A stretch of DNA of 64,000 nucleotides, from the NCBI GenBank assembly GCA_045106415.1, contig JBGCEP010000030.1, positions 11,921 through 75,920 on the forward strand, in the 5' to 3' direction. The notes beneath the pieces were generated by a model that ran no database searches, was not told where the DNA came from, and saw nothing but the letters and a program-made list of their open reading frames with translations. Position 1 is the first letter of the stretch. Every line of letters starts with the position of its first letter. The position numbers were made by a program, and so were the translations under genes. Positions 1-64,000 of this stretch are shown one piece after another. This DNA comes from Oligoflexales bacterium (GTDB lineage Bacteria > Bdellovibrionota_B > Oligoflexia > Oligoflexales > Bog-1112).

Positions 1-585
1 ATTTTCTTGATCTAGAATCCAACGAATACGTGCAACAGCATCATGTTGGCTCATTTTTTTTAAATGAAAAGTTTGACAACGACCAATGACAGTTTTTGGA
101 ACTTTATGAAGTTCAGTCGTAGCAAGTATAAAAATAGCGTGAGCAGGTGGCTCTTCTAATGTTTTCAAAAGAGCATTGAAAGCATTCACAGAAAGCATGT
201 GAACTTCATCAATAATATAAACACGGAAGCGTGAACGCTGAGGCTTATAGTACACGCTCTCTAAAAGAGAGCGAACTTCATCCACACCATTGTTCGAAGC
301 CCCATCGACTTCTTGAACATCTTCATGAACACCACGAGCAATTGCGACACAACTATCACAACTCCCACAAGGCTCACCCTCCTGGGCAAGAGTGCAATTT
401 AACGCTTTTGCATAAATACGAGCCGAAGTGGTCTTACCAATCCCACGTACCCCAGAAAAAATAACACCGTGCGCGTAACGACCCAACTTCACAGAATTCT
501 GAAGAGCTCGTACAGCAATATCTTGGCCAACAAGATCAGAAAAACAATTTGGACGATATTTGATGGCAATGGTTTGATAAGACAA
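1..585 (-). CDS. dnaX: DNA polymerase III subunit gamma/tau, N-terminal part (3' end runs off the window)
   Basis: Not in the ORF track because it is open at the window edge. My minus-strand translation from TTG 585 reads MSYQTIAIKYRPNCFSDLVGQ..GVRGIGKTTSARIYAKALNC..CGSCDSC..IIDEVHMLS..LLKTLEEPP. It has a Walker A, a Cys cluster and a DEVH box typical of the clamp loader. GGAG lies 5 nt upstream of the TTG. The N-terminus matches the MSYQ..RKWRP pattern of DnaX. Confidence 0.9.
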   Translation of the reverse strand, partial: MSYQTIAIKYRPNCFSDLVGQDIAVRALQNSVKLGRYAHGVIFSGVRGIGKTTSARIYAKALNCTLAQEGEPCGSCDSCVAIARGVHEDVQEVDGASNNGVDEVRSLLESVYYKPQRSRFRVYIIDEVHMLSVNAFNALLKTLEEPPAHAIFILATTELHKVPKTVIGRCQTFHLKKMSQHDAVARIRWILDQEN

Positions 586-610
586 AGAAGACTCCAAAAC
601 AAGAAACCCA

Positions 611-718
611 CAGTGATAACCAGATGATCCAAACACCTGGTCAAGCTACTACCGTTGCTGCCTTCCGGCTCTGGCGGGATTCATAACCGACCACCATCTG
701 GGATCTGGTTATCACTCT
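611..718 (-). ncRNA. ffs: Signal recognition particle RNA, small (4.5S) type; ends approximate
   Basis: The minus strand reads GUGAUAACCAGAUC...CCAGAGCC-GGAA-GGCAGCAACGG...GAUCAUCUGGUUAUCAC. A long terminal helix (613-626 pairs with 699-715) closes on the conserved domain IV motif. That motif is a GGAA tetraloop with an AGCA loop on the 3' side (compare E. coli GGUCC-GGAA-GGAAGCAGCC). It lies immediately upstream of dnaX. Confidence 0.75.
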
Positions 719-792
719 AGGTTCCCTGCTAACAGGAGAATTACTCTTATCAAACGAAAGCCGAGTTGCACAAGAGAAAACTCAACTTTCTC

Positions 793-2292
793 TTAAGAAC
801 GCTTCTTTTGATTTGCCAACTGTAAAGCTTGAGCAAGAGCTCCACCCGCAGAAGAAGACACAACAGCCTTATTTGCTTGGCGCTTAAGGTAGTCTTCAAA
901 ATCAGACTTCGCTTGATCATCTGCCTCTAAGCCAGGAAGCGTTAAGCGAATTTTTCTTTCTTTCGCATCAATAGCTGCAACTTCAACATCCACAGAAAGA
1001 CCTGCTTGTGATTTTTTACGGTAAGCAGCACCCCAGGCTTCTCTCAATACAGAGATAGGCAGCAAAGCATTCACACCTGCTTTAAGCTCAATCAAAGCTC
1101 CGAAAGACTTTAAGCTTTCGACAACACCAGTGTATTTTTGTCCAATTTTAAACTCCTGCTTAACCTCAGACCAAGGGTCTTGATCCGCAGACTTCATAGA
1201 TAAGCTCACTCGTTTTTGTTGCTTATCCACTTCAAGCACTCGAACATCTACTCTTTGACCAACAGTAAGAACATCCTCAGCCTTGACAACTCTTTTTTCC
1301 CAAGACATTTCAGAAAGATGTATCAATCCCTCAAGGCCTGCTTCAATTTCAGCAAAAGCTCCAAATTTTGTAAGGCGAGTCACTGTCGCTGAGACCTGAT
1401 CACCTGTTTGGAGTTGTATTTGAGTCCAAGGGTCTTCCTCAAGAGCTTTACGGCTTAAAGAAACTCGAGGTCGATCGCCACTTTCATCAATAGATAAAAC
1501 CTGAATTCGAATCTTTTCCCCTAAGGAGACAAGTTCGTTCAGCGGCCGACGGCTATGACTTGCTTCTGAGACATGCATCATGCCTGTCAAACCACCAAGA
1601 TCGACCATAGCGCCATAGTCACGAATCTCTTCTACTGTCCCTGAAGTAACATAAGGACCTGCAGTAAGAGCTTCCTTTATATCTTCAATTTGCTTTTTAA
1701 TCAGAGTTTGAAGAAGACGAGCGCGAGACACAACAATGTTTCGACGATCAAACTTTTCTATCAAAAATTCGAAAGTTTTTCCGAGATAAGCTTCCTGGTC
1801 TTTTACAAACTTACTATCTATTTGAGAAATCGGACAAAAAGCCGTCTTACCAGCAAAATGAACTTCAAACCCACCTTTTATAATTTTTTCAACTCGACCT
1901 TTAACAGGCAAACCATTCTGATACGCTGTCTCAAAAGTTTTATCTCGACTAGCTCCAGCAGAAAGATTTAATGACACAACCAATTCATCTTCAGTTTTTT
2001 CTGCGACATAGACAGCAAGGCGTTGCCCCACATCCAAACCTTTTAGCTGCTCTGGAGTGAGTGCTGAGCGACTCATAGCTGCGGAGGTCTGGGCCACAGT
2101 TTCTAATAAGATATCTTCTCGGCCCATTTTAACAATCGTCGCAAAAACGCGATCACCAGGCCTTAAATCATTGTCATCACCGGTTTCTTGAGAATCCATT
2201 TCAAGTAACATTTTCTCAAAGCTACCTGAAGAATCCTGATCTTGCTCGAGGTTATTATCATCCTCTTCCCAACGAATATCGAGTTTTGACAT
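793..2292 (-). CDS. Multi-S1-domain RNA-binding protein (ribosomal protein S1-like) with an acidic N-terminus
   Basis: ORF 793..2463 trimmed to ATG 2292 (MSKLDIRW...), because the upstream part overlaps tRNA-Ser. Repeated S1 OB-fold signatures are present (G.VV/G.V..I..FGAF.., e.g. VTRLTKFGAFAEI and VESLKSFGALIEL). Confidence 0.8.
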   Translation of the reverse strand: MSKLDIRWEEDDNNLEQDQDSSGSFEKMLLEMDSQETGDDNDLRPGDRVFATIVKMGREDILLETVAQTSAAMSRSALTPEQLKGLDVGQRLAVYVAEKTEDELVVSLNLSAGASRDKTFETAYQNGLPVKGRVEKIIKGGFEVHFAGKTAFCPISQIDSKFVKDQEAYLGKTFEFLIEKFDRRNIVVSRARLLQTLIKKQIEDIKEALTAGPYVTSGTVEEIRDYGAMVDLGGLTGMMHVSEASHSRRPLNELVSLGEKIRIQVLSIDESGDRPRVSLSRKALEEDPWTQIQLQTGDQVSATVTRLTKFGAFAEIEAGLEGLIHLSEMSWEKRVVKAEDVLTVGQRVDVRVLEVDKQQKRVSLSMKSADQDPWSEVKQEFKIGQKYTGVVESLKSFGALIELKAGVNALLPISVLREAWGAAYRKKSQAGLSVDVEVAAIDAKERKIRLTLPGLEADDQAKSDFEDYLKRQANKAVVSSSAGGALAQALQLANQKKRS

Positions 2293-2327
2293 GATGATTG
2301 CCTGATGTTTAGTGATTGTATAAAAGA

Positions 2328-2417
2328 TGGCGGAGAATGGGGGATTCGAACCCCCGATACGGTTCCCCGTATACCCGCTTTCCAAGCGAGCGCCTTCAGC
2401 CACTCGGCCAACTCTCC
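2328..2417 (-). tRNA. tRNA-Ser (anticodon GGA), CCA encoded
   Basis: Reverse complement is GGAGAGTTGGCCGAGTGGCTGAAGGCGCTCGCTTGGAAAGCGGGTATACGGGGAACCGTATCGGGGGTTCGAATCCCCCATTCTCCGCCA. It has a 7-bp acceptor stem, a TTGGAAA anticodon loop, a long variable arm and a GGTTCGAATCC T-arm. Confidence 0.95.
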
Positions 2418-2649
2418 TCAAAAAACTGCGAAATAACCACAGTGATGCGCAAACATATATCAAAATTTCAACGAAATCTAGTTCTTTTCAAGATCAAGCC
2501 TACGAAGGCTTTTATAAAAAGACAACAAAAAGGCTTTGTGAAAAAAGAAATAAATCCTTCTATAGATAAAGTTTTATCTAGCAAATTTGTCCATAATCTC
2601 TATTTTTTTTATACTCACCATTCTCTCTCAAACCATAACAGAGGCTGAC

Positions 2650-4392
2650 ATGCTCAAAAATCTGCTTGCCATTTTATTAATGCTCACTGAAATTTCATGC
2701 ACAACACCCGGAATCTACCCCTCCTCAACCTCCCGACCACGCAGAGATTATGTTGCCTACGGGTCTCAAGCTGCCATTTCCACAGCCCATCCTCTCGCTT
2801 CTCAAGCTGGATTAGCAATTTTAAAAGAAGGCGGTAACGCTGCTGATGCAGCAATCGCCGCTTCTTTTGTTATTTCTGTTGTTAGACCACACTCAACAGG
2901 ACTCGGAGGCGGCGGCTTCCTGCTGTATCATAACCCAGACTCAAAAGCTCTAGAAGCATGGGACTTTAGAGAAAGAGCTCCTTCCGCATCACAGAAGGAC
3001 ATGTTTCTCACTCAAGAAAAAAAATCTAAAGATTATTCTTATAAAGGACAAAGTCTTAAGCACGCGTCACAGAATGGCCCTTTATCTGTCGGAACACCTG
3101 GCCTAATCTCGGGGCTTTTAAAATTTTATCACGAACACGCGTCTATGCCTCTCGCTCGCTTAATGTCTGATGCAATCGCGATAGCAGAAAACGGTTTTCC
3201 TGTCTACCCATCCCTTGAAGCAGCTCTAAAAAAACGACAAGATGCTATCTTCTTTTTTCCTGCTTCTCAAAAGATTTTTGCACCAAACAGATCTCTTTTA
3301 ACAACAGGTGATTTGCTCATTCAAAAGGACCTCGGAAAAACCTTAAGAGCCATCCAGTCACAAGGAGCAGATGTTTTTTATCGAGGTTGGATTGCTAAAA
3401 AAATCACCCAGGACATTCAAAAATATGGCGGTATTTTATCCCCAAGAGATTTCATAACATACACAACTCGAACAAGCTCGCCACTGATAGGCACCTACAA
3501 AGGCTACACTATCGCTTCTATGCCATTGCCTTCTTCAGGCGGAATCCATCTGATACAAATGCTAAACATGTTAGAAGACGACACATTCAACACTAAAGAA
3601 CCCATGCACTATGAAAATTTGCATATTATAGCAGAGACGATGAAAAGAGCCTACGCAGATCGCGCTCATTATCTTGGAGACCCTTTGTTTGTTAAGGTTC
3701 CAACAAATAGTTTAATTTCAAAAGCATATGCAAAAAAATTAAGACAATCTATTCAAAAAGACGCAACACCAGCAGATCAGATTCACAACGGGTCTTTTCC
3801 TATTGAACCAACAACAACAACTCACATTTCTGTTGTTGATGCATGGGGAAAAGGAGTGTCTACTACTCAGACCATCAATGGGTATTTTGGGTCTGGGATG
3901 GTTGCCGAAGGAACAGGTATCGTCCTCAACAATGAGATGGATGACTTCACAGTTCATCCTAATATCCCCAATTTATTTGGACTTATGGGGAATGAAAAAA
4001 ATGAAATAGCCCCGAAAAAAACAATGTTATCTTCGATGACGCCTACAATGGTTTTTGATCAGAAAGGGTCTCTTCATCTTCTTGCAGGATCTCCTGGGGG
4101 ATCAAGGATTATTAATGCAACGTTTTGGACGATTTTCAACGCTCTCTCGCACAAAATGACACTCGCTGACGCCGTCCACAAATCACGTATTCATCACCAA
4201 TGGAAACCTGATACGATTTATCATGAATTAGATTTATTACCAAAAGAGACAATTCAAAAATTACAAGAAAAAGGACACACCCTCAAAAGCACAAGAGCCA
4301 TAGGAGACGTTCAAGCAATTATGAAGCGTCCCGACGGCTCTTGGACGGCTGTGTCAGATACAAGATCCGACGGTCAGCCTCTTGCTTTTTAA
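2650..4392 (+). CDS. ggt: Gamma-glutamyltranspeptidase, probable lipoprotein or periplasmic
   Basis: ORF 2587..4392 with the start moved to ATG 2650 (GAGG upstream; MLKNLLAILLMLTEISC signal). GGT family motifs are present: GGGGFLL, the catalytic-Thr region PTTTTHISVVD, and GSPGGSRII. Confidence 0.9.
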   Translation: MLKNLLAILLMLTEISCTTPGIYPSSTSRPRRDYVAYGSQAAISTAHPLASQAGLAILKEGGNAADAAIAASFVISVVRPHSTGLGGGGFLLYHNPDSKALEAWDFRERAPSASQKDMFLTQEKKSKDYSYKGQSLKHASQNGPLSVGTPGLISGLLKFYHEHASMPLARLMSDAIAIAENGFPVYPSLEAALKKRQDAIFFFPASQKIFAPNRSLLTTGDLLIQKDLGKTLRAIQSQGADVFYRGWIAKKITQDIQKYGGILSPRDFITYTTRTSSPLIGTYKGYTIASMPLPSSGGIHLIQMLNMLEDDTFNTKEPMHYENLHIIAETMKRAYADRAHYLGDPLFVKVPTNSLISKAYAKKLRQSIQKDATPADQIHNGSFPIEPTTTTHISVVDAWGKGVSTTQTINGYFGSGMVAEGTGIVLNNEMDDFTVHPNIPNLFGLMGNEKNEIAPKKTMLSSMTPTMVFDQKGSLHLLAGSPGGSRIINATFWTIFNALSHKMTLADAVHKSRIHHQWKPDTIYHELDLLPKETIQKLQEKGHTLKSTRAIGDVQAIMKRPDGSWTAVSDTRSDGQPLAF

Positions 4393-4393
4393 C

Positions 4394-4741
4394 TTACAAA
4401 GGCTTAAAAACCGCAAAATAAACAGTGATTGTACCTAAAGCAATCACTGCTCCTAATGATTTCAACGAATTTATTCGCCTCATCATTACCATTGCTCCAC
4501 CTAAAACAAACCACATTGCTGTTTTCAATATCACCCATGGAGATGATGAAATTCCAAGGCGAGCAGCCATACCAAAACCACCGACAAGAGCTAAAATCAT
4601 CCCAAAACCATGAGTCATCGCCAAAGCTCTAAACCCATCATCCGTTTTTGAACGCCCAACTGCATACCAACAACCCAAAGCACCTAGTGACGTAAAAATC
4701 GCAATTAAACCTGAAAAATGTAAAAATCGATAAACTTCCAT
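4394..4741 (-). CDS. Small integral membrane protein (about 4 TM segments), function unknown
   Basis: ORF 4394..4825. ATG 4741 is preceded by GAGGTGGTT. The product is hydrophobic with Gly-rich helices (MEVYRFLHFSGLIAIF..GFGMILALVGGFGMAA..). Confidence 0.55.
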   Translation of the reverse strand: MEVYRFLHFSGLIAIFTSLGALGCWYAVGRSKTDDGFRALAMTHGFGMILALVGGFGMAARLGISSSPWVILKTAMWFVLGGAMVMMRRINSLKSLGAVIALGTITVYFAVFKPL

Positions 4742-4864
4742 AACCACCTCTGCAAAATGAATGCTTTGATGACTATCATTCAGCAAACCTAAAAACAATT
4801 CTTCTTTTTTAAACAGACATTTCACTATAAATAAATCAACACTCTACTTATACTTTTCCAAAAT

Positions 4865-5893
4865 TCACTTTTTCGTACGACTCACAGGCACAATCGTTCC
4901 TGGTATAGCAGGGTCGTAGCTTTTCGCTTCAGTGTGACCTTTTGAGTCTTCACCATCTTTTAAGGCATCTGAAGCTTTTGCAAAAAAACTTGAAAAAGCA
5001 TTCCCTATTCGAGTCGTCACTCTCGCTGATTTAGATTGATATGGATTTTCATGAAATTCACCGATATCCCCATTGTCGTTCACATCCCAGTAACCTAAAA
5101 TTTGATCAGGACTCACTCTTCCCTTAAGAGCCGCTCGCTTTGTTTTATGAAGCTCATCGCTATTCTTATCGAGATCTACACCCTGCACATCGTCTTTAGT
5201 CTGAAAACTAAAAACTACTTTTCCACCACCTTTCACAAAACGACCTTCATCAAAAGAGGCATCAGCAAGCGCAGACTGAACGCTCAAACGCCCTGTGACA
5301 TAGACATTTTTATCTTCTTTAGTTTTCTTTTTATGTTTTAGTTTACCACTATCGTCAAAACCAACAGGGTCTGCATCAAAACCATTCAACATTTTATTTT
5401 GAATATCTTTTCTATTTTTCATTCTTGCTCCCCGGAAAATTTTCTTTCCAGAGGGAATCTTCGCTTCATTTTTTACATTAACATCTATATCTTTCTGATT
5501 TTTTTTCTTTCTAGAATCATCAACACTACAACTGCTCGCTAAAGTTAAACATGTTGAAGACTTCTCTTTTTCACGAAGTTCTTTCTTTTTCTTTGCTTTT
5601 TTATTTTTTTTCTTTTTCTGAGCTATTTTTTTTCTCTTTTTTTTCTTGTCATTAGCAAGAAAAAGACTTAAGTCCTTTTCTTTGTCGTCAAAAGCATCAA
5701 GATCATTAAGTTTTGTCACCAGAATAATTTCAGCAGCCGATGACTCCGACCCTTCTTGAATAAGAGCCAATAACTTTGGATCTGTTGTCTCCGAATTTAA
5801 ACGAATATATAACGCAGATTCTTCAGCACTATAGTGCTCGCTCTTTTTAGTAGAACCACAAGACACTAAAAATATAAAAATAATCCACTTCAT
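4865..5893 (-). CDS. Lysine-rich secreted lipoprotein, function unknown
   Basis: ORF 4865..5947 trimmed to ATG 5893 (GGGGGA SD). The signal MKWIIFIFLVSCGS contains a lipobox. There is an extreme Lys tract, DKKKKRKKIAQKKKKNKKAKKKK. Confidence 0.6.
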   Translation of the reverse strand: MKWIIFIFLVSCGSTKKSEHYSAEESALYIRLNSETTDPKLLALIQEGSESSAAEIILVTKLNDLDAFDDKEKDLSLFLANDKKKKRKKIAQKKKKNKKAKKKKELREKEKSSTCLTLASSCSVDDSRKKKNQKDIDVNVKNEAKIPSGKKIFRGARMKNRKDIQNKMLNGFDADPVGFDDSGKLKHKKKTKEDKNVYVTGRLSVQSALADASFDEGRFVKGGGKVVFSFQTKDDVQGVDLDKNSDELHKTKRAALKGRVSPDQILGYWDVNDNGDIGEFHENPYQSKSARVTTRIGNAFSSFFAKASDALKDGEDSKGHTEAKSYDPAIPGTIVPVSRTKK

Positions 5894-6469
5894 ACTTGAT
5901 TCCCCCAGACAGCGTCCGCAATACGTATCGGGACCAAGAAAGAACAACTTTAAAAAAAATTTTTAATGTTGGATTTTCAGATGATTACACACAAAAAATC
6001 CCGAATCGGTTCATTAGAACTGTTACCCAAAGTGGTTCATCAAGAAATCTTAATAAGAAATGTTTAAATAAAAGAAGAAATCGCACAAAAAATCTCAAAC
6101 AGGGTGATATTAATTTGTGGACAAGAAACAACTCACTTTGCTCGTATGAGAAAAGTGAAATTATCTTCGATAAAGCAAAAAAATTATTTGAAATCTGTAT
6201 GAACATATTGAAGATTAACTTCTTTTAGCTTTTAGGCAATATTCTCTTCATTTTTCGTTGGGAGGAAAAAACTAAAAACATCTCTGAATCTAGATAAAGG
6301 AACATTGCCTTTATAGTCAACAAGATCCAAACCTTGCATTTTTCTTCGAACCAAACGGAGACCTAGACTTATTACAGAAGCAATATCCCGCCTTGTTTAT
6401 TCTTATCTGATCTGGGTCTATTTTGGCCTCTCCTAGTTATTGGGGTGTCTAGGCCAAATGGAGGTCACG

Positions 6470-6490
6470 TTTATAGATGAAATCTATAAA
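6470..6490. repeat. Perfect 9-bp inverted repeat TTTATAGAT-gaa-ATCTATAAA, 50 nt upstream of the glycosyltransferase start
   Basis: Read directly. It could be an operator or an AT-rich hairpin. Its function is unknown. Confidence 0.5.
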
Positions 6491-6539
6491 AGAAGAGAAA
6501 ATATATGATATATCTTAAACATCACAATGGAGAAACAAC

Positions 6540-7655
6540 ATGCATATCCTGCACCTTGTCCCATCAAAAAGTTGGAGAGGCGGTGAAAACCAAGTCTCGA
6601 CACTTGCGCAAGGACTTTTAAAACAAGGAATCCAAACAACCGTCGCAACACCAAAAGACAGTCTTTTTACATCAAAATCACCACATATTCCTCTTATTCA
6701 CTTACCTAAGCTGTCCCCTTATGGGCTTTGGACTATTTTAAAATTCATTCGCGATGAAAAAGTCACGCATATTGATGTCCATTCTTCTCATGCCCACAAC
6801 TGGGGCTTGCTTCTTAAAATATTCAATCAAAACCTAGTTTTGATTGTACACAGGCGAGTGGACAACCCTCCAAACCATGCTCTTAAATACAAAACACAAC
6901 TCATTGATCACTACGTCCCTATTTCAGAAGCAATCCAAAATGTTTTACTTAAAACTGGGATACCAAAACATAGAATGAGTGTTATTCATAGCGCCACTGA
7001 CAGTGAAAAATTCCTCTCCATCGATCCCTGCATATCACGAGCAAACCTTGTAGACTTCTGTAACATCCCTGCTCACAGCCAGATTGTTGGTACAACAGCT
7101 GCTTTAAGTCCTCAAAAAGGGATAGATACTCTGCTTGAAGCTATTGCCATACTTAAAAAAGACCACCCCTTACTTCACATTTGCATTGCTGGTGATGGCG
7201 CCTTGAGGCAAAGCCTTGAAGAAAAAACTCATGCTTTAAAAATAACAAAACACGTTACTTTTATGGGATGGGTCGAAGACACATCTGATTTTTTAAGCGC
7301 ACTTGATATTTTTGCGCTGCCTTCAAACAACGAAGGACTTGGAACATCTATACTCGATGCTTTCCATGCAAAAAAATGCGTTGTAGCAACACAAGTCGGC
7401 GGCATACCAGAAATGGTTAAGCCTATGAAGACAGGTTTACTTGTTCCATCGAAAAACCCTGCAGAGCTAGCAAAGGCACTAGATACTGTTCTTCAAGATG
7501 ACCATTTGCGCCAAAGACTAGCAGTTGGCGGCCACCAACTCGTAGAGTCTCTTTTCACAAAAGAATTAATGATTCGCAAGAATATAGAAATCTACAACCG
7601 GATCCAATCCTTAAAACTTTCCAAACCTAGCCTCAAATTAAAACAATCAAAATAA
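6540..7655 (+). CDS. Glycosyltransferase, GT4 (GT-B fold) family
   Basis: 371-aa ORF with GGAGAA SD. The N-terminus reads GGENQV. The C-terminal part, PSNNEGLGTSILDAFHAKKCVVATQVGGIPEMV, is the E-x7-E type GT4 motif. Confidence 0.8.
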   Translation: MHILHLVPSKSWRGGENQVSTLAQGLLKQGIQTTVATPKDSLFTSKSPHIPLIHLPKLSPYGLWTILKFIRDEKVTHIDVHSSHAHNWGLLLKIFNQNLVLIVHRRVDNPPNHALKYKTQLIDHYVPISEAIQNVLLKTGIPKHRMSVIHSATDSEKFLSIDPCISRANLVDFCNIPAHSQIVGTTAALSPQKGIDTLLEAIAILKKDHPLLHICIAGDGALRQSLEEKTHALKITKHVTFMGWVEDTSDFLSALDIFALPSNNEGLGTSILDAFHAKKCVVATQVGGIPEMVKPMKTGLLVPSKNPAELAKALDTVLQDDHLRQRLAVGGHQLVESLFTKELMIRKNIEIYNRIQSLKLSKPSLKLKQSK

Positions 7656-7685
7656 AAGAGAGCTTCAAAAAAGAAGCTCTCTTTT
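7654..7685. terminator. Bidirectional intrinsic terminator between the convergent GT4 gene and sucA
   Basis: Perfect 13-bp stem AAAAGAGAGCTTC-aaaaaa-GAAGCTCTCTTTT with A/T runs on both sides. Confidence 0.7.
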
Positions 7686-7705
7686 ACAAAAAAACTTGTT
7701 TTCAT

Positions 7706-10480
7706 CTAAGCTTTTTTCTTTTTAGGCTCCCAAGCACAGGCTCGAGAAAACGCTTCTCGAATAATACGCTCTTGCTCTAACTGATGTGCTTTTGAAGTTC
7801 CTTCGGCCGTTGTGCCTGAATTTTTACGGCCAACATATTGAATATTCAGCTCAGGGAATGTTGCTTTAAGTCGGGGCTCAACAAATGTCCAACTACCCAT
7901 GTTTTGAGGTTCTTCTTGCACCCAAATCACGTCTTTAACTTTCTTCACATCAATACTTTGCCGCAAAGCATCACTGGGAAAAGGGTAAACTTGTTCTGCT
8001 CGCAAGATACTTACATCTTCAATTTGAGCCTCATTCATATAGGATAAAAGTTCGTAATAAATTTTACCGCTACACGCAATCACTCTATCTCCTTGTTTCT
8101 TCTTTGAAGAAGTTACTAATACTTCTCGGAAATTTTCATGCGTAAAATCCTTAAGACTCGATACAGCTTCAGGGTGCCTTAAAAGACTCTTAGGAGTCAT
8201 AAGCACAAGAGGTTTTTTAAATTCTCGCAGCATTTGCCGTCTCAGTAAATGAAATAATTGAGCAGGGGTTGTTACATTGCAGACCTGAATATTGCGATTT
8301 CCACACGACTGTAAATAACGCTCTGGCCGTGCACTCGAATGTTCAGGGCCCTGGCCTTCATGGCCATGAGGGAGCATAAGCACTAGACCACAAGTCAGAT
8401 TCCACTTTGCTTCAGAAGCAACAAGAAACTGATCTATAATAATTTGAGCTCCATTTGCAAAATCACCAAACTGAGCCTCCCAAATCACCAAAGAATTCTT
8501 ATCTGCGATAGAATAACCAAACTCAAAACCTAAACAAGCCTGCTCTGATAAAGGGCTATTAATAACAGAGATATGGCCTAAACCTTCAAACACCGAGCGA
8601 GGATCTCCGCTCTCTTGATCAAAAACCACAGCATGGCGACTACTAAATGTCCCTCGTTGGCAGTCTTGTCCTGACAGACGAACACGATAATCTTCTTTTA
8701 AAAGTGTCGCAAAAGCTAAAAGTTCACCCATTGCCCAATCGACAGCTCCTTCTTTCTCAAACATTTTTTGTCTTTGATCTAGAAGTCGAACAATTTTATT
8801 ATGAGGTTTTAAGCCAGAAGGCACAGTTGCAATATGTTGCCCTAGAGCACGTAGATTTTTTTCTGAAACCTTTGTCTCCACAGCATCAAATACTTCTTGC
8901 TGGCTAACTTTGCGATATTCAAAAATTTCAGCCAACGATTCAGGGATTGGCATCACAGGCAATTGGTCTGGGGATTGGCGAATTTTTTCAAAAGCAGACT
9001 GTAAGTTTTGCTTCACATTCGTCGCATATCCTTGCACATCTTCTTTAGATAGAAGACCACTCTCAACGAGTGACTCACCATAAATTTTAAAAACAGTTGG
9101 GTGTTTTTTTATGACTTGATACATTTTCGGCTGTGTATACGCAGGTTCATCTGTCTCATTATGACCATGCCGGCGATATCCAACAAGATCAACCACAACA
9201 TCTTTATGAAATTTTTGTCGCCATTCAACTGCGATCTTGGCCACCCACAGTACTGCCTCAGGATCATCTGCATTGACGTGAAACACCGGAGCTCTAAGAG
9301 CTTTTGAAATATCTGAATTATACTGATAAGAGCAACTTTCAGGAGGTAGAGTTGTGAATCCGATCTGATTATTTGTAATCACATGAATCGTCCCACCTGT
9401 TTTATACGCCTGCAGAGAAGCTAAATTTAAGGTTTCTGCAACAAGGCCTTGCCCTGCGAAAGCAGCATCTCCGTGTAGTAAAATAGGTACAACGCAACGA
9501 CCGTCTTCATCCCCAAGTCGCTCTTGTCGACAACGGGCAAATCCTTCAATCACAGGGTTCACTGCTTCTAAATGACTTGGGTTCGGGCTTAAAAACATAC
9601 GAACATCGCCAGAAGGCGTTGTTCTTTGAGAAGCAAATCCCAGATGGTATTTCACATCACCGTCAATATCAAAAGGATTAAATTGGGATCCTTCAAATTC
9701 TTGTAAAAGTTTTTCTAATGGCTTTTTAAGAACATTCGCCAAGACATTTAAACGCCCTCTATGCGCCATGCCAAGGTTGACTTCCTGAATACCTAAGCTT
9801 GCTCCATGATCCACAATCGTATCTAAAAAGCATACAAGGGATTCCAACCCCTCTATCGAGAATCGTTTTTGCCCTAAATATCGGGCTTGTAGAAACTTTT
9901 CAAAACCTTCTGCAGCTGCAAGTTTTTCAAGAATAGATTTTTGTGTCTCTAGATCCACTTCAGGACTATTAGCACAATTTTCCATTTTTTCTTGAAGCCA
10001 CAAAACTTCTTGTATATCTCCTAAATCTCGAAAATCAACTCCAATGCGATTGCAATAAGTCTTTTTCAGATGATCATGAATACCACCGAAACTCATTTGG
10101 TCTTTTACAAAATTTGCAGGTTGAAAAACATCTGAAGCAGTAACATCAGCTAAACCATGTTGATCAGGCTGAAGATCTTTAGGGAGAGTAGGAGCTGGTG
10201 ACAAAGGATTGAGGTGGGCACCTAAATGACCTAAACGACGATAAGTATTAATAAATGCTTCAACGCGTGCATTCAGTTTTCCAGCATCTCCGTCAGTTGC
10301 TGCCGCACCTGATGTATGAGACTCCACGAGGCCTTGACCTATCGCAAATTGATAGCCTTGAAAAAAATGTCGCCAAGACTCAGGGACACTGCCAGGGTCT
10401 TGCTGCCACTGCTCAAACATCTGTTGGGCCCATACACCGTCAATGCTTGGAACATGTTCTCGTGGGTCATGCATTCTCAA
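7706..10480 (-). CDS. sucA: 2-oxoglutarate dehydrogenase E1 component
   Basis: 924-aa ORF with typical E1o length and sequence (..RRHGHNETDEPAYTQP.., ..LPHGHEGQGPEHSSAR.ERYLQ..). Confidence 0.95.
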   Translation of the reverse strand: MRMHDPREHVPSIDGVWAQQMFEQWQQDPGSVPESWRHFFQGYQFAIGQGLVESHTSGAAATDGDAGKLNARVEAFINTYRRLGHLGAHLNPLSPAPTLPKDLQPDQHGLADVTASDVFQPANFVKDQMSFGGIHDHLKKTYCNRIGVDFRDLGDIQEVLWLQEKMENCANSPEVDLETQKSILEKLAAAEGFEKFLQARYLGQKRFSIEGLESLVCFLDTIVDHGASLGIQEVNLGMAHRGRLNVLANVLKKPLEKLLQEFEGSQFNPFDIDGDVKYHLGFASQRTTPSGDVRMFLSPNPSHLEAVNPVIEGFARCRQERLGDEDGRCVVPILLHGDAAFAGQGLVAETLNLASLQAYKTGGTIHVITNNQIGFTTLPPESCSYQYNSDISKALRAPVFHVNADDPEAVLWVAKIAVEWRQKFHKDVVVDLVGYRRHGHNETDEPAYTQPKMYQVIKKHPTVFKIYGESLVESGLLSKEDVQGYATNVKQNLQSAFEKIRQSPDQLPVMPIPESLAEIFEYRKVSQQEVFDAVETKVSEKNLRALGQHIATVPSGLKPHNKIVRLLDQRQKMFEKEGAVDWAMGELLAFATLLKEDYRVRLSGQDCQRGTFSSRHAVVFDQESGDPRSVFEGLGHISVINSPLSEQACLGFEFGYSIADKNSLVIWEAQFGDFANGAQIIIDQFLVASEAKWNLTCGLVLMLPHGHEGQGPEHSSARPERYLQSCGNRNIQVCNVTTPAQLFHLLRRQMLREFKKPLVLMTPKSLLRHPEAVSSLKDFTHENFREVLVTSSKKKQGDRVIACSGKIYYELLSYMNEAQIEDVSILRAEQVYPFPSDALRQSIDVKKVKDVIWVQEEPQNMGSWTFVEPRLKATFPELNIQYVGRKNSGTTAEGTSKAHQLEQERIIREAFSRACAWEPKKKKA

Positions 10481-10486
10481 ATCTCC

Positions 10487-11875
10487 TTAAGCATGAATTG
10501 CTTCTTTATGTACGTCTAAAGCTGCCTCTTTAATCGCTTCTGATAAAGTCGGATGCGCATGAATTGTTCTAGCAACATCTTCCACACTCGCACCATACTC
10601 AAAGGCCATTACAATTTCACCAATCATCTCAGAAGCTGCGGGCCCTATAATATGACAACCTAGCAAACGATCTGTTTTTGCACAGCCAATGACTTTCACA
10701 AAACCATCATCATCATTCATCGCTTTTGCTCGGCCATTGGCTTTAAATAAAAACTTACCTGTTTTAATTTCTAAACCTTCAGCCCTCGCTTCTTCTTCTG
10801 TTAAACCCACCGCTGCTACTTCAGGCCACGTGTAAACAACCGAAGGGATTGCACGATAGTTCACATGACCATGTTTGTTAACTAAACTTTCAGCGAGAGC
10901 AACACCTTCTTCTTCGGCTTTATGCGCAAGCATCGGACCTGCAATCACATCTCCGATAGCATAAACCCCTGCAACCTTTGTTTGTAAAGTTCCGTCAACA
11001 GGAATACGCCCACGCTCATCAAGTTGAATTCCAATGTTTTCTAACCCAAGACCCTCTGTAAATGCTTTACGCCCGACGGCCACCAAAACCTTATCCGCCT
11101 CCAAAAAAAGCTCTGAACCATCTTTCTTCTCACAGGTCAGCTTAACTTTATTCTTATGCACTTTTGTCTCTGTGAGCTTTGCCCCTATTTCAAATTTCAA
11201 ACCTTGCTTTTTGAGACTTTTCTGGAGACCTAATGAAACCGCTTTATCCATCGTGGGGGTAATACGATCCATCGCTTCAACAACAGTGACTTCAGAGCCT
11301 AAGCGACTCCAAACACTTCCTAATTCTAAGCCTATGACCCCCCCACCAATCACAACAAGGTGTTTAGGAACTTTTTCAAACTCAAGAGCATCCGTTGAAT
11401 CAACAATCATTTTATGATCAAAACGAGCCACAGGAATATCAATTGGAGCACTCCCTGTTGCAATGACAATATGATTAGCATGAAGCTCTTGCTCACCTAC
11501 CTTCACTTTTCCTGCATCAATAATCGTTCCATGACCTTGAATTCGTGTGATTTTATTTTTCTTTATAAGATAATCAATCCCACCGGTCATACCGTCAACC
11601 ACTGTATTCTTACGAGAAAGCATTTTTTGAAGGTTAAACTGAACCTTAGCAACTTCAATTCCATGATCCGCAAACTCATGCTGAGTTTTCGCATACAAGT
11701 GACTTGATTCAAGAAGCGCTTTACTAGGAATACATCCTACATTGAGACATGTGCCACCCAAGGCTTTTCGAACCTCCACACAGGCAACCTTCAATCCTAG
11801 TTGTGCCATACGAATTGCACACACATAGCCCCCAGGACCACCACCAATAACAATAGCGTCAAATTTATCAGCCAT
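10487..11875 (-). CDS. lpdA: Dihydrolipoyl dehydrogenase (E3)
   Basis: 462 aa. It has the GGGPGGY FAD motif, the redox-active GGTCLNVGCIPSK, and a C-terminal HAHPTLSE. Confidence 0.95.
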   Translation of the reverse strand: MADKFDAIVIGGGPGGYVCAIRMAQLGLKVACVEVRKALGGTCLNVGCIPSKALLESSHLYAKTQHEFADHGIEVAKVQFNLQKMLSRKNTVVDGMTGGIDYLIKKNKITRIQGHGTIIDAGKVKVGEQELHANHIVIATGSAPIDIPVARFDHKMIVDSTDALEFEKVPKHLVVIGGGVIGLELGSVWSRLGSEVTVVEAMDRITPTMDKAVSLGLQKSLKKQGLKFEIGAKLTETKVHKNKVKLTCEKKDGSELFLEADKVLVAVGRKAFTEGLGLENIGIQLDERGRIPVDGTLQTKVAGVYAIGDVIAGPMLAHKAEEEGVALAESLVNKHGHVNYRAIPSVVYTWPEVAAVGLTEEEARAEGLEIKTGKFLFKANGRAKAMNDDDGFVKVIGCAKTDRLLGCHIIGPAASEMIGEIVMAFEYGASVEDVARTIHAHPTLSEAIKEAALDVHKEAIHA

Positions 11876-11877
11876 CT

Positions 11878-13098
11878 TTATACTCCAATCAAAGCACGCG
11901 CTGGATCTTCAAGAAACTCTTTAATCGCTATTAAAAACCCAACAGCTTCTTTACCATCAACCAGCCTATGATCATAAGATAACGCCAAGTACATCATAGG
12001 ACGCGCTTCAATAGAACCATCTGGCATGACCATCGGTCGTTGTTGAGTTTTATGCATCCCTAAAATGCCACTTTGTGGTGGATTTAAAATTGGCGTTGAC
12101 ATCAATGAACCAAACACACCACCATTTGAGACCGTGAAAGTCCCACCTGTTAGATCATCAACTGTAATCTTATTATTTCTAGCTTTTTCAGCAAATCCAG
12201 CAATAGCCATCTCTAATTGTGGAATATCCATCAAGTCAGCGTCTCGAATGACTGGAACCACAAGACCTTTAGGTGTCGACACAGCCACGCCAACATCACA
12301 ATAGTTGTGATAAATAAACTCTTTATCCTGAATAAAAGCATTCATACGCGGATATTTCTTTAAAGCCAACAGACTTGCTTTTAAAAAGAAACCCATAAAA
12401 CCAAGCTTCATGCCGTATTTTTTCTGAAAACTATCTTGGTAGTTTTTTCTTAACGCCATCACCGACGTCATATCAACTTCGTTGAATGTTGTTAAAATAG
12501 CAGCTGTATGCTGAGCTTCTACAAGGCGATCTGCAATTCGCCTCCTCAACATGCTCATAGGTTCTCTGGTCACTTCTCGAACCCTTCCTGCACCGTCAAA
12601 AATAGGCTTTTTCACCTCAGCCTGAGGGGTCGCTGCTTTTTGTGCCACTGCAGGCTCCGGTTTTGCGACTGATGCAGAAGACAATAAATCAGATTTCGTG
12701 ACCCTACCACCGCGACCAGAGCCTTCAACCCCTTCAGTGGAGGCGCCTTCTGCGACCATACGACGTACAGCAGGCCCTGGGTCTAAATTTTGTTGAGAAG
12801 CTGGGGCATCATGAAGCTGTTCTTGCTTTTCTTCCGCAGCCACTGTCACTGAAGGTGATGTAGAAACACCTTCTGCAATACGCCCAATCACTTGGCCTAC
12901 TTTGACAACTTCTCCAGCCTCAACCAAGACCGTTAAAGTCCCAGCTGACTCCGCCACAACCTCTACCGAAGCTTTATCAGTTTCAAGCTCAAGCAAAACA
13001 TCGTCAACTTCAACTTGGTCTCCACTGTTTTTCATCCAAGAGCCAATCATACCCTCTTGAACCGACTCTCCAACTCCCGGAACTTTTATATCGACCAT
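11878..13098 (-). CDS. sucB: Dihydrolipoyllysine-residue succinyltransferase (E2o)
   Basis: ORF 11878..13158 trimmed to [13 protein letters not shown]. It has a lipoyl domain ([12 protein letters not shown]), an Ala/Pro linker, and a catalytic C-terminus (SYDHRLVDG). Confidence 0.9.
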
Positions 13099-13276
13099 TT
13101 TATCCCCCAGTCTGCGCACGCAATCATGGTCCCACCAACGAAGCCATCTGGCAATCATTCGAATCGGCAGTTTTCTCCACTTTCATGACTACGGTCGCCA
13201 CAAAAGCCTTCATTACCTGCCTCAGATTGTCATTTGAGACCGGCAAAAACAACCACAGATCCTGTTTTGCTATGTA

Positions 13277-13858
13277 TTATTGGAAATTAATCACTTTTAA
13301 AATTTCAGCAGTCAAGCCCCAAACCCTGTGACCAGAGGCTAAAAAATAGCCGCGGAAGGGACCGCACCAACGCGGAAGCCACGATCTTCTGAATTTATCA
13401 ACGCACAACTCACTCCAGTATGGCGTCAAAACCTCAGCAACCTCTTCCTCTTGAAGAACAAAGCGCTGCTGACGATCATCACCCTTGACAACAAGAGGCC
13501 CACTCAAAACAACCGGGACGACACAGAGACCATGTTTGGACAGAAAAGGCGGCAGCTGGCCATGAACCTGGAGAGGGTCGACTCGCACACCAAGTTCTTC
13601 CGCTAGTTCACGCACAGCCGTCTCTAAAGGAGAGTACTCAAAAGGTTCTCGCATACCCCCAGGAAAGCACACCTGGCCTTTATGAGTTCTAACTCTGTCA
13701 GAACGTTGCGTCAGAACCACTTGTGGGCCTAACAACGAAGGAATTAAGAGCACACACACAGCAGCGCAGTGCTCTTGATCACCCCAGGGCTGCAAAGGCT
13801 GAACAGCGGAAAAATTCGGCAGTGACCTGAAATCATTTAGGCTGGAGTCTGCACTCAC
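13277..13858 (-). CDS. Nudix hydrolase, CoA pyrophosphatase subfamily
   Basis: Nudix box GGMREPFE..AVRELAEELGV, preceded by VLTQRSDRVRTHKGQVCFPGG. This matches the LLTxR(S/A)x3Rx3Gx3FPGG CoA-ase signature. Confidence 0.75.
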   Translation of the reverse strand: MSADSSLNDFRSLPNFSAVQPLQPWGDQEHCAAVCVLLIPSLLGPQVVLTQRSDRVRTHKGQVCFPGGMREPFEYSPLETAVRELAEELGVRVDPLQVHGQLPPFLSKHGLCVVPVVLSGPLVVKGDDRQQRFVLQEEEVAEVLTPYWSELCVDKFRRSWLPRWCGPFRGYFLASGHRVWGLTAEILKVINFQ

Positions 13859-14304
13859 ACACTCGCCTGTGCTCCAGACTTCTCTGGCACTATCGTTTTC
13901 TTAGATTCTTTATTTTTTGTAGCTTCTGTTTCAGGCATGGAAGTCTTTCCGTTAAATTGAGCTCCCTCATGAATCACAAGAGCAGGAGTAATAATATCTC
14001 CGTCAAAACAACAGCGATCAGCAAGTTCAACACGCCCACTTGCTTTCAAAGTTCCACTCACTTTACCTTGAATAATTGCTTCTTCAGCCTGAATGCAAGC
14101 TGAAATATGGGCCTCTTCTTCAACAATCAACAAACCCTCTGAAACAATCTCACCTTCAATACGTCCACCAATACGACTCGAGCCTCTGCAGTACAACTTT
14201 CCATTAAAATGACATCCTGGAGTCAGGATCGTGACTGCAGACTCATGAAAATTAGCTCCGCGTCTTTTCGCTGAATTCTTCTTGTCATTGAACACCATTT
14301 GCAT
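13855..14304 (-). CDS. Bactofilin (polymer-forming cytoskeletal protein)
   Basis: 149 aa with a repetitive beta-helix pattern (..FNGKLYCRGSSRIGGRIEGEIVSEG..IQGKVSGTLKASGRVEL..FDGDIITPALVIHEGAQFNGK). It overlaps the Nudix start by 4 nt. Confidence 0.8.
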   Translation of the reverse strand: MQMVFNDKKNSAKRRGANFHESAVTILTPGCHFNGKLYCRGSSRIGGRIEGEIVSEGLLIVEEEAHISACIQAEEAIIQGKVSGTLKASGRVELADRCCFDGDIITPALVIHEGAQFNGKTSMPETEATKNKESKKTIVPEKSGAQASV

Positions 14305-14360
14305 CCCCTAAACATATGCTACAATCAAACTCAAATTCACAAATCACTTTTGGTGGCAAG

Positions 14361-14957
14361 ATGTCCCTCATCCCTCACCGCAGCAACCATACAAGACCTC
14401 GACGACCCTTCACGACCATCTACTGTGATGACATCATCTGGCTCCATCAAAAATTCTGGGACAGCTCACATCACGAGAGTTTTGCACAAAATCGCTATCG
14501 CGACACAGCAAATACTGACCTCCCTAATAGATTATCAGCATTTTCAGGATCCTGGATCCTCCTCATTAAGCAAGAGTACCAAGGATGGGCTGAATTTCAT
14601 TGTCATAATCAAGGTATTTCCATAAATCACCTTATCTTAAGCAAAGAAATTGACTGGGCAAAAAAAGGACAGGGAGCACTCCTACATCTTGTTGCAGCTC
14701 TCTTTCAAGACCCTCAGATCGACATTATTGAAATCCCACTCACGCAAGGAGGCACCCCTCCTATCACTGGAAGCCTAAGAACCGTATGGAGCCCACATAA
14801 ACATATTTTTCACAAAAGAGGGTCATGCATAGACATACTCCAAATACAGCGCAGCTGGCTTCACTCAGAGGAAGGTAAAAAACCTGCGCAACGAATGCGA
14901 CCTTTACTCTCTCAAGGAAAATATTCTCACCAAATAAAAAAAAGGGCGGCCAGATAG
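14361..14957 (+). CDS. Hypothetical protein, possibly GNAT-like acetyltransferase
   Basis: ORF 14316..14957; ATG 14361 is preceded by GGTGG. The only functional hint is a GNAT motif-A-like segment, WAKKGQGALLHLVAALF. The call is weak. Confidence 0.4.
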   Translation: MSLIPHRSNHTRPRRPFTTIYCDDIIWLHQKFWDSSHHESFAQNRYRDTANTDLPNRLSAFSGSWILLIKQEYQGWAEFHCHNQGISINHLILSKEIDWAKKGQGALLHLVAALFQDPQIDIIEIPLTQGGTPPITGSLRTVWSPHKHIFHKRGSCIDILQIQRSWLHSEEGKKPAQRMRPLLSQGKYSHQIKKRAAR

Positions 14958-14972
14958 CCACCCTCTTTTTTT
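14934..14972. terminator. Probable bidirectional terminator between the convergent hypothetical gene and rpsI
   Basis: Hairpin AGGGCGGC-cagata-GCCACCCT (8 bp with one mismatch), flanked by A8 upstream and T7 downstream. Confidence 0.5.
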
Positions 14973-14992
14973 GGATTGATAAAGAACCGATT

Positions 14993-15382
14993 CTAACGTT
15001 TTGAGAATTGGAACTTTCTACGAGCGCCAGGCTGACCTGGAAGCTTACGCTCTTTCTTACGAGCATCTCGTGTTAACAACCCTGCTTTTTTAAGCACTGC
15101 GCGATTATCATCACTCATTGCTGCCAAAGCACGCGCAACAGCGTGACGGATAGCACCCGCCTGGCCGTTCAGTCCACCACCACAAACATTCACCTTAATG
15201 TCAAACTGACCGGTTGTGTTTGTGAGTTCAAATGCTTGCATAACAACCATTTTGGACGTTGGACGAATATAGTAATCATCCAATTCACGTTTGTTAATAG
15301 TGATCTTGCCAGAACCTTCTTGCATATAAAGTCTAGCGATCGCTGTTTTTCTTTTACCAACACTTCGTTGAATAAAACTCAT
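14993..15382 (-). CDS. rpsI: 30S ribosomal protein S9
   Basis: ORF 14993..15469 trimmed to MSFIQRSVGKRKTAIARLYM.., ending ..ARRKFQFSKR. This is canonical S9. Confidence 0.95.
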   Translation of the reverse strand: MSFIQRSVGKRKTAIARLYMQEGSGKITINKRELDDYYIRPTSKMVVMQAFELTNTTGQFDIKVNVCGGGLNGQAGAIRHAVARALAAMSDDNRAVLKKAGLLTRDARKKERKLPGQPGARRKFQFSKR

Positions 15383-15395
15383 GATGTTCCTCATC

Positions 15396-15863
15396 TCAGC
15401 TCTGAACAGCCAATCGGTTCGGCATAGGCTCAGGAGACTGAGCGCCTTGCTCATGATCAGCGCCAGCATACACTCGAAGGTGCTTCAGAATTTGTCTGGA
15501 CAACTTGTTTTTTGGTAACATCCCACGTACTTCGAGAGTTACAACTTCCTCAGGATTTTTCGCGAGTTTCTCACCGGCGGTCGTTGCTTTTAACCCTCCG
15601 ATGTATCCACTATGACGATAATACATCTTGTTAGATAACTTCTTACCAGTAAGAACAATCTTTGATGCATTCGTTACAATAACGTGATCGCCACAATCAA
15701 TATGCGGTGCAAATTCAGGCTTATGCTTACCACGTAAGACACGTGCGACATCTGTTGAGAGTCGACCTAGTGTCTGACCTGCGGCATCTACAACCACCCA
15801 TTTTCTTTTTCCAGCAAAATCTTCGCGATCAAAATCAGCTGCTTTGACGCTTACGGTTTTCAT
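15396..15863 (-). CDS. rplM: 50S ribosomal protein L13
   Basis: The product reads [54 protein letters not shown]. This is canonical L13, directly upstream of rpsI. Confidence 0.95.
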
Positions 15864-15935
15864 ACTTTTACTCTTTCTGTCGTATTGCTACTCAGCCGCA
15901 GGCTCCGCATACATATGCGGTAGCCAGAGACCCGG

Positions 15936-15964
15936 AGTGTAGACTAGACTTTCATTCAGGTCAA
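15936..15964 (-). promoter_or_regulatory. Candidate sigma70-type promoter for rplM-rpsI
   Basis: Minus strand has TTGACC (15964-15959), a 17-nt spacer and TACACT (15941-15936), about 70 nt upstream of the rplM ATG. A GGCTACCGCAT-atgt-ATGCGGAGCC hairpin lies in the predicted leader. Confidence 0.4.
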
Positions 15965-15986
15965 GCCTAGTCTCTCCTACAGCCTA

Positions 15987-17375
15987 TTATCGACGGTTTA
16001 CCAGGCAACCTGGTGTTCTAGGACACAAAATGACGTCTCGAATATTCTGCATGCCTGTGACATACATCACCATTCTTTCAAACCCCATTCCAAAACCAGC
16101 ATGAGGTACGGAACCATATTTCCGTAGATCTACATACCACTGCAAATCATGAGCATCCAGCCCTGTTTCTCGCAGACGCTCCTCAAGGACATCTAGCCGC
16201 TCTTCACGCTGACTGCCTCCAACAAGTTCTCCGACACCAGGAACAAGAATATCAACAGCTGCAACTGTTTTCCCATCGTCGTTTCGACGCATATAAAACG
16301 CTTTTTGCTCAATAGGGTAGTCAGTGACAGCAACAGGGCCACCGACATGGCTTTTCGCTAGCCACGTTTCATGCTCAGAGGACAAAGAACAACCATCAAA
16401 CACAGGAAATTCAAATTTCTCTCCAGACTGCATAAGAATCTTTACAGCTTCATGATAGGTCATTCTCTCAACAGATTGCTGGGAGACTTTTTCCAACTCA
16501 GCAACACTTTGGGTCTTATACATTTTTTCAAAAAATGCGAGATCATCCTGACAATGTTCAAGCGCTTCTCGGATCAAATACTGTATAAAACCTTCAGCCA
16601 TATCAATATTCCCAGATAAATCACAAAAAGACATCTCTGGTTCAATCATCCAAAACTCTGCCAAATGACGGGCAGTATTTGAATTTTCTGCACGGAAAGT
16701 TGGCCCAAACGTATAAACATCACCAAGGCCTAAAGCCACAAACTCGGCTTCTAACTGCCCTGTCACTGTCAACCATGTTTTACGACCAAAAAAATCTTTT
16801 TCATAGTCTTGCTCACGCCCTTGATGATCCTTAGGATCTAAAGACGTCACTTGAAACATTTCCCCAGCACCTTCACCATCGGTCGCTGTCAGCAAAGGTG
16901 TATGAGCCCAAATAAAGCCCTGGTTCTGAAAGTACTTGTGCACAGCATTTGCCAAAACATTACGAACACGAAAAACAGCGCCAAATGTATTCGTACGAGT
17001 TCTAAGATGAGGAATTGTTCTTAAAAATTCCAGCGTATGCCCTTTTTTCTGCAAAGGGTACGTTGTATCTGCATCACCATAAACATGCAGACCATCAACA
17101 TTCACATGCATCTCAACACGTTGCCCCTTACCAGGAGACTCAACCAAAAGCCCCTCAGCACGAATAGCACCACCGGTATGTAGGTCTTGAATAAGATCCC
17201 ATGCCGCTCCCTGGTTCGCTACGACCAGCTGAATTGTTTGTTGCCCAGAACCATCACTCAGCGCAATGAAACCACAGTTTCTAGATCTTCTGACTGAACG
17301 AACCCAACCATGTACTGTTTGCTTCGTTCCTGGCTCTCCAGAAGCTAATAACTCTGAAATTCGTACTCTTCTCAC
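15987..17375 (-). CDS. asnS: Asparagine--tRNA ligase
   Basis: The class IIb signature GLGDVYTFGPTFRAENSNTARHLAEFWMIEPEM and motif 3 GFGMGFERM are present. The length suits AsnRS. The start is uncertain: the maximal ORF starts at TTG 17411, but I prefer GTG 17375, which is 6 nt after AAGGAG. Confidence 0.9.
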   Translation of the reverse strand: MRRVRISELLASGEPGTKQTVHGWVRSVRRSRNCGFIALSDGSGQQTIQLVVANQGAAWDLIQDLHTGGAIRAEGLLVESPGKGQRVEMHVNVDGLHVYGDADTTYPLQKKGHTLEFLRTIPHLRTRTNTFGAVFRVRNVLANAVHKYFQNQGFIWAHTPLLTATDGEGAGEMFQVTSLDPKDHQGREQDYEKDFFGRKTWLTVTGQLEAEFVALGLGDVYTFGPTFRAENSNTARHLAEFWMIEPEMSFCDLSGNIDMAEGFIQYLIREALEHCQDDLAFFEKMYKTQSVAELEKVSQQSVERMTYHEAVKILMQSGEKFEFPVFDGCSLSSEHETWLAKSHVGGPVAVTDYPIEQKAFYMRRNDDGKTVAAVDILVPGVGELVGGSQREERLDVLEERLRETGLDAHDLQWYVDLRKYGSVPHAGFGMGFERMVMYVTGMQNIRDVILCPRTPGCLVNRR

Positions 17376-17526
17376 CACACTCTCCTTAACCGATGGGCTC
17401 AGCAGGCTCAATCAAATGTATTCCCAGACTTTCTTAGACTCTATGTTTGTGACATCAAAAAGTCTTTAAGATAAAACTTGGTTATCACGCTTATGAAGAG
17501 TTGCCAATCAAAACTCGCAAAAAGCT

Positions 17527-18711
17527 TCACGGATTAGCTAAATACAATTTACTTTGTACTTTCTCCCAAGCACTCCTGGAAATCACTTCAGAATTTTGCT
17601 TTTTGCCTGCACAGCCAACTTCATGATAAATAGCCAGCAACTTTTTTGCGACTTTTTCCCACTGAAATTTCTGAACCTGAAGGTACCCTCTGTGAACCAA
17701 TTCTTCACGGAGTTCAACATTCGTTAGCAATGCCGCCATCGCGTCCGAAAGCCCTTCAACATCATAAGGGCCAACCATAAGAGCTGCATTACCAACGACC
17801 TCAGGTATGGAAGAACTCATTGACGTCACCACAGGCGTCCCTGACGCCATAGCTTCAAGCGGCGGCAACCCAAAACCTTCATATAAACTTGGATAAGCAA
17901 CAAGGCTAGCATAACGATAATAACTTCTCAGGGTCTGCTCATCTGCAAACCCTTTAAAGATGACATCCTCTTTATACTTTTTGATTGTCAAAGAAACATC
18001 GGCAAATAAGGGTGATTCGCCACCGATTAAAACTAGTTTCGGCTTCAATTCAGGGTGAGAGTCTCTCATGCTCTCATACGATTCAACCAGTGTTTTTATA
18101 TTTTTTCTAGGCTCTAACGATCCTACATATAGAATATAAGATTCTGGCTGACCTGCCCTCGGTTTAGGTGGTTGCTGTAAAAAAGATTCATCTACAGCCC
18201 AGTAAACCGTCGATACTTTTTCCGCACTCAATCCACAATGTAAGAGAAGATCGTTACGCGAATTATTACTATTTGTCACCACTCGAGCTGCATTTTTTGC
18301 CAATCGAGGGATAACAAAATTATACCAATGTCGAAATGAAAAACTGTACCATTTTGGATTCACAATAAAACAAAGATCATGAATATGAACAACGGCTTTG
18401 CCTTTGTAAAAAAGAGGAGCCATATTCGCAGGACAGTGAAGAAGGTCAACATTATATTTTTTTGCTAGCGCAGGCAAAGTCCATTGCTCCCACCATAAAT
18501 TACGAGACGTCTCACCGCCTCGAATTCCTGATGGAACAACCGTTGTATTCGACTTCTGCCATTCTGGACGATTTAATTGATCATGTCCTGTAAAAATAAA
18601 ATATTCATTATCCTCATCAAGATCAACTAATGTTCGAATCAGGTTATATGCTGCTCGTTGCACCCCTGTTTGTTTTGCAACTAAAAACCGCCCGTTGATT
18701 CCAATTCTCAT
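17527..18711 (-). CDS. Glycosyltransferase, GT4 family
   Basis: 394 aa. It carries the PSLYEGFGLPPLEAMASGTPVV motif. Confidence 0.8.
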   Translation of the reverse strand: MRIGINGRFLVAKQTGVQRAAYNLIRTLVDLDEDNEYFIFTGHDQLNRPEWQKSNTTVVPSGIRGGETSRNLWWEQWTLPALAKKYNVDLLHCPANMAPLFYKGKAVVHIHDLCFIVNPKWYSFSFRHWYNFVIPRLAKNAARVVTNSNNSRNDLLLHCGLSAEKVSTVYWAVDESFLQQPPKPRAGQPESYILYVGSLEPRKNIKTLVESYESMRDSHPELKPKLVLIGGESPLFADVSLTIKKYKEDVIFKGFADEQTLRSYYRYASLVAYPSLYEGFGLPPLEAMASGTPVVTSMSSSIPEVVGNAALMVGPYDVEGLSDAMAALLTNVELREELVHRGYLQVQKFQWEKVAKKLLAIYHEVGCAGKKQNSEVISRSAWEKVQSKLYLANP

Positions 18712-19865
18712 AACGCTTCACTCGCAAGCTGCCCAAAAGGTGATCGAAAACATTGTTCATAAATCTGAAGTGTTTGTTGTGCCATCGTTTCCCAAGAATA
18801 ACTTCTTGCATGCTCAATCCCACGTTCACTCAAGGCTTGACGATGACAACTCGCATGTTCAAGACCCTCTTGCAGCGCTCTTGCAATATCTTGATAATCA
18901 TAAGGGTGAGCAAAAACCGCGTGCTCACCAACAACTTCTGGCAAACTTGATGAACGCGCAACAACCACCGGCGTTCCACACGCCAAAGCCTCAAGAGGTG
19001 GTAACCCAAAACCTTCATACGTTGAAGGGTAAACAAATAACTCACTCATAGAATAAATTGCAGGCAAGTGCTCTTCTTGTATGAAGCGGGCAAAGTACAA
19101 AAGATGCTTTTTCCCGTAGTCTTCTGCCACAGCAATCACCCCCAGATCCACTGGCGTTGCCAAAACCAAAGGGAGCTCTATATCACTAAAACACCATGCT
19201 CGAACAAGTCTATGCAAATTTTTATGAGGTTTATTATTGGAAAGACAAAAAATAAACTTCTCAGGTAATGAATAAGCATCTCTTACGTACTGTAATTCTC
19301 TTTGATCTGTTTCTGGCTCAAATCTAGAAGACACCCCATTATAAGTAACATAAATTTTTTCAGCATCCAGATCCAAATTAGAAACAATTTCATCACGACT
19401 AAACTCTGAAACAGTGAGAATAGATTCCGAACGCTGAATACAGCTACGCACAAACATTTGATAATAAAATTGATGAAAAGGAGTGTAAAACTGAGACAAA
19501 ACCATATGGTTCAAATCGTGAATTGTCATCAACATACGACATGGACACATCAAGGGAGCCACAAAAGATGGGGAGTGAAATAAGTCAGACTGAAGTTTTT
19601 TTAAAAGCTTCGGCAACTCCCATTGCTCACGAAAACTAATCCACCTTGCTTTGACATAAACCAAGCGCATATGAGATGGCCACGTCATTTTCTCCAGCGA
19701 GCTTCCTGGGTTCACAATAATATCAAAACTATGCTTCGAATCCATAGTTCTTAAACAATAAAGAAGCTCGTAAACATAACGGGCAATTCCGTGCATTGTC
19801 GCCGGCTTTACCATTCTTGCATCGATGGCGACTTTCAACGTCTGTCTCCATTGGCTGGATTTCAT
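18708..19865 (-). CDS. Glycosyltransferase, GT4 family
   Basis: 385 aa with the PSTYEGFGLPPLEALACGTPVV motif. It has a 4-nt overlap with the downstream GT4 gene. Confidence 0.8.
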   Translation of the reverse strand: MKSSQWRQTLKVAIDARMVKPATMHGIARYVYELLYCLRTMDSKHSFDIIVNPGSSLEKMTWPSHMRLVYVKARWISFREQWELPKLLKKLQSDLFHSPSFVAPLMCPCRMLMTIHDLNHMVLSQFYTPFHQFYYQMFVRSCIQRSESILTVSEFSRDEIVSNLDLDAEKIYVTYNGVSSRFEPETDQRELQYVRDAYSLPEKFIFCLSNNKPHKNLHRLVRAWCFSDIELPLVLATPVDLGVIAVAEDYGKKHLLYFARFIQEEHLPAIYSMSELFVYPSTYEGFGLPPLEALACGTPVVVARSSSLPEVVGEHAVFAHPYDYQDIARALQEGLEHASCHRQALSERGIEHARSYSWETMAQQTLQIYEQCFRSPFGQLASEAL

Positions 19866-20109
19866 GCTTAAATATAATCACACTCACCCTATCTCAACCT
19901 TTGAGATAAAAAAAGTTGATTCTCTTGGAGAAATCAAATTCGCTCAAGTTTTATGAACAAAATTATATATTTCCGGCATATTTTCAAATCAAGTTATTTA
20001 TTTCATGAACCTTTTTTTTTAAGACCTCAACCGCTAAATATAAAAGACAAAAATGACCCCTTTGGAAAATCTTTTAGATTAACTCTAAAATCCACGACAC
20101 GTGTTTTGT

Positions 20110-20125
20110 CTGAGGAATTCCTCAG
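20110..20125. repeat. Perfect 16-bp palindrome CTGAGGAATTCCTCAG, 24 nt upstream of the vWA lipoprotein start
   Basis: Read directly. It could be an operator or a 5'-UTR hairpin. Its function is unknown. Confidence 0.5.
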
Positions 20126-20148
20126 GATGACCTTTAGAGGAGAGAGTC

Positions 20149-21486
20149 ATGAAACGTACACTACCTTTTGTGAGCCTTGTATGGCTCACGTACTCATGCG
20201 GAGAACCTGCACCAGCGTTCCAAGAAACAGCAGCCATTGCAGCTGAAGCAAACATTGAAGTCGCTCCAGAAGCTGGAAGCGTACCTTCTACAATCACCAC
20301 AGGAGCATTCAACAACCCAGAAGCCTTAGACCCAGATATAAAGGCAGAGATCTTCCCTGATGGAGAAGGGCCCAATTCATCAATAACAACAGGTTCTGAA
20401 CCAGGCCTTGATATCAGCAGCAGTTCTTCTGATCCAAACTCAGGCACTTCTGCTCCTGACACCAACACTTCTAACCCAGGGCTTGAAGGGCTCGCAAATT
20501 TTGAACTTTATTCACAAGACTCTATACAAAAAGGAAATGGTAAAGTCGATATTTTATGGGTCATTGATAATTCTGGATCTATGAAAGAAGAGCAAGACTA
20601 CCTCGGTGCAAACTTTGTCTCTTTTATTAACGGCCTTTCTTTAACAGGGATCGATTTTCAAACCGCCATTACAAACACTGATGTTTGTGATGATAGCTTA
20701 CCCGCAGAATTAATCGATCGTAGCTGCCCTTTTTACTATGGCGGCGACAGCACTACACATCTACGTGGTGATTTTGTCGGACCTGTCCTTAAATCAGGAT
20801 CAGCCAACCTAAGCATTGACTTCAAAAGTCAGACCGCGATTGGAACCAACGGTTCAAGTTTTGAGCACGGCCTCAAAGCAACAGAACTTGCAATTCAAAA
20901 AGCACTGACCGGACAGAGTGAAGCACTTGTTCGCGACGGCTCATTCTTATCAGTTATCGTCGTTAGCGATGAAGAAGATGACGGAATTGGGCTTGGTAAG
21001 GTCGATGCATACAATCTTCATAATTTTATCGAAGATGGACTTACTCAGTTCTCATACACACCTGATCACCTACTTAATTATCTAAACACAGCTAAAGGAG
21101 CTGGACAGTTTTCAGTGTCCGCCATCACAGGAACACGCCTAGCAAATGGCTCCATGTGCTCAGCAGCACATTCACAACCCCTGGAAGAAGGAACCGCATA
21201 CATCGATATCGCAAACAAAACAGGTGGATCTTTACAGAGTATTTGTGACACCGATTGGGGAAATTCTCTATATCAACTCGGGCAAGACTTGACTGCACAA
21301 GCCACACAAATCCTTCTGGATCGACAACCTCTAGCAAGCTCAATTCAAGTCACAGTCGATGGCGATAGCAATACAGCTTGGACTTATTTTCCAGCAATCA
21401 ACACAATTAAATTTGACGCAAGCGCTCTACCTTCAGTCGGTGCAGCAATACACGTCGAATACATGGCAGCAAAAAGCGTTGATTAA
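20149..21486 (+). CDS. Secreted or lipoprotein with a von Willebrand factor A-like domain
   Basis: The signal is MKRTLPFVSLVWLTYSCG. A low-complexity Ser/Pro/Thr linker follows. The MIDAS-like motif is VDILWVIDNSGSMKEE, with a later acidic VSDEEDD segment. Confidence 0.7.
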   Translation: MKRTLPFVSLVWLTYSCGEPAPAFQETAAIAAEANIEVAPEAGSVPSTITTGAFNNPEALDPDIKAEIFPDGEGPNSSITTGSEPGLDISSSSSDPNSGTSAPDTNTSNPGLEGLANFELYSQDSIQKGNGKVDILWVIDNSGSMKEEQDYLGANFVSFINGLSLTGIDFQTAITNTDVCDDSLPAELIDRSCPFYYGGDSTTHLRGDFVGPVLKSGSANLSIDFKSQTAIGTNGSSFEHGLKATELAIQKALTGQSEALVRDGSFLSVIVVSDEEDDGIGLGKVDAYNLHNFIEDGLTQFSYTPDHLLNYLNTAKGAGQFSVSAITGTRLANGSMCSAAHSQPLEEGTAYIDIANKTGGSLQSICDTDWGNSLYQLGQDLTAQATQILLDRQPLASSIQVTVDGDSNTAWTYFPAINTIKFDASALPSVGAAIHVEYMAAKSVD

Positions 21487-21549
21487 ATAGAGGAAATCAT
21501 CACTCAACAGCTTTGAAAAACAAAATGGTTTTTATAAACCAATCTCTCC

Positions 21550-21578
21550 TTTACAAAAATTCGTTTATTAGGGATAAC
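21550..21578 (+). promoter_or_regulatory. Candidate sigma70-type promoter for putP
   Basis: TTTACA (21550-21555), a 17-nt spacer and GATAAC (21573-21578). The predicted start would fall inside the left arm of the adjacent terminator hairpin. Confidence 0.3.
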
Positions 21579-21615
21579 CGTTCCCGCTCATAAAGAGTGG
21601 GAACGGAGTTTTTTT
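21578..21615 (+). terminator. Intrinsic terminator after the vWA gene, fused to the putP translation start
   Basis: A 12-bp stem pairs CCGTTCCCGCTC with GAGTGGGAACGG (5-nt loop, one G-U pair). It is followed by AG and T7. Confidence 0.7.
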
Positions 21616-22984
21616 GCCATCTACGATCACAGTCACTTTTTGCATTTATCTATCATTCACTCTAGGAATCGGTTTTTATTCCTACTGGAAGACAGTAACA
21701 GTCAAAGACTACTTACTAGCTGATAAAAAACTAGGTCCCTTTACGAGCGCTCTCAGCGCAGGCGCCTCTGATATGAGCGGGTGGCTTCTTTTAGGCTTAC
21801 CTGGATTAGCTTTTTCGGGACACAGTGGTTGTTTATGGGTTGCACTCAGCCTTTTGCTAGGCACTTATGCAAATTGGAAAATCATTGCGAAACCTTTACG
21901 TGAAGCAACACAAAACAACATTCAAACACTCCCGCGATATCTAGAGGTCCGATTCAATACAAAACATGGATTTTTGCGTGTACTTTCTGCCTCTTTAATT
22001 ATTTTCTTTTTTACTCTTTATGCGAGCTCAGGCCTCATTGCAGCTGGAAAACTTTTTGAACAAGGGTTTCAAATCCCTTCATATACCGGTATTTTCATAA
22101 CAGCCTTCCTTATGGTGACTTATACAATTTTCGGTGGTTTTTTAGCTATTGTTTGGACCGATGTTTTTCAAGCGCTACTCATGAGTCTTGCACTCATTGT
22201 TGTGCCAATCTCTATTTTTTGGCAAACATGGGATGCAACACACGTTGTTATGAATCACAAGTTATCTATTTTTGAAGTCATCTCGCACGCCTCATGGGGT
22301 TTAGGGTATTTTGGACAACCTCATATTCTAAGTCGATTTATGGCGATGAAAGACACTAAAAATATATCAAAATCAGCCCAATTTGGGACCATCTGGTGTG
22401 GAGCTTGTTTGTTAGGAGCCGTGTGCACGGGCTTTGCTGGTTTTCGTTTTTTTAATGGTCAACTCTCTGACCCTGAGTCAGTATTCATGGCTTTAATCCA
22501 AGAGGCTTTTCCTCCATTTATCGCTGGAACATTACTTGCAGCGATTTTTGGCGCTATCATCAGCACAGCTGATTCCCAGCTGCTTGTCGCAGCTAGCTCT
22601 CTTATCCAAGATCTTTTTCCTTCGAATAGCAAAATTGGACGCCAAGTTTGCAGCTCTATTCATTACGGAAGAGCCGCTATTGTTCTGATTACAGCAACAG
22701 CGACACTCATAGCCATTCATCATAGCCACCTTGTTCTAGAAGTCGTTGCTTTTGCTTGGGCTGGGTTTGGAGCAACACTCGGGCCTGTGATTTTGTGTTC
22801 TTTATACTGGAAAAAAACTAATGAAATATCTGCCATTTGCGGCTTACTGTCTGGAACGACAGCGCTTATCATGTGCAAATGGTTTCAAAGCCCTATTTAC
22901 GAGCTTTTGCCTGGTTTTTTCACAGCTCTATTCACTATTTTGATTATTTCTTCGTTATCTCACCAAAAAAATTGTGACACTTAA
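21614..22984 (+). CDS. putP: Sodium:proline symporter (SSF family)
   Basis: 456 aa with a TTG start. The N-terminus [32 protein letters not shown] closely parallels E. coli PutP [32 protein letters not shown]. Confidence 0.85.
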   Translation: [456 protein letters not shown]

Positions 22985-22989
22985 AAGGC

Positions 22990-23033
22990 AAAAAATAACT
23001 TCATTATCTATTTCCAAAAAATAGACAATGAAG
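22990..23033 (-). terminator. Probable terminator of the prkA-operon transcript
   Basis: A 13-bp stem with one mismatch (CTTCATTATCTAT / ATAGACAATGAAG). On the minus strand it is followed by TTATTTTTT. Confidence 0.5.
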
Positions 23034-23063
23034 TGGTTCTATCTCAAAAAATTGAAAGTCACA

Positions 23064-24845
23064 CTAATTCACTGCGTAGTCCCACCTTGCAGATAAAGAC
23101 AAAACAAGTCGGTTTAGACGGCTCTGAGTCGACGTATCATTAGTCGTGCCAGGACTCACAAATTGAGTTTGGCCATAGATAAGCCCCAAACCCCAATCTA
23201 TTGTTTTAGGTCGACGGTTAAACCACGAAACGTGAAAACCGACCTCTAAATCAAGTGCAGACTGAATAGAATGCAGCTTGTTGTCGTATCCAACTCTACC
23301 AATATGCAACGGGGTTAAAGACGATTCTAATGTCCAATTTGCAACATCGCGCCCATTCTCCTCGATTGCCCCTTGAACACCACCATAGAAACCCCCAACC
23401 AGATTATCATACCCGCCATAACCATCATTCTTGACAGATAAAGATTGAAAACCTCCGACAGCCCCCGCAAACCATTTATCAAACCATAAAGAATTTTTAA
23501 CTTTTTGATTCCAAAAAATTCTTGCTAAAGCAGAAAGATGAGTTGCATTTACAGGGCCAGAAGCTTTCGTTTTTGAAAAACCTCCAGTCACATCAAACGT
23601 ATATTTCACCAAGGGAAGAACACCTCGAGTTACTGAGACACCTATTTCATTAATAGGTGAGACAAACTGCCCAGAAGCACCAACAGGGCCGTGATATTTC
23701 CAATGATGATATCCTGCGTGGAGCGTCATATTATCCGCAAAGTATGACATATACCCATTGCTAGGGCCATCTCCACTCGAATCATCAGAAGGTGAAGTCA
23801 TACTTCCATCAAAAGAAAATAAGTCAACAAAGCCATTCTTATCATCTTCTTTGTCATTTTCTTCATCTAAATCAACACTTTGATCGTTTGCACTCTTGTT
23901 TTTCTGATAGTCTTCCTCTTCATTTTTGGCAAAACTTTTTATGTTCTTCTGAAAAACAGCACTCGAATCAGCCAATAATTTTTGACTTTCATCATTCAAA
24001 CGAACAGCTACCAATGACGAAGTTGGTATATCAACAGATTTTGTCGAAAAATATTGAAAATAAGTTCGCAGCTTTGAGTGCTCAACTTTGACACCGTCAC
24101 CGACAGAGAGAGGCTGATAGCTCACTAAGTCAGAAATTTTTGCAACAGACGTTGTCTTTTGTAGGTCAACAATTTTTGCATACCCTAAAAAATCTTGGTC
24201 ATACTTATAAAAAGCCCCGGTCGCTGGATGGTTTTCAGAAACAACAACTCGATTTAATTTTAAACGATCTCCAATTCTCAAACCTTGATGATGCCCACCA
24301 GACAATGTAATAAAAGGTTCATGAATAGAAGTTACATAAGCATCTATTGGCCATTTATTCATCAGACCATAAAGAATCGTTCGCACCCAGTGCTTTCTTT
24401 CCTCATCTTTTGCTTTATTCCAAATAAGTTTTTCAAGTGTCAACGAATCTTGAGACCACAGTGTGAAATCAGAATCAAGCATACGCACTGTGAGAACAAC
24501 CCGATCTGTATCTTTGGCAACCAGCAAACTGAACCACGCATCCAAGTCATAGTGCTTCTTAACAAACTGCCGTTCTTTATAAGTATCCCACAGATCTTCA
24601 GCTATTTCTTGAGACAGTACTGTATACTTTCCTGACCCTCGGACTTCCGATCGAAAAATATCTTCCACACTTTCTTTATGAGGAAATCTATCTCCGTCTT
24701 GACTGGAAAAAAACTGAGGAGGGATCACAGCAACATTACGCACAACAGGAAGCTTTTGTACATCGTTTGCTGTTGCTTGAAACGAAAACAAAATACAGAA
24801 TAAAAAGTATCTTTTAAATTTTTTCTGAAGACTGCGTATTCCCAT
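23064..24845 (-). CDS. Signal-peptide envelope protein, function unknown, possibly outer-membrane associated
   Basis: ORF 23064..24875 trimmed to MGIRSLQKKFKRYFLFCILFSFQATA. The N-terminal half has LpoB/CsgG-like and GxxxGD beta-sandwich-like stretches, which is an impression only. An acidic linker (DEENDKEDD) follows. The C-terminal third, about 230 aa, is Gly- and aromatic-rich. It overlaps the spoVR stop by 32 nt. Confidence 0.5.
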   Translation of the reverse strand: MGIRSLQKKFKRYFLFCILFSFQATANDVQKLPVVRNVAVIPPQFFSSQDGDRFPHKESVEDIFRSEVRGSGKYTVLSQEIAEDLWDTYKERQFVKKHYDLDAWFSLLVAKDTDRVVLTVRMLDSDFTLWSQDSLTLEKLIWNKAKDEERKHWVRTILYGLMNKWPIDAYVTSIHEPFITLSGGHHQGLRIGDRLKLNRVVVSENHPATGAFYKYDQDFLGYAKIVDLQKTTSVAKISDLVSYQPLSVGDGVKVEHSKLRTYFQYFSTKSVDIPTSSLVAVRLNDESQKLLADSSAVFQKNIKSFAKNEEEDYQKNKSANDQSVDLDEENDKEDDKNGFVDLFSFDGSMTSPSDDSSGDGPSNGYMSYFADNMTLHAGYHHWKYHGPVGASGQFVSPINEIGVSVTRGVLPLVKYTFDVTGGFSKTKASGPVNATHLSALARIFWNQKVKNSLWFDKWFAGAVGGFQSLSVKNDGYGGYDNLVGGFYGGVQGAIEENGRDVANWTLESSLTPLHIGRVGYDNKLHSIQSALDLEVGFHVSWFNRRPKTIDWGLGLIYGQTQFVSPGTTNDTSTQSRLNRLVLSLSARWDYAVN

Positions 24846-26316
24846 CAAAGCACAACCTATGTTTGGTCTTCTCAATCATTGTTTCAAGATGCACAGGCCT
24901 TTTCCAAACTTTTTGTAAATTCTTCAAGGTTTCAATTGTACTATCTTGCTTGAGGTCCTCTCCATCATAACGATGCTGAAGAAGAAGCTCTCCCCGATTT
25001 CTAAAGTTCCCATCAACAACATGAATGACTGGAGCACCAAGATTAATAATTTGTTGCAATAACTTTTGTTTTATTGATCTAAAGTCTCTCGATGAAATAA
25101 TATAGTCACCCGTTTTTTGATCATAATCATACAGAAACATTTTTGTTTTATGACAAAAATCCTCATCTAAATATTGATCTAAAAATGTGACATCATTATG
25201 AAATTTTCTTACTTCAAAAATCTTTTTTCGTCCAGCACCAGCCTCTTTGGGACCTTCCCAAGATTCTCGAACTTTATGGTCATCACAGTTGAGATAGCCC
25301 ACCCCAAATCGACCTTCATCCCAACGATTTTCAATATGTCTTAGTAATTCGATCCCTAACTTATAGGGATTAAGTTGGTTAGGTTGATTTGCAACAACTC
25401 CAGCATGTTGGCAGCAGTAATCAATGATGCCTTCAGCACCAACAGGATCAATTTCTGTCATCATTTTACTATGCCAATAACTCGCCCAACCTTCATTAAT
25501 AATTTTAGTTTGGCCCTGAGGAGCAAAGTAATATGATTCTGCTCGAATCATTTCCATAATCCGCCTTTGCCATGTCGACATAGGAGCATATTGAATTAAA
25601 AAATGAAGAATATCTCGCTCTGGTTGATCTGGAACACGAGTTTGCTTTTCTGCATCCTCTAAAATTTTCCTCTTTTGATCTTCTAAATATTCTTGAGGAT
25701 TAATATAATGATCCATATATTTTTTTGACTTTAGTTTTGATGGATTTTTTTTCGCTAAATCTTCTTTTTCTTTATCGGTCAGAGATTTTATATGAGGGCG
25801 AAATACAGAATGTACATCAATTAGATTTTCCATACTCAGACAAACATCAATAAAGTCCTCAACTTCAGATTGGCCAACTTCATTGATAATATTGCGAACA
25901 ACAGCTGCATCATTTGCCATTTGATCAAGCATTTTTCGGTTTGTCTTACTAAACCAATAATTATTTTTAAAAAAATCACAATGCCCATAAACGTGAGCAA
26001 TCACCATCCGTTGAGAAACTTCAGTATTGGACCTTAAAAGATACGCATAGCAAGGGTCATTATTAATGACCATTTCATAAATCTTAGACAAACCATACGT
26101 ATAGCTTTTTGATAAAGATTCATACTCCATACCCCACCGCCAGTGAGGGTAACGAGTAGGAAACCCACCATAGGCAGCTATTTCATTTAACTGTTGATAG
26201 TCGACAACTTCAAATACAGTTGTAAACATATCTAAACCCACCTCTGTTGCTTTATTCCACAGACGATCAGCTTCTGCTTGTAGATGAGGAGGGAGATTTG
26301 TCTGAAAATCAGTCAT
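24814..26316 (-). CDS. spoVR: SpoVR/YcgB family protein
   Basis: 500 aa. The segment ..AAYGGFPTRYPHWRWGMEYE..NDPCYAYLL..AHVYGHCDFFKNN is typical of the SpoVR family. It is the third gene of the prkA trio. Confidence 0.9.
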   Translation of the reverse strand: MTDFQTNLPPHLQAEADRLWNKATEVGLDMFTTVFEVVDYQQLNEIAAYGGFPTRYPHWRWGMEYESLSKSYTYGLSKIYEMVINNDPCYAYLLRSNTEVSQRMVIAHVYGHCDFFKNNYWFSKTNRKMLDQMANDAAVVRNIINEVGQSEVEDFIDVCLSMENLIDVHSVFRPHIKSLTDKEKEDLAKKNPSKLKSKKYMDHYINPQEYLEDQKRKILEDAEKQTRVPDQPERDILHFLIQYAPMSTWQRRIMEMIRAESYYFAPQGQTKIINEGWASYWHSKMMTEIDPVGAEGIIDYCCQHAGVVANQPNQLNPYKLGIELLRHIENRWDEGRFGVGYLNCDDHKVRESWEGPKEAGAGRKKIFEVRKFHNDVTFLDQYLDEDFCHKTKMFLYDYDQKTGDYIISSRDFRSIKQKLLQQIINLGAPVIHVVDGNFRNRGELLLQHRYDGEDLKQDSTIETLKNLQKVWKRPVHLETMIEKTKHRLCFDGNTQSSEKI

Positions 26317-26317
26317 G

Positions 26318-27424
26318 CTATTTTCCTTTGCCTAGGAAAATTTTTAAAGATTCCATAATCGCACTACGGTCTTTAATAGGAGCTAGTGTTACTTTATCAT
26401 GAGATTCACCGAACTTTTTTGTAAGATCACGAAGAAATTGACCTGAACCATATCTAGACTCTACCTGCCCATAACAAAAAATATTAGAAACAGGTAAAAG
26501 AGTGTCTTCCATAATTTTCAAACATTCAGTCGTATCATTGCCAGACCAATTATCTCCATCTGAAAAATGAAATAAATAAATATTCCATTCATCGACAGGG
26601 TAATCTTGAGCCAACATGTCAGCAACAAGCTTATAGGCAGAGCTAATCAATGTCCCACCAGATTCTTTCGTTTTGAAAAAATCTTCTTCACTCACTTCAC
26701 GCGCAGTAGCATCATGAATAACATAACGCCTCTCTAATCCTTTATATTGCTTTTTAAGCCACGTATCGAGCCAAAAACTCGTCATGCGAACGATTTCTTT
26801 TTGTTCATCTCCCATCGACCCTGAAACATCCATCATATAGACAATAACAGCACCTGCCATCGGCTTAGGCGTGACTGTAAAAGACCGGTATCTTTTATCA
26901 TCTTTAATAGGAATAATAACTGGATTATCAGGATCATAATCACCTGTAAGCACGGATCTTTTAAGAGCTTCACGATAAGTTCTTTTAAAATAATGCAAAG
27001 ACTCTGGGCCAAATTTATGGATCCCTGAATAGCGAACTTTATCACTTTCAAGACTTTTTTGGCCTTTATTTTCGATATTAGGAAGCTCAAGCTCTTCACT
27101 CAGAATATCAGCTAATTCTTCAATTGTGACATCAACTTCAAGCTGCTGTTGCCCTGCTTCATTGCCAGCTTCACCCTCACCTGGTTGAGCCGAGCCTTCC
27201 CCTTGACCTGTAGAATCCCCAACTTCACCGTCTCCTTGCCCTACCCCATTCTGGGAAGAACCAAATCGAAAACGAGGAAGATCAATATGAGGAATAGGAA
27301 TTGTGACTTCTTTTTTCCCCTGCCGCGCAATCATATCTCCACTGGAAATAAATTTTCGCAACTCTTTTTTGATCTTCCCTCGCACGATTTTATGGAATCG
27401 ATTGAGGTCCGATTCCATTTTCAT
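26318..27424 (-). CDS. yeaH: YeaH/YhbH family protein (DUF444, vWA-like)
   Basis: ORF trimmed to ATG 27424 (a GAGGAG SD overlaps the prkA stop). It has a Gly- and acid-rich loop ([16 protein letters not shown]) and [10 protein letters not shown]. Confidence 0.9.
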
Positions 27425-27434
27425 AAGCAGCTCC

Positions 27435-29492
27435 TCAGTTGGTCGTCGCAGTATCACCACGAGCAAAAATACTAGCTACAAAAGAAAGAATATCTGTTGA
27501 GCAAATTTCGCAGTAGCCATAATTTTTTATTAATCGGTTTTTCACCACATCAATTTTCTTTTGAGTCTCACGATCAACAACATTTGACACAAGAGTTGTT
27601 AATTTAATCGTATCTTTTTGATCTTCAAAAAGCTTCAGCTCTAAAGCTTTGTGTAGTCTTTCATTTGTTCTAAAGTCAAATGATTTCCCCTCTAGAGCAA
27701 GAGCACCAATATAGTTCATAATTTCACGCCGGAAATCATCTTTTCGGCTTTCTGACACATCAATTTTATCTTCAATCGACCTCATCAGCCTCTCATCAGG
27801 ATCTTCATCAGAACCAGTATAAGGGTTCCGAATTTTTTCTCGCTGAACATAAGCTTTTACATTATCAATATAATTTCCACAAAGCTTATCAATACCAGCT
27901 TCATCGGCTGATATCGCACGTTGGACTTCATGCTTCACAATATCTTCGTACTCTCTTTTAACCTCTGTTAAAAGCTCTTGATATCGTGAACGCACTTCTG
28001 GATTATTAATCAACGAATGGCCTTTAAGGCCTGCTGATAGTTCATTCATGATGATAAATGGATTAATACACCCATCGCCACGATTTGTAATTAATGCATT
28101 CGAAATTTTATCCTGGATATAGCGTGGGCTAATACCATCAAGACCTTCACGATCAGCATCTTTTCTTAATTCTTTTACATTATCTTCTGTAAAATGTTGT
28201 GATGTTCTTCCATTGTAAAGTTTTAGCTTCTGTAACAATGTAAGGTTTGCTTTTTTTGGTTCTTCTAATCGCGTTAAAATTGCCCACATAGAAGCCATTT
28301 CTATAGTATGAGGCGCGATGTGAATATGAGGAACTGTTTCAGCGTTGAAATCTTTTTTATAAATTTTAACTTCTTCGTCAAGCGTTGTAATATACGGAAC
28401 ATCAATTTTAACAGTTCTATCTCGCAACGCTTCCATAAACTCATTACTTTGCAATTTACGATATTCTGGTTCATTCGTATGGCCAAGAATAACTTCATCA
28501 ATTGTTGTCTGAGCAAACTTTTTAGGCTTCACTCTATGCTCTTGAGAAGCAGTTAAAAGATCATATAAAAAAGCAACATCTAACTTTAAGACCTCAATAA
28601 ACTCAATAATTCCTCGATTTGCAATATTGAACTCACCATCAAAGTTAAAAGCTCTAGGATCAGAATCAGACCCATATGTTGCGATCTTTCTATAGTTAAT
28701 ATCTCCGGTCAATTCAGTTGAGTCTTGGTTTTTTTCATCTTTAGGTTGAAACGTTCCAATTCCAACTCGGTCTCTTTCAGAAATAACTAAACGCTTTACT
28801 CGAATATGTTTTTCTACCATAGCGTTCCAATCACCACGGTAGTGCTCAATCAAACATTCATACGTGTGACGACATGCAGGACAGAGTTCACCTTCAATAA
28901 CGAGCGCTTTACGGCGATCACGCCCTCTATTGAATTCTTCAACAAATTGAGCTCTTTGTTTTTCTGGAATCACATGAAGAGGGTCCTCATGCATAGGGCA
29001 CGGCATCTCATCTTCCATTTTCAAGACAGATTCCAGATTCGTCCACACATAAGTATACAAAGCACCATCAGGCGTTTTTGAGTAGGCTTCATAACCTTTT
29101 TTTAGCAAACGAGCTATTGTCGATTTTGCGCTTCCCACAGGACCATGAAGAAGTATAACTCTTTTTTCAGGGCCAAAACGATAAGCGCCTGATTTAATAA
29201 TGTTCACAAGTTTCTGTAAATGAACATCTAAACCAAAAACAGCATCACGTCCATTCTCAATAGGATCTTCAAAAAATTTCCAGTGTGTGATCTTCTTTTT
29301 ATACTGTGTGTGTTGAGAATAACCATATGACGCAATCATATCGTAAAGACGTTGAAATGCTGTCCGTGCTATTTCAGGGTTTTCAACAACCATGTCCATA
29401 TATTGTCGAAAACTACCTTCCCAACGCAATTCTTCATGCTCTTCTTGAAGACCTTGCTGTGAAATAAGACTATAGAGTCTATCCGAGTCCAT
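27435..29492 (-). CDS. prkA: PrkA/YeaG family serine protein kinase
   Basis: 685 aa. It contains ..[13 protein letters not shown] (P-loop) and conserved PrkA AAA and C-terminal regions. Confidence 0.95.
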
Positions 29493-29986
29493 GAAGAAAC
29501 CTCATACAATAAACAATTGGTAACGATTAAATGGTAGTTCTAGGATATGTTCCAATACCAATATGTGTCAAAGGACTCAAATGGTGAGATCTGCCTACTT
29601 TGTGACGGGAAAAACAATATTTTTATACATCAAGATGCTTCATTTTTTTAAAAAAATCACTAAATATATAATATTCAAAATATATAAACCGTTTATTATA
29701 TGAACATCATATATAAATATTTTTTTTACACACAACAACCAAGCATTCCTTTTATCCAAAATCATTCACAAGCCACATAACAAAGCACAGTCTTATTTAC
29801 ACACTCATACATACCAAATATTGCTTTAAAAATGGATTCATCAGCTTCTTGAAATTATTAATACGTAAATAAAATCATCTAATGCTCTATCTTTGAATTT
29901 TTACAATCTTATATTTTATATAAAAAAAATTCTGAGTCCGTAAAAAGAGACTGACTGTTAAAAAGTTAGAGCCAATCTCTTTTTAC

Positions 29987-31091
29987 TTAAAGCTTCACTG
30001 CATTCTTTTGTAAAAAAGATTGAATAAAAGCCATGATATCACCATCTAAAACTTGCTCTGGGGAGTGAGACTCTTGTGCAGTTCTATGATCTTTCACCAT
30101 TTTATAAGGGTGTAAAACATAGCTACGAATTTGGCTTCCAAAACCAATTTCACTTTTTGAGTTTTCAAGTTCTTTTTGTTTTGCTTGCCGCTTCTCAAGC
30201 TCAATTTCATAAAGCCGACTCCGCAACATTTTCATGGCCGTTTCTCGGTTCTGATGTTGAGACCTTTGACTTTGACACTGTACAACCACACCAGAAGGTT
30301 CATGCGTCAACCGAACAGCGGAGTCCGTTCTGTTCACATGTTGCCCACCAGCACCACTTGCACGGTACGTATCCACACGAAGATCCGCAGGATTAACTTC
30401 AATTTCAATATTGTCATCAATCACAGGCGTCACATAAATAGATGCAAAACTTGTATGACGGCGAGCATTAGAGTCAAAAGGAGAAATGCGCACAAGACGA
30501 TGCACACCTGACTCAGCATTCAAAATTCCAAATGCAAACTCTCCTCGAAGCTCTAATGTTGCACTTCGAATACCAGCCTCATCACCATCTTGAACATCAT
30601 GTATCTCGACATCCCACTGCTTACGCGCCGCAAATCTCAAGTACATTCTCATCAGCATGGAAGCCCAATCACAACTTTCAGTGCCTCCAGCTCCAGCGTT
30701 GATTGTTACCAGTGCATGACATTGATCCGCTTCACCCCCAAGAAGGCTTTCCGTCTCAATGGCGTCGAGCAAAATTTGCAAATCATTTAAGGAGTTTATT
30801 GCTTCTTCTAAGAACTCTTCTCCATCTGTAGCAAGCTCTAAGGCTGCTGCAATATCGGAATTCAGCGCATCAATTTTCTCAGACTTCGCCAGTTTGTCCT
30901 CAAGCTGCTTTTTCTCACGCAATAAATCCGCGGACCTTGCCGCATCATTCCACAAATCAGGATCCGCATTCATTGTATCTGTAATATCTTGCAAGCGCTG
31001 TGTCGTATCAGCAGTGTCAAAGACACCTCCGTAAATGGGTGGATCTTTCTGCTATTTCTTTCGCTTGACTGTTCAGCGTTTCAATATCCAC
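29987..31091 (-). CDS. prfB: Peptide chain release factor 2, expressed through a programmed +1 frameshift
   Basis: The track ORF (29987..30994) lacks the N-terminus. From GTG 31091 (AGGAG SD), frame 0 encodes MDIETLNSQAKEIAERSTHLRRCL and then hits TGA. A +1 shift at CTT TGA C joins it to DTADTTQRLQDITDTMNADPDLW... The product carries SPF and GGQ motifs. Confidence 0.9.
31016..31030 (-). other. RF2 programmed +1 frameshift site
   Basis: The minus strand reads GGAGGTGT CTT TGA C. An internal SD-like GGAGG precedes the slippery CTT and the in-frame UGA followed by C, as in E. coli prfB. Confidence 0.85.
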
Positions 31092-31120
31092 TGTATCTCC
31101 TTGATATTATTATGTGTTCA

Positions 31121-31150
31121 TTGACACAATCGTCATCATGAAAGTACCAT
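31121..31150 (+). promoter_or_regulatory. Candidate sigma70-type promoter for flbD-motAB
   Basis: TTGACA (31121-31126), an 18-nt spacer and TACCAT (31145-31150), 24 nt upstream of the flbD ATG. Confidence 0.35.
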
Positions 31151-31173
31151 GGAAGTAATGACCATTCCAACGG

Positions 31174-31407
31174 ATGTTTTCTTTGATACTCGTCACTCGA
31201 CTTGATAATTCCAAACTTTTAGTCAATCTCGATAATGTAAAATATATCGAATCGACTCCTGATACTTTAATCCGTTTTATGAACGGAGACTCTCTTATGG
31301 TGTTAGAGAGTTTAGAGGAAGTTCAAAACCGGGCTCTCTTTGCTATGCAAAAATTTATGACAGACACACACAAACAACCACAGAATTTTCAACCTGAGGT
31401 ACTCTAA
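31174..31407 (+). CDS. flbD: Flagellar protein FlbD
   Basis: 77 aa. The sequence ..LILVTRLDNSKLLVNLDNVKYIESTPDTLIRFMNGDSLMVLESLEEV fits the FlbD family pattern. It lies directly upstream of motA, with a TAATG overlap. Confidence 0.8.
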   Translation: MFSLILVTRLDNSKLLVNLDNVKYIESTPDTLIRFMNGDSLMVLESLEEVQNRALFAMQKFMTDTHKQPQNFQPEVL

Positions 31408-32162
31408 TGGATATCACCAGCCTTCTCGGACCTATTGTTGCATTAGGAGCTATCGGAGTCGGATTGATTCTCGAAGGTGGCCACGTGTCATCCGTTATTC
31501 AATTCACTGCATTTTTGATTGTTATTGGTGGCATGGTTGGTTCTATTATGGTGGCCTACCCTATGGGTGACCTCATTAATGCTTTAAAGTCTTTAGGTAC
31601 TTTCATGAAAAGCCCTAAGGCTGACCCTGATCAAATCTTTGCAGAAATCATGGAGCTTGCACAAATTGCTCGTCAAGAATCGGTTCTCGCATTAGAAAAA
31701 AAACGCGCAGACATCAGCTACCCTCCGTTAGCAAAAGCAATTCGACTCGCTGTTGATGGCACTGATCCAACTATTATCCGTGACGCACTTGAAACAGCTC
31801 AACATGTAGCTCTTGAGGAAGAAGAGGTCTACGTTCACTTCTGGGAAGATTGTGGCGCAATCGCACCAACCATTGGTATTCTTGGAGCTGTTTTAGGTTT
31901 GATTCACGTTATGGAAAATCTGGACAAACCTGAAATGATTGGACCTGGTATCGCTGTTGCATTCGTTGCAACTCTTTATGGTGTAGGCTTTGCAAATATA
32001 TTTTTCCTACCTATCGGAAAAAAAATAAAAAGAAAAGCAGTGATGGACTCAATGGCACAAGAGATGGTCATTATCGGTGTTGAAGGAATTCTTGCTGGCC
32101 TTAACCCAAAAGTTCTTCAAGAAAAGCTTTCTTGCTTTGTTAACGAAGCTCAAGAAGAGTAG
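31407..32162 (+). CDS. motA: Flagellar stator protein MotA/PomA
   Basis: 251 aa with 4 TM segments. The conserved C-terminal TM3/4 region is ..AFVATLYGVGFANIFFLPIG.K. Confidence 0.9.
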   Translation: MDITSLLGPIVALGAIGVGLILEGGHVSSVIQFTAFLIVIGGMVGSIMVAYPMGDLINALKSLGTFMKSPKADPDQIFAEIMELAQIARQESVLALEKKRADISYPPLAKAIRLAVDGTDPTIIRDALETAQHVALEEEEVYVHFWEDCGAIAPTIGILGAVLGLIHVMENLDKPEMIGPGIAVAFVATLYGVGFANIFFLPIGKKIKRKAVMDSMAQEMVIIGVEGILAGLNPKVLQEKLSCFVNEAQEE

Positions 32163-32167
32163 AAAAG

Positions 32168-32983
32168 ATGGCAAAAAAAAAATGTCCAGAATTTGAAAAC
32201 CACGAAAGATGGCTTGTCAGCTACGCCGACATGCTCACACTACTTTTCGCAGTATTTGTTGTTCTTTTCGCCCTCAAAGACGGTGGGGGGGGAGAAGAAA
32301 CTCAAGAGACAGCAGGCTCTATGCAAGAAAGCTTTAGTACACCTCTTGAAGATATTCCTATTGATAGAAAAACGGGATCTCTACCGAATGGAGGAAGCGT
32401 TTTTGAGTACTTTCAAGGCGAAAATGTAACACCACCACCTATTCAGAAATATGATGATCAAAAACAAGAAAAAGGTCTTATCGACACTGAGATGCATAAA
32501 TTTAAAACACAGTTAGAGAATCGGCTTTATGGCCCTCATAAATTTAGAAGTCATGATGAATCAGGAAACTCTAGGCTTGTTGAAATCCGACGTTCGTCCA
32601 CAGGTTTTCAGCTCAAAATACTTGCGCGACACTTCTATGATGAAGGTGAGATTGACGTTAAAAAAACGGCTATCCCCCAAGTCGATAAAGTCATCACAAT
32701 GCTTAAAAAATTAAGGCGCACCGTCGTAATCGAAGGACACACTGATAATTTACCAACAAAAGGTCGCTGGTCAAACTGGGATGTCTCTGCTTTACGAGCC
32801 ACTCATTTAGTTAAGTACATGATAGAAAAACATAAATTCCCCCAGTCAAAACTTGCCGCCTCGGGGTATGGGGATACTCGACCGATTGCACATAACGGGA
32901 CACAAGAGGGACGCCAACTTAACAGACGGATAGAAATTCATGTTCATTATGATCGCTCTAAGCATCACGATCCTCTGCGCTGA
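32168..32983 (+). CDS. motB: Flagellar stator protein MotB/PomB (OmpA-like C-terminus)
   Basis: The N-terminus WLVSYADMLTLLFAVFVVLF contains the channel Asp. The C-terminus reads IEGHTDN.P......SNWDVSALRA..V..Y..YGDTRP.A.N....GR..NRRIEI. Confidence 0.9.
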   Translation: MAKKKCPEFENHERWLVSYADMLTLLFAVFVVLFALKDGGGGEETQETAGSMQESFSTPLEDIPIDRKTGSLPNGGSVFEYFQGENVTPPPIQKYDDQKQEKGLIDTEMHKFKTQLENRLYGPHKFRSHDESGNSRLVEIRRSSTGFQLKILARHFYDEGEIDVKKTAIPQVDKVITMLKKLRRTVVIEGHTDNLPTKGRWSNWDVSALRATHLVKYMIEKHKFPQSKLAASGYGDTRPIAHNGTQEGRQLNRRIEIHVHYDRSKHHDPLR

Positions 32984-35195
32984 ACAAGCGCAAAGCACCC
33001 CTATATCTCAAAAAGATTTTTTGAAAATCATTAAAAACTACAGCATTATTGCTGATTTTTCTCAAAAAAATCCTGACCGCAACCTTGTCAAAGAAACTAT
33101 TTTTTGGCAATACCCTTGGGAATTACCAAAAATTTCTTTTCCATTTGTAAAAAACTTTGGAGATGAAAAATTTCTACTAAACTCTCCAGGCACTGGTCGA
33201 CCTTATGAACACATCAACCGGGGCCGACAATTTTACCTGAAAGGCGACTATGAAGAAGCTAAAGATACATGGCTATCAAATCGAATGAGATATGGATCTA
33301 GTTGGGATTTCCATAGAAGAAATGATCTTTATGTTGGATTTAGTTTTTATAAAATGGGTCAAAAAGCAGAACAAGCAGAAGGCGCTTTTTCACAGCAAGC
33401 AAAAACCTATTACTCACATTCATCAACATTCTTAACTTGGGCTTTTTCAAGAAAAAAACAGATCCCAGATCCCATGATTGACAAGTTAATGCCAGAAGGC
33501 TCTTATCAACTCACTGCAATGTACTTTAAATATGACCAATACAAAAAAGCCAACCATATGGCTGAAGCCGGGCTTGAACACATCGAAAACGTGGGTGCAA
33601 CATCAAAAACAAGATATTACAGAGCTGATCTTAGGCGTATTTTAGCTGAGACTATGATCAAAAACAGAGCATATCCACCAGCCATTATTCAACTCGACAG
33701 AGCTTTACGACAAGATCCTGACCCTTATCGCGCTGCACTCATTTTTTCACGCATCGGTGACATTTATTTTGACTTGAACAACTATGAACTTGCAGAAGAC
33801 ATGTATCATTTAAGTATTCGTGTTCAAAGAGAACATCAATCTCTAGCTCCATCACAACTTGCTCTGCAAGCAGAATCTTTTTTTTGGATGAAAAAATTCT
33901 CTAAAGCACAAGAAATTTTTCAACGATCTCTTGATAGTTATGGAACACACACAGATGTCTTGCCAGTACAAACACGACCGTGGGTTTTACTACGTATTGC
34001 AGATGCTTTTCTTGCTCGATCATACCTTAAAGACACAACAGAGAAAGAAAAAATGGAACTTCAACACCAAGCTGTTGTCCAGTACTCTAAGGTTGCACAT
34101 CATTTCCCAAATCATGAAGCAGCACAAATAGCAGAGCTTCGATCAACTTGTCTCCAATTCCCTAAATATCAAAAAAAGAATGTGATACACGCAAGAAATA
34201 AGATGCATTCACTCAGGCGAGAGAAAATACCCTTTCTTGCCCATGAAATGTCATGGGATTGTGAAATAAACTCTTACATTTCAAGAGAAAGCGGAGAAAT
34301 CATTATAGAAAAAGTAAAAGAATTCCTCAGTCATTATCCGGATTCAGAGCGATCAAAAAAATGGATTGAGCCCGTAAGAAACGCACAAGCTATAAAAATT
34401 TATAAATACATACAACAAAAAGATGATTACGGCACAATCGGTTTTTACCTTGCTAATCGCGACACTCTTTTTCAAAAAGTTGATCCTAAACTCGCAAAAA
34501 TTCTATTCAAAATATTCATCACCCTTGGTAAGCAAGAAGATGCGCATCATCTATACGAAACATTCAAAAACCACATAGAAACAGATCATGATAAATTAAT
34601 ACAAGCTGTATATATCGTCGAAAACGAAAATATGAATAAAAATGGTCTAGCTGAAGATCTAACCATTCATCACACAGAGGAACATGAATTTCTACTAACA
34701 AGAATTCTTCAATCAAAACATGGACACTTTCTCACTCCTTGGGTTTTCAAAATAAAAAATCAGTGGGAAAAAAATCCTATTCTATTATGTGATCAAATAT
34801 TACCACTCCTTTCCTCATGGCCACACAATACTGAAACAGAAATGCGAGATAAAACAGTCATAGAAATAGCAGAACAAGAACTTCCTGACCTCCTTACAGA
34901 TGATGAAGTATGTGGCATCACCCTTCTTGATTTAGAGCTCGAACAAGCCATTGATAGAAGAGATGCTCATCGTCTCGCCTTGTGGACCAAAAGAACATCT
35001 TGGCCATTAACACCGTCGATCCTCAGAATTCAATGGATAGCAGCAGAAAAGCTTTATGAGCTTGGTAGAAAAAAAGACGCTGAATTTTTATGGTCCTACA
35101 TCTCCAAGCAACCTCTTCAGACTTATGAAGTCAAATTTTCAAAAGCACGACTTCAAGATATCCACACAGAGCATAATTCTCTATGGGAAAAATAG
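32940..35195 (+). CDS. Large periplasmic TPR-like repeat protein, function unknown
   Basis: 751 aa with signal MFIMIALSITILCAEQAQS. Recurring TPR-like helices are present (GDYEEAKDTW, YKKANHMAEAGL, NYELAEDMYHLSI, KFSKAQEIFQRSL). The start overlaps motB by 44 nt. Confidence 0.6.
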   Translation: MFIMIALSITILCAEQAQSTPISQKDFLKIIKNYSIIADFSQKNPDRNLVKETIFWQYPWELPKISFPFVKNFGDEKFLLNSPGTGRPYEHINRGRQFYLKGDYEEAKDTWLSNRMRYGSSWDFHRRNDLYVGFSFYKMGQKAEQAEGAFSQQAKTYYSHSSTFLTWAFSRKKQIPDPMIDKLMPEGSYQLTAMYFKYDQYKKANHMAEAGLEHIENVGATSKTRYYRADLRRILAETMIKNRAYPPAIIQLDRALRQDPDPYRAALIFSRIGDIYFDLNNYELAEDMYHLSIRVQREHQSLAPSQLALQAESFFWMKKFSKAQEIFQRSLDSYGTHTDVLPVQTRPWVLLRIADAFLARSYLKDTTEKEKMELQHQAVVQYSKVAHHFPNHEAAQIAELRSTCLQFPKYQKKNVIHARNKMHSLRREKIPFLAHEMSWDCEINSYISRESGEIIIEKVKEFLSHYPDSERSKKWIEPVRNAQAIKIYKYIQQKDDYGTIGFYLANRDTLFQKVDPKLAKILFKIFITLGKQEDAHHLYETFKNHIETDHDKLIQAVYIVENENMNKNGLAEDLTIHHTEEHEFLLTRILQSKHGHFLTPWVFKIKNQWEKNPILLCDQILPLLSSWPHNTETEMRDKTVIEIAEQELPDLLTDDEVCGITLLDLELEQAIDRRDAHRLALWTKRTSWPLTPSILRIQWIAAEKLYELGRKKDAEFLWSYISKQPLQTYEVKFSKARLQDIHTEHNSLWEK

Positions 35196-35207
35196 CTTTA
35201 TTTTCAG

Positions 35208-35215
35208 CACGATAA
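35208..35215 (+). promoter_or_regulatory. Weak candidate sigma28 (FliA) -10 element upstream of the chemoreceptor gene
   Basis: CACGATAA matches the GCCGATAA consensus at 6 of 8 positions, with the CGATAA core intact. The -35 is poor (AAAAATAG versus TAAAGTTT at N11). Confidence 0.2.
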
Positions 35216-35279
35216 ACACATGTAATTTCACTAAACATAAAAAAAAACCGAGAATATAACCATAGACTGTGGAGGTTTT

Positions 35280-36851
35280 ATGAGTAAACAGGAATTGAGC
35301 AAGCCTTTTTTGAGTATAGTGATTGCAGTATTCTCTCTTATTGCAATCATCCTTATGCCTCTATGGGCGCACGCTGAATCATTCTACACATCAACTTTAG
35401 CTCTTTTAGCTTTAGTAACAGGATCTTTTGCAATAGCAAGATTACAGCATTTATCGCAACAAGAAATGCCTGAATCAGATGTAGATGAGAATAGAATTCG
35501 GGGTGAATATGAAAGTGAGTTTAGAACGCAAAAGCTAGATCTCGAAGCTCAGCTGCAATCGTTTACTCTTAAACTTCGAGATGCTGATACTCAAATATCA
35601 AAATTCAAAGTTCTCATAGATGAAAGTAAGAATCGTGAAACAGTGCTTCAAAAAGAAGTTGCAGAACTACAATCGCAAACAAAAACGAATGGTCAGAGTA
35701 GCGGACCTGGTGTTGCTTCTATTTTTGAAATTCGATCCAAAGACTTAATTTCACGACTTGGAGAGAAAGACGAACAACTCACTTCACAGGAATCTCTATT
35801 AAAAAAGATTCAACATCTCATACCTGAAATTAAAGGGCAGCTCAATCAAGTCGTTAAACACACAGAGTCAAGCGCTATTGAAATTGGGGATAAAGTTCGC
35901 TCTATTTATGAAAAAGCGCAACGTAATCTCGCTGAATCAAATGAGATTAATCGCCAGTTTTCAGGTGCTCAAATTTCTTCTGAAGAAAGTGATGCTCCTC
36001 AGCAGCAGTCCCTCTCAACAGTCCTTGAAAGCGCACTCAGCCTTCTCACGGAAATGACTGAAATGCTCGAAGAAAACAGCTCACTCAATATAGAATATTC
36101 TGAGTCGATTGAGGTCATTCTTGAAAACACAGCAACAATTAATAAAATTACAGAAGATATTCAATACATTTCAGATCAAACAAACCTCCTAGCTCTCAAT
36201 GCAGCAATTGAAGCTGCACGAGCAGGTGAGCATGGTCGAGGATTTAGTGTTGTTGCAGAAGAGGTCCGAAAACTATCTGACAGAACAAACCAAGCCTCCA
36301 ATGACATTACTCAAATTGTTGGTAAAGTAAATAATTCTGTGCAAGCCATTGCGAACTCATTAACTGATAAATTAAAGAAAACAAAGGGTAAAAAAGAGTC
36401 TGTTGATAACGCTGTTGAGCTTCTTTTAAATACAGCTAAAGAATCGACAGAAGTTTTTGCTCAGCTTGTATCAAACTCTGTATCAAGCTCTGAGAGTGTT
36501 GCTAAGAATATTGATCAGATCATTACGAGTCTTCAATTCCAAGATATCACACGCCAAGAAATAGAATCAGTCATACGACCGCTTGGACAGATCAACGAAT
36601 TTGCAGATGATTTGGTGGATAAGCTTCGAGGGTTAAAATCAGATGGAGCTTCTGCTCCAACTTCACCTAGCTCTGAAGAACGAGTAGCAAGCGCTCCGAA
36701 TCCACCTCCAGCAGAACCTGTTAAAACAGACACACCCTCACCAGAGACTGTGAAAGTAGAAGCCCCGACTCCAGCGGAAGCGGCAGCACCACCTCCAGCT
36801 GAAGCGGACGCAGATGAAGCTGCTGCCCCAAAAGAAGTTCTCTTCTTCTAG
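35280..36851 (+). CDS. Methyl-accepting chemotaxis protein
   Basis: Two N-terminal TM segments flank a minimal loop, followed by a long coiled coil. The signalling hairpin is [40 protein letters not shown]. The C-terminal tail is Pro- and Ala-rich. Confidence 0.9.
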
Positions 36852-36864
36852 AAAAAAAACGTTT

Positions 36865-38457
36865 CTATGCCGCATTTTGATGTTCTTCAAAAGGATCGAG
36901 ATGCGGCATCATTTTACTTAAAATAAGAAGAACATCTTCTATATTATGCAAATCTTTACAGAAAAATATCCGCATAACATCGATTTCATTTGATTGAAAT
37001 GGATATCGTGACAAACATTCTGACCCTATCATTTGCCCTAATAAATAAGCCACTTCTAAACTTATTCCACGGCTGCATTTCTCAAAAGAATCTTTTATAA
37101 TTTGGACTGTTAATCCATCTTTTCTTTTTATAGTTTCAAAAACTGAAATAACTTCTTTTGAGATAAAATATTGTTGAGAGCAATTTTTTGATTCATAGAA
37201 TAATAAATATTCTTTATGATGATAAAAATTCATAACTGAAAAATGTGGGTCAAAGATTTTAGCACACATAGTCCCAATGGCATTCCACAAGACATATTTA
37301 TAAAACACCATACATGCATCTCCTGAAAAATTAAAATGAGGATGAAGCATATGGTATAAAAACTGTCCGGCAAGGTATGGGAAAGCATCTTGCCAATGTT
37401 CATTAAAACAAACTGTATATCGATCTAAATCATATAATCCATAATCTTTTTGTAAACTTGTTGAGTTTTTTTGAAAACCTGAGAGCCACTGAAATGAAGA
37501 TTCATCAATGCAAAACTTTTGCAAGTTCTCTTGAGCAATACTTAAACCTAAAAAATCAGATAAATCTCTGCAAATTTCATAAAAATGGTAATCAAGATCA
37601 ATTCTAATCTCATTATAGTCATATGTTTTATGATCTGAAGCCTCTATTAAAGACGCCTTTAAATCACTCCACATATTAAAAGATTTCCATTTTGACCACG
37701 GAGTTGAGTTCATAATACAAAAATATCGTTCTGCAACAGATAAATAAATAGGAAATGATGATTTTTGCTCTAAACATTTAAAAAAATATTGATCAATATT
37801 ATTAACGATACGTACAATATAATCTTGAGAAACACCTAGTTTTGTAAGATGATCAGGAAGGTGAGATTGTGCTAAGTGATTCTCACCAACAACACAAATC
37901 AGCAATGAATTTTTATTATTTTTTTGTATTGCATATAAGCGTTGCGACATAAATTTATCCCGCTTTTGAAGTTGATCTAATCCTTTACGATTTGTATCAA
38001 TTCCATAAACGGGTATTTTAAAATCACGCGCAGTTGTGAGAAGCTCTTGATAATGCTTCCATGGAAAACCCCAATCACTTTCATATTGAATAGCTTCTAG
38101 AAAATCAAACTCTGTCATATTTCCTAAAAGATAAGCATCAATATAAGGTTGATCTTCTGCTCTAAAGATTTCCACACATAAGACAAGGCTACGATTTTTA
38201 TATAAATCTCTCAAAATATTACGACAACCATCGACAGAGGCTCGTGAAGTATGAAAGTCACCATACAGTAGTATATGAGAGCGGAGAATAGAAGCATGCA
38301 AAGCTTCTAAGGAAGTTACAGAAGCATCTTGAGAGAGCTCACAGAGAAATCTTTTTTCATAACGCTCTATTTCATTGGAATAATTTTGTCGCTCCGACAA
38401 AGCCTCATTCCATTCACGCTGAAAAAGCTCTTGATGTAGATGTTGTAAAGAGGCCAT
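36865..38457 (-). CDS. Cytoplasmic protein with an N-terminal ChaN/TIKI/TraB-like domain and an unknown C-terminal domain
   Basis: 530 aa with GGGGAGG SD and no signal peptide. Two GxxH motifs are spaced as in the ChaN/TIKI superfamily (LLYGDFHTSRAS and VVGENHLAQSHL). This is a motif-level call only. Confidence 0.45.
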   Translation of the reverse strand: MASLQHLHQELFQREWNEALSERQNYSNEIERYEKRFLCELSQDASVTSLEALHASILRSHILLYGDFHTSRASVDGCRNILRDLYKNRSLVLCVEIFRAEDQPYIDAYLLGNMTEFDFLEAIQYESDWGFPWKHYQELLTTARDFKIPVYGIDTNRKGLDQLQKRDKFMSQRLYAIQKNNKNSLLICVVGENHLAQSHLPDHLTKLGVSQDYIVRIVNNIDQYFFKCLEQKSSFPIYLSVAERYFCIMNSTPWSKWKSFNMWSDLKASLIEASDHKTYDYNEIRIDLDYHFYEICRDLSDFLGLSIAQENLQKFCIDESSFQWLSGFQKNSTSLQKDYGLYDLDRYTVCFNEHWQDAFPYLAGQFLYHMLHPHFNFSGDACMVFYKYVLWNAIGTMCAKIFDPHFSVMNFYHHKEYLLFYESKNCSQQYFISKEVISVFETIKRKDGLTVQIIKDSFEKCSRGISLEVAYLLGQMIGSECLSRYPFQSNEIDVMRIFFCKDLHNIEDVLLILSKMMPHLDPFEEHQNAA

Positions 38458-38487
38458 AACCTCCCCAAGTCACTCTTAACTCTATGA

Positions 38488-39522
38488 TCATAACGGATTT
38501 TTTTGTCTTGTCGGGAGGTAAATATAACCGAGACGGCCTTCTTGTAAGAAGTTTTCACCCGCCATCACAAAACTGCAACGAACACCAGAGATTCCCCCCC
38601 ACCAGACAGGGTTGGATTTCTGTAAAGATTTGATTATGCCTTGGCATTGCTCGGTTAATGAATCACTTGGTTTATGAACAATCTGCGTTCGAATCAGCAA
38701 ACCAAAACCGTCTACTGTAAATAAAGATGCAATATGCTTCACCTTATGCCCAGGCAAAAGTTTTTGCACCTCAAATTTCCATTCATTCTCAGGTAAGACT
38801 TGATCTCGAAATTGAAAGATTTCTTTTTGAATAGGGAGTTCATATAGACCAGCCCCACTTAAATATTTACCTGAGAGATCAAACCACATTCTTGCACCAA
38901 AAGTATCACCGACCAGCCTGCGTTGTTCTCCTCTTTGCAAAAGATGCTCATAAGACAAACCGTGATAAGACCAACGCATATAATGAAATCCACCTAAAAC
39001 CCAACGGTCATGATGAGGTACAAAAGTCACAAAAACACGACCTAAATCTTCTTGGCCTAAAATCTGAATCCAAACACCAAACATCAACGGATAGCCATAT
39101 TGAGGGTAGAGTGATACTTCAGTCGTATATGGACAAGAAAGGCTCTGAATCGAATTTTCCACGTTCTGCAATGCCCAAAAGCGATGCATTGATACCTCTA
39201 AAGGTCCTTTTAACCCAAGCTTCATCTGTATTAAGGCTTGGCCAATCTTGCTCGGAGTCATTTTTAAACGGGGGTGAAATAACTGAGAAAGCTCAATTGC
39301 ATCTTGCTCTTTTATCGATTTCAAAAGGATTTTTAATTTTTCTTGAGCCCCAGAAGGGATTTGTTTTGGAAACAACCTGACACAGCTTGCTGCTGGAGAC
39401 TCTGCTGAAAAAATTTGAGAACGGATGCTTTCAACCGGCAACGGCAATAAAGGCCGTTGCGCAAAAAGATGTAGATCACCCGCTATTACCACAAGAACCG
39501 CAGTCAGATTTTTCCAATTCAT
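38488..39522 (-). CDS. Secreted hypothetical protein
   Basis: ORF 38488..39531. ATG 39522 gives the signal MNWKNLTAVLVVIAGDLHLFA. I recognise no motif. Confidence 0.5.
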   Translation of the reverse strand: MNWKNLTAVLVVIAGDLHLFAQRPLLPLPVESIRSQIFSAESPAASCVRLFPKQIPSGAQEKLKILLKSIKEQDAIELSQLFHPRLKMTPSKIGQALIQMKLGLKGPLEVSMHRFWALQNVENSIQSLSCPYTTEVSLYPQYGYPLMFGVWIQILGQEDLGRVFVTFVPHHDRWVLGGFHYMRWSYHGLSYEHLLQRGEQRRLVGDTFGARMWFDLSGKYLSGAGLYELPIQKEIFQFRDQVLPENEWKFEVQKLLPGHKVKHIASLFTVDGFGLLIRTQIVHKPSDSLTEQCQGIIKSLQKSNPVWWGGISGVRCSFVMAGENFLQEGRLGYIYLPTRQKNPL

Positions 39523-39751
39523 ACGGTACAAGCTCCCAAGTCCCGAACTCTTGATTCACTGTTTGTAATGCATCATCAAGATAATCATACTCTACAGTCA
39601 TCAATTCGACGAGTTTCTCAGCTTCAAGGCAGTAAGCATTGTAAGTATATATTTCTTTTTCAGGTGAATAAATAATACTCACACCTGCTTGACGGGATTC
39701 AAACTTTAAAAACTTTTTATCATAATTATCATTATTTAAAGGACCTCTCAT
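39476..39751 (-). CDS. Small hypothetical protein (91 aa) with a C-terminal DCGSCGNSG tail
   Basis: Its ATG overlaps the fmt stop (ATGA), which suggests translational coupling. Its 3' end overlaps the next gene by about 47 nt. Confidence 0.4.
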   Translation of the reverse strand: MRGPLNNDNYDKKFLKFESRQAGVSIIYSPEKEIYTYNAYCLEAEKLVELMTVEYDYLDDALQTVNQEFGTWELVPYELEKSDCGSCGNSG

Positions 39752-40689
39752 GAGACCTCCACAGTGAAGAAATATTCTTTGTTTTTACGCCCATTGCAAA
39801 AATCATGCATTTTCATTAATTTTTTACCCTCAGGCTTTACACTATAAACCTCAAGAGAACCTTTAGCACACTGCACCCGCAAAACACCAGATTCCGGCTC
39901 CCAACGCCCTTGCCCAATGGTTTCAGAAAAAGACTGGGAGCTCACTTTTACGTCAGAAAAAACTATCCGACGCCCCTCTAGGAAACTATAAAGACCAGGC
40001 CAAGGCTGATAAGCTTTAAATCGTTGATAAATTTTCTGAGCAGATTCACTCCAAAGAATTTGGCCATCTTTTTTATGAATTTTTTTACATAATGTAATCA
40101 AACTTTCATCTTGTTCAACACCGACATACAAAGGATTTTCAAGGTGCTGCAAAGCCATCAAAACCTGTGATCCACCCTCAATAAATAAAGCATGCAGAAG
40201 ATCTTCAGCTGTTGCTTCTGGAGCAACATTTTGCTCTGTCTGGCAAATAATATTTCCTGCATCTAAGGCTTGCACTGTGAAAAGAATACTAACACCTGTT
40301 TTTGCATCACCCTCAAGCAATGTATTTTGCACCGGTGTTGCTCCTCTGTGTTTTGGTAGCAAAGAGGGGTGAATATTGATAGTCCCACGTTTTGGAATCT
40401 CTAAAAATTTTTTCGTCAAAATTTGGCCATACGCTGCTGTAATTGCCACATCTGGCTGTAGAGCAGAAAAGCGGGCTAGAAAATCTGGATCTGAGGCCTT
40501 CATTGGCTGTAAGACTTCAATGCCTTTTTGTTTGGCAAACTCAGCTACCGCAGGGTCCATCACTTTACGGCCTCGGCCCTGTTTAGACGCAGGTTGACTC
40601 ACAACAGCAACCACTTCATGATTCGACGCTAATAAAGACTCTAAGGGAGGAATCACACACGCTGGCGAACCTAAAAAAACAACTCTCAT
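39748..40689 (-). CDS. fmt: Methionyl-tRNA formyltransferase
   Basis: 313 aa. It reads MRVVFLGSP.. and ..NIHPSLLPKHRGATPVQ..L.G...TGVSI, the formyltransferase SLLP/HxSLLP motif. Confidence 0.9.
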   Translation of the reverse strand: MRVVFLGSPACVIPPLESLLASNHEVVAVVSQPASKQGRGRKVMDPAVAEFAKQKGIEVLQPMKASDPDFLARFSALQPDVAITAAYGQILTKKFLEIPKRGTINIHPSLLPKHRGATPVQNTLLEGDAKTGVSILFTVQALDAGNIICQTEQNVAPEATAEDLLHALFIEGGSQVLMALQHLENPLYVGVEQDESLITLCKKIHKKDGQILWSESAQKIYQRFKAYQPWPGLYSFLEGRRIVFSDVKVSSQSFSETIGQGRWEPESGVLRVQCAKGSLEVYSVKPEGKKLMKMHDFCNGRKNKEYFFTVEVS

Positions 40690-40798
40690 CCATCTCTCCT
40701 ACAACCAATCAAACATAGAGATAAACGGATTCTTTATCGACAGCAACAGAATTCGTCGCTTCCATCATAAGCGCCTAATAAAACAAGAATAACCAATA

Positions 40799-41608
40799 TT
40801 ATTTATCACGACATGTCTCTTGAAATTCGTCTTGTAGCGATTTATTGAGATTCATAGCTTTTGCAAAATCGTACTCACGACCAGAATAAATACGGCCATA
40901 ATACTCTGAAGCTTCAACAGATTTTTCTGGGGCCATATTCTCCAAAATCGCTGTGACTTGTTTTTGTTTCATATTTTTAAATAGAGCAACTCTAAGATCT
41001 TTATCCATTTTTTCAAAAATTGGAGCAGCTTTTTTAGGTTCCATTTTCACATAAAATGCTATTAAGTTTTCCAAACGATCTTCTTGAAGTTTTTTTTCTT
41101 TTTGCAACGTTGATTGAAAAAAATCCATCTCGTCATCAATTTTTTGAAGTTTTTCATCAATGCTTACTTCTAAATTTTGAAGCTGCTTATATTTATCTTT
41201 GAGTAGTTCAAGTCTATCTCGGACTTGACCCTGTAAACGCTCAACAATTTTAACATAACGCGCTGCATCTTCACGTTTAGCTTTTTCTGAATTAAAGTTT
41301 GGGAGCTCCAATAAACCGTGAAAAAAACCTTTTCTTTCATCTTTTTTTGTTGTATTTGCTTTTGCGATTTTTAAGCCGTCTTCATTCATTTGAAAACCTA
41401 ATAAATCTTCATCGTCAGTAGCTGCTTCTTCAATATTTTCTTCTATAATCTCCGCTGTCTCTTCATCAAGAGATTCTTGTTCTTCTGAAATTCCTTCTTC
41501 ATCTGCACCCACTAAATTTTTTTCACCAAACTCTAAATCAAACACCCAAAAAGCGGATACTACACACAAAATAGAAATTTTTAGAATAAAAATATTACGA
41601 AGAAACAT
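40799..41608 (-). CDS. MotE/FlbB (YlxF)-family flagellar protein
   Basis: It has an N-terminal TM segment, an acidic region and a coiled coil. The C-terminus PKKAAPIFEKMDKDLRVALFKNMKQKQVTAILENMAPEK is MgtE-N-like. It sits directly after fliJ, as ylxF does in Bacillus. Confidence 0.55.
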   Translation of the reverse strand: MFLRNIFILKISILCVVSAFWVFDLEFGEKNLVGADEEGISEEQESLDEETAEIIEENIEEAATDDEDLLGFQMNEDGLKIAKANTTKKDERKGFFHGLLELPNFNSEKAKREDAARYVKIVERLQGQVRDRLELLKDKYKQLQNLEVSIDEKLQKIDDEMDFFQSTLQKEKKLQEDRLENLIAFYVKMEPKKAAPIFEKMDKDLRVALFKNMKQKQVTAILENMAPEKSVEASEYYGRIYSGREYDFAKAMNLNKSLQDEFQETCRDK

Positions 41609-41618
41609 AAATCAAACC

Positions 41619-42062
41619 TTACATATTATATTTCCAATTATAGCTATCATCTTGCGATTCTTGCTCTTGTCTTGAAACTTCATTTGCGAGTTCTTGCCAT
41701 GTTCGATGTTTCATTTCTTCTGCTGCTTTCACAGACGCATGAGCTTCTTGAAGTTTTTTACCTTGCATTTGAACTCTGCGCTGAATATTTGATAACTCTA
41801 TATGTGATTTCGACCAATTTAATTTGGCATGATCTGCTAAATCTTCAAATGTTGATAACGAGTGCCGCTCAGATGAAGAACGCAATTGATTTACTTTATC
41901 AACGCCTTCTAAATATTGTTTTTGATACTCATTAAGTCTTTGTTCAAGGTTTTGTTTTTCAAATAAAAGATCTGAAAAAACTTTTTGTTCATTCTCAAGA
42001 GCAACTTTTCTCATCTTTAAAATAGTCACTAGTCTTTGATTTTTTTTAATGTAATCTCTCAT
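41619..42062 (-). CDS. fliJ: Flagellar export chaperone FliJ
   Basis: A 147-aa coiled-coil protein immediately downstream of fliI. The call rests on size, composition and position. Confidence 0.65.
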   Translation of the reverse strand: MRDYIKKNQRLVTILKMRKVALENEQKVFSDLLFEKQNLEQRLNEYQKQYLEGVDKVNQLRSSSERHSLSTFEDLADHAKLNWSKSHIELSNIQRRVQMQGKKLQEAHASVKAAEEMKHRTWQELANEVSRQEQESQDDSYNWKYNM

Positions 42063-42085
42063 TGTTTTCCCTGCTTATTAAAATT

Positions 42086-43399
42086 TCATGAATGCAACAA
42101 CCTGATAAGCCCTTGTATAGTATCTTTATAATCAGAGAGCTTTGTTGTATCTTGTTTTAAATACTCTTCAATTCTAGGCATTAAAAGTAATGCTCTATCG
42201 AGTTTAGGATTCGTTCCTTTTTCATAAGAACCTAATTGAATAAGGTCATAATTTTCTTCATATTGACTAATCAACGCCTTTAACTCAGTTGCAATCTTAC
42301 GATGTTGCTCAGGAACAACATCAATCATGACTCGACTTGCACTTGAAGTGACTTCAATAGCAGGAAAATGTCCTTGTGATGCAAGTTTTCGAGATAAATT
42401 AATATGCCCATCAAGAATAGATCGGACAGCATCAGGAATGGGGTCATTAAAATTATCACCATCTACTAAAACCGTATATAGCCCACTGATACTTCCATGC
42501 CCTTTTTCCTGAGGTCCACAACGCTCTAGTAAGCGAGGCAATAAAGAATAAACAGACGGTGGATAACCTTTTGTTGTTGGAGGCTCACCAGCTGCCAGTC
42601 CTATTTCTCTTTGAGCCTGTGCCACACGCGTCAAGGAATCAAGCATAAGTAATACACGTTTATTACAAGATGAAAAATATTCAGCAATAGCCGTAGCGAC
42701 AAAAGCTCCACGAATTCTCATTAAAGGAGATTGATCACTCGTGACAGCGATGACAACAGACTTCTTAAGACCTTCTTCTCCTAGTTCTCTTTCAATAAAT
42801 TCACGAACTTCTCGACCTCTTTCACCAATTAATGCAATGACATTAATATCCGCAGATGATCCTCGAGCAATCATCCCCATCAAGACACTTTTACCAACAC
42901 CAGATCCGGCCATAACACCAGTTCTTTGCCCCTCACCAAAGGTCAACAACCCATCAATCGCTCTCACCCCTAATGGCAATGGTTGGTGAATTCTAGATCG
43001 TTTTAACGGATTAGGTGCTTCTTTCTGCAAGGGACATAAACGAGCATCTGGCGATAAAGAAAAAGAACCATTTAAGCTATTTAAAAATGGATCTAATACA
43101 TGTCCCAATAAATGAGATCCTGCCCAAATATGGTCATGTACAGTGATAGGCTCAACGCGAGCACCAACATAAATACCACCAATGTTAGTGTAAGGCATTA
43201 ATAGAGTGCGGCCATTTTTAAAACCTACGACTTCTGCAGGAAGAATATCAGACGCTAAAATTTGTACTATCGTACCCAGACTACACTTTGGCATTGAGGC
43301 TTCGATCATTTGTCCCACAACATCCAGTACTCGACCAGATTGAGACCAAGATGATTTTGAAAATTCAAAATCACTACGTTTAAACTGTCGGATCTGCAT
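42086..43399 (-). CDS. fliI: Flagellum-specific ATPase FliI
   Basis: 437 aa. It has Walker A GSGVGKSVL, Walker B LLMLDSLTR, and ..SITGLYTVLV-like SISGLYTVLVDGDN. Confidence 0.95.
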   Translation of the reverse strand: MQIRQFKRSDFEFSKSSWSQSGRVLDVVGQMIEASMPKCSLGTIVQILASDILPAEVVGFKNGRTLLMPYTNIGGIYVGARVEPITVHDHIWAGSHLLGHVLDPFLNSLNGSFSLSPDARLCPLQKEAPNPLKRSRIHQPLPLGVRAIDGLLTFGEGQRTGVMAGSGVGKSVLMGMIARGSSADINVIALIGERGREVREFIERELGEEGLKKSVVIAVTSDQSPLMRIRGAFVATAIAEYFSSCNKRVLLMLDSLTRVAQAQREIGLAAGEPPTTKGYPPSVYSLLPRLLERCGPQEKGHGSISGLYTVLVDGDNFNDPIPDAVRSILDGHINLSRKLASQGHFPAIEVTSSASRVMIDVVPEQHRKIATELKALISQYEENYDLIQLGSYEKGTNPKLDRALLLMPRIEEYLKQDTTKLSDYKDTIQGLIRLLHS

Positions 43400-44636
43400 C
43401 TTCTTCGCCTATATCAAAAAGCCTTGTGTCGGCTTGCTCTAGAAAATCTCTTACTTTTCGTGAAATAGCACCTTCAATATCACCCCACTCAGTAACAATC
43501 TTAAAATCTTCCCCTTCTACTGAAGCATCTACCTTAAGGTGTGATAAAAAGTCCTCTGACACTATACCTTTTAGTTTTTCAAACATATTTTCATGAACAT
43601 GAACATGATAGTTATCGTCTTTAACACCATCTGTAATAGCTTTTTGAATAACTTCAGAAAAAATCCTAGGGCTTTCTGCTAAAGCATGACCTAAAACCCC
43701 TTCACAAATTGCTGCTGTAAGCTCCTGAAAATTATCTTGTATTTTATTCATGATTTGTGGTTTTAAAGCTTGGATTTCTCTTAAAGCTTCTTGCATGTTT
43801 TGTAAATTGGTTTCAGTTTTTACTTTATGCTCATCTGCGGCTTGCTTTAAACCTTCTTCATAGCCTTGATCAAAACCACTCTTTTGGCCTTCTTGGATAG
43901 CTTGATTTTTTAACTCCTCTAAATTATCTAAATGTTCTTTGTGTTCAATTTCTAAATTTTTCTGATTTTCTAATTCAGAATCAGTTGGCTTTAAATCTTG
44001 AGCGATATTTGGTTCAGAGGAATCATCAATATGAAACGTATCACGCTTTTCTTTTAAATCTGACAAAGGGTCGTTTTGGATCTCATTTTCAGGATGTATT
44101 GATAATGGATTAGCAGAATCTTGAGTTTCTTCTAAGACATTTAAATTACCGCTCTGTTCAGGAACTTTATTTTGATCTCGTTGGTTTTCCTCTTGATTAA
44201 ATTCTGATTTTTCATTTTCAATATTTTTTGTTTCCCGCGTTCCATTCGGCTGATGACGCTTCTGATCCATTCTCGCAAAATGCTCTTCTAGCTCATTATC
44301 AAAATCTTCTTCTTCTTCTTGCGATAAGCCTTTTTTATGTAATGCTTTCTGCCTTGCTTCTTTCCAATCATTGTTAAAATCACGCGGCTTCATTGTTGGA
44401 GGAGCGTGATCTTCAGCTAATGAAGGAAAGACATTTGGTGGTAATGCAGTATTTTTTTCTACAACTTTTGGATCATGAAGGCGTGAGTGAACTATATTAC
44501 CTGCAGGATTATCCGGATAAATTGTAAAATCAGCATGCAGTTGATGAAAGTCAAAAGATTCAAGCTTTACAACTTTCATCAAACGAGCATTATGTTTAAT
44601 AAAACGACCTTTGAGTTTATTACCATCATGTAGCAT
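43380..44636 (-). CDS. fliH: Flagellar assembly protein FliH with a long low-complexity N-terminal extension
   Basis: The C-terminal ~180 aa are FliH/YscL-like (GFDQGYEEGLKQA..; ..FKIVTEWGDIEGAISRKV). It overlaps fliI by 20 nt. Residues ~60-240 are acidic and Asn/Gln-rich. Confidence 0.75.
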   Translation of the reverse strand: MLHDGNKLKGRFIKHNARLMKVVKLESFDFHQLHADFTIYPDNPAGNIVHSRLHDPKVVEKNTALPPNVFPSLAEDHAPPTMKPRDFNNDWKEARQKALHKKGLSQEEEEDFDNELEEHFARMDQKRHQPNGTRETKNIENEKSEFNQEENQRDQNKVPEQSGNLNVLEETQDSANPLSIHPENEIQNDPLSDLKEKRDTFHIDDSSEPNIAQDLKPTDSELENQKNLEIEHKEHLDNLEELKNQAIQEGQKSGFDQGYEEGLKQAADEHKVKTETNLQNMQEALREIQALKPQIMNKIQDNFQELTAAICEGVLGHALAESPRIFSEVIQKAITDGVKDDNYHVHVHENMFEKLKGIVSEDFLSHLKVDASVEGEDFKIVTEWGDIEGAISRKVRDFLEQADTRLFDIGEEDADPTV

Positions 44637-44645
44637 AAGAGCCTA

Positions 44646-46259
44646 TTATTGATTAGGATTCAACAACATACGAATCGCTTCTGTTGTACGTTTTGGTTCG
44701 TTTCTAGCAAGGAATAACACTTGCTCTTGAGGGGATAACTTATCGAATGGCACATCTTCTTGAATCTGCACATTTTGAATACTTCCCAACTCAAGGTCTG
44801 GTTTGTATTCTTCAACAATAGCTTGTGCTTCTTTTCTTTCTGGATCATACGAAAGCCACCGAAAATAAGGCCTTACAATAAAGACAAAGAATAAAACAAG
44901 TGCAAGAGCAGAGGAAGCCGAGACAGCCAAAGTTGATAAATACTCTCGATCTTCTTGTTTAATTTTACTTAATTCCATCATTTGAAATGGGTCTAATTGG
45001 AACATCATATTTTCAACAGTGATCACATCGCCACGAACTTCTTTATACCCAACAGCACCTTCAATAAGTTTTCGTATTTTAAGCATTTCTTCTGGGCTTC
45101 TTTCTTCAAAAGCCGGAGTAGAACCATCAATAGGATAAATTTGTTTACCGTCAACAATCACAGAAACTGTAAGTCGATTAATCGTTCCTAGCTGTAAAGT
45201 TTTTTGGCTCACAGTTTTCGAAACTTCATAATTTAAAAGCTCTGTACTCTTCTCGCTTCCTGCTTTCGACCCTGAAGCTGCGAGTTGTTCTTGCTCCCCA
45301 GGTACGTTTGACTTACTTCCGGGAATTCCTGTCGGATTTAACCCTTCACCACTCATGGTCATGCCACTACTGTTTTTAGATAAAACAGCAACATCATCAG
45401 GATCCACATCAACGATACGTTGAGTTTCACGTGTAAAATCGATATCTGCATCAACTTTTGCTTCAACTCTATCTGGACCAACGACTCGGCCAACGATAGC
45501 TCGAATGCGTTCTTCCATACCAGATTCTATACTCTTTTTAAATTCCAAAAGATCTTGCGTTTGTTTTGTTCCTGGATCACGAGATTCAATCTCAGTTAAC
45601 ATTCGTCCATCTGAGTCAATAATTGTGATATTTGTTGGTTTTAATCCTTCTACAGAGTTTGACACAAGATGTTGAATTCCTTTCACTTGCTTTCGATCAA
45701 TCCCTGCATTTCTTCTCGTTCGAATATAAACAGCTGCAGTGGGTTCTTTTTCTTCACGAACAAAAAGGCTAATTTTAGGTAAAACAATATGAACACGAGC
45801 AGATTGGATGCCATCAATAGCGGCTATCGTTCTTGATAATTCTCCTTGAACAGCTCTTAGCCTTTGAATTTCTTGCTCAAACTGAGTTCGTGAAAAGTCT
45901 TCCTCATCAAATGCTTCCCATCCAACAACACCTTTTTCAGGCAACCCTTCTTGAGAAAGTTTAATACGTAATGTTGCAAGTTGCTCAACAGGGACTTTGA
46001 TTCCTTTAGCGTCAATCACATATTCATCAAATCCACTTCCCTGCAAATACCTTGTTACTTCTGCAACATCTTTTGACGTCAAATCAACAAAAAGATATCG
46101 CATTGTTGAACGCTCCTGTAGAAGCATAAGCGTCATCAGTCCACCACCTATAAATAAAAAGGCTATTCCCATCGCAATTTTTTGCACAAAGGATAATTTT
46201 TCCCAAATTTTTCGAGAAGCCTCAAAAATATTATTAAAGATTGAACTGATTTGATCCAC
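44646..46259 (-). CDS. fliF: Flagellar MS-ring protein FliF
   Basis: 537 aa. An N-terminal TM segment is followed by ..IDGIQSARVHIVLP.. (the YscJ/FliF signature) and a C-terminal TM segment. Confidence 0.9.
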   Translation of the reverse strand: MDQISSIFNNIFEASRKIWEKLSFVQKIAMGIAFLFIGGGLMTLMLLQERSTMRYLFVDLTSKDVAEVTRYLQGSGFDEYVIDAKGIKVPVEQLATLRIKLSQEGLPEKGVVGWEAFDEEDFSRTQFEQEIQRLRAVQGELSRTIAAIDGIQSARVHIVLPKISLFVREEKEPTAAVYIRTRRNAGIDRKQVKGIQHLVSNSVEGLKPTNITIIDSDGRMLTEIESRDPGTKQTQDLLEFKKSIESGMEERIRAIVGRVVGPDRVEAKVDADIDFTRETQRIVDVDPDDVAVLSKNSSGMTMSGEGLNPTGIPGSKSNVPGEQEQLAASGSKAGSEKSTELLNYEVSKTVSQKTLQLGTINRLTVSVIVDGKQIYPIDGSTPAFEERSPEEMLKIRKLIEGAVGYKEVRGDVITVENMMFQLDPFQMMELSKIKQEDREYLSTLAVSASSALALVLFFVFIVRPYFRWLSYDPERKEAQAIVEEYKPDLELGSIQNVQIQEDVPFDKLSPQEQVLFLARNEPKRTTEAIRMLLNPNQ

Positions 46260-46275
46260 TGGTTCCCCTTAAAAA

Positions 46276-46608
46276 TTAGACAGGCATTCTCATAACTTCT
46301 TGATATGCTTCAAGGGCTCTATTTCTAACTTGAACCATCAAATTAAAACTTAACTCTGCTTGACTTAAAGCCAGCATAGTTTCATGAATATTCTCAGTTT
46401 TTCCAGAAGCGATATGGGAGGCCATTTGATCTGCATTTTTTTGAGATTCATCCACACTATTTACTGCTTCTTTTAGTGTTTCGCTAAAAGAAGCAGTTTG
46501 CCCTGATGATTCTTCAAAATTCGCTTGAAGTGGGCCCTGCCCTTCAGAAAGATCATTTTGTTTTTTCAGTGCTTCTCGAAAAAGATTCTGAAATTCAATT
46601 TTTGTCAT
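46276..46608 (-). CDS. fliE: Flagellar hook-basal body protein FliE
   Basis: 110 aa with C-terminus ..MLALSQAELSFNLMVQVRNRALEAYQEVMRMPV, typical of FliE. Confidence 0.9.
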   Translation of the reverse strand: MTKIEFQNLFREALKKQNDLSEGQGPLQANFEESSGQTASFSETLKEAVNSVDESQKNADQMASHIASGKTENIHETMLALSQAELSFNLMVQVRNRALEAYQEVMRMPV

Positions 46609-46627
46609 AACCTACTCCTTTCATAGT

Positions 46628-47068
46628 CTAACGACCTATCTCTAATGCTCTCATTGCCATATCTTTAGCATCATTTAATGCTGTTGCATTGGCTTCATAA
46701 GCACGTGTTGCAGCAATCATATTCACCATTTCATTCATAATCTGAATATTTGGCATCGAGACATAGCCGTCTTGGTCGGCATCTGGATGTGACGGTTCAA
46801 AAACTCTTTTCGGTTCACGACTATCTTTATGGATATCGGTCACAGTTACAGATTTGAGCTGGGTATGCATTGTTTCATCGAGAAAGTCTTCAAATTCATT
46901 ACTCACAGGAGTAGCTGAAAAAACAACATCTTTACGGCGATAAGGTCCACCTTCAGCTGTACGCGTTGTTTGAGCATTCGCAAGGTTTGAACTTAATAAG
47001 TTCATTCTTACCCGTTGTGCAGCAAGACCACTTGAACTAATTTTCATCGATTTAAAAAAACCGCTCAT
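46628..47068 (-). CDS. flgC: Flagellar basal-body rod protein FlgC
   Basis: It contains ..SSSGLAAQRVRMNLLSSNLANAQTTRT..GPYRRK.. and a C-terminal ..YEANATALN segment. Confidence 0.95.
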   Translation of the reverse strand: MSGFFKSMKISSSGLAAQRVRMNLLSSNLANAQTTRTAEGGPYRRKDVVFSATPVSNEFEDFLDETMHTQLKSVTVTDIHKDSREPKRVFEPSHPDADQDGYVSMPNIQIMNEMVNMIAATRAYEANATALNDAKDMAMRALEIGR

Positions 47069-47080
47069 CCCTTAACCCCC

Positions 47081-47497
47081 CTATCGACCACCATTTACCG
47101 CATATCGAAGCATCCCTATTTTTCTACGAAGTACTTCTGTCGTTGTTCTGTATAAAATTTGATTTTGAGCCATTTCCATCATTTCAAGATCAACGTCAAC
47201 AGTGTTTCCATCTTCCCCAACACTTTCACTGGGCCGCACATAAACCTCAGGATCAAAACTTCCATCAGCTCGAGCAAAAGGGTGTTGTTTATGCCTTGGG
47301 TCTGATGTTTTTAGCTGAGCAGTTTCTGAGCTATCTTGAAACGCTTGAAGCTGGTCCTCAAAATCATAACCAAGCGCCCGAAACCCTGGGGTTTCGGCAT
47401 TTGAGATGTTTGATGACAAAACATGACTTCGTTCAACCCTTTGATCAAGGGATGCAATCTGAAGCCTATCTTGATAACTAAAGATCCCTTGCATCAT
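47081..47497 (-). CDS. flgB: Flagellar basal-body rod protein FlgB
   Basis: It contains ..LDQRVERSHVLSSNISNAETPGF.. and ends ..YRTTTEVLRRKIGMLRYA. It overlaps the upstream activator gene by about 20 nt. Confidence 0.9.
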   Translation of the reverse strand: MMQGIFSYQDRLQIASLDQRVERSHVLSSNISNAETPGFRALGYDFEDQLQAFQDSSETAQLKTSDPRHKQHPFARADGSFDPEVYVRPSESVGEDGNTVDVDLEMMEMAQNQILYRTTTEVLRRKIGMLRYAVNGGR

Positions 47498-48554
47498 GAC
47501 CTTGGCTCCAGTTCATAGGGGGTGTGACATCAAAACCCGCAGCTGTATATTCATTAATTTTATTTCGCAGTGTTCTTAAGCTGATGCCTAATGTTTTTGC
47601 TGCATGAGTTCTATTACCTCTATGATTTTTTAATGTCTCTAAGATGAAGTGTGTTTCAACAATCTTTAAAGGAGTTCCAATTGGAAGTGCTGAAATCCAA
47701 TCACTTGCTAACGAGCCTCCTTGGTTTTCTAAAGGAAGGTGCTCACACTGAATCACCTGACCATTTGCAACTATCGCAGCTCTTTGTACAACGTTATGTA
47801 ATTCTCTAACATTTCCAGGCCAATGATGTGCTTCAAGTCGCGCTTTTGCTTCATCAGAAAAGGTAAGATTTGGTTTATCAAAGTTTTTCGCACCTTCTTG
47901 TAAAAACAACTCACCTAAATGGAGAATATCTTTTGGTCTCTCTCTTAGTGGAGGAATTTCAATGTGAAAAACATACAAACGATAGTAAAGATCTTGACGA
48001 AACTGTCCTTTTTTAATGGCCTCTAAAATATCTCTATTTGTCGTTGCAATAATTCGAGTGTCCACTGCTATAGGATCACTTCCGCCAATTCTTTGAATTT
48101 CTTTTTCTTGAATTGCTCGCAATAATTTAGCCTGCAACCCAATTTCTATTTCTGTTATTTCATCAAGGAGAAGAGTCCCTCCTTTTGCTTGTTCGAATCG
48201 CCCCAGATGCCTTTGATGCGCTCCTGTAAAAGCTCCCTTTTCAAAACCAAAAAGCTCACTTTCTAGCAAAGTAGGTGGTAAAGCCGCACAATTTACAGCA
48301 ATAAATGGACGGTCACCTTGATTTGCTGCATTATGCACAGCCCTTGCGACAACTTCTTTACCAACACCAGACTCACCTGTAATTAACACTGGGACTTGTG
48401 TATCCGCAATTTGCCAGATGATGTCTTGAATTCTCATCATTTTTTCGTCAGCTGTTGAAAAAAGCGTCTTTGCCACATCTTGGTTAGCTCTACGCCCCTG
48501 CCGACTTTGAATAAAGTCAAGATAGGTGCTCGCTTGTGGGCGAGAAGAGTTCAT
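47478..48554 (-). CDS. Sigma54-dependent transcriptional activator (bEBP) lacking an N-terminal regulatory domain
   Basis: It has Walker A GESGVGKE, GAFTGA (FEKGAFTGA), WPGNVRELHN and a C-terminal HTH (AAKTLGISLRTLRNKINEY). With ATG 48554, only about 30 aa precede the AAA+ core. Even the maximal ORF (to 48674) leaves fewer than 75 aa. Confidence 0.9.
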   Translation of the reverse strand: MNSSRPQASTYLDFIQSRQGRRANQDVAKTLFSTADEKMMRIQDIIWQIADTQVPVLITGESGVGKEVVARAVHNAANQGDRPFIAVNCAALPPTLLESELFGFEKGAFTGAHQRHLGRFEQAKGGTLLLDEITEIEIGLQAKLLRAIQEKEIQRIGGSDPIAVDTRIIATTNRDILEAIKKGQFRQDLYYRLYVFHIEIPPLRERPKDILHLGELFLQEGAKNFDKPNLTFSDEAKARLEAHHWPGNVRELHNVVQRAAIVANGQVIQCEHLPLENQGGSLASDWISALPIGTPLKIVETHFILETLKNHRGNRTHAAKTLGISLRTLRNKINEYTAAGFDVTPPMNWSQGHDARDL

Positions 48555-48612
48555 TGCTGTAGCAAGACTGTTGAAACGAGAATTACTCACGACGATTCCT
48601 TTCCATCCAGGT

Positions 48613-50916
48613 TTACTGGATAAGTTGCCTAAGTCGTTCTTTGGCAAGATTTGAATAAAAAAGACTGTCGCCATCCTGGCTCGCTTCTGTAAGAGCTTTC
48701 ATAGCTTCTTCTCGACGACCTGATTTATAAAGAAGGAGTCCTCCTTTATAGAGAGCTTCTGCTCGCCCTCCCCAATCCACACTCTCTCTAGCTGTAAAAG
48801 CATAAAGACGACCCGCTTTTAGCAGCTGATCAGCATGCCGATATTCTTCAGCAAGAGATATTAACTCTTCTGCCCAAACATCTTTTATTTGTTGATCTTC
48901 ACTAAGATCAGCTGGCTTGAATTTCTTAAATAAAAGGATGGTTCTTCTGCGTTCTGAGTCCAAACCAAGTTTTTGAAACTTCATTCTTAATTGTACCAGC
49001 ATTCTCATTTTTTCAAGAGTAGGAGAATACTGTTCTCTCCATTTAGAGTCAGATTGATTCACTTTAGAGTGAAGCGCATCTTCCCAAGTTTCTAGTATAA
49101 TTTTAGAAGGTATTGTCAAAATATCTGTGTTCATCATTGAGTCAACAAAATAATTTTGGTACGACAAACGAACATGATGTTTTTGTTCTTCTGTCATAGA
49201 AGACCAAATTCTTTTTAAAGATTGATCAGATTTTTTTTCAAGACTTCCATTTTGAGATCTCGCCGCAGCTTCAGCTAACCAAAAATAAGATTTAAATTTT
49301 AAATTTACGTTTTTTGATTTTTTTGAAATTTCATAAAATTTTTGCGCAGCGTCATCTTGGCCTAATTTACGGTAAGATTCAGCCACAGACCACGCTACTA
49401 GTGGGTTTTTCTTCACTTCCACAAAAAGATTAGGAATATTTTCCCACGACTCAATCACACCAATAAAATCTTCATCAGCACCCATCTGAATAAGATCTTT
49501 CTGGACTCTTTTAGAAATTTTCTTTAGAAGGAAAGCGACCCATGGATCTCTATCATGTTGGTATCTTTTCACCCATTCTTTTGCAAGATGACTTACACTA
49601 GAGTCCCATTTTCTTTTTAAAGACTCATGCAAAATTAAAGACAAAGAAAGAAAAGTACTTCTTCGACTTTCTACATTTTTCCAAGTTTTTATCAGATTTT
49701 TTAAACTTAATTTTGCAACTTTTGGAAACTTATCAACATGGCTATTCATTTGATTTGGTGATGTCCACCATATTTTTCTCAATTCTTTTTGAGCTCGCAT
49801 CTCATAATCATTTTTTCCAAAATGAAGATTTTCTAAATCTGCCACTAATGTTTGGAGCTTTGCATTGTTTGAGCTTCTTACAGCCTGAATTGCTTGAATA
49901 TCTAAATGTCTAAGCTGAGCCATACTGGCATAGATTTTACCTGGAAACCTCTCGGAGATAGCATCATAATAACCTTGCGCAAGAGTTAAATTACCTTGAC
50001 CAAAATGTGTTTCTGCAAATGCCCAGAGATGAAGAGGTTCTTTAGAAAAAATTGAAGAATCATGAAACAATACTTGTTGATATGCAACAAAAGCTCTGTT
50101 TTCATGACCAAAACTAAATAATTGCAAAGCATAATCAGCCATCGCTGAATAATCTTTCACCGCACTCATCTGTGCTTTTTTCTCCCAATCTTCACTTGGT
50201 TTTTTTCCATGAAGAGCAGAAACCTGCATAGGGAAAATATATTTAGGATATGTGGACCATGCTGGGCCTCTTCCTTTTGAGGATTTTTTCATAGCAACAG
50301 CCAACTCTTTTGACTGTTTTAATTTTTTAGGAGCTGGCTGTAACAAACGTCTTTTGGGGCCATTTGATGTTTGCGATAGATCCTGATGAGAAGTCCCTGT
50401 TTTCATCTGCATACGACTACGTTTAGTCGCTCGATTTGTTTGCTGGGAAATTGAGTTTAAAGATGTTGCTGATACTGTTGCATCAGCATGGAATCTTTTT
50501 GCTGAGATCTGGGTTCGCCATTGCATAGGTGGCAAAGGTAAGCCTGTAATTGGATCTGTTTGCTTCTGATATTGATCATCAAAGAGTTCAATTGAAATAC
50601 GGGGTGGATTTTTATATTCAGAGACTGTTGCTCTGACCTGAGCATCTCTAAAGGCAATTTTTAAGGTTACTAAAGATCCTGGAGATTCTTTTACAATAAT
50701 TCTACGTATCAGCGTTTCATCATAGTGTTCTAAAGCTTTAAGCTCTTCAGAGTGAGTTCCTTCAATTTCTAAGATAAGAGTTTTTGATGCTTCCTGCATG
50801 GAGACATGTAAAGGTCTTGGCTCTGAGAGGTGAAAAACTAATTCACTATAACGACCAGCACAAAAACCAGCACTGCTCATTAAAAGAATGATCATCATTA
50901 AAAGTGTTCTCAGCAC
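48613..50916 (-). CDS. Periplasmic AMIN-like domain plus TPR repeat protein
   Basis: The track ORF runs to 50952. I prefer GTG 50916 (GGAG 7 nt upstream), because the predicted sigma54 transcription start lies near 50937. The signal is LRTLLMMIILLMSSAGFCA. The AMIN-like segment is SKTLILEIEGTHSEEL..LIRRIIVKESPGSLVTLKIAF..PRISIELFD. Many TPR-like helices follow. Confidence 0.6.
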   Translation of the reverse strand: MLRTLLMMIILLMSSAGFCAGRYSELVFHLSEPRPLHVSMQEASKTLILEIEGTHSEELKALEHYDETLIRRIIVKESPGSLVTLKIAFRDAQVRATVSEYKNPPRISIELFDDQYQKQTDPITGLPLPPMQWRTQISAKRFHADATVSATSLNSISQQTNRATKRSRMQMKTGTSHQDLSQTSNGPKRRLLQPAPKKLKQSKELAVAMKKSSKGRGPAWSTYPKYIFPMQVSALHGKKPSEDWEKKAQMSAVKDYSAMADYALQLFSFGHENRAFVAYQQVLFHDSSIFSKEPLHLWAFAETHFGQGNLTLAQGYYDAISERFPGKIYASMAQLRHLDIQAIQAVRSSNNAKLQTLVADLENLHFGKNDYEMRAQKELRKIWWTSPNQMNSHVDKFPKVAKLSLKNLIKTWKNVESRRSTFLSLSLILHESLKRKWDSSVSHLAKEWVKRYQHDRDPWVAFLLKKISKRVQKDLIQMGADEDFIGVIESWENIPNLFVEVKKNPLVAWSVAESYRKLGQDDAAQKFYEISKKSKNVNLKFKSYFWLAEAAARSQNGSLEKKSDQSLKRIWSSMTEEQKHHVRLSYQNYFVDSMMNTDILTIPSKIILETWEDALHSKVNQSDSKWREQYSPTLEKMRMLVQLRMKFQKLGLDSERRRTILLFKKFKPADLSEDQQIKDVWAEELISLAEEYRHADQLLKAGRLYAFTARESVDWGGRAEALYKGGLLLYKSGRREEAMKALTEASQDGDSLFYSNLAKERLRQLIQ

Positions 50917-50947
50917 AATCTCTCTCCAAGGTGTATCCATTGTATTG

Positions 50948-50963
50948 AGCAAATACCGTGCCA
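50948..50963 (-). promoter_or_regulatory. Sigma54 (-24/-12) promoter
   Basis: The minus strand reads cTGGCACGgtatTTGCTc. This matches every conserved position and the spacing of YTGGCACG-N4-TTGCW. It is the only such match I found in the window. It sits at the head of an operon that encodes a sigma54 activator and flagellar genes. Confidence 0.75.
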
Positions 50964-51001
50964 GTTTTCAAACCGTTGCTATAAAGGCCTTGGACATTTT
51001 T

Positions 51002-51060
51002 TTGACATGAATTTGGCATAGGCACGTCAATGAGATGACGAATGCGCCAATTTATCGTCA
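51002..51060. promoter_or_regulatory. Two inverted repeats with TGAC...GTCA cores, candidate activator binding sites (UAS)
   Basis: IR1 is TTGACATG-N13-CACGTCAA (51002-51030, 7 of 8 bp). IR2 is TGACGA-N13-TCGTCA (51036-51060, perfect). Their centres lie about 80 and 110 bp upstream of the predicted sigma54 start. Confidence 0.3.
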
Positions 51061-51111
51061 GAGGAGTCGGCATGATGACAGTTTCTAATGATTCTTCTTA
51101 TGAAGCGTGTC

Positions 51112-51117
51112 TATAAT
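51112..51117 (+). promoter_or_regulatory. Candidate -10 box (TATAAT) for hldE
   Basis: A perfect TATAAT lies 38 nt upstream of ATG 51155. No convincing -35 is present. Confidence 0.3.
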
Positions 51118-51154
51118 AAGGCGACTGACCCTTGATCACGACAAAGGAGCTGCT

Positions 51155-52582
51155 ATGCAGTGGACTGATAAAAAAATAGCCATCCTTGGGGATATGATTC
51201 TCGATGAATATATTGACGGTGTTGTCACCCGCATCTCTCCTGAGGCTCCTGTCCCAATTCATAAAGCTGGTCAATCTTGGGTCCGCCCTGGTGGTGCATG
51301 CAATGCTGCAGCCAATATTCAATCTTTAGGGGGCCAAGCAATCATGGTTGGCCTGTGTGGCCATGATGCAACAGGCTCTCAACTACTCGAAGCTCTCGAA
51401 AAACTCGATGTTAATACCACTTATATCTCCAGACACCCTATTCAAACCGTCAAAAAAACACGTATCACATGCAAACACCAACAGCTTCTCCGTATTGATT
51501 GGGAAGAACCTCTTTCTCCAACCGAAGAACAACAGGATCAGCTCCTCACAGCACTTCACTCTTGTCATCCTGACGCCATTCTGTTGAGTGATTATGGAAA
51601 AGGCTTGCTCGGCGCGCCCTTTGTTCAAAAAGTCATTCAATTAGCAAAAGATTTGAACATTCCATGTATTATCGATCCCAAAGGAAAAGATTTTTCTAAA
51701 TACCAAGGATGTGACCTCATCACCCCAAACCGCAGCGAAGCACTTGAAGCCACAAACTTATCTCCTCAGACAAAGCCAGCCGAGATTGCACAGCACATCC
51801 AACAAAAACACCATATTAAACACGTCATGGTGACTCTCAGCGCAGAAGGCATTGCTCTACTGCAAAATGACGGTGTTTTTCTCCATCAGCGCCCTAAAGC
51901 TCGTGAAGTATTTGATGTTTCTGGGGCTGGTGACACTGTCGCTGCGGTTATGAGTCTGTCAATGGCAGCTGACTTGTCATTAAAGTCTGGTATGGAATAT
52001 GCAAACTTGGCCGCCGGGTTAGCTGTTGAAAAATGGGGTACACAGTGTGTCTATTACAACGAGCTGGCAGACTTCAAAACGCATAAAAGTCATCATAAAA
52101 TTTATGACGACACACAGACTCTAAAAAAGCACATCGATCAACGACGGCAAAGTGGGCAGTCCATTGTATTTACAAATGGTTGTTTCGACCTCATGCATGC
52201 CGGTCATGTCCATTATCTCGAAGAGGCTTCAGCCCGTGGTGATCATCTCATTGTTGCTGTAAACAGCGATCATTCGGTCAAAACTTTAAAAGGGCACACA
52301 CGCCCTGTTACTCAGCTACGCCAAAGGATGGAAATGCTGGCTGGACTTGCCTGCGTGGGTTCTGTCATTAGTTTTGAAGAAACCACTCCTCTTTCTTTGC
52401 TTGCAGCACTCCAACCTCATTGCCTTGTCAAAGGGGGGGACTATAAGCCTTCTGAGGTAGTCGGTGCTGACCTTGTGGAAAATTACGGTGGACGTGTAGA
52501 AGTTTTAAGTCTCACACCTGAGATGTCAACGACTCATATGATTCAGAAGATTACAAATTCGAATGAACGGATTTCGATATAG
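51155..52582 (+). CDS. hldE: Bifunctional D-beta-D-heptose 7-phosphate kinase / heptose 1-phosphate adenylyltransferase
   Basis: ORF trimmed to ATG 51155 (AAGGAG SD). The N-terminal half is a pfkB kinase (DVSGAGDTV). The C-terminal half is a cytidylyltransferase (FTNGCFDLMHAGHVHYL). Confidence 0.9.
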   Translation: MQWTDKKIAILGDMILDEYIDGVVTRISPEAPVPIHKAGQSWVRPGGACNAAANIQSLGGQAIMVGLCGHDATGSQLLEALEKLDVNTTYISRHPIQTVKKTRITCKHQQLLRIDWEEPLSPTEEQQDQLLTALHSCHPDAILLSDYGKGLLGAPFVQKVIQLAKDLNIPCIIDPKGKDFSKYQGCDLITPNRSEALEATNLSPQTKPAEIAQHIQQKHHIKHVMVTLSAEGIALLQNDGVFLHQRPKAREVFDVSGAGDTVAAVMSLSMAADLSLKSGMEYANLAAGLAVEKWGTQCVYYNELADFKTHKSHHKIYDDTQTLKKHIDQRRQSGQSIVFTNGCFDLMHAGHVHYLEEASARGDHLIVAVNSDHSVKTLKGHTRPVTQLRQRMEMLAGLACVGSVISFEETTPLSLLAALQPHCLVKGGDYKPSEVVGADLVENYGGRVEVLSLTPEMSTTHMIQKITNSNERISI

Positions 52583-52590
52583 AAAAGATA

Positions 52591-52667
52591 TGGTGGCGAG
52601 GGGGGGACTTGAACCCCCGACCTCCGGGTTATGAATCCGGTGCTCTAACCAGCTGAGCTACCTCGCC
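52591..52667 (-). tRNA. tRNA with anticodon CAU (elongator Met, or possibly Ile2), CCA encoded
   Basis: Reverse complement is GGCGAGGTAGCTCAGCTGGTTAGAGCACCGGATTCATAACCCGGAGGTCGGGGGTTCAAGTCCCCCCTCGCCACCA. The cloverleaf is standard. It is not an initiator: the 1-72 pair is G-C and there is no GGG/CCC anticodon stem. Confidence 0.9.
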
Positions 52668-52682
52668 ATGGCATAATTGCGG

Positions 52683-52711
52683 ATTTAATATTATTTCAAT
52701 ACCTTCGTCAA
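52683..52711 (-). promoter_or_regulatory. Candidate sigma70-type promoter for the tRNA(CAU) gene
   Basis: Minus strand has TTGACG (52711-52706), a 17-nt spacer and TTAAAT (52688-52683), 16 nt upstream of the mature 5' end. Confidence 0.35.
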
Positions 52712-52838
52712 GCTCTATTCTTTCTTTTAAATGAAAAGAGGCTTCGTGAGGGCTCTAGCCTTCCTTTGCACTCCGGTCTTAAGTCTCCTAAAATACCAAC
52801 ATCGTGTGCTTAGCTTCTATTCACCACAAGAGGAAATC

Positions 52839-54005
52839 ATGACTTATATCTTATACGCAAAGAGAACTCCCGTTGGTAAAATGTCAGGTGGGCTGAGCCA
52901 GGTGCCAGCTCCGAAACTCGGCTCCGCTCTTGTCTCAGACGCTCTATCAGAAACAAAGATTGATCCCAAAAAAGTAGATGAAATCATCATGGGTCAAGTC
53001 TTATCGGCGGGTTGTGGACAAGCTCCAGCAAGGCAGGCAGCACTCCACGGAGGACTTTCCACACAAACTCAAGCGCTGACTATCAATAGAGTATGTGGCA
53101 GTGGCCTTAAGTCTGTCATGCTTGCAGATCAAGCGATTCGACTCGGGGATGCTGATATCATTTTTGCAGGCGGGCAAGAGAATATGAGCCTTGCTCCTCA
53201 CCTTTTGCCTCAATCAAGACAAGGTTATCGGTTTGGGTCTTTCACAGCTCTTGATCATATGCAGCATGATGGCCTTTGGGATCCATACAATGATGTTCCA
53301 ATGGGTGATTGTGGTGAGACTTGTGCCGACGAATATAAATTCACAAGAGAGCAGCAGGATGCCTTTGCTATTGAAAGTTATCGCCGAGCTCAGCATGCCG
53401 CAGAACAAGGTTTTTTCAAAAAAGAGATTCTTCCCATAGAGGTTCAGGAACGTAAAAAAACAAAAACTATAAATCAAGACGAAGAGCCTTTTGGGTTCGA
53501 CCCAGAAAAGTTGAAATCTTTGCGAGCTGCTTTTCGTAAAGACGGGTCGATTACAGCTGGGAACGCATCTTCCATCAATGACGGAGCTGCTCTTTTGGTA
53601 CTTGCTAAAGAAGCAAGTGGTCATAAACCTCTCGCAAAAATTATTGCTCAAGCGTCCTTTGCTCATGCTCCTGAATGGTTTACAACTGCACCGATTTCTT
53701 GCATTAAAAAAGTTTTAGAAAAAGCCAATATGAAACCTGAAGATATTGATTTATATGAAATCAATGAAGCTTTTTCTTGCGTCACGATGGCGGCTATTCA
53801 TGATTTGAAGCTTGATCCTGAAAAAGTAAATATTCACGGCGGAGCTGTATCAATAGGTCACCCTATTGGCGCAAGTGGGGCAAGAATCTTGGTCACTCTC
53901 ATTCACGCACTTAAACAAAAAGGCATGAAAACAGGCTTAGCAACGCTGTGCATCGGTGGTGGTGAGGCTTCTGCGGTCATCATTAAGATCTGCGATGAAT
54001 CATAA
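52839..54005 (+). CDS. Acetyl-CoA C-acetyltransferase (thiolase II)
   Basis: ORF trimmed to MTYILYAKRTPVGK. The active-site segments are NRVCGSGLKS, NEAFS, GHPIGASGAR and CIGGGEA. Confidence 0.9.
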   Translation: MTYILYAKRTPVGKMSGGLSQVPAPKLGSALVSDALSETKIDPKKVDEIIMGQVLSAGCGQAPARQAALHGGLSTQTQALTINRVCGSGLKSVMLADQAIRLGDADIIFAGGQENMSLAPHLLPQSRQGYRFGSFTALDHMQHDGLWDPYNDVPMGDCGETCADEYKFTREQQDAFAIESYRRAQHAAEQGFFKKEILPIEVQERKKTKTINQDEEPFGFDPEKLKSLRAAFRKDGSITAGNASSINDGAALLVLAKEASGHKPLAKIIAQASFAHAPEWFTTAPISCIKKVLEKANMKPEDIDLYEINEAFSCVTMAAIHDLKLDPEKVNIHGGAVSIGHPIGASGARILVTLIHALKQKGMKTGLATLCIGGGEASAVIIKICDES

Positions 54006-54443
54006 AGCGCATTTTTTTGAGACTCGGTAAGTCAAAAGCGCCCAATGGCTACCGAGACTCAACATAAAAGCCGTTAAACACCCTCCAATACATAATCCAA
54101 GTACATCAAAAGATGATGCAGGGCCATTGACAGATCTCAGCACCATCAGCACACTCATTGCAAAAACTCCTGCGCTGATCCCCACAGTCTGCAATTTCTG
54201 CAGCCTCTGCGAGGCATGAGCGTGGGGCAGGCTCAGAGCGAATAAAATCTGAATCTGCCCAAAAAGTGCTGTATGGCCATGTGCACTTACTTTCAAAATA
54301 TTCTGCCAACCCTTTAAAATATCAGGATCTACCAGAAATGCACTTGCAGTGTCTGTTGCCAAAAAAAGCCCAGCACATGAAGACAAAAGCAACCAAAAAA
54401 ACCCTAGAGACAAATTTAAAATTGACAACAAAGACATGCCCAC
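54000..54443 (-). CDS. Integral membrane protein, function unknown
   Basis: 147 aa with about 4 hydrophobic helices. It is convergent with the thiolase gene and overlaps it by 6 nt. Confidence 0.5.
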   Translation of the reverse strand: MGMSLLSILNLSLGFFWLLLSSCAGLFLATDTASAFLVDPDILKGWQNILKVSAHGHTALFGQIQILFALSLPHAHASQRLQKLQTVGISAGVFAMSVLMVLRSVNGPASSFDVLGLCIGGCLTAFMLSLGSHWALLTYRVSKKCAL

Positions 54444-54488
54444 TCCATTTACGTGTTAGACTTCAGTTGTGCCTGCCAAGAGGTTTAC

Positions 54489-55103
54489 ATGCTTCAAAAA
54501 AAGAAACAATATCTTCTCTCATTTTGCTTCTGCTTGTTGAGCGTTCACTCATATGCAGCAGTCCATTTAACAATTCGTGGTAACGCTACTGATAATAATA
54601 TTGGACTTGTTGGGCAGCAAAGCCGCGATTTAAGCAGCTCAGTCGCGTTTGACCTTGGAAACTATTTTCGTTTGGGGTTAACACACAGAGAAGCAACAAC
54701 ACACAAGATTGGTTACGAAAGCTCGACCTCTGACGACACTGATACTGTCACTTATCAACCTATAAACAATTTTACTCGAGTGAGCTCAAACTCTTTTGAT
54801 CTCACCGTAATTCTTTATTACGGTAAACTCTGGGTTCCTTATGTCATGGTCGGTGTTGTTAAAAAATCTTATGAAACTCAATTTCTGACTTCAGAGGGTG
54901 AAACAACAGCTTTTCGAACTCCGACTCCTGCACTTCCAAATGCAGGCTGTGGAGTAGGCTTCAGGCTTAATAAAGCCTTTACTCTTAAACTTTCTTACAC
55001 AGCCTCCCCTGGCCTTAAGATTGATGATCCAACGACTGCTGACGCAAAACCTCGTGCAGCTCGTGACTCATATACATCTGTAGGTATTTCCTACAATATC
55101 TAA
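54489..55103 (+). CDS. Small outer-membrane beta-barrel-like protein
   Basis: ATG 54489 has an AGAGG SD. The signal is MLQKKKQYLLSFCFCLLSVHSYA. Alternating-hydrophobicity strands run to the C-terminus (..YTSVGISYNI). Confidence 0.5.
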   Translation: MLQKKKQYLLSFCFCLLSVHSYAAVHLTIRGNATDNNIGLVGQQSRDLSSSVAFDLGNYFRLGLTHREATTHKIGYESSTSDDTDTVTYQPINNFTRVSSNSFDLTVILYYGKLWVPYVMVGVVKKSYETQFLTSEGETTAFRTPTPALPNAGCGVGFRLNKAFTLKLSYTASPGLKIDDPTTADAKPRAARDSYTSVGISYNI

Positions 55104-55117
55104 TGTGAGGCCTTACT

Positions 55118-56416
55118 TTGGCACGAATGATCCTAGGTTGTTTACTCATTATGATCATCGCCATGATTGCCTATACGATTTGGAAGCTATCGCATTCGCA
55201 CGGCTCTCAAAAACGCCGCCCATCAAAACGCCACAGCTTTAGCAATGACCAAAAAAGAACTATCAAGCAAGCTCAAGTTTTATGGAATGAAGGTGACGTT
55301 CACGGCTCTGTCAGTCTATTAGAATCGATTAACATGCATGTTGAAGCCTCTTCGTTGCTTGAATCAAAAGGACAGACTCGAGACGCTGGGCTTCTTCTTA
55401 TTCGATCAGGATATCAGCAACGAGGGGCAACACTACTTGAGAAAAACGAACACTGGCTAGAAGCCACTCAAGCCTACCGAGCACTCGGTCAATACATAAA
55501 AGAAGGACAGTGCGCACAAAAAGCAAATCTTTTTACAGAGGCTGCTTTAGCTTTTTCAGCAGGTCAAGCTCACCTTGAAGCTGGAATATGCTTTATGCAA
55601 GCACAACAACCTTCTCAGGCTGCCGCAGCATTTTTACTAGCCGGAGAGACTCAACATTGGCTAGAAGCTATGAAATACCTTGCTGAGCACGCTCCTGATC
55701 AATATCGTTTCAATCGCCTTGAGTTTTCATGGTTTCTGCAACTCGCAGATCAATTACCGCATCATCAATCACTTCTCAAGATGTTAGATCAGCAGGACAT
55801 CTTAGTTTCCATTATTCTTAATCGATTGGAACAACAAGACTTTGACGTCGCATCCCTGCTTTTTGAAAATTATAAACACCGTAAGTCTGATCTTATTGCC
55901 AGAGTTGATTTTGAATCTAAGGCTGCTGAAACTTTATCTAAAGTTCTTCTCTGGTCTGGGGAATATGAAACAGCAGGAATCTTATATCAACAAAGATCTG
56001 ATTTTGAAAAAGCAGCCAGCGCCTTTAAACAGGCTGGCAATGAGAAAAGATATCACGAATGCCTGAGGCTTTCTGAAGGATTTACCGCCGGCGAAGACGG
56101 GCAGAATTTCTCACTTTCAAGCGTCCAAGAGACACCTAAAAAAGAAGAGCCTTCTTCAGAAGATTTTCCCTCAACTTGTGACGATCAAGAAAAAACAGGC
56201 GAACTTCCTGCTGCTATTGACAACGAACCAACTACAACTGACAGTTCAAATAATAATTTCAAAAAAACGACGCTTCCTTCAGATGACAGCAGTCCCTCAC
56301 CAGCAACCATAGAGAGTGAGCATACTGTGATGGTACAGCTCGATTTAGACGATAAATTCGACAGAGAAGAAGAAGAAGAAGAAGAAGAAGAAGAAGAAGA
56401 AGAAAAACATCGGTAA
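55118..56416 (+). CDS. Membrane-anchored protein with Ala-rich helical repeats and a poly-Glu tail, function unknown
   Basis: TTG start with GAGG 7 nt upstream. The N-terminal TM segment is ILGCLLIMIIAMIAYTIW. Repeats resemble TPR or Sel1 helices (WLEATQAYRALGQY, FTEAALAFSAGQAHLEAG). The C-terminus carries E13. Confidence 0.55.
   Translation: MARMILGCLLIMIIAMIAYTIWKLSHSHGSQKRRPSKRHSFSNDQKRTIKQAQVLWNEGDVHGSVSLLESINMHVEASSLLESKGQTRDAGLLLIRSGYQQRGATLLEKNEHWLEATQAYRALGQYIKEGQCAQKANLFTEAALAFSAGQAHLEAGICFMQAQQPSQAAAAFLLAGETQHWLEAMKYLAEHAPDQYRFNRLEFSWFLQLADQLPHHQSLLKMLDQQDILVSIILNRLEQQDFDVASLLFENYKHRKSDLIARVDFESKAAETLSKVLLWSGEYETAGILYQQRSDFEKAASAFKQAGNEKRYHECLRLSEGFTAGEDGQNFSLSSVQETPKKEEPSSEDFPSTCDDQEKTGELPAAIDNEPTTTDSSNNNFKKTTLPSDDSSPSPATIESEHTVMVQLDLDDKFDREEEEEEEEEEEEEKHR
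56366..56404 (+). repeat. Perfect (GAA)13 trinucleotide microsatellite inside the coding sequence
   Basis: Counted directly. It encodes the poly-Glu tail. Confidence 0.95.
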
Positions 56417-56423
56417 AAGAGAT

Positions 56424-57074
56424 CTAAGACGCTTCTTCTTGAAGATTTGGCTTTCTTTGAATCTTATCAAACAAATTTTGTGCTTCCTGTAAAGATTCAG
56501 GATTTTTTAGAGCTTTTTCTAAAGTGATTTTTTCAAGTAACACCTTAATAATTTTGTCAGGGTTCAGCAAAGTTTCTAAATCTTTTATTTGCTGTCTTTT
56601 CACAAGACCTTGCGCAATAAAATTATGCAGCTCATCGACATCAAAAGGCTTAGATAAAAAACCATCAGCTTCTGCTAATTGCTCATCTGTTGTCTCTCCC
56701 ACGGCACCACTCACAAGTAAAAAAGGGATCGTAGGATCTTTCTTCCTTACTTTCTTCATAAGCTGAAGGCCGTCAACTCTTGGCATCCTCAAATCTGAAA
56801 TAACCAAATCAATATGCCTATCTTTACAAGTCTGCATCGCTTCTTGTGCACTTTTTACAACAATCACTTTAGAAAAGAATTTATTCAGATGAATCTTAAA
56901 AAATTTCAAAAGAGTGCTGTCATCATCAACAACTAAGATATCAGCCTCACCATCATATTTATCTGTTTGCATATCTCGTAACGGCAAAGGCTCCCCCTCA
57001 TGTATAAACTCTACTTCCTTATCGGCGTCACACAGTTCTTCTCCACGATCGTAAACGCAACTCTCTAATAACAA
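56424..57074 (-). CDS. Response regulator receiver (CheY-like) protein with a short C-terminal extension and no DNA-binding domain seen
   Basis: It reads ILVVDDDSTLLKF...DLVISDLRMPRVDGLQLMKKVR...PFLLVSG...FLSKPF. The start is uncertain: TTG 57074, TTG 56987 after GAGGGGGAG, or ATG 56972. Confidence 0.8.
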   Translation of the reverse strand: MLLESCVYDRGEELCDADKEVEFIHEGEPLPLRDMQTDKYDGEADILVVDDDSTLLKFFKIHLNKFFSKVIVVKSAQEAMQTCKDRHIDLVISDLRMPRVDGLQLMKKVRKKDPTIPFLLVSGAVGETTDEQLAEADGFLSKPFDVDELHNFIAQGLVKRQQIKDLETLLNPDKIIKVLLEKITLEKALKNPESLQEAQNLFDKIQRKPNLQEEAS

Positions 57075-57187
57075 GTGCTTTTAAAATACAATTATGAGCA
57101 ATCACATGACTATTAGGAAAAAAACATATGCCTTTATTTATGAAAGACACTGCTACCATGAGAGCAAGAATAATTAAAGATTGATAT

Positions 57188-58369
57188 ATGCTTTTTGTAA
57201 ATCACATAAAAAAATGGTCCTTCCTTTTTTTTGTTACGCACTCACAAAGCGTTTATAGCGCTTTGCCTTCTCAAGATTTTCCAATTACAGGGCATATTGC
57301 TCAACAATCTGATTTTTGGGAAAAAATATTTACTCAGCTACCATCAACGAGCTCTTTAATTCATGACATGAACCATCCAAATGTTCTTCTAGATCTTATT
57401 GATCACCACAAAATAGCAAAGCAAAAAAATCGTAAGCTACCATCGCTAGCGCAGCAAGCAAGCCTTACCGAGGCGTACTTGAATCGCTATAAAGAAGCTC
57501 TCAATCATTTCAAAATCTATGGTGAAAAAGCAAAACATAAAAGTTTAATAGAAATGCGTGTTTATGAAGTTTATAAACGCCAAAGAAAAATGTCTTCTCT
57601 TCTCAAAGGGAGAGCAAAAATAAGGTCACAAGCAGGTTTATCAGATCAGTTTATCCTCGGAGGCAGCCGGTCTCAAAATTATCTTCATCAAATGGAAGAT
57701 ATTTTCCGTGAATACAACGTTCCTGAGGTTATTACTAGATTGTCTTTTGTCGAATCTATGTTTAACAATCAAGCTCGCTCAAAAGTTGGGGCCTCAGGTG
57801 TTTGGCAGTTTATGAAACCCACAGCAAAAAATTTTATTATTGTGGATAAGTTCATTGACGAAAGAAACTCACCTTTAAAAGCAACACGAGCAGCAGCTCA
57901 ACTTTTATCAGAAAATTACAAATTATTAGGAACATGGCCTCTTGCGATCACTGCATATAATCATGGACCTACAGGCCTAAGGAAGGCTGTTAAAAAATTC
58001 AGAACGAAAGACCTAAATACCATTATTTCTCAATATAAATCCTCAACCTTTGGATATGCCAGCCGTAATTTTTATAGTGAGTTTGTTGCTGCTGCTCGAT
58101 CCTATCAAAAGTATATCAATCAAGGGTTAATCACAAAACCAGATGCTGAAAAAAAGTTTTATGAAATAAAACCACATAAAAGAAGAACTATTCCAAATAC
58201 TTTAAAAGCCTTTAATATCTCTTGGTCTACATTTCGATCTTGGAATCCTGGTATGACACAACAAGGTTACCGTTATTATCAGAATAATCTTTTACCTAAA
58301 AAATACAAAATAATAGTCCCTGCTAGCTCTCTACATTCAGCTAAAAAACACAATTTTCAAAGGAGATAG
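57188..58369 (+). CDS. Lytic murein transglycosylase (SLT domain, MltD-like, possible C-terminal LysM-like segment)
   Basis: It has a signal peptide. The catalytic region is SFVESMFNNQARSKVGASGVWQFM..AITAYNHGP. The C-terminus reads ..TLKAFNISWSTFRSWNP...KYKIIVP. Confidence 0.8.
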   Translation: MLFVNHIKKWSFLFFVTHSQSVYSALPSQDFPITGHIAQQSDFWEKIFTQLPSTSSLIHDMNHPNVLLDLIDHHKIAKQKNRKLPSLAQQASLTEAYLNRYKEALNHFKIYGEKAKHKSLIEMRVYEVYKRQRKMSSLLKGRAKIRSQAGLSDQFILGGSRSQNYLHQMEDIFREYNVPEVITRLSFVESMFNNQARSKVGASGVWQFMKPTAKNFIIVDKFIDERNSPLKATRAAAQLLSENYKLLGTWPLAITAYNHGPTGLRKAVKKFRTKDLNTIISQYKSSTFGYASRNFYSEFVAAARSYQKYINQGLITKPDAEKKFYEIKPHKRRTIPNTLKAFNISWSTFRSWNPGMTQQGYRYYQNNLLPKKYKIIVPASSLHSAKKHNFQRR

Positions 58370-58371
58370 AC

Positions 58372-59046
58372 ATGTTGAAATTTTTTATACTGGCCGTACT
58401 TGCATCACAAGCTGTAAGCCATGATCTTGATGATATCCTAGACCGTTTAGAAGAAAAATTAAAAAGAAACGAAACAGAAGAAATGGGATCAGCACCGGAG
58501 CAAAAATACAGAGAACCCCACTATACAACTCAGTCTACAACCCGCATGACCCCAACATCTGATTTATCTATTCAAAACATTGAGAAAAAAGTCCACAACT
58601 TAGAACAACAGATTGGAGATTTAGAAAAAGGAGTTGAAATCTTATTTCAAGAAACGCTCCAACAAGCTAAATCAAAAAATGTCGTCAAAATAACAGCTTC
58701 CATCATAGCCGAAGGATCCCATGAGTTCTCAAGCCTCATTGTCGAGCTAGATGGGAAAAAAATATATTATTCAGATACAGAAACTGGTTTTTGGGTCCCT
58801 GACGACCATCTTCCTGTCTTTTGGGGTACTTTATCACCAGGGTCTCATTCTTTAAAAATGACAGCTCGTATTCATCGCGTTGCACAAACCACACACCCAG
58901 TTCGAGGAGAGCGCCTCATACAAAAAGATTTTAAAGTCAACATTCCAAGTGGTCCTTATGAAAAAGAATGGAAAATAACACTGCAACCTGATCAAAATGC
59001 AACAGGTGATAAAGAAGCTTCTCTTGTTGAGGAGGAACTCTCTTGA
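58372..59046 (+). CDS. Secreted hypothetical protein (N-terminal coiled coil plus a beta-rich C-terminus)
   Basis: 224 aa with signal MLKFFILAVLASQAVS. It starts 2 nt after the SLT stop. Confidence 0.5.
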   Translation: MLKFFILAVLASQAVSHDLDDILDRLEEKLKRNETEEMGSAPEQKYREPHYTTQSTTRMTPTSDLSIQNIEKKVHNLEQQIGDLEKGVEILFQETLQQAKSKNVVKITASIIAEGSHEFSSLIVELDGKKIYYSDTETGFWVPDDHLPVFWGTLSPGSHSLKMTARIHRVAQTTHPVRGERLIQKDFKVNIPSGPYEKEWKITLQPDQNATGDKEASLVEEELS

Positions 59047-61235
59047 AATATTTCATACTCACTATTTTTATAATAACCATGAAGACTCATGCTCAAATAC
59101 CTGAAATAAAATTGCATAAGATTGAAAATGCTTTAACCAATCTAAACCAACAACTCAGTTCTTCTCTTGGAAATCACGAAAAAACAATCCCCTCTAAATT
59201 TGCCCTGAGTGAGAGTTTTTTTTGGTTAGAGAAAAAAAGCTGGCATACAGTCATAGCTCTTTTAGAACCTCAAACTTTTAATGATCCTAAGCAACAACTC
59301 AAAAGATTATACGCTCTAGGTAAATCTTATGAAGACATTAATAACCATAAGTCATCTCAATTTTATCAGCAGTATCTTAACCTATCTCAACACCAGCCAT
59401 CATACCCTCCACAGTTTATGGAGGTCATTCAGTCTCTTCTTCTTGTTTCACCGAAAAATCTTCAAGGGCAGCAAATTTCTTCAATTTTAACACTTAACTT
59501 AAATAAAGAAACACGCCACAAAGTCTTACTTTTTATCGCTACATTTGCACTTAAACAAAACAAAACAGCTATGGCTAGAAAATGGCTAGAAACAATAATA
59601 AAAAATGAACCCACACCGTTGATACTTTCAAAAACCCTTTATTTCTTAGGGACTGTAGCAACTAGAGAAAGACGATATATAGATGCAGAATCTTTTTTTG
59701 ATTCCGCCTTAGGAACAAAAACTCCAGATTCGACTCTGTGGAAAAATAAATCAAAACTTGCCCTTGGGCATATCTCTCGCGATAAGAAAAAGTATAAAAA
59801 AGCTCTTAATTTTTATAAATCGGTCTCTTCAACATCAGAACTTTACCCTAAAGCGATTGAAAACTCTGCTCATATGCTTATCCGCCTTAAACAGTATCAT
59901 TCTGCTATTCCTCTCTTGGAGAAAAGGTTAACTTATCCAGGTAATTATTTGTTTTTTCAAAAACTTCTTGCATGGTTAGATGTACAAGTAGGAGAAAAAG
60001 AAAAGTCGAAAAAATCAATTGCTTCTATTCAGAAAAAATTGAATAAAGATAGAAATTTTATTCTTCATGAAATATCTTCATCTAAAAAAATTTCAAGCCT
60101 ACGCTTTCATCAACTAGCCAGAGTTATTGAAGAGTGGATACCTCATCATCATAATTTGCACAAAGTAAAAAAAGTTTTCCATAAAATTTCACAAAACGAA
60201 AAAAAACTTTATGGATTGCAGTCGCGCATGAAAAACATAGATTATCTTATGATTTATTTAGGTCCCGAACGCCTCCTTCAATATCTTAAAAATGATTATT
60301 TTCAGATAAAGAACATCACTGATCACGCCATTAATCAAGGTCATGACCTTATTCAGGCAACAACTCAACAATTAAATTCTCAAATACCATCTTACTTAGC
60401 AGAGCATTTAAAAAATTCACAAAAAGAGAGAATAAAAAGAAAATCTGAAACATTCAATATTCAAAAAAAATATAAAGTATGGAGATTTATTCAAGAAAGT
60501 TTAAATCATTTAAAAAATGAATCAACACTTAAACAAAGACTAGAGAATATAGAAGCAAAACTTCAAGGAATATCTTTTCGGTCAAAAAAACAACCAACGC
60601 TACAAAACTACGATTATTCAATGGATCCTTACTTTAATAAATCAAGAAAGATCAGAAAAGAAATTCAAAGAGTAGTCCGACTCACTAAAGACCTTCAACT
60701 TTCATCTTGGTCCCAAGCAACTCTTATTGATAATTTAGCCCTAGAATCATTTAAAGACTTTAAAGGTATAGAAGAAGATTGGCAAAAACTTTCAAAAATA
60801 ATGAAAAAAGACAGAACCCCAATCGGAACGAGTCGGTATGCAAAAAACATTAATTTGCACGAGCAGTGGAGTTATCTCGCAGGTCATCTTCTGGAAAAAA
60901 TCACAAATCTTAAAAAAAGAGAAGAAGACAGCATTCATAATTTTATCTTAAAAAAGTCAAATATCCATAAAAAAATCAAATTTCTACGAGAGGAAAAAAA
61001 TAAAAATCAGCGTCTCATCGAAGAGGAAAGTGTCAAAATATTGACATATCTCAAGCCCTTATTCATCACAAAATTTAACAAAATAGAGGCTGATCTCATA
61101 AAATGGGAAGGTGATATGGAGCATCAAAGAGCACTTCAAATCGCCAAGAAAAAACAAAAAATGAAAAATGCGATTAAACTTGAAGAAGAAATACTTCTGC
61201 CATCTCAACAAGAAGCAAGAGGCGTTCCATTATGA
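59043..61235 (+). CDS. Secreted Lys-rich TPR and coiled-coil protein, function unknown
   Basis: 730 aa with signal MKYFILTIFIITMKTHA. It has a 4-nt overlap with the upstream gene. TPR-like helices fill the first half and a Lys-rich coiled coil the second half. Confidence 0.55.
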   Translation: MKYFILTIFIITMKTHAQIPEIKLHKIENALTNLNQQLSSSLGNHEKTIPSKFALSESFFWLEKKSWHTVIALLEPQTFNDPKQQLKRLYALGKSYEDINNHKSSQFYQQYLNLSQHQPSYPPQFMEVIQSLLLVSPKNLQGQQISSILTLNLNKETRHKVLLFIATFALKQNKTAMARKWLETIIKNEPTPLILSKTLYFLGTVATRERRYIDAESFFDSALGTKTPDSTLWKNKSKLALGHISRDKKKYKKALNFYKSVSSTSELYPKAIENSAHMLIRLKQYHSAIPLLEKRLTYPGNYLFFQKLLAWLDVQVGEKEKSKKSIASIQKKLNKDRNFILHEISSSKKISSLRFHQLARVIEEWIPHHHNLHKVKKVFHKISQNEKKLYGLQSRMKNIDYLMIYLGPERLLQYLKNDYFQIKNITDHAINQGHDLIQATTQQLNSQIPSYLAEHLKNSQKERIKRKSETFNIQKKYKVWRFIQESLNHLKNESTLKQRLENIEAKLQGISFRSKKQPTLQNYDYSMDPYFNKSRKIRKEIQRVVRLTKDLQLSSWSQATLIDNLALESFKDFKGIEEDWQKLSKIMKKDRTPIGTSRYAKNINLHEQWSYLAGHLLEKITNLKKREEDSIHNFILKKSNIHKKIKFLREEKNKNQRLIEEESVKILTYLKPLFITKFNKIEADLIKWEGDMEHQRALQIAKKKQKMKNAIKLEEEILLPSQQEARGVPL

Positions 61236-64000
61236 CCAAGCGGCTTTTTAAAAAAACTGTTCTTGCGGGGCTTCTTTTTCATTTCCCCTATTTGCATGCT
61301 GTTGATCCACAAATCGTTAGAAACCAAGAGTGGGAAGCCTCAGATGTTTTTTGGAAAGCTTTTCAAACATATGAGAATCACAAATCGCAAAAAGCTGACA
61401 ACCATATTCATAAAAATTTGAACCGCCTACACACGATAGCTAAAAATCAAAGTAACAAAAATACAGAAGATGAATACGGTGCTCTTAAGAAGGCTGCGTC
61501 TTACTACTTAAAAGCTCTACAAAAACAGAATGTTGATAACGATGGGGCTATACAACTACGCCTAGGGTATACCTACTTCAAGATGTGTGAAATACAAGGC
61601 AAAGAACATCAAAGTTGCGACAAAGCTCTTGATACGCTCAAATATGTTATTAAGAAGACTCCCAAAGGCTCTAAAAGACAGGCTTCTATGTACATGAGAA
61701 GTTTACTCTACGAACAAAAAAACTCTAAAGAGTTAGCTCAAAAAAGCTGGGGTCAAATCATTACTCAAAAAAAATCAGATCGTTACACTTTTCATGCTCA
61801 CATTGCACAGGGTGATGATTTCTTTGAAAGAGAGATCTCAGAAAAAGCATACCTTTCCTTTCATCAGGCATTTCTTCTTTCACAAAAAATACCATTGCTT
61901 CCTTCCTTAGAAAAAACCAGAATTTATTACCGCATCATGTGGGCAAGCTATCGCACAGGTCGTTTAAAAGAATCAATTGAACATGCAACACTTATTCTAA
62001 AACCTGGTCAATCTTTTGATCATGAAATCGGTCGACGGGCTATTCTTAAAGATGCCCAAGAAATTATGGCAGATGCTTTATATGAACTAAAAAATCATAA
62101 TTTAAGCATGAAAAAAATTAATTCTTCAACTCTTAAGCCGTACATTACAGAAATCGTTCTTCGCCTCGCTCAAAGAATGCATCATCATGGTGAGTGGAAA
62201 AAATCTTTGCAAATTGCCCTCTTAGTAAAAAACAAAAATTCTTTATCCAAAAACCAACCAAAACTCTTAAATATGATTTCTGATCTTTATCAAAAAAACA
62301 AGAATACAATTCAATCTATTGCAACTCTATCTGAGCTTGCCATGCTTCTCCCCCATAATAGTCTTTGGAGACAAAAAAACAAAAGTTACCCACAGCACAT
62401 TAAAAAAATGGAACAAGTAGCAGAAAGCGCAGCTATCTCTGTTGCTGCTTGGCACTATAAGCGTGGTTTAGGTTCAAAAGACAAGAGATCTCTTAAAAGT
62501 GCGGCTACGTTCTATAAAATTTTATCTGAGTATAATCCTAAAGATCCTAAAGCTCATGAGTGGAAAATGAGATGGTCCCATTGTCAAAGCTTTTCTCATC
62601 ATTTTGATCACGCCATTGCAGGTTATCAAATGATTCTATCAGATAAGGACAGCCCTTTTTCTTCACGAGAAAATGCGGCATATCAAATGATAAAAGTCTA
62701 TGAGAATAGACTGCAAGAAACATGGCAGAAAATTTCAGACCAAGGTCGCCATATTGTTCAAAGCCCACAAATCAATGAAAAAATTTCACAATTAGAAAAA
62801 TCAGTAACAAATTTCATACATTTTTTTCCTGATTCAAAATATAAACCTCATATTCTTCTTTCTTTAGCAAGTGCATATAGAGATATTAAAAAAATTAAAA
62901 AAGCCGAATCTTTCTGGGAACAAACTTTGCTCTCTGGTGCAAATTCATATCAAAGAAGTATTGCTATACAAGGGCTCATTTATTCAAATTTAGAAAGAAA
63001 AAATTATCTAAATCTCATTACAATTTGCGAAAGATTTTTAAGATTTGAAAAATGGGGCCAGAAAAATAAAAACCTTCAAAAAGAACTTTATCAAATACTC
63101 GCAGCAACTCTGAGTAAGCAAAATAAAATTGATATGAAAAATGGTCAATACAAAAAAAGCGCTGAACGTTTACATGCCATTTTAAATGAATTTAAAGGAA
63201 TTCCAAAAAGAACTTTATTTTCTCGAGATACAGCTTATTTATACGCACTTAGTGGAGACTGGAAAAACTCTGAAGAAATCTCGCATAAATTTATAACTCA
63301 TCAAAAAAAATCGAAACACCTAGCAGATATGTATTATATAAAAGCTCGAAGTCAAGAGTATCGTTTTAAATTTACAGAAGCGGCCAAATCTTACCAAAAT
63401 TATCTTCAGAAATTTCCGAATCATTCACATGCTAAAGAAAGTAGACTTAGAGCAGTTCATCTTGCTCTAGCAGATGAAAATTTCATTCTTGCTGCAGGCC
63501 TTACTATTGAAAATATGAAATACCAGCCTTCTAAAGGCTCTCAAATTAAAGAATGCTATCAAGCAACAAAATGGCTCCTTCAAGCGAATTCTCTTCAGAA
63601 ATCACTAAAGACAGCTCAAGAATGCCTTAATTTAAGCAGCACACGTTCTCAGATCTTACAAAGCCGACTTCTTATAGCAAATCTTGAGTGGGAACAAAAA
63701 GACACAAAGTCACAAATGACATTTAAAAGTTTATTGAAAGATATTACAAATTCAAAAAATCATCTTTCTCCTCAAAGGTATGCAGATTTCATTGGAGAAA
63801 TTCATTTACAACTCGCATTTATGCTTCAAAGCAAATTTCATTCTATCGATATTCAGAGTCAACCACACCAGATGAAACATCAGCTTCATCAAAAAACTCT
63901 CTTATTTGAAAAAATATCTCACCACCTAGAAAAAGCAGGAAGCTTTGGCAGCCAGCCTTGGAATACTCAAGCAAGTTATGAGCTCGGGAAGATAAGTGAT
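61232..64000 (+). CDS. Very large secreted TPR-like repeat protein (more than 923 aa, 3' end beyond the window)
   Basis: Not in the track because it is open at the window edge. ATG 61232 overlaps the previous stop (ATGA). I translated several stretches (61232-62000, 62522-62760, 63962-64000), and the frame stays open and ends exactly at 64000. The signal is MTKRLFKKTVLAGLLFHFPYLHA. TPR-like segments include YYLKALQKQNVDNDGAIQLRLGYTYFKM. Confidence 0.6.
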   Translation, partial: MTKRLFKKTVLAGLLFHFPYLHAVDPQIVRNQEWEASDVFWKAFQTYENHKSQKADNHIHKNLNRLHTIAKNQSNKNTEDEYGALKKAASYYLKALQKQNVDNDGAIQLRLGYTYFKMCEIQGKEHQSCDKALDTLKYVIKKTPKGSKRQASMYMRSLLYEQKNSKELAQKSWGQIITQKKSDRYTFHAHIAQGDDFFEREISEKAYLSFHQAFLLSQKIPLLPSLEKTRIYYRIMWASYRTGRLKESIEHATLILKPGQSFDHEIGRRAILKDAQEIMADALYELKNHNLSMKKINSSTLKPYITEIVLRLAQRMHHHGEWKKSLQIALLVKNKNSLSKNQPKLLNMISDLYQKNKNTIQSIATLSELAMLLPHNSLWRQKNKSYPQHIKKMEQVAESAAISVAAWHYKRGLGSKDKRSLKSAATFYKILSEYNPKDPKAHEWKMRWSHCQSFSHHFDHAIAGYQMILSDKDSPFSSRENAAYQMIKVYENRLQETWQKISDQGRHIVQSPQINEKISQLEKSVTNFIHFFPDSKYKPHILLSLASAYRDIKKIKKAESFWEQTLLSGANSYQRSIAIQGLIYSNLERKNYLNLITICERFLRFEKWGQKNKNLQKELYQILAATLSKQNKIDMKNGQYKKSAERLHAILNEFKGIPKRTLFSRDTAYLYALSGDWKNSEEISHKFITHQKKSKHLADMYYIKARSQEYRFKFTEAAKSYQNYLQKFPNHSHAKESRLRAVHLALADENFILAAGLTIENMKYQPSKGSQIKECYQATKWLLQANSLQKSLKTAQECLNLSSTRSQILQSRLLIANLEWEQKDTKSQMTFKSLLKDITNSKNHLSPQRYADFIGEIHLQLAFMLQSKFHSIDIQSQPHQMKHQLHQKTLLFEKISHHLEKAGSFGSQPWNTQASYELGKISD

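What the first reader, a model, noticed from the sequence alone, without database searches (positions are those of the whole stretch)
47478..51060. Consensus sigma54 promoter and a regulatory-domain-less sigma54 activator head the flagellar rod/MS-ring/export operon
Seen: the minus strand at 50963->50948 reads TGGCACGgtatTTGCT, which matches every conserved position and the spacing of the -24/-12 consensus. The predicted +1 is near 50937, followed by GGAG and GTG 50916. On the same strand, with gaps of 60 nt or less or with overlaps, come an AMIN/TPR protein, an enhancer-binding protein (Walker A, GAFTGA, C-terminal HTH) and flgB-flgC-fliE-fliF-fliH-fliI-fliJ. Upstream stop codons limit the activator to fewer than 75 aa before its AAA+ core, so it cannot carry a REC, FleQ, GAF or PAS domain. 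Two inverted repeats with TGAC..GTCA cores lie about 80 and 110 bp upstream of the predicted +1. Known: bEBPs bind upstream activating sequences 80-150 bp upstream. Domain-less bEBPs such as PspF and HrpR/S are controlled in trans by partner proteins. Flagellar sigma54 regulators described so far (FleQ, FlrA/C, FlgR, FleR) carry N-terminal control domains. Inference: the activator may sit behind its own target promoter, giving a positive feedback loop, and may be gated by an unknown partner. The co-transcribed AMIN/TPR protein cannot contact it directly, because it is periplasmic. This would be an undescribed variant of flagellar class control.
Basis: partly seen in the sequence, partly recalled or inferred. 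Interest (0 to 1): 0.6.

Follow-up and report, generated by a model that had tools for sequence, protein, structure and literature searches.

The report
Sigma-54 flagellar operon with short activator
An uncultured Oligoflexales bacterium drives its early flagellar genes from a conserved sigma-54 promoter with a conserved enhancer, and the same operon encodes a sigma-54 activator that has no sensory domain. The design is solid and may feed back on itself, but it resembles known lateral-flagella (LafK) and Rhodobacter (FleT) operons and is not a new kind of control.

Summary
TGGCACGgtatTTGCT (50963->50948, minus strand) is the only exact -24/-12 match in the window (0.06 expected by chance). A -24/-12 element is present at the same place in all 14 related loci that carry an intact-GAFTGA orthologue. 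It heads a ten-gene operon: a PflA-like periplasmic protein, a 370-aa activator, then flgB-flgC-fliE-fliF-fliH-fliI-fliJ and an MgtE_N protein. The activator has AAA+, lid and HTH_8 domains and GAFTGA. It has only a disordered stub of about 45 aa before the AAA+ core. That shape is conserved in more than 120 homologues, so it is not a frameshift artefact.

Upstream lie 14-bp palindromes: GTCA-N6-TGAC, and in relatives also GCCA-N6-TGGC, usually 20-22 bp apart. They are about 50-fold enriched there. In two relatives the promoter and palindromes sit directly in front of a lone activator gene. The recognition helix is invariant. I therefore favour self-activation (about 0.55). A cascade driven by a second activator is not excluded.

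The novelty claim fails. LafK and FleT are described flagellar activators without sensory domains, and fleT-fliEFGHIJ is sigma-54 dependent. AMIN was not detected in the first gene. rpoN could not be checked. Verdict: a new member of a known kind, of moderate interest.

The parts
51046..51059 (-). Degenerate upstream enhancer site A' (GACGATAAATTGGC). It corresponds to the GCCA-N6-TGGC palindrome of relatives; only the right half (TTGGC) is kept in this window.
   Evidence: In alignment A3, TTGGC is invariant in 9 loci. Site A lies 18-22 bp upstream of site B in 9 relatives.
51026..51039 (-). Enhancer site B, the palindrome GTCATCTCATTGAC (GTCA-N6-TGAC). It is centred about -95 from the predicted +1.
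   Evidence: The exact pattern occurs 4 times in the window against 0.78 expected. GTCA-N6-TGAC is exact upstream of the promoter in 12 of the 13 loci (L087 has GCCA..TGAC) and in L090. This class of palindrome occurs 23 times in 13 x 320 nt upstream regions, against 22 in the other ~221 kb.
50948..50963 (-). Sigma-54 (-24/-12) promoter TGGCACGgtatTTGCT. The predicted +1 is near 50937.
   Evidence: Only exact match in the window, 0.06 expected. TGGCA[CT]-N5-TTGC is found at the same place in L001-L006, L081, L082, L087-L090, with a TGGCGT variant in L086. TGGCA and TTGC are invariant columns in A3.
50914..50927 (-). Ribosome-binding site GGAGAG (50927-50922) and GTG start (50916-50914) of the first gene. 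The leader is about 21 nt.
   Evidence: Read directly from the sequence. The 767-aa product equals NCBI protein P0121 at 100% identity.
48613..50916 (-). PflA-like secreted protein (767 aa): signal helix, beta-sandwich 23-113, disordered linker 119-194, TPR superhelix 200-767.
   Evidence: AlphaFold2 model, pLDDT 79.6. Foldseek top PDB hit is 9hmf_K, the C. jejuni periplasmic motor scaffold (E 6e-7, TM 0.19). PflA is described with the same three-part layout (PMC12222027). Pfam finds only a weak TPR_6 hit and no AMIN.
47478..48590 (-). Sigma-54 activator (bEBP), 370 aa, with no N-terminal sensory domain. It has a disordered stub carrying the conserved STYLDFIQ motif, an AAA+ core with GAFTGA, a lid, and an HTH_8 domain.
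   Evidence: Pfam; NCBIfam best hit FlbD at 391 bits over profile positions 120-450 of 454; alignment A1; AlphaFold2 model; stop-codon bounds on the N-terminus.
47081..47497 (-). flgB (proximal rod)
   Evidence: Weak Flg_bb_rod hit. Conserved position in all orthologous operons.
46628..47068 (-). flgC (proximal rod)
   Evidence: Flg_bbr_C and Flg_bb_rod.
46276..46608 (-). fliE
   Evidence: FliE, E 1e-28.
44646..46259 (-). fliF (MS ring)
   Evidence: YscJ_FliF and YscJ_FliF_C.
43380..44636 (-). fliH, with an acidic N-terminal extension of about 200 aa. No fliG lies between fliF and fliH.
   Evidence: FliH domain at residues 278-395; NCBIfam FliH; sequence.
42086..43399 (-). fliI (export ATPase)
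   Evidence: ATP-synt_ab and T3SS_ATPase_C.
41619..42062 (-). fliJ-like gene
   Evidence: Weak YscO-like hit. The orthologues hit PF02050 FliJ.
40799..41608 (-). MgtE_N-domain protein, the last gene of the operon
   Evidence: MgtE_N, E 9e-7. Same position in L081, L082 and others.

Best explanation
This is a sigma-54-dependent early flagellar operon with its own enhancer. The operon encodes the sensor-less FlbD-like activator that most probably binds that enhancer, so flagellar gene expression reinforces itself.

**Proposed mechanism.**
1. Sigma-54 RNA polymerase sits in a closed complex on TGGCACG-N4-TTGC (50963-50948).
2. Dimers of the 370-aa activator bind, through an invariant Fis-type HTH, the 14-bp palindromes about 70-100 bp upstream of the -24 element. 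These are GTCA-N6-TGAC and, in relatives, also GCCA-N6-TGGC, usually two helical turns apart.
3. The dimers assemble into an AAA+ ring, contact sigma-54 through GAFTGA and open the promoter.
4. The transcript encodes a PflA-like periplasmic motor protein, the activator itself, proximal rod proteins, the MS ring and the export ATPase module.

**Control of the activator.** It has no REC, FleQ, GAF or PAS domain. Its activity must therefore be set by its amount, or by something acting in trans on the AAA+ core or on the short conserved N-terminal STYLDFIQ peptide.

**What is shown.** The promoter, operon and protein architecture, and the conservation of promoter and palindromes.

**What is inferred.** Sigma-54 dependence in vivo, that this protein is the one bound at the palindromes, and any gating partner.
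For: **Promoter.**
- It is unique in the window.
- It is conserved in the window and 13 further loci whose proteins are 56-69% identical.
- It is the only site of 17 bits or more in each 9-21 kb locus.

**Palindromes.**
- There are 23 in 4.2 kb of upstream sequence against 22 in about 221 kb elsewhere.
- In the alignment of nine intergenic regions, all but three of the 24 invariant columns lie in the A right half, in B, or in the -24 and -12 boxes.
- L006 has no divergent hldE neighbour but keeps the palindromes.

**Link to the activator gene.** In L005 and L090 the PflA-like gene and flgB onward are absent, yet A, B and the promoter lie directly upstream of the activator gene.

**DNA-binding domain.** The HTH stretch GNRTHAAKTLGISLRTLRNKINE is almost entirely invariant in 20 orthologues, only the first K varying in two sequences, matching the invariant half-sites. 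GTCA-N6-TGAC has the half-sites and spacing of the proposed FleQ box GTCaNTAAAtTGAC (PMC6120874).

**Missing N-terminal domain.**
- Pfam finds no domain there.
- Stop codons bound the N-terminus.
- The 120 best database hits are 313-398 aa, 116 of them 349-379 aa.
- The AlphaFold2 stub is disordered apart from one helix at residues 20-30.

**Co-variation.** The one distant relative with DNA available (P0151, 48% identical) has lost GAFTGA, and no sigma-54 promoter or palindromes precede its gene.
Against: - No binding or transcription data exist.
- rpoN is not in the window and could not be searched for in this genome.
- A sigma-54 promoter is silent without activator, and no sigma-70-like promoter of 9/12 or better was found on the operon strand in the intergenic region (50917-51106) or just upstream of the activator gene. 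The only two hits on that strand lie deep inside the PflA-like gene (49145) and the last gene (41016). A pure self-loop therefore has no visible way to start.
- The closest documented operon of this shape, R. sphaeroides fleT-fliEFGHIJ, is switched on by a different activator, FleQ.
- In this window site A is half degenerate.
- The DNA-binding domain shows no specific sequence similarity to the FleQ chains in the PDB. The FleQ-box resemblance is therefore only a resemblance.
Confidence: 0.55

Rival explanations
1. Cascade rather than loop. The promoter and palindromes are served by a different, unlinked flagellar activator (a FleQ/FlrA-type master). The operon-encoded sensor-less activator is a second-tier regulator that turns on later genes (hook, distal rod, fliA), like fleT in R. 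sphaeroides or flrBC in Vibrio.
For: - The R. sphaeroides fleT-fliEFGHIJ operon is activated by FleQ with sigma-54, and FleT acts afterwards (PMC7277832; PMC10084136).
- This solves the start-up problem, since no sigma-70-like promoter was found in the intergenic region or just upstream of the activator gene.
- The GTCA-N6-TGAC box resembles the box proposed for FleQ, a REC-like-domain master regulator.
Against: - No second bEBP lies in the 64-kb window or in any of the flanks examined.
- The operon-encoded protein keeps a nearly invariant HTH, unlike FleT, which has none.
- In L005 and L090 the enhancer and promoter stay attached to the lone activator gene.
- The genes behind the promoter are the earliest structural class, which in Vibrio and Pseudomonas are the master regulator's direct targets.
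Confidence: 0.3
2. The palindromes belong to another transcription factor, for example one acting on the divergent hldE gene or a global regulator. The activator works from other sites or from solution.
For: - The palindromes lie in a shared 190-bp divergent intergenic region with hldE in most loci.
- Some bEBPs activate without binding DNA (FlgR; PMC3930126).
Against: - L006 lacks the hldE neighbour but keeps A and B, 224-246 bp upstream of the -24 TGG.
- The A-B spacing, mostly 20-22 bp, and the position, mostly 54-125 bp (extremes to 246 bp) upstream of the -24 element, are typical of bEBP enhancers (general knowledge).
- The activator retains a strongly conserved HTH_8.
Confidence: 0.1
3. 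The -24/-12 match is fortuitous and the operon is transcribed from a sigma-70 or sigma-28 promoter.
For: No rpoN gene could be shown. At one mismatch, matches are as common as chance predicts (5 found against 3.5 expected).
Against: - The exact match has an expectation of 0.06 per window.
- TGGCA and TTGC are invariant in otherwise unalignable intergenic DNA of relatives.
- A GAFTGA-bearing activator is co-encoded.
- No sigma-70-like site is found in the intergenic region on that strand.
Confidence: 0.03

Closest known systems
LafK of the lateral flagellar systems (Vibrio parahaemolyticus, Aeromonas)
   Same: - It is a sigma-54 flagellar activator listed as lacking a separate signal-recognition domain while keeping the activator core (PMC3162934).
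[quoted passage not shown]
- From my own memory, not verified here: fliEFGHIJ follow lafK.
   Different: - It belongs to Gammaproteobacteria.
- Class I transcription, including lafK, is reported as sigma-70 dependent in Aeromonas (PMC4481668).
- Here the best profile match is FlbD, and flgBC lie between the activator gene and fliE.
- Sequence relatedness to LafK could not be tested because I had no reference sequence.
FleT / fleT-fliEFGHIJ operon of Rhodobacter (Cereibacter) sphaeroides Fla1
   Same: An activator gene without an N-terminal domain heads an MS-ring and export operon that is itself transcribed from a sigma-54 promoter (PMC7277832).
   Different: - FleT also lacks the HTH and works as a hetero-oligomer with FleQ, which activates the fleT promoter on its own (PMC10084136).
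- The protein here keeps a conserved HTH_8, and no second activator is seen nearby.
FlbD of Caulobacter crescentus (with FliX)
   Same: - It is the best-scoring curated family (NF050807, 391 bits, profile 120-450/454).
- Rhodospirillaceae FlbD-type genes near fliF are 51% identical over AAA+ and HTH.
- It is encoded with early flagellar genes and controlled in trans by a partner rather than by phosphorylation (PMC3930126; PMC7064773).
   Different: - FlbD keeps a receiver domain of about 120 aa.
- The score here is below the family cutoff of 750.
- FlbD represses the promoter of its own early operon (ftr4 at fliF), which is the opposite sign to the loop proposed here.
- No FliX was found in the window.
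FleQ / FlrA master regulators of Pseudomonas and Vibrio
   Same: - They activate sigma-54 promoters of the fliE-fliJ class.
- The proposed FleQ box GTCaNTAAAtTGAC has the same half-sites and spacing as site B (PMC6120874).
- FleQ is restrained in trans by FleN binding (PMC10084136).
   Different: - They carry an N-terminal FleQ/REC-like domain.
- Their genes are not reported behind their own sigma-54 target promoter.
- AAA+ similarity to FleQ (226 bits) is lower than to ZraR or NtrC1.
PspF and HrpR/HrpS
   Same: They are bEBPs without an N-terminal domain, controlled in trans by PspA or HrpV acting on the AAA+ domain (PMC10084136).
   Different: They are not flagellar. Their AAA+ similarity is much lower (PspF 200 bits against 261 for the best hit).
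PflA of Campylobacter and Helicobacter (for the first gene of the operon)
   Same: - It is periplasmic, with an N-terminal beta-sandwich, an unstructured linker and a long TPR superhelix (PMC12222027).
- The top Foldseek PDB hit is the C. jejuni scaffold model.
   Different: - There is no detectable sequence similarity.
- TM-score is only 0.19 because of the flexible multi-domain shape.
- The role as a stator-scaffold spoke is untested here.

Membership tests
Bacterial enhancer-binding protein (sigma-54 activator) | AAA+ sigma-54 interaction domain (PF00158) with Walker A and B motifs | tested here: met
   PF00158, E 5e-67. GESGVGKE and LLLDEITE are present.
Bacterial enhancer-binding protein (sigma-54 activator) | GAFTGA loop that contacts sigma-54 | tested here: met
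   FEKGAFTGA at residues 116-124. G119, F121 and A124 are invariant in 20 orthologues. Two relatives at 48% identity (P0151, P0153) have lost it.
Bacterial enhancer-binding protein (sigma-54 activator) | C-terminal Fis-type HTH (PF02954) | tested here: met
   HTH_8, E 1.4e-12. The recognition region is almost entirely invariant, one Lys varying in two of 20 sequences.
Sensor-less bEBPs (type Ic of Francke et al. 2011: PspF, HrpR/S, LafK) | No N-terminal signal-recognition domain | tested here: met
   No Pfam or NCBIfam hit before residue ~44. At most 62 codons are available upstream in 6 loci. AlphaFold2 shows residues 1-48 disordered except a low-confidence helix at 20-30.
FlbD (NCBIfam NF050807 equivalog) | Score at or above the curated cutoff (750 bits), with full-length match including the receiver domain | tested here: not met
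   391 bits. The match covers profile positions 120-450 only, so the receiver part is absent.
FlbD (NCBIfam NF050807 equivalog) | FliX partner encoded in the genome | tested here: inconclusive
   No ORF of the window gave a FliX hit in the Pfam scans. The rest of the genome was not available.
LafK | Orthology to V. parahaemolyticus or Aeromonas LafK by sequence | not testable with these tools
   No LafK reference sequence or model was available. Only the domain layout and operon position could be compared, from the literature.
Sigma-54 promoter | GG at -24 and GC at -12 with TGGCAC-N5-TTGC spacing | tested here: met
   Exact match at 50963-50949.
Sigma-54 promoter | Conservation at the orthologous position | tested here: met
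   Present in the window and in 13 relatives with an intact-GAFTGA activator, including the TGGCGT variant in L086.
Sigma-54 promoter | rpoN present in the genome, and transcription start 12 nt downstream of the GC | not testable with these tools
   rpoN is not among the window genes.
Positively autoregulated bEBP operon | The encoded activator binds the enhancer of its own promoter | not testable with these tools
   Only indirect support exists: the linkage seen in L005 and L090, the invariant HTH, and the conserved palindromes.
   Only TPR_6 at E 0.0023, with no AMIN hit. The N-terminal domain is a predicted beta-sandwich.

The most novel reading that the evidence does not exclude
This is a self-activating, sensor-less FlbD-type master regulator. 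Its only control input is a so far unknown partner (or an assembly intermediate) that docks on the conserved N-terminal STYLDFIQ peptide. The result would be an all-or-none flagellation switch in Oligoflexia, wired differently from FleQ/FleN, FlbD/FliX and two-component flagellar systems. It would be co-expressed with a PflA-like stator-scaffold protein found outside the Campylobacterota.
Probability: 0.2. Interest if true: 0.55.

Novelty: new member of a known kind. Interest (0 to 1): 0.33.

Why it matters
- It gives a clean, testable regulatory module for flagellar control in Oligoflexia (Bdellovibrionota). My literature searches found no experimental study of this class.
- The module is a promoter, two defined 14-bp operator types, and a small activator with an invariant recognition helix.
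- It shows that the receiver domain of a FlbD-like regulator can be dispensed with in a whole clade. This parallels LafK and FleT.
- The short conserved N-terminal peptide is a candidate handle for trans control.
- The PflA-like first gene supports the published suspicion that PflA-type motor scaffolds extend to Bdellovibrio-like bacteria (PMC12222027).
- None of this overturns current understanding.

Tried and rejected
- **Frameshift hiding a sensory domain: rejected.** Stop codons bound the N-terminus in six loci, and the 120 best database hits are 313-398 aa, 116 of them 349-379 aa.
- **Other sigma-54 promoters in the window.** The next best sites (61229 on the minus strand, 22525 on the plus strand) lie inside coding regions of non-flagellar genes. 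I treat them as chance, although 22525 has a GTCA-N6-TGAC 67 nt upstream.
- **Defining the regulon.** The window holds no other flagellar operon with a sigma-54 site; the motA upstream region has none. A collection-wide pattern scan for the palindromes would have been swamped by chance hits, so I did not run it.
- **Genome and metagenome scans.** Run with the single protein, they mostly returned REC-containing paralogues. Only L001-L006 and L090 are orthologues.
- **Similarity of the DNA-binding domain to FleQ.** A PDB search with the C-terminal 80 aa hit only Fis, NtrC1 and ZraR weakly.
- **Inverted-repeat finder.** It reported nothing at seed 6, because the arms are only 4-5 nt.
- **Older papers.** Those on LafK and the FlbD ftr sites are not held. 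The LafK operon downstream genes and the ftr consensus therefore rest on memory or stay unchecked.
- **Paralogy of the three large TPR proteins in the window.** No sequence similarity was found.

Full report
**Source and setting.** The activator is 100% identical to a protein of an Oligoflexales MAG on a 98-kb contig. The window is mostly housekeeping genes. It also holds motA/motB, a chemoreceptor gene, and the operon in question on the minus strand from about 50.9 kb to 40.8 kb.

- The minus strand at 50963->50948 reads TGGCACGGTATTTGCT.
- It is the only exact TGGCAC-N5-TTGC in the window. Shuffles give a mean of 0.06, and 6 of 100 shuffles contain one. At one mismatch the pattern is no commoner than chance (5 found against 3.5 expected), so the exactness and the position carry the weight.
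- GC at 50950-50949 predicts +1 near 50937. GGAGAG (50927-50922) and GTG 50916 follow, and the resulting 767-aa product equals the NCBI protein.
- Downstream, with gaps of at most about 25 nt or with overlaps, come the activator, flgB, flgC, fliE, fliF, fliH, fliI, a fliJ-like gene and an MgtE_N-domain gene. The next gene is fmt.
- No strong terminator-like or sigma-70-like site interrupts this stretch on the operon strand.

**The activator.**
- Pfam finds Sigma54_activat (E 5e-67), AAA_lid_14 and HTH_8, and nothing before them.
- The sequence has GESGVGKE, GAFTGA and LLLDEITE.
- Orthologue N-termini align with a GTG at 48590 that is preceded by AAGGA. The ATG at 48674 used in the NCBI record overlaps the upstream gene by 62 nt.
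- In six orthologous genomic loci, in-frame stop codons leave at most 51-62 codons before the AAA+ core.
- The 120 best database hits are 313-398 aa, 116 of them 349-379 aa. A frameshift artefact is therefore excluded.
- AlphaFold2 (pLDDT 80) shows residues 1-19 and 31-48 disordered and a low-confidence helix at 20-30. That helix is the one conserved N-terminal feature, P-x-ASTYLDFIQ-x-RKGRRP. The STYLDF core is retained even in relatives at 48% identity.
- The closest curated family is Caulobacter FlbD: 391 bits over profile positions 120-450 of 454, which is everything except the receiver domain, and below the 750-bit cutoff.
- Rhodospirillaceae FlbD-type genes next to fliF are 51% identical over the shared part and do carry 120-150 extra N-terminal residues.

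**Conservation of the operon and promoter.**
- I compared the window with twelve orthologous loci: L001-L006, L081, L082 and L086-L089. Their activators are 56-69% identical to the window protein.
- Eleven of the twelve show the same order: hldE (divergent) | large TPR protein | activator | flgB flgC fliE fliF fliH fliI fliJ MgtE_N. L006 lacks the hldE neighbour. L005 is the exception described under natural experiments below.
- Three further loci for which no DNA was available show the same gene order.
- Every locus with DNA has TGGCA[CT]-N5-TTGC at the corresponding place. L086 has TGGCGT-N5-TTGC.
- With a matrix built from these sites, no other site of 17 bits or more exists anywhere in the 9-21 kb of each locus. 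This check is circular for the sites themselves but informative about the absence of others.
- In a MAFFT alignment of nine intergenic regions, all but three of the 24 invariant columns fall in four blocks: TTGGC, G.CA...TGAC, TGGCA and TTGC. The rest of the DNA does not align.

**The enhancer.**
The upstream one (TGACG-N15-CGTCA) is centred about -111.
- Their arms are too short to be significant alone.
- GTCA-N6-TGAC recurs upstream of the promoter in 12 of the 13 loci and in L090.
- In 8 of the 13, and in variant form in L090, it is preceded by a second palindrome, GCCA-N6-TGGC (consensus TTGCCAnGnTTTTGGC). The start-to-start offset is 18-22 bp, mostly 20-22, about two helical turns. L082, L086 and L088 keep only a partial A-like element or place it differently.
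- The class G[CT]CA-N6-TG[AG]C occurs 23 times in the 13 x 320 nt upstream segments and 22 times in the remaining ~221 kb, roughly a 50-fold enrichment.
- In this window the A site keeps only its right half (GACGATAAATTGGC, 51059->51046).
- L006 has no divergent hldE neighbour but keeps both palindromes 224-246 bp upstream of the -24 TGG. They therefore go with the flagellar promoter and not with hldE.
- GTCA-N6-TGAC has the half-sites and spacing of the FleQ box proposed for Pseudomonas, GTCaNTAAAtTGAC or GTCAaAAAAtTGAC (PMC6120874). L090 even reads GTCAAAAAGTTGAC.
- This is a resemblance only. The C-terminal domain has no specific similarity to FleQ among solved structures.

**Who binds the enhancer?** Three observations point to the operon's own product.
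1. The HTH stretch GNRTHAAKTLGISLRTLRNKINE is almost entirely invariant across 20 orthologues that are otherwise 56-68% identical, the first K varying in two sequences. This matches the invariant half-sites.
2. Two natural experiments exist. In L005 and L090 the TPR gene and flgB onward are absent from the locus, yet hldE | A | B | sigma-54 promoter | activator gene is intact, and a convergent gene follows. In L005 the leader is still homologous to that of L003 up to the point where the TPR gene would start. The promoter and enhancer therefore stay with the activator gene.
3. Two relatives at 48% identity (P0151, P0153) have lost GAFTGA and the Walker B aspartate but keep the HTH. The one with DNA available (L170) has neither a -24/-12 element nor the palindromes upstream of its monocistronic gene.

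None of this proves binding. Point 3 would also follow from loss of rpoN in that lineage.

**The main doubt.**
- A sigma-54 promoter has essentially no activator-independent activity (general knowledge).
- I found no sigma-70-like promoter on the operon strand in the intergenic region or just upstream of the activator gene. How the loop would be primed is unexplained.
- The best-studied operon of this shape, fleT-fliEFGHIJ of R. sphaeroides, is switched on by a separate activator, FleQ (PMC7277832).
- I therefore give self-activation 0.55 and a cascade 0.3.
- The rest of the genome could not be searched for rpoN or for a second flagellar bEBP.

**Comparison with what is known.**
- Francke et al. 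list LafK among activators lacking a signal-recognition domain, and FleT as lacking both that domain and the DNA-binding domain (PMC3162934; PMC10084136).
- V. parahaemolyticus has a motY(L)-lafK(L) operon, a periplasmic motor-protein gene immediately followed by the sensor-less activator gene (PMC13488335). This parallels the PflA-like gene followed by the activator gene here.
- FlbD, the nearest relative by profile, is controlled in trans by FliX rather than by phosphorylation, and it represses its own early operon (PMC3930126; PMC7064773).
- From memory: positive feedback of a bEBP through a sigma-54 promoter is familiar from glnALG and zraSR.
- What is new is the phylum, an independent loss of the receiver domain in a FlbD-like lineage, the defined two-palindrome enhancer, and the placement of the activator behind the promoter of the earliest structural genes.
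- My searches found no experimental work on flagellar regulation in Oligoflexia.

**The first gene.**
- Pfam does not support AMIN and gives only a weak TPR_6 hit. NCBI calls the protein a YbgF-family protein.
- The family evolves fast: 30-36% identity where the activators are 56-68% identical.
- The AlphaFold2 model (pLDDT 79.6) shows a signal helix, a beta-sandwich at 23-113, a disordered linker at 119-194 and a TPR superhelix at 200-767.
- The top Foldseek hit in the PDB is a 773-residue chain of the C. jejuni periplasmic motor scaffold (9hmf_K, E 6e-7). The TM-score is low (0.19), as expected for a flexible two-domain protein.
- PflA is described as 16 TPR motifs joined to an N-terminal beta-sandwich by an unstructured linker, and the authors suspect PflA in Bdellovibrio (PMC12222027).
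It is better seen as a motor structural gene than as a regulator.

**Verdict.**
- The sequence features are real and conserved well beyond chance.
- The mechanism is sigma-54 and enhancer-dependent transcription of an early flagellar operon that includes a sensor-less FlbD-like activator. Self-activation is likely but unproven.
- This is a new member of a known kind of system, in an unstudied clade. Interest is moderate (0.33).

Noticed in passing
window 48613-50916 (-) and 32940-35195 (+): The first operon gene has the PflA layout: beta-sandwich, disordered linker, TPR superhelix. Its top PDB fold hit is the C. jejuni motor scaffold. A second large TPR protein (751 aa) directly follows motA/motB and could be a PflB-type partner. 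The two share no sequence similarity with each other.
   Followed up: partly
window 43380-46259 (-); the same in L001-L004, L006, L081, L082, L086-L089: fliG is missing between fliF and fliH in the window and in every orthologous operon. FliH carries an acidic, low-complexity N-terminal extension of about 200 aa.
   Followed up: partly
proteins P0151 and P0153 (48% identical relatives); locus L170 4650-6092: Distant members of the same short family keep the STYLDF peptide and the HTH but have lost GAFTGA and the Walker B aspartate. One (P0153) still sits in the full flagellar operon. The other (L170) is monocistronic, with no sigma-54 promoter or palindromes upstream. They may be sigma-54-independent DNA-binding regulators.
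   Followed up: partly
window 22458-22540 (+): GTCAACTCTCTGAC lies 67 nt upstream of TGGAACATTACTTGCA. This is the same geometry as the flagellar enhancer and promoter, but it is inside a sodium:solute symporter gene with no ORF downstream. My rough estimate of the chance of such a pairing is about 0.04.
   Followed up: no
window 48588-48674 (-): The NCBI start of the activator (ATG 48674, 398 aa) overlaps the upstream gene by 62 nt. Orthologue alignment and an AAGGA ribosome-binding site favour GTG 48590 (370 aa).
   Followed up: yes
L005 5816-7098 and L090 4266-5592: In two relatives the PflA-like gene and the rod/MS-ring genes are absent from the locus, and the activator gene stands alone behind the conserved enhancer and promoter. 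Where their flgB-fliJ genes lie is unknown.
   Followed up: partly
window 24814-29492 (-): A prkA - DUF444 (yeaH-like) - spoVR (ycgB-like) gene trio, a conserved module, lies 11 kb from the flagellar operon.
   Followed up: no
window 31150-31406 (+): A small ORF just upstream of motA ends in ...LIRFMNGDSLMVLESLEEVQNRALFAMQKFM. From memory it looks like the small 'FlbD' protein found before motA in Bacillus and spirochaetes. It was not scanned. No sigma-54 site lies in the motA upstream region.
   Followed up: no
whole window: Base composition is strongly strand-asymmetric: C 22.3% against G 17.0% on the plus strand.
   Followed up: no
window 61230-64000 (+): A very large secreted protein (more than 930 aa, with a signal-peptide-like start) runs off the right end of the window. 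A 16.7-bit sigma-54-like site (61229, minus strand) sits at the junction with the preceding TPR gene, with no gene downstream of it.
   Followed up: no
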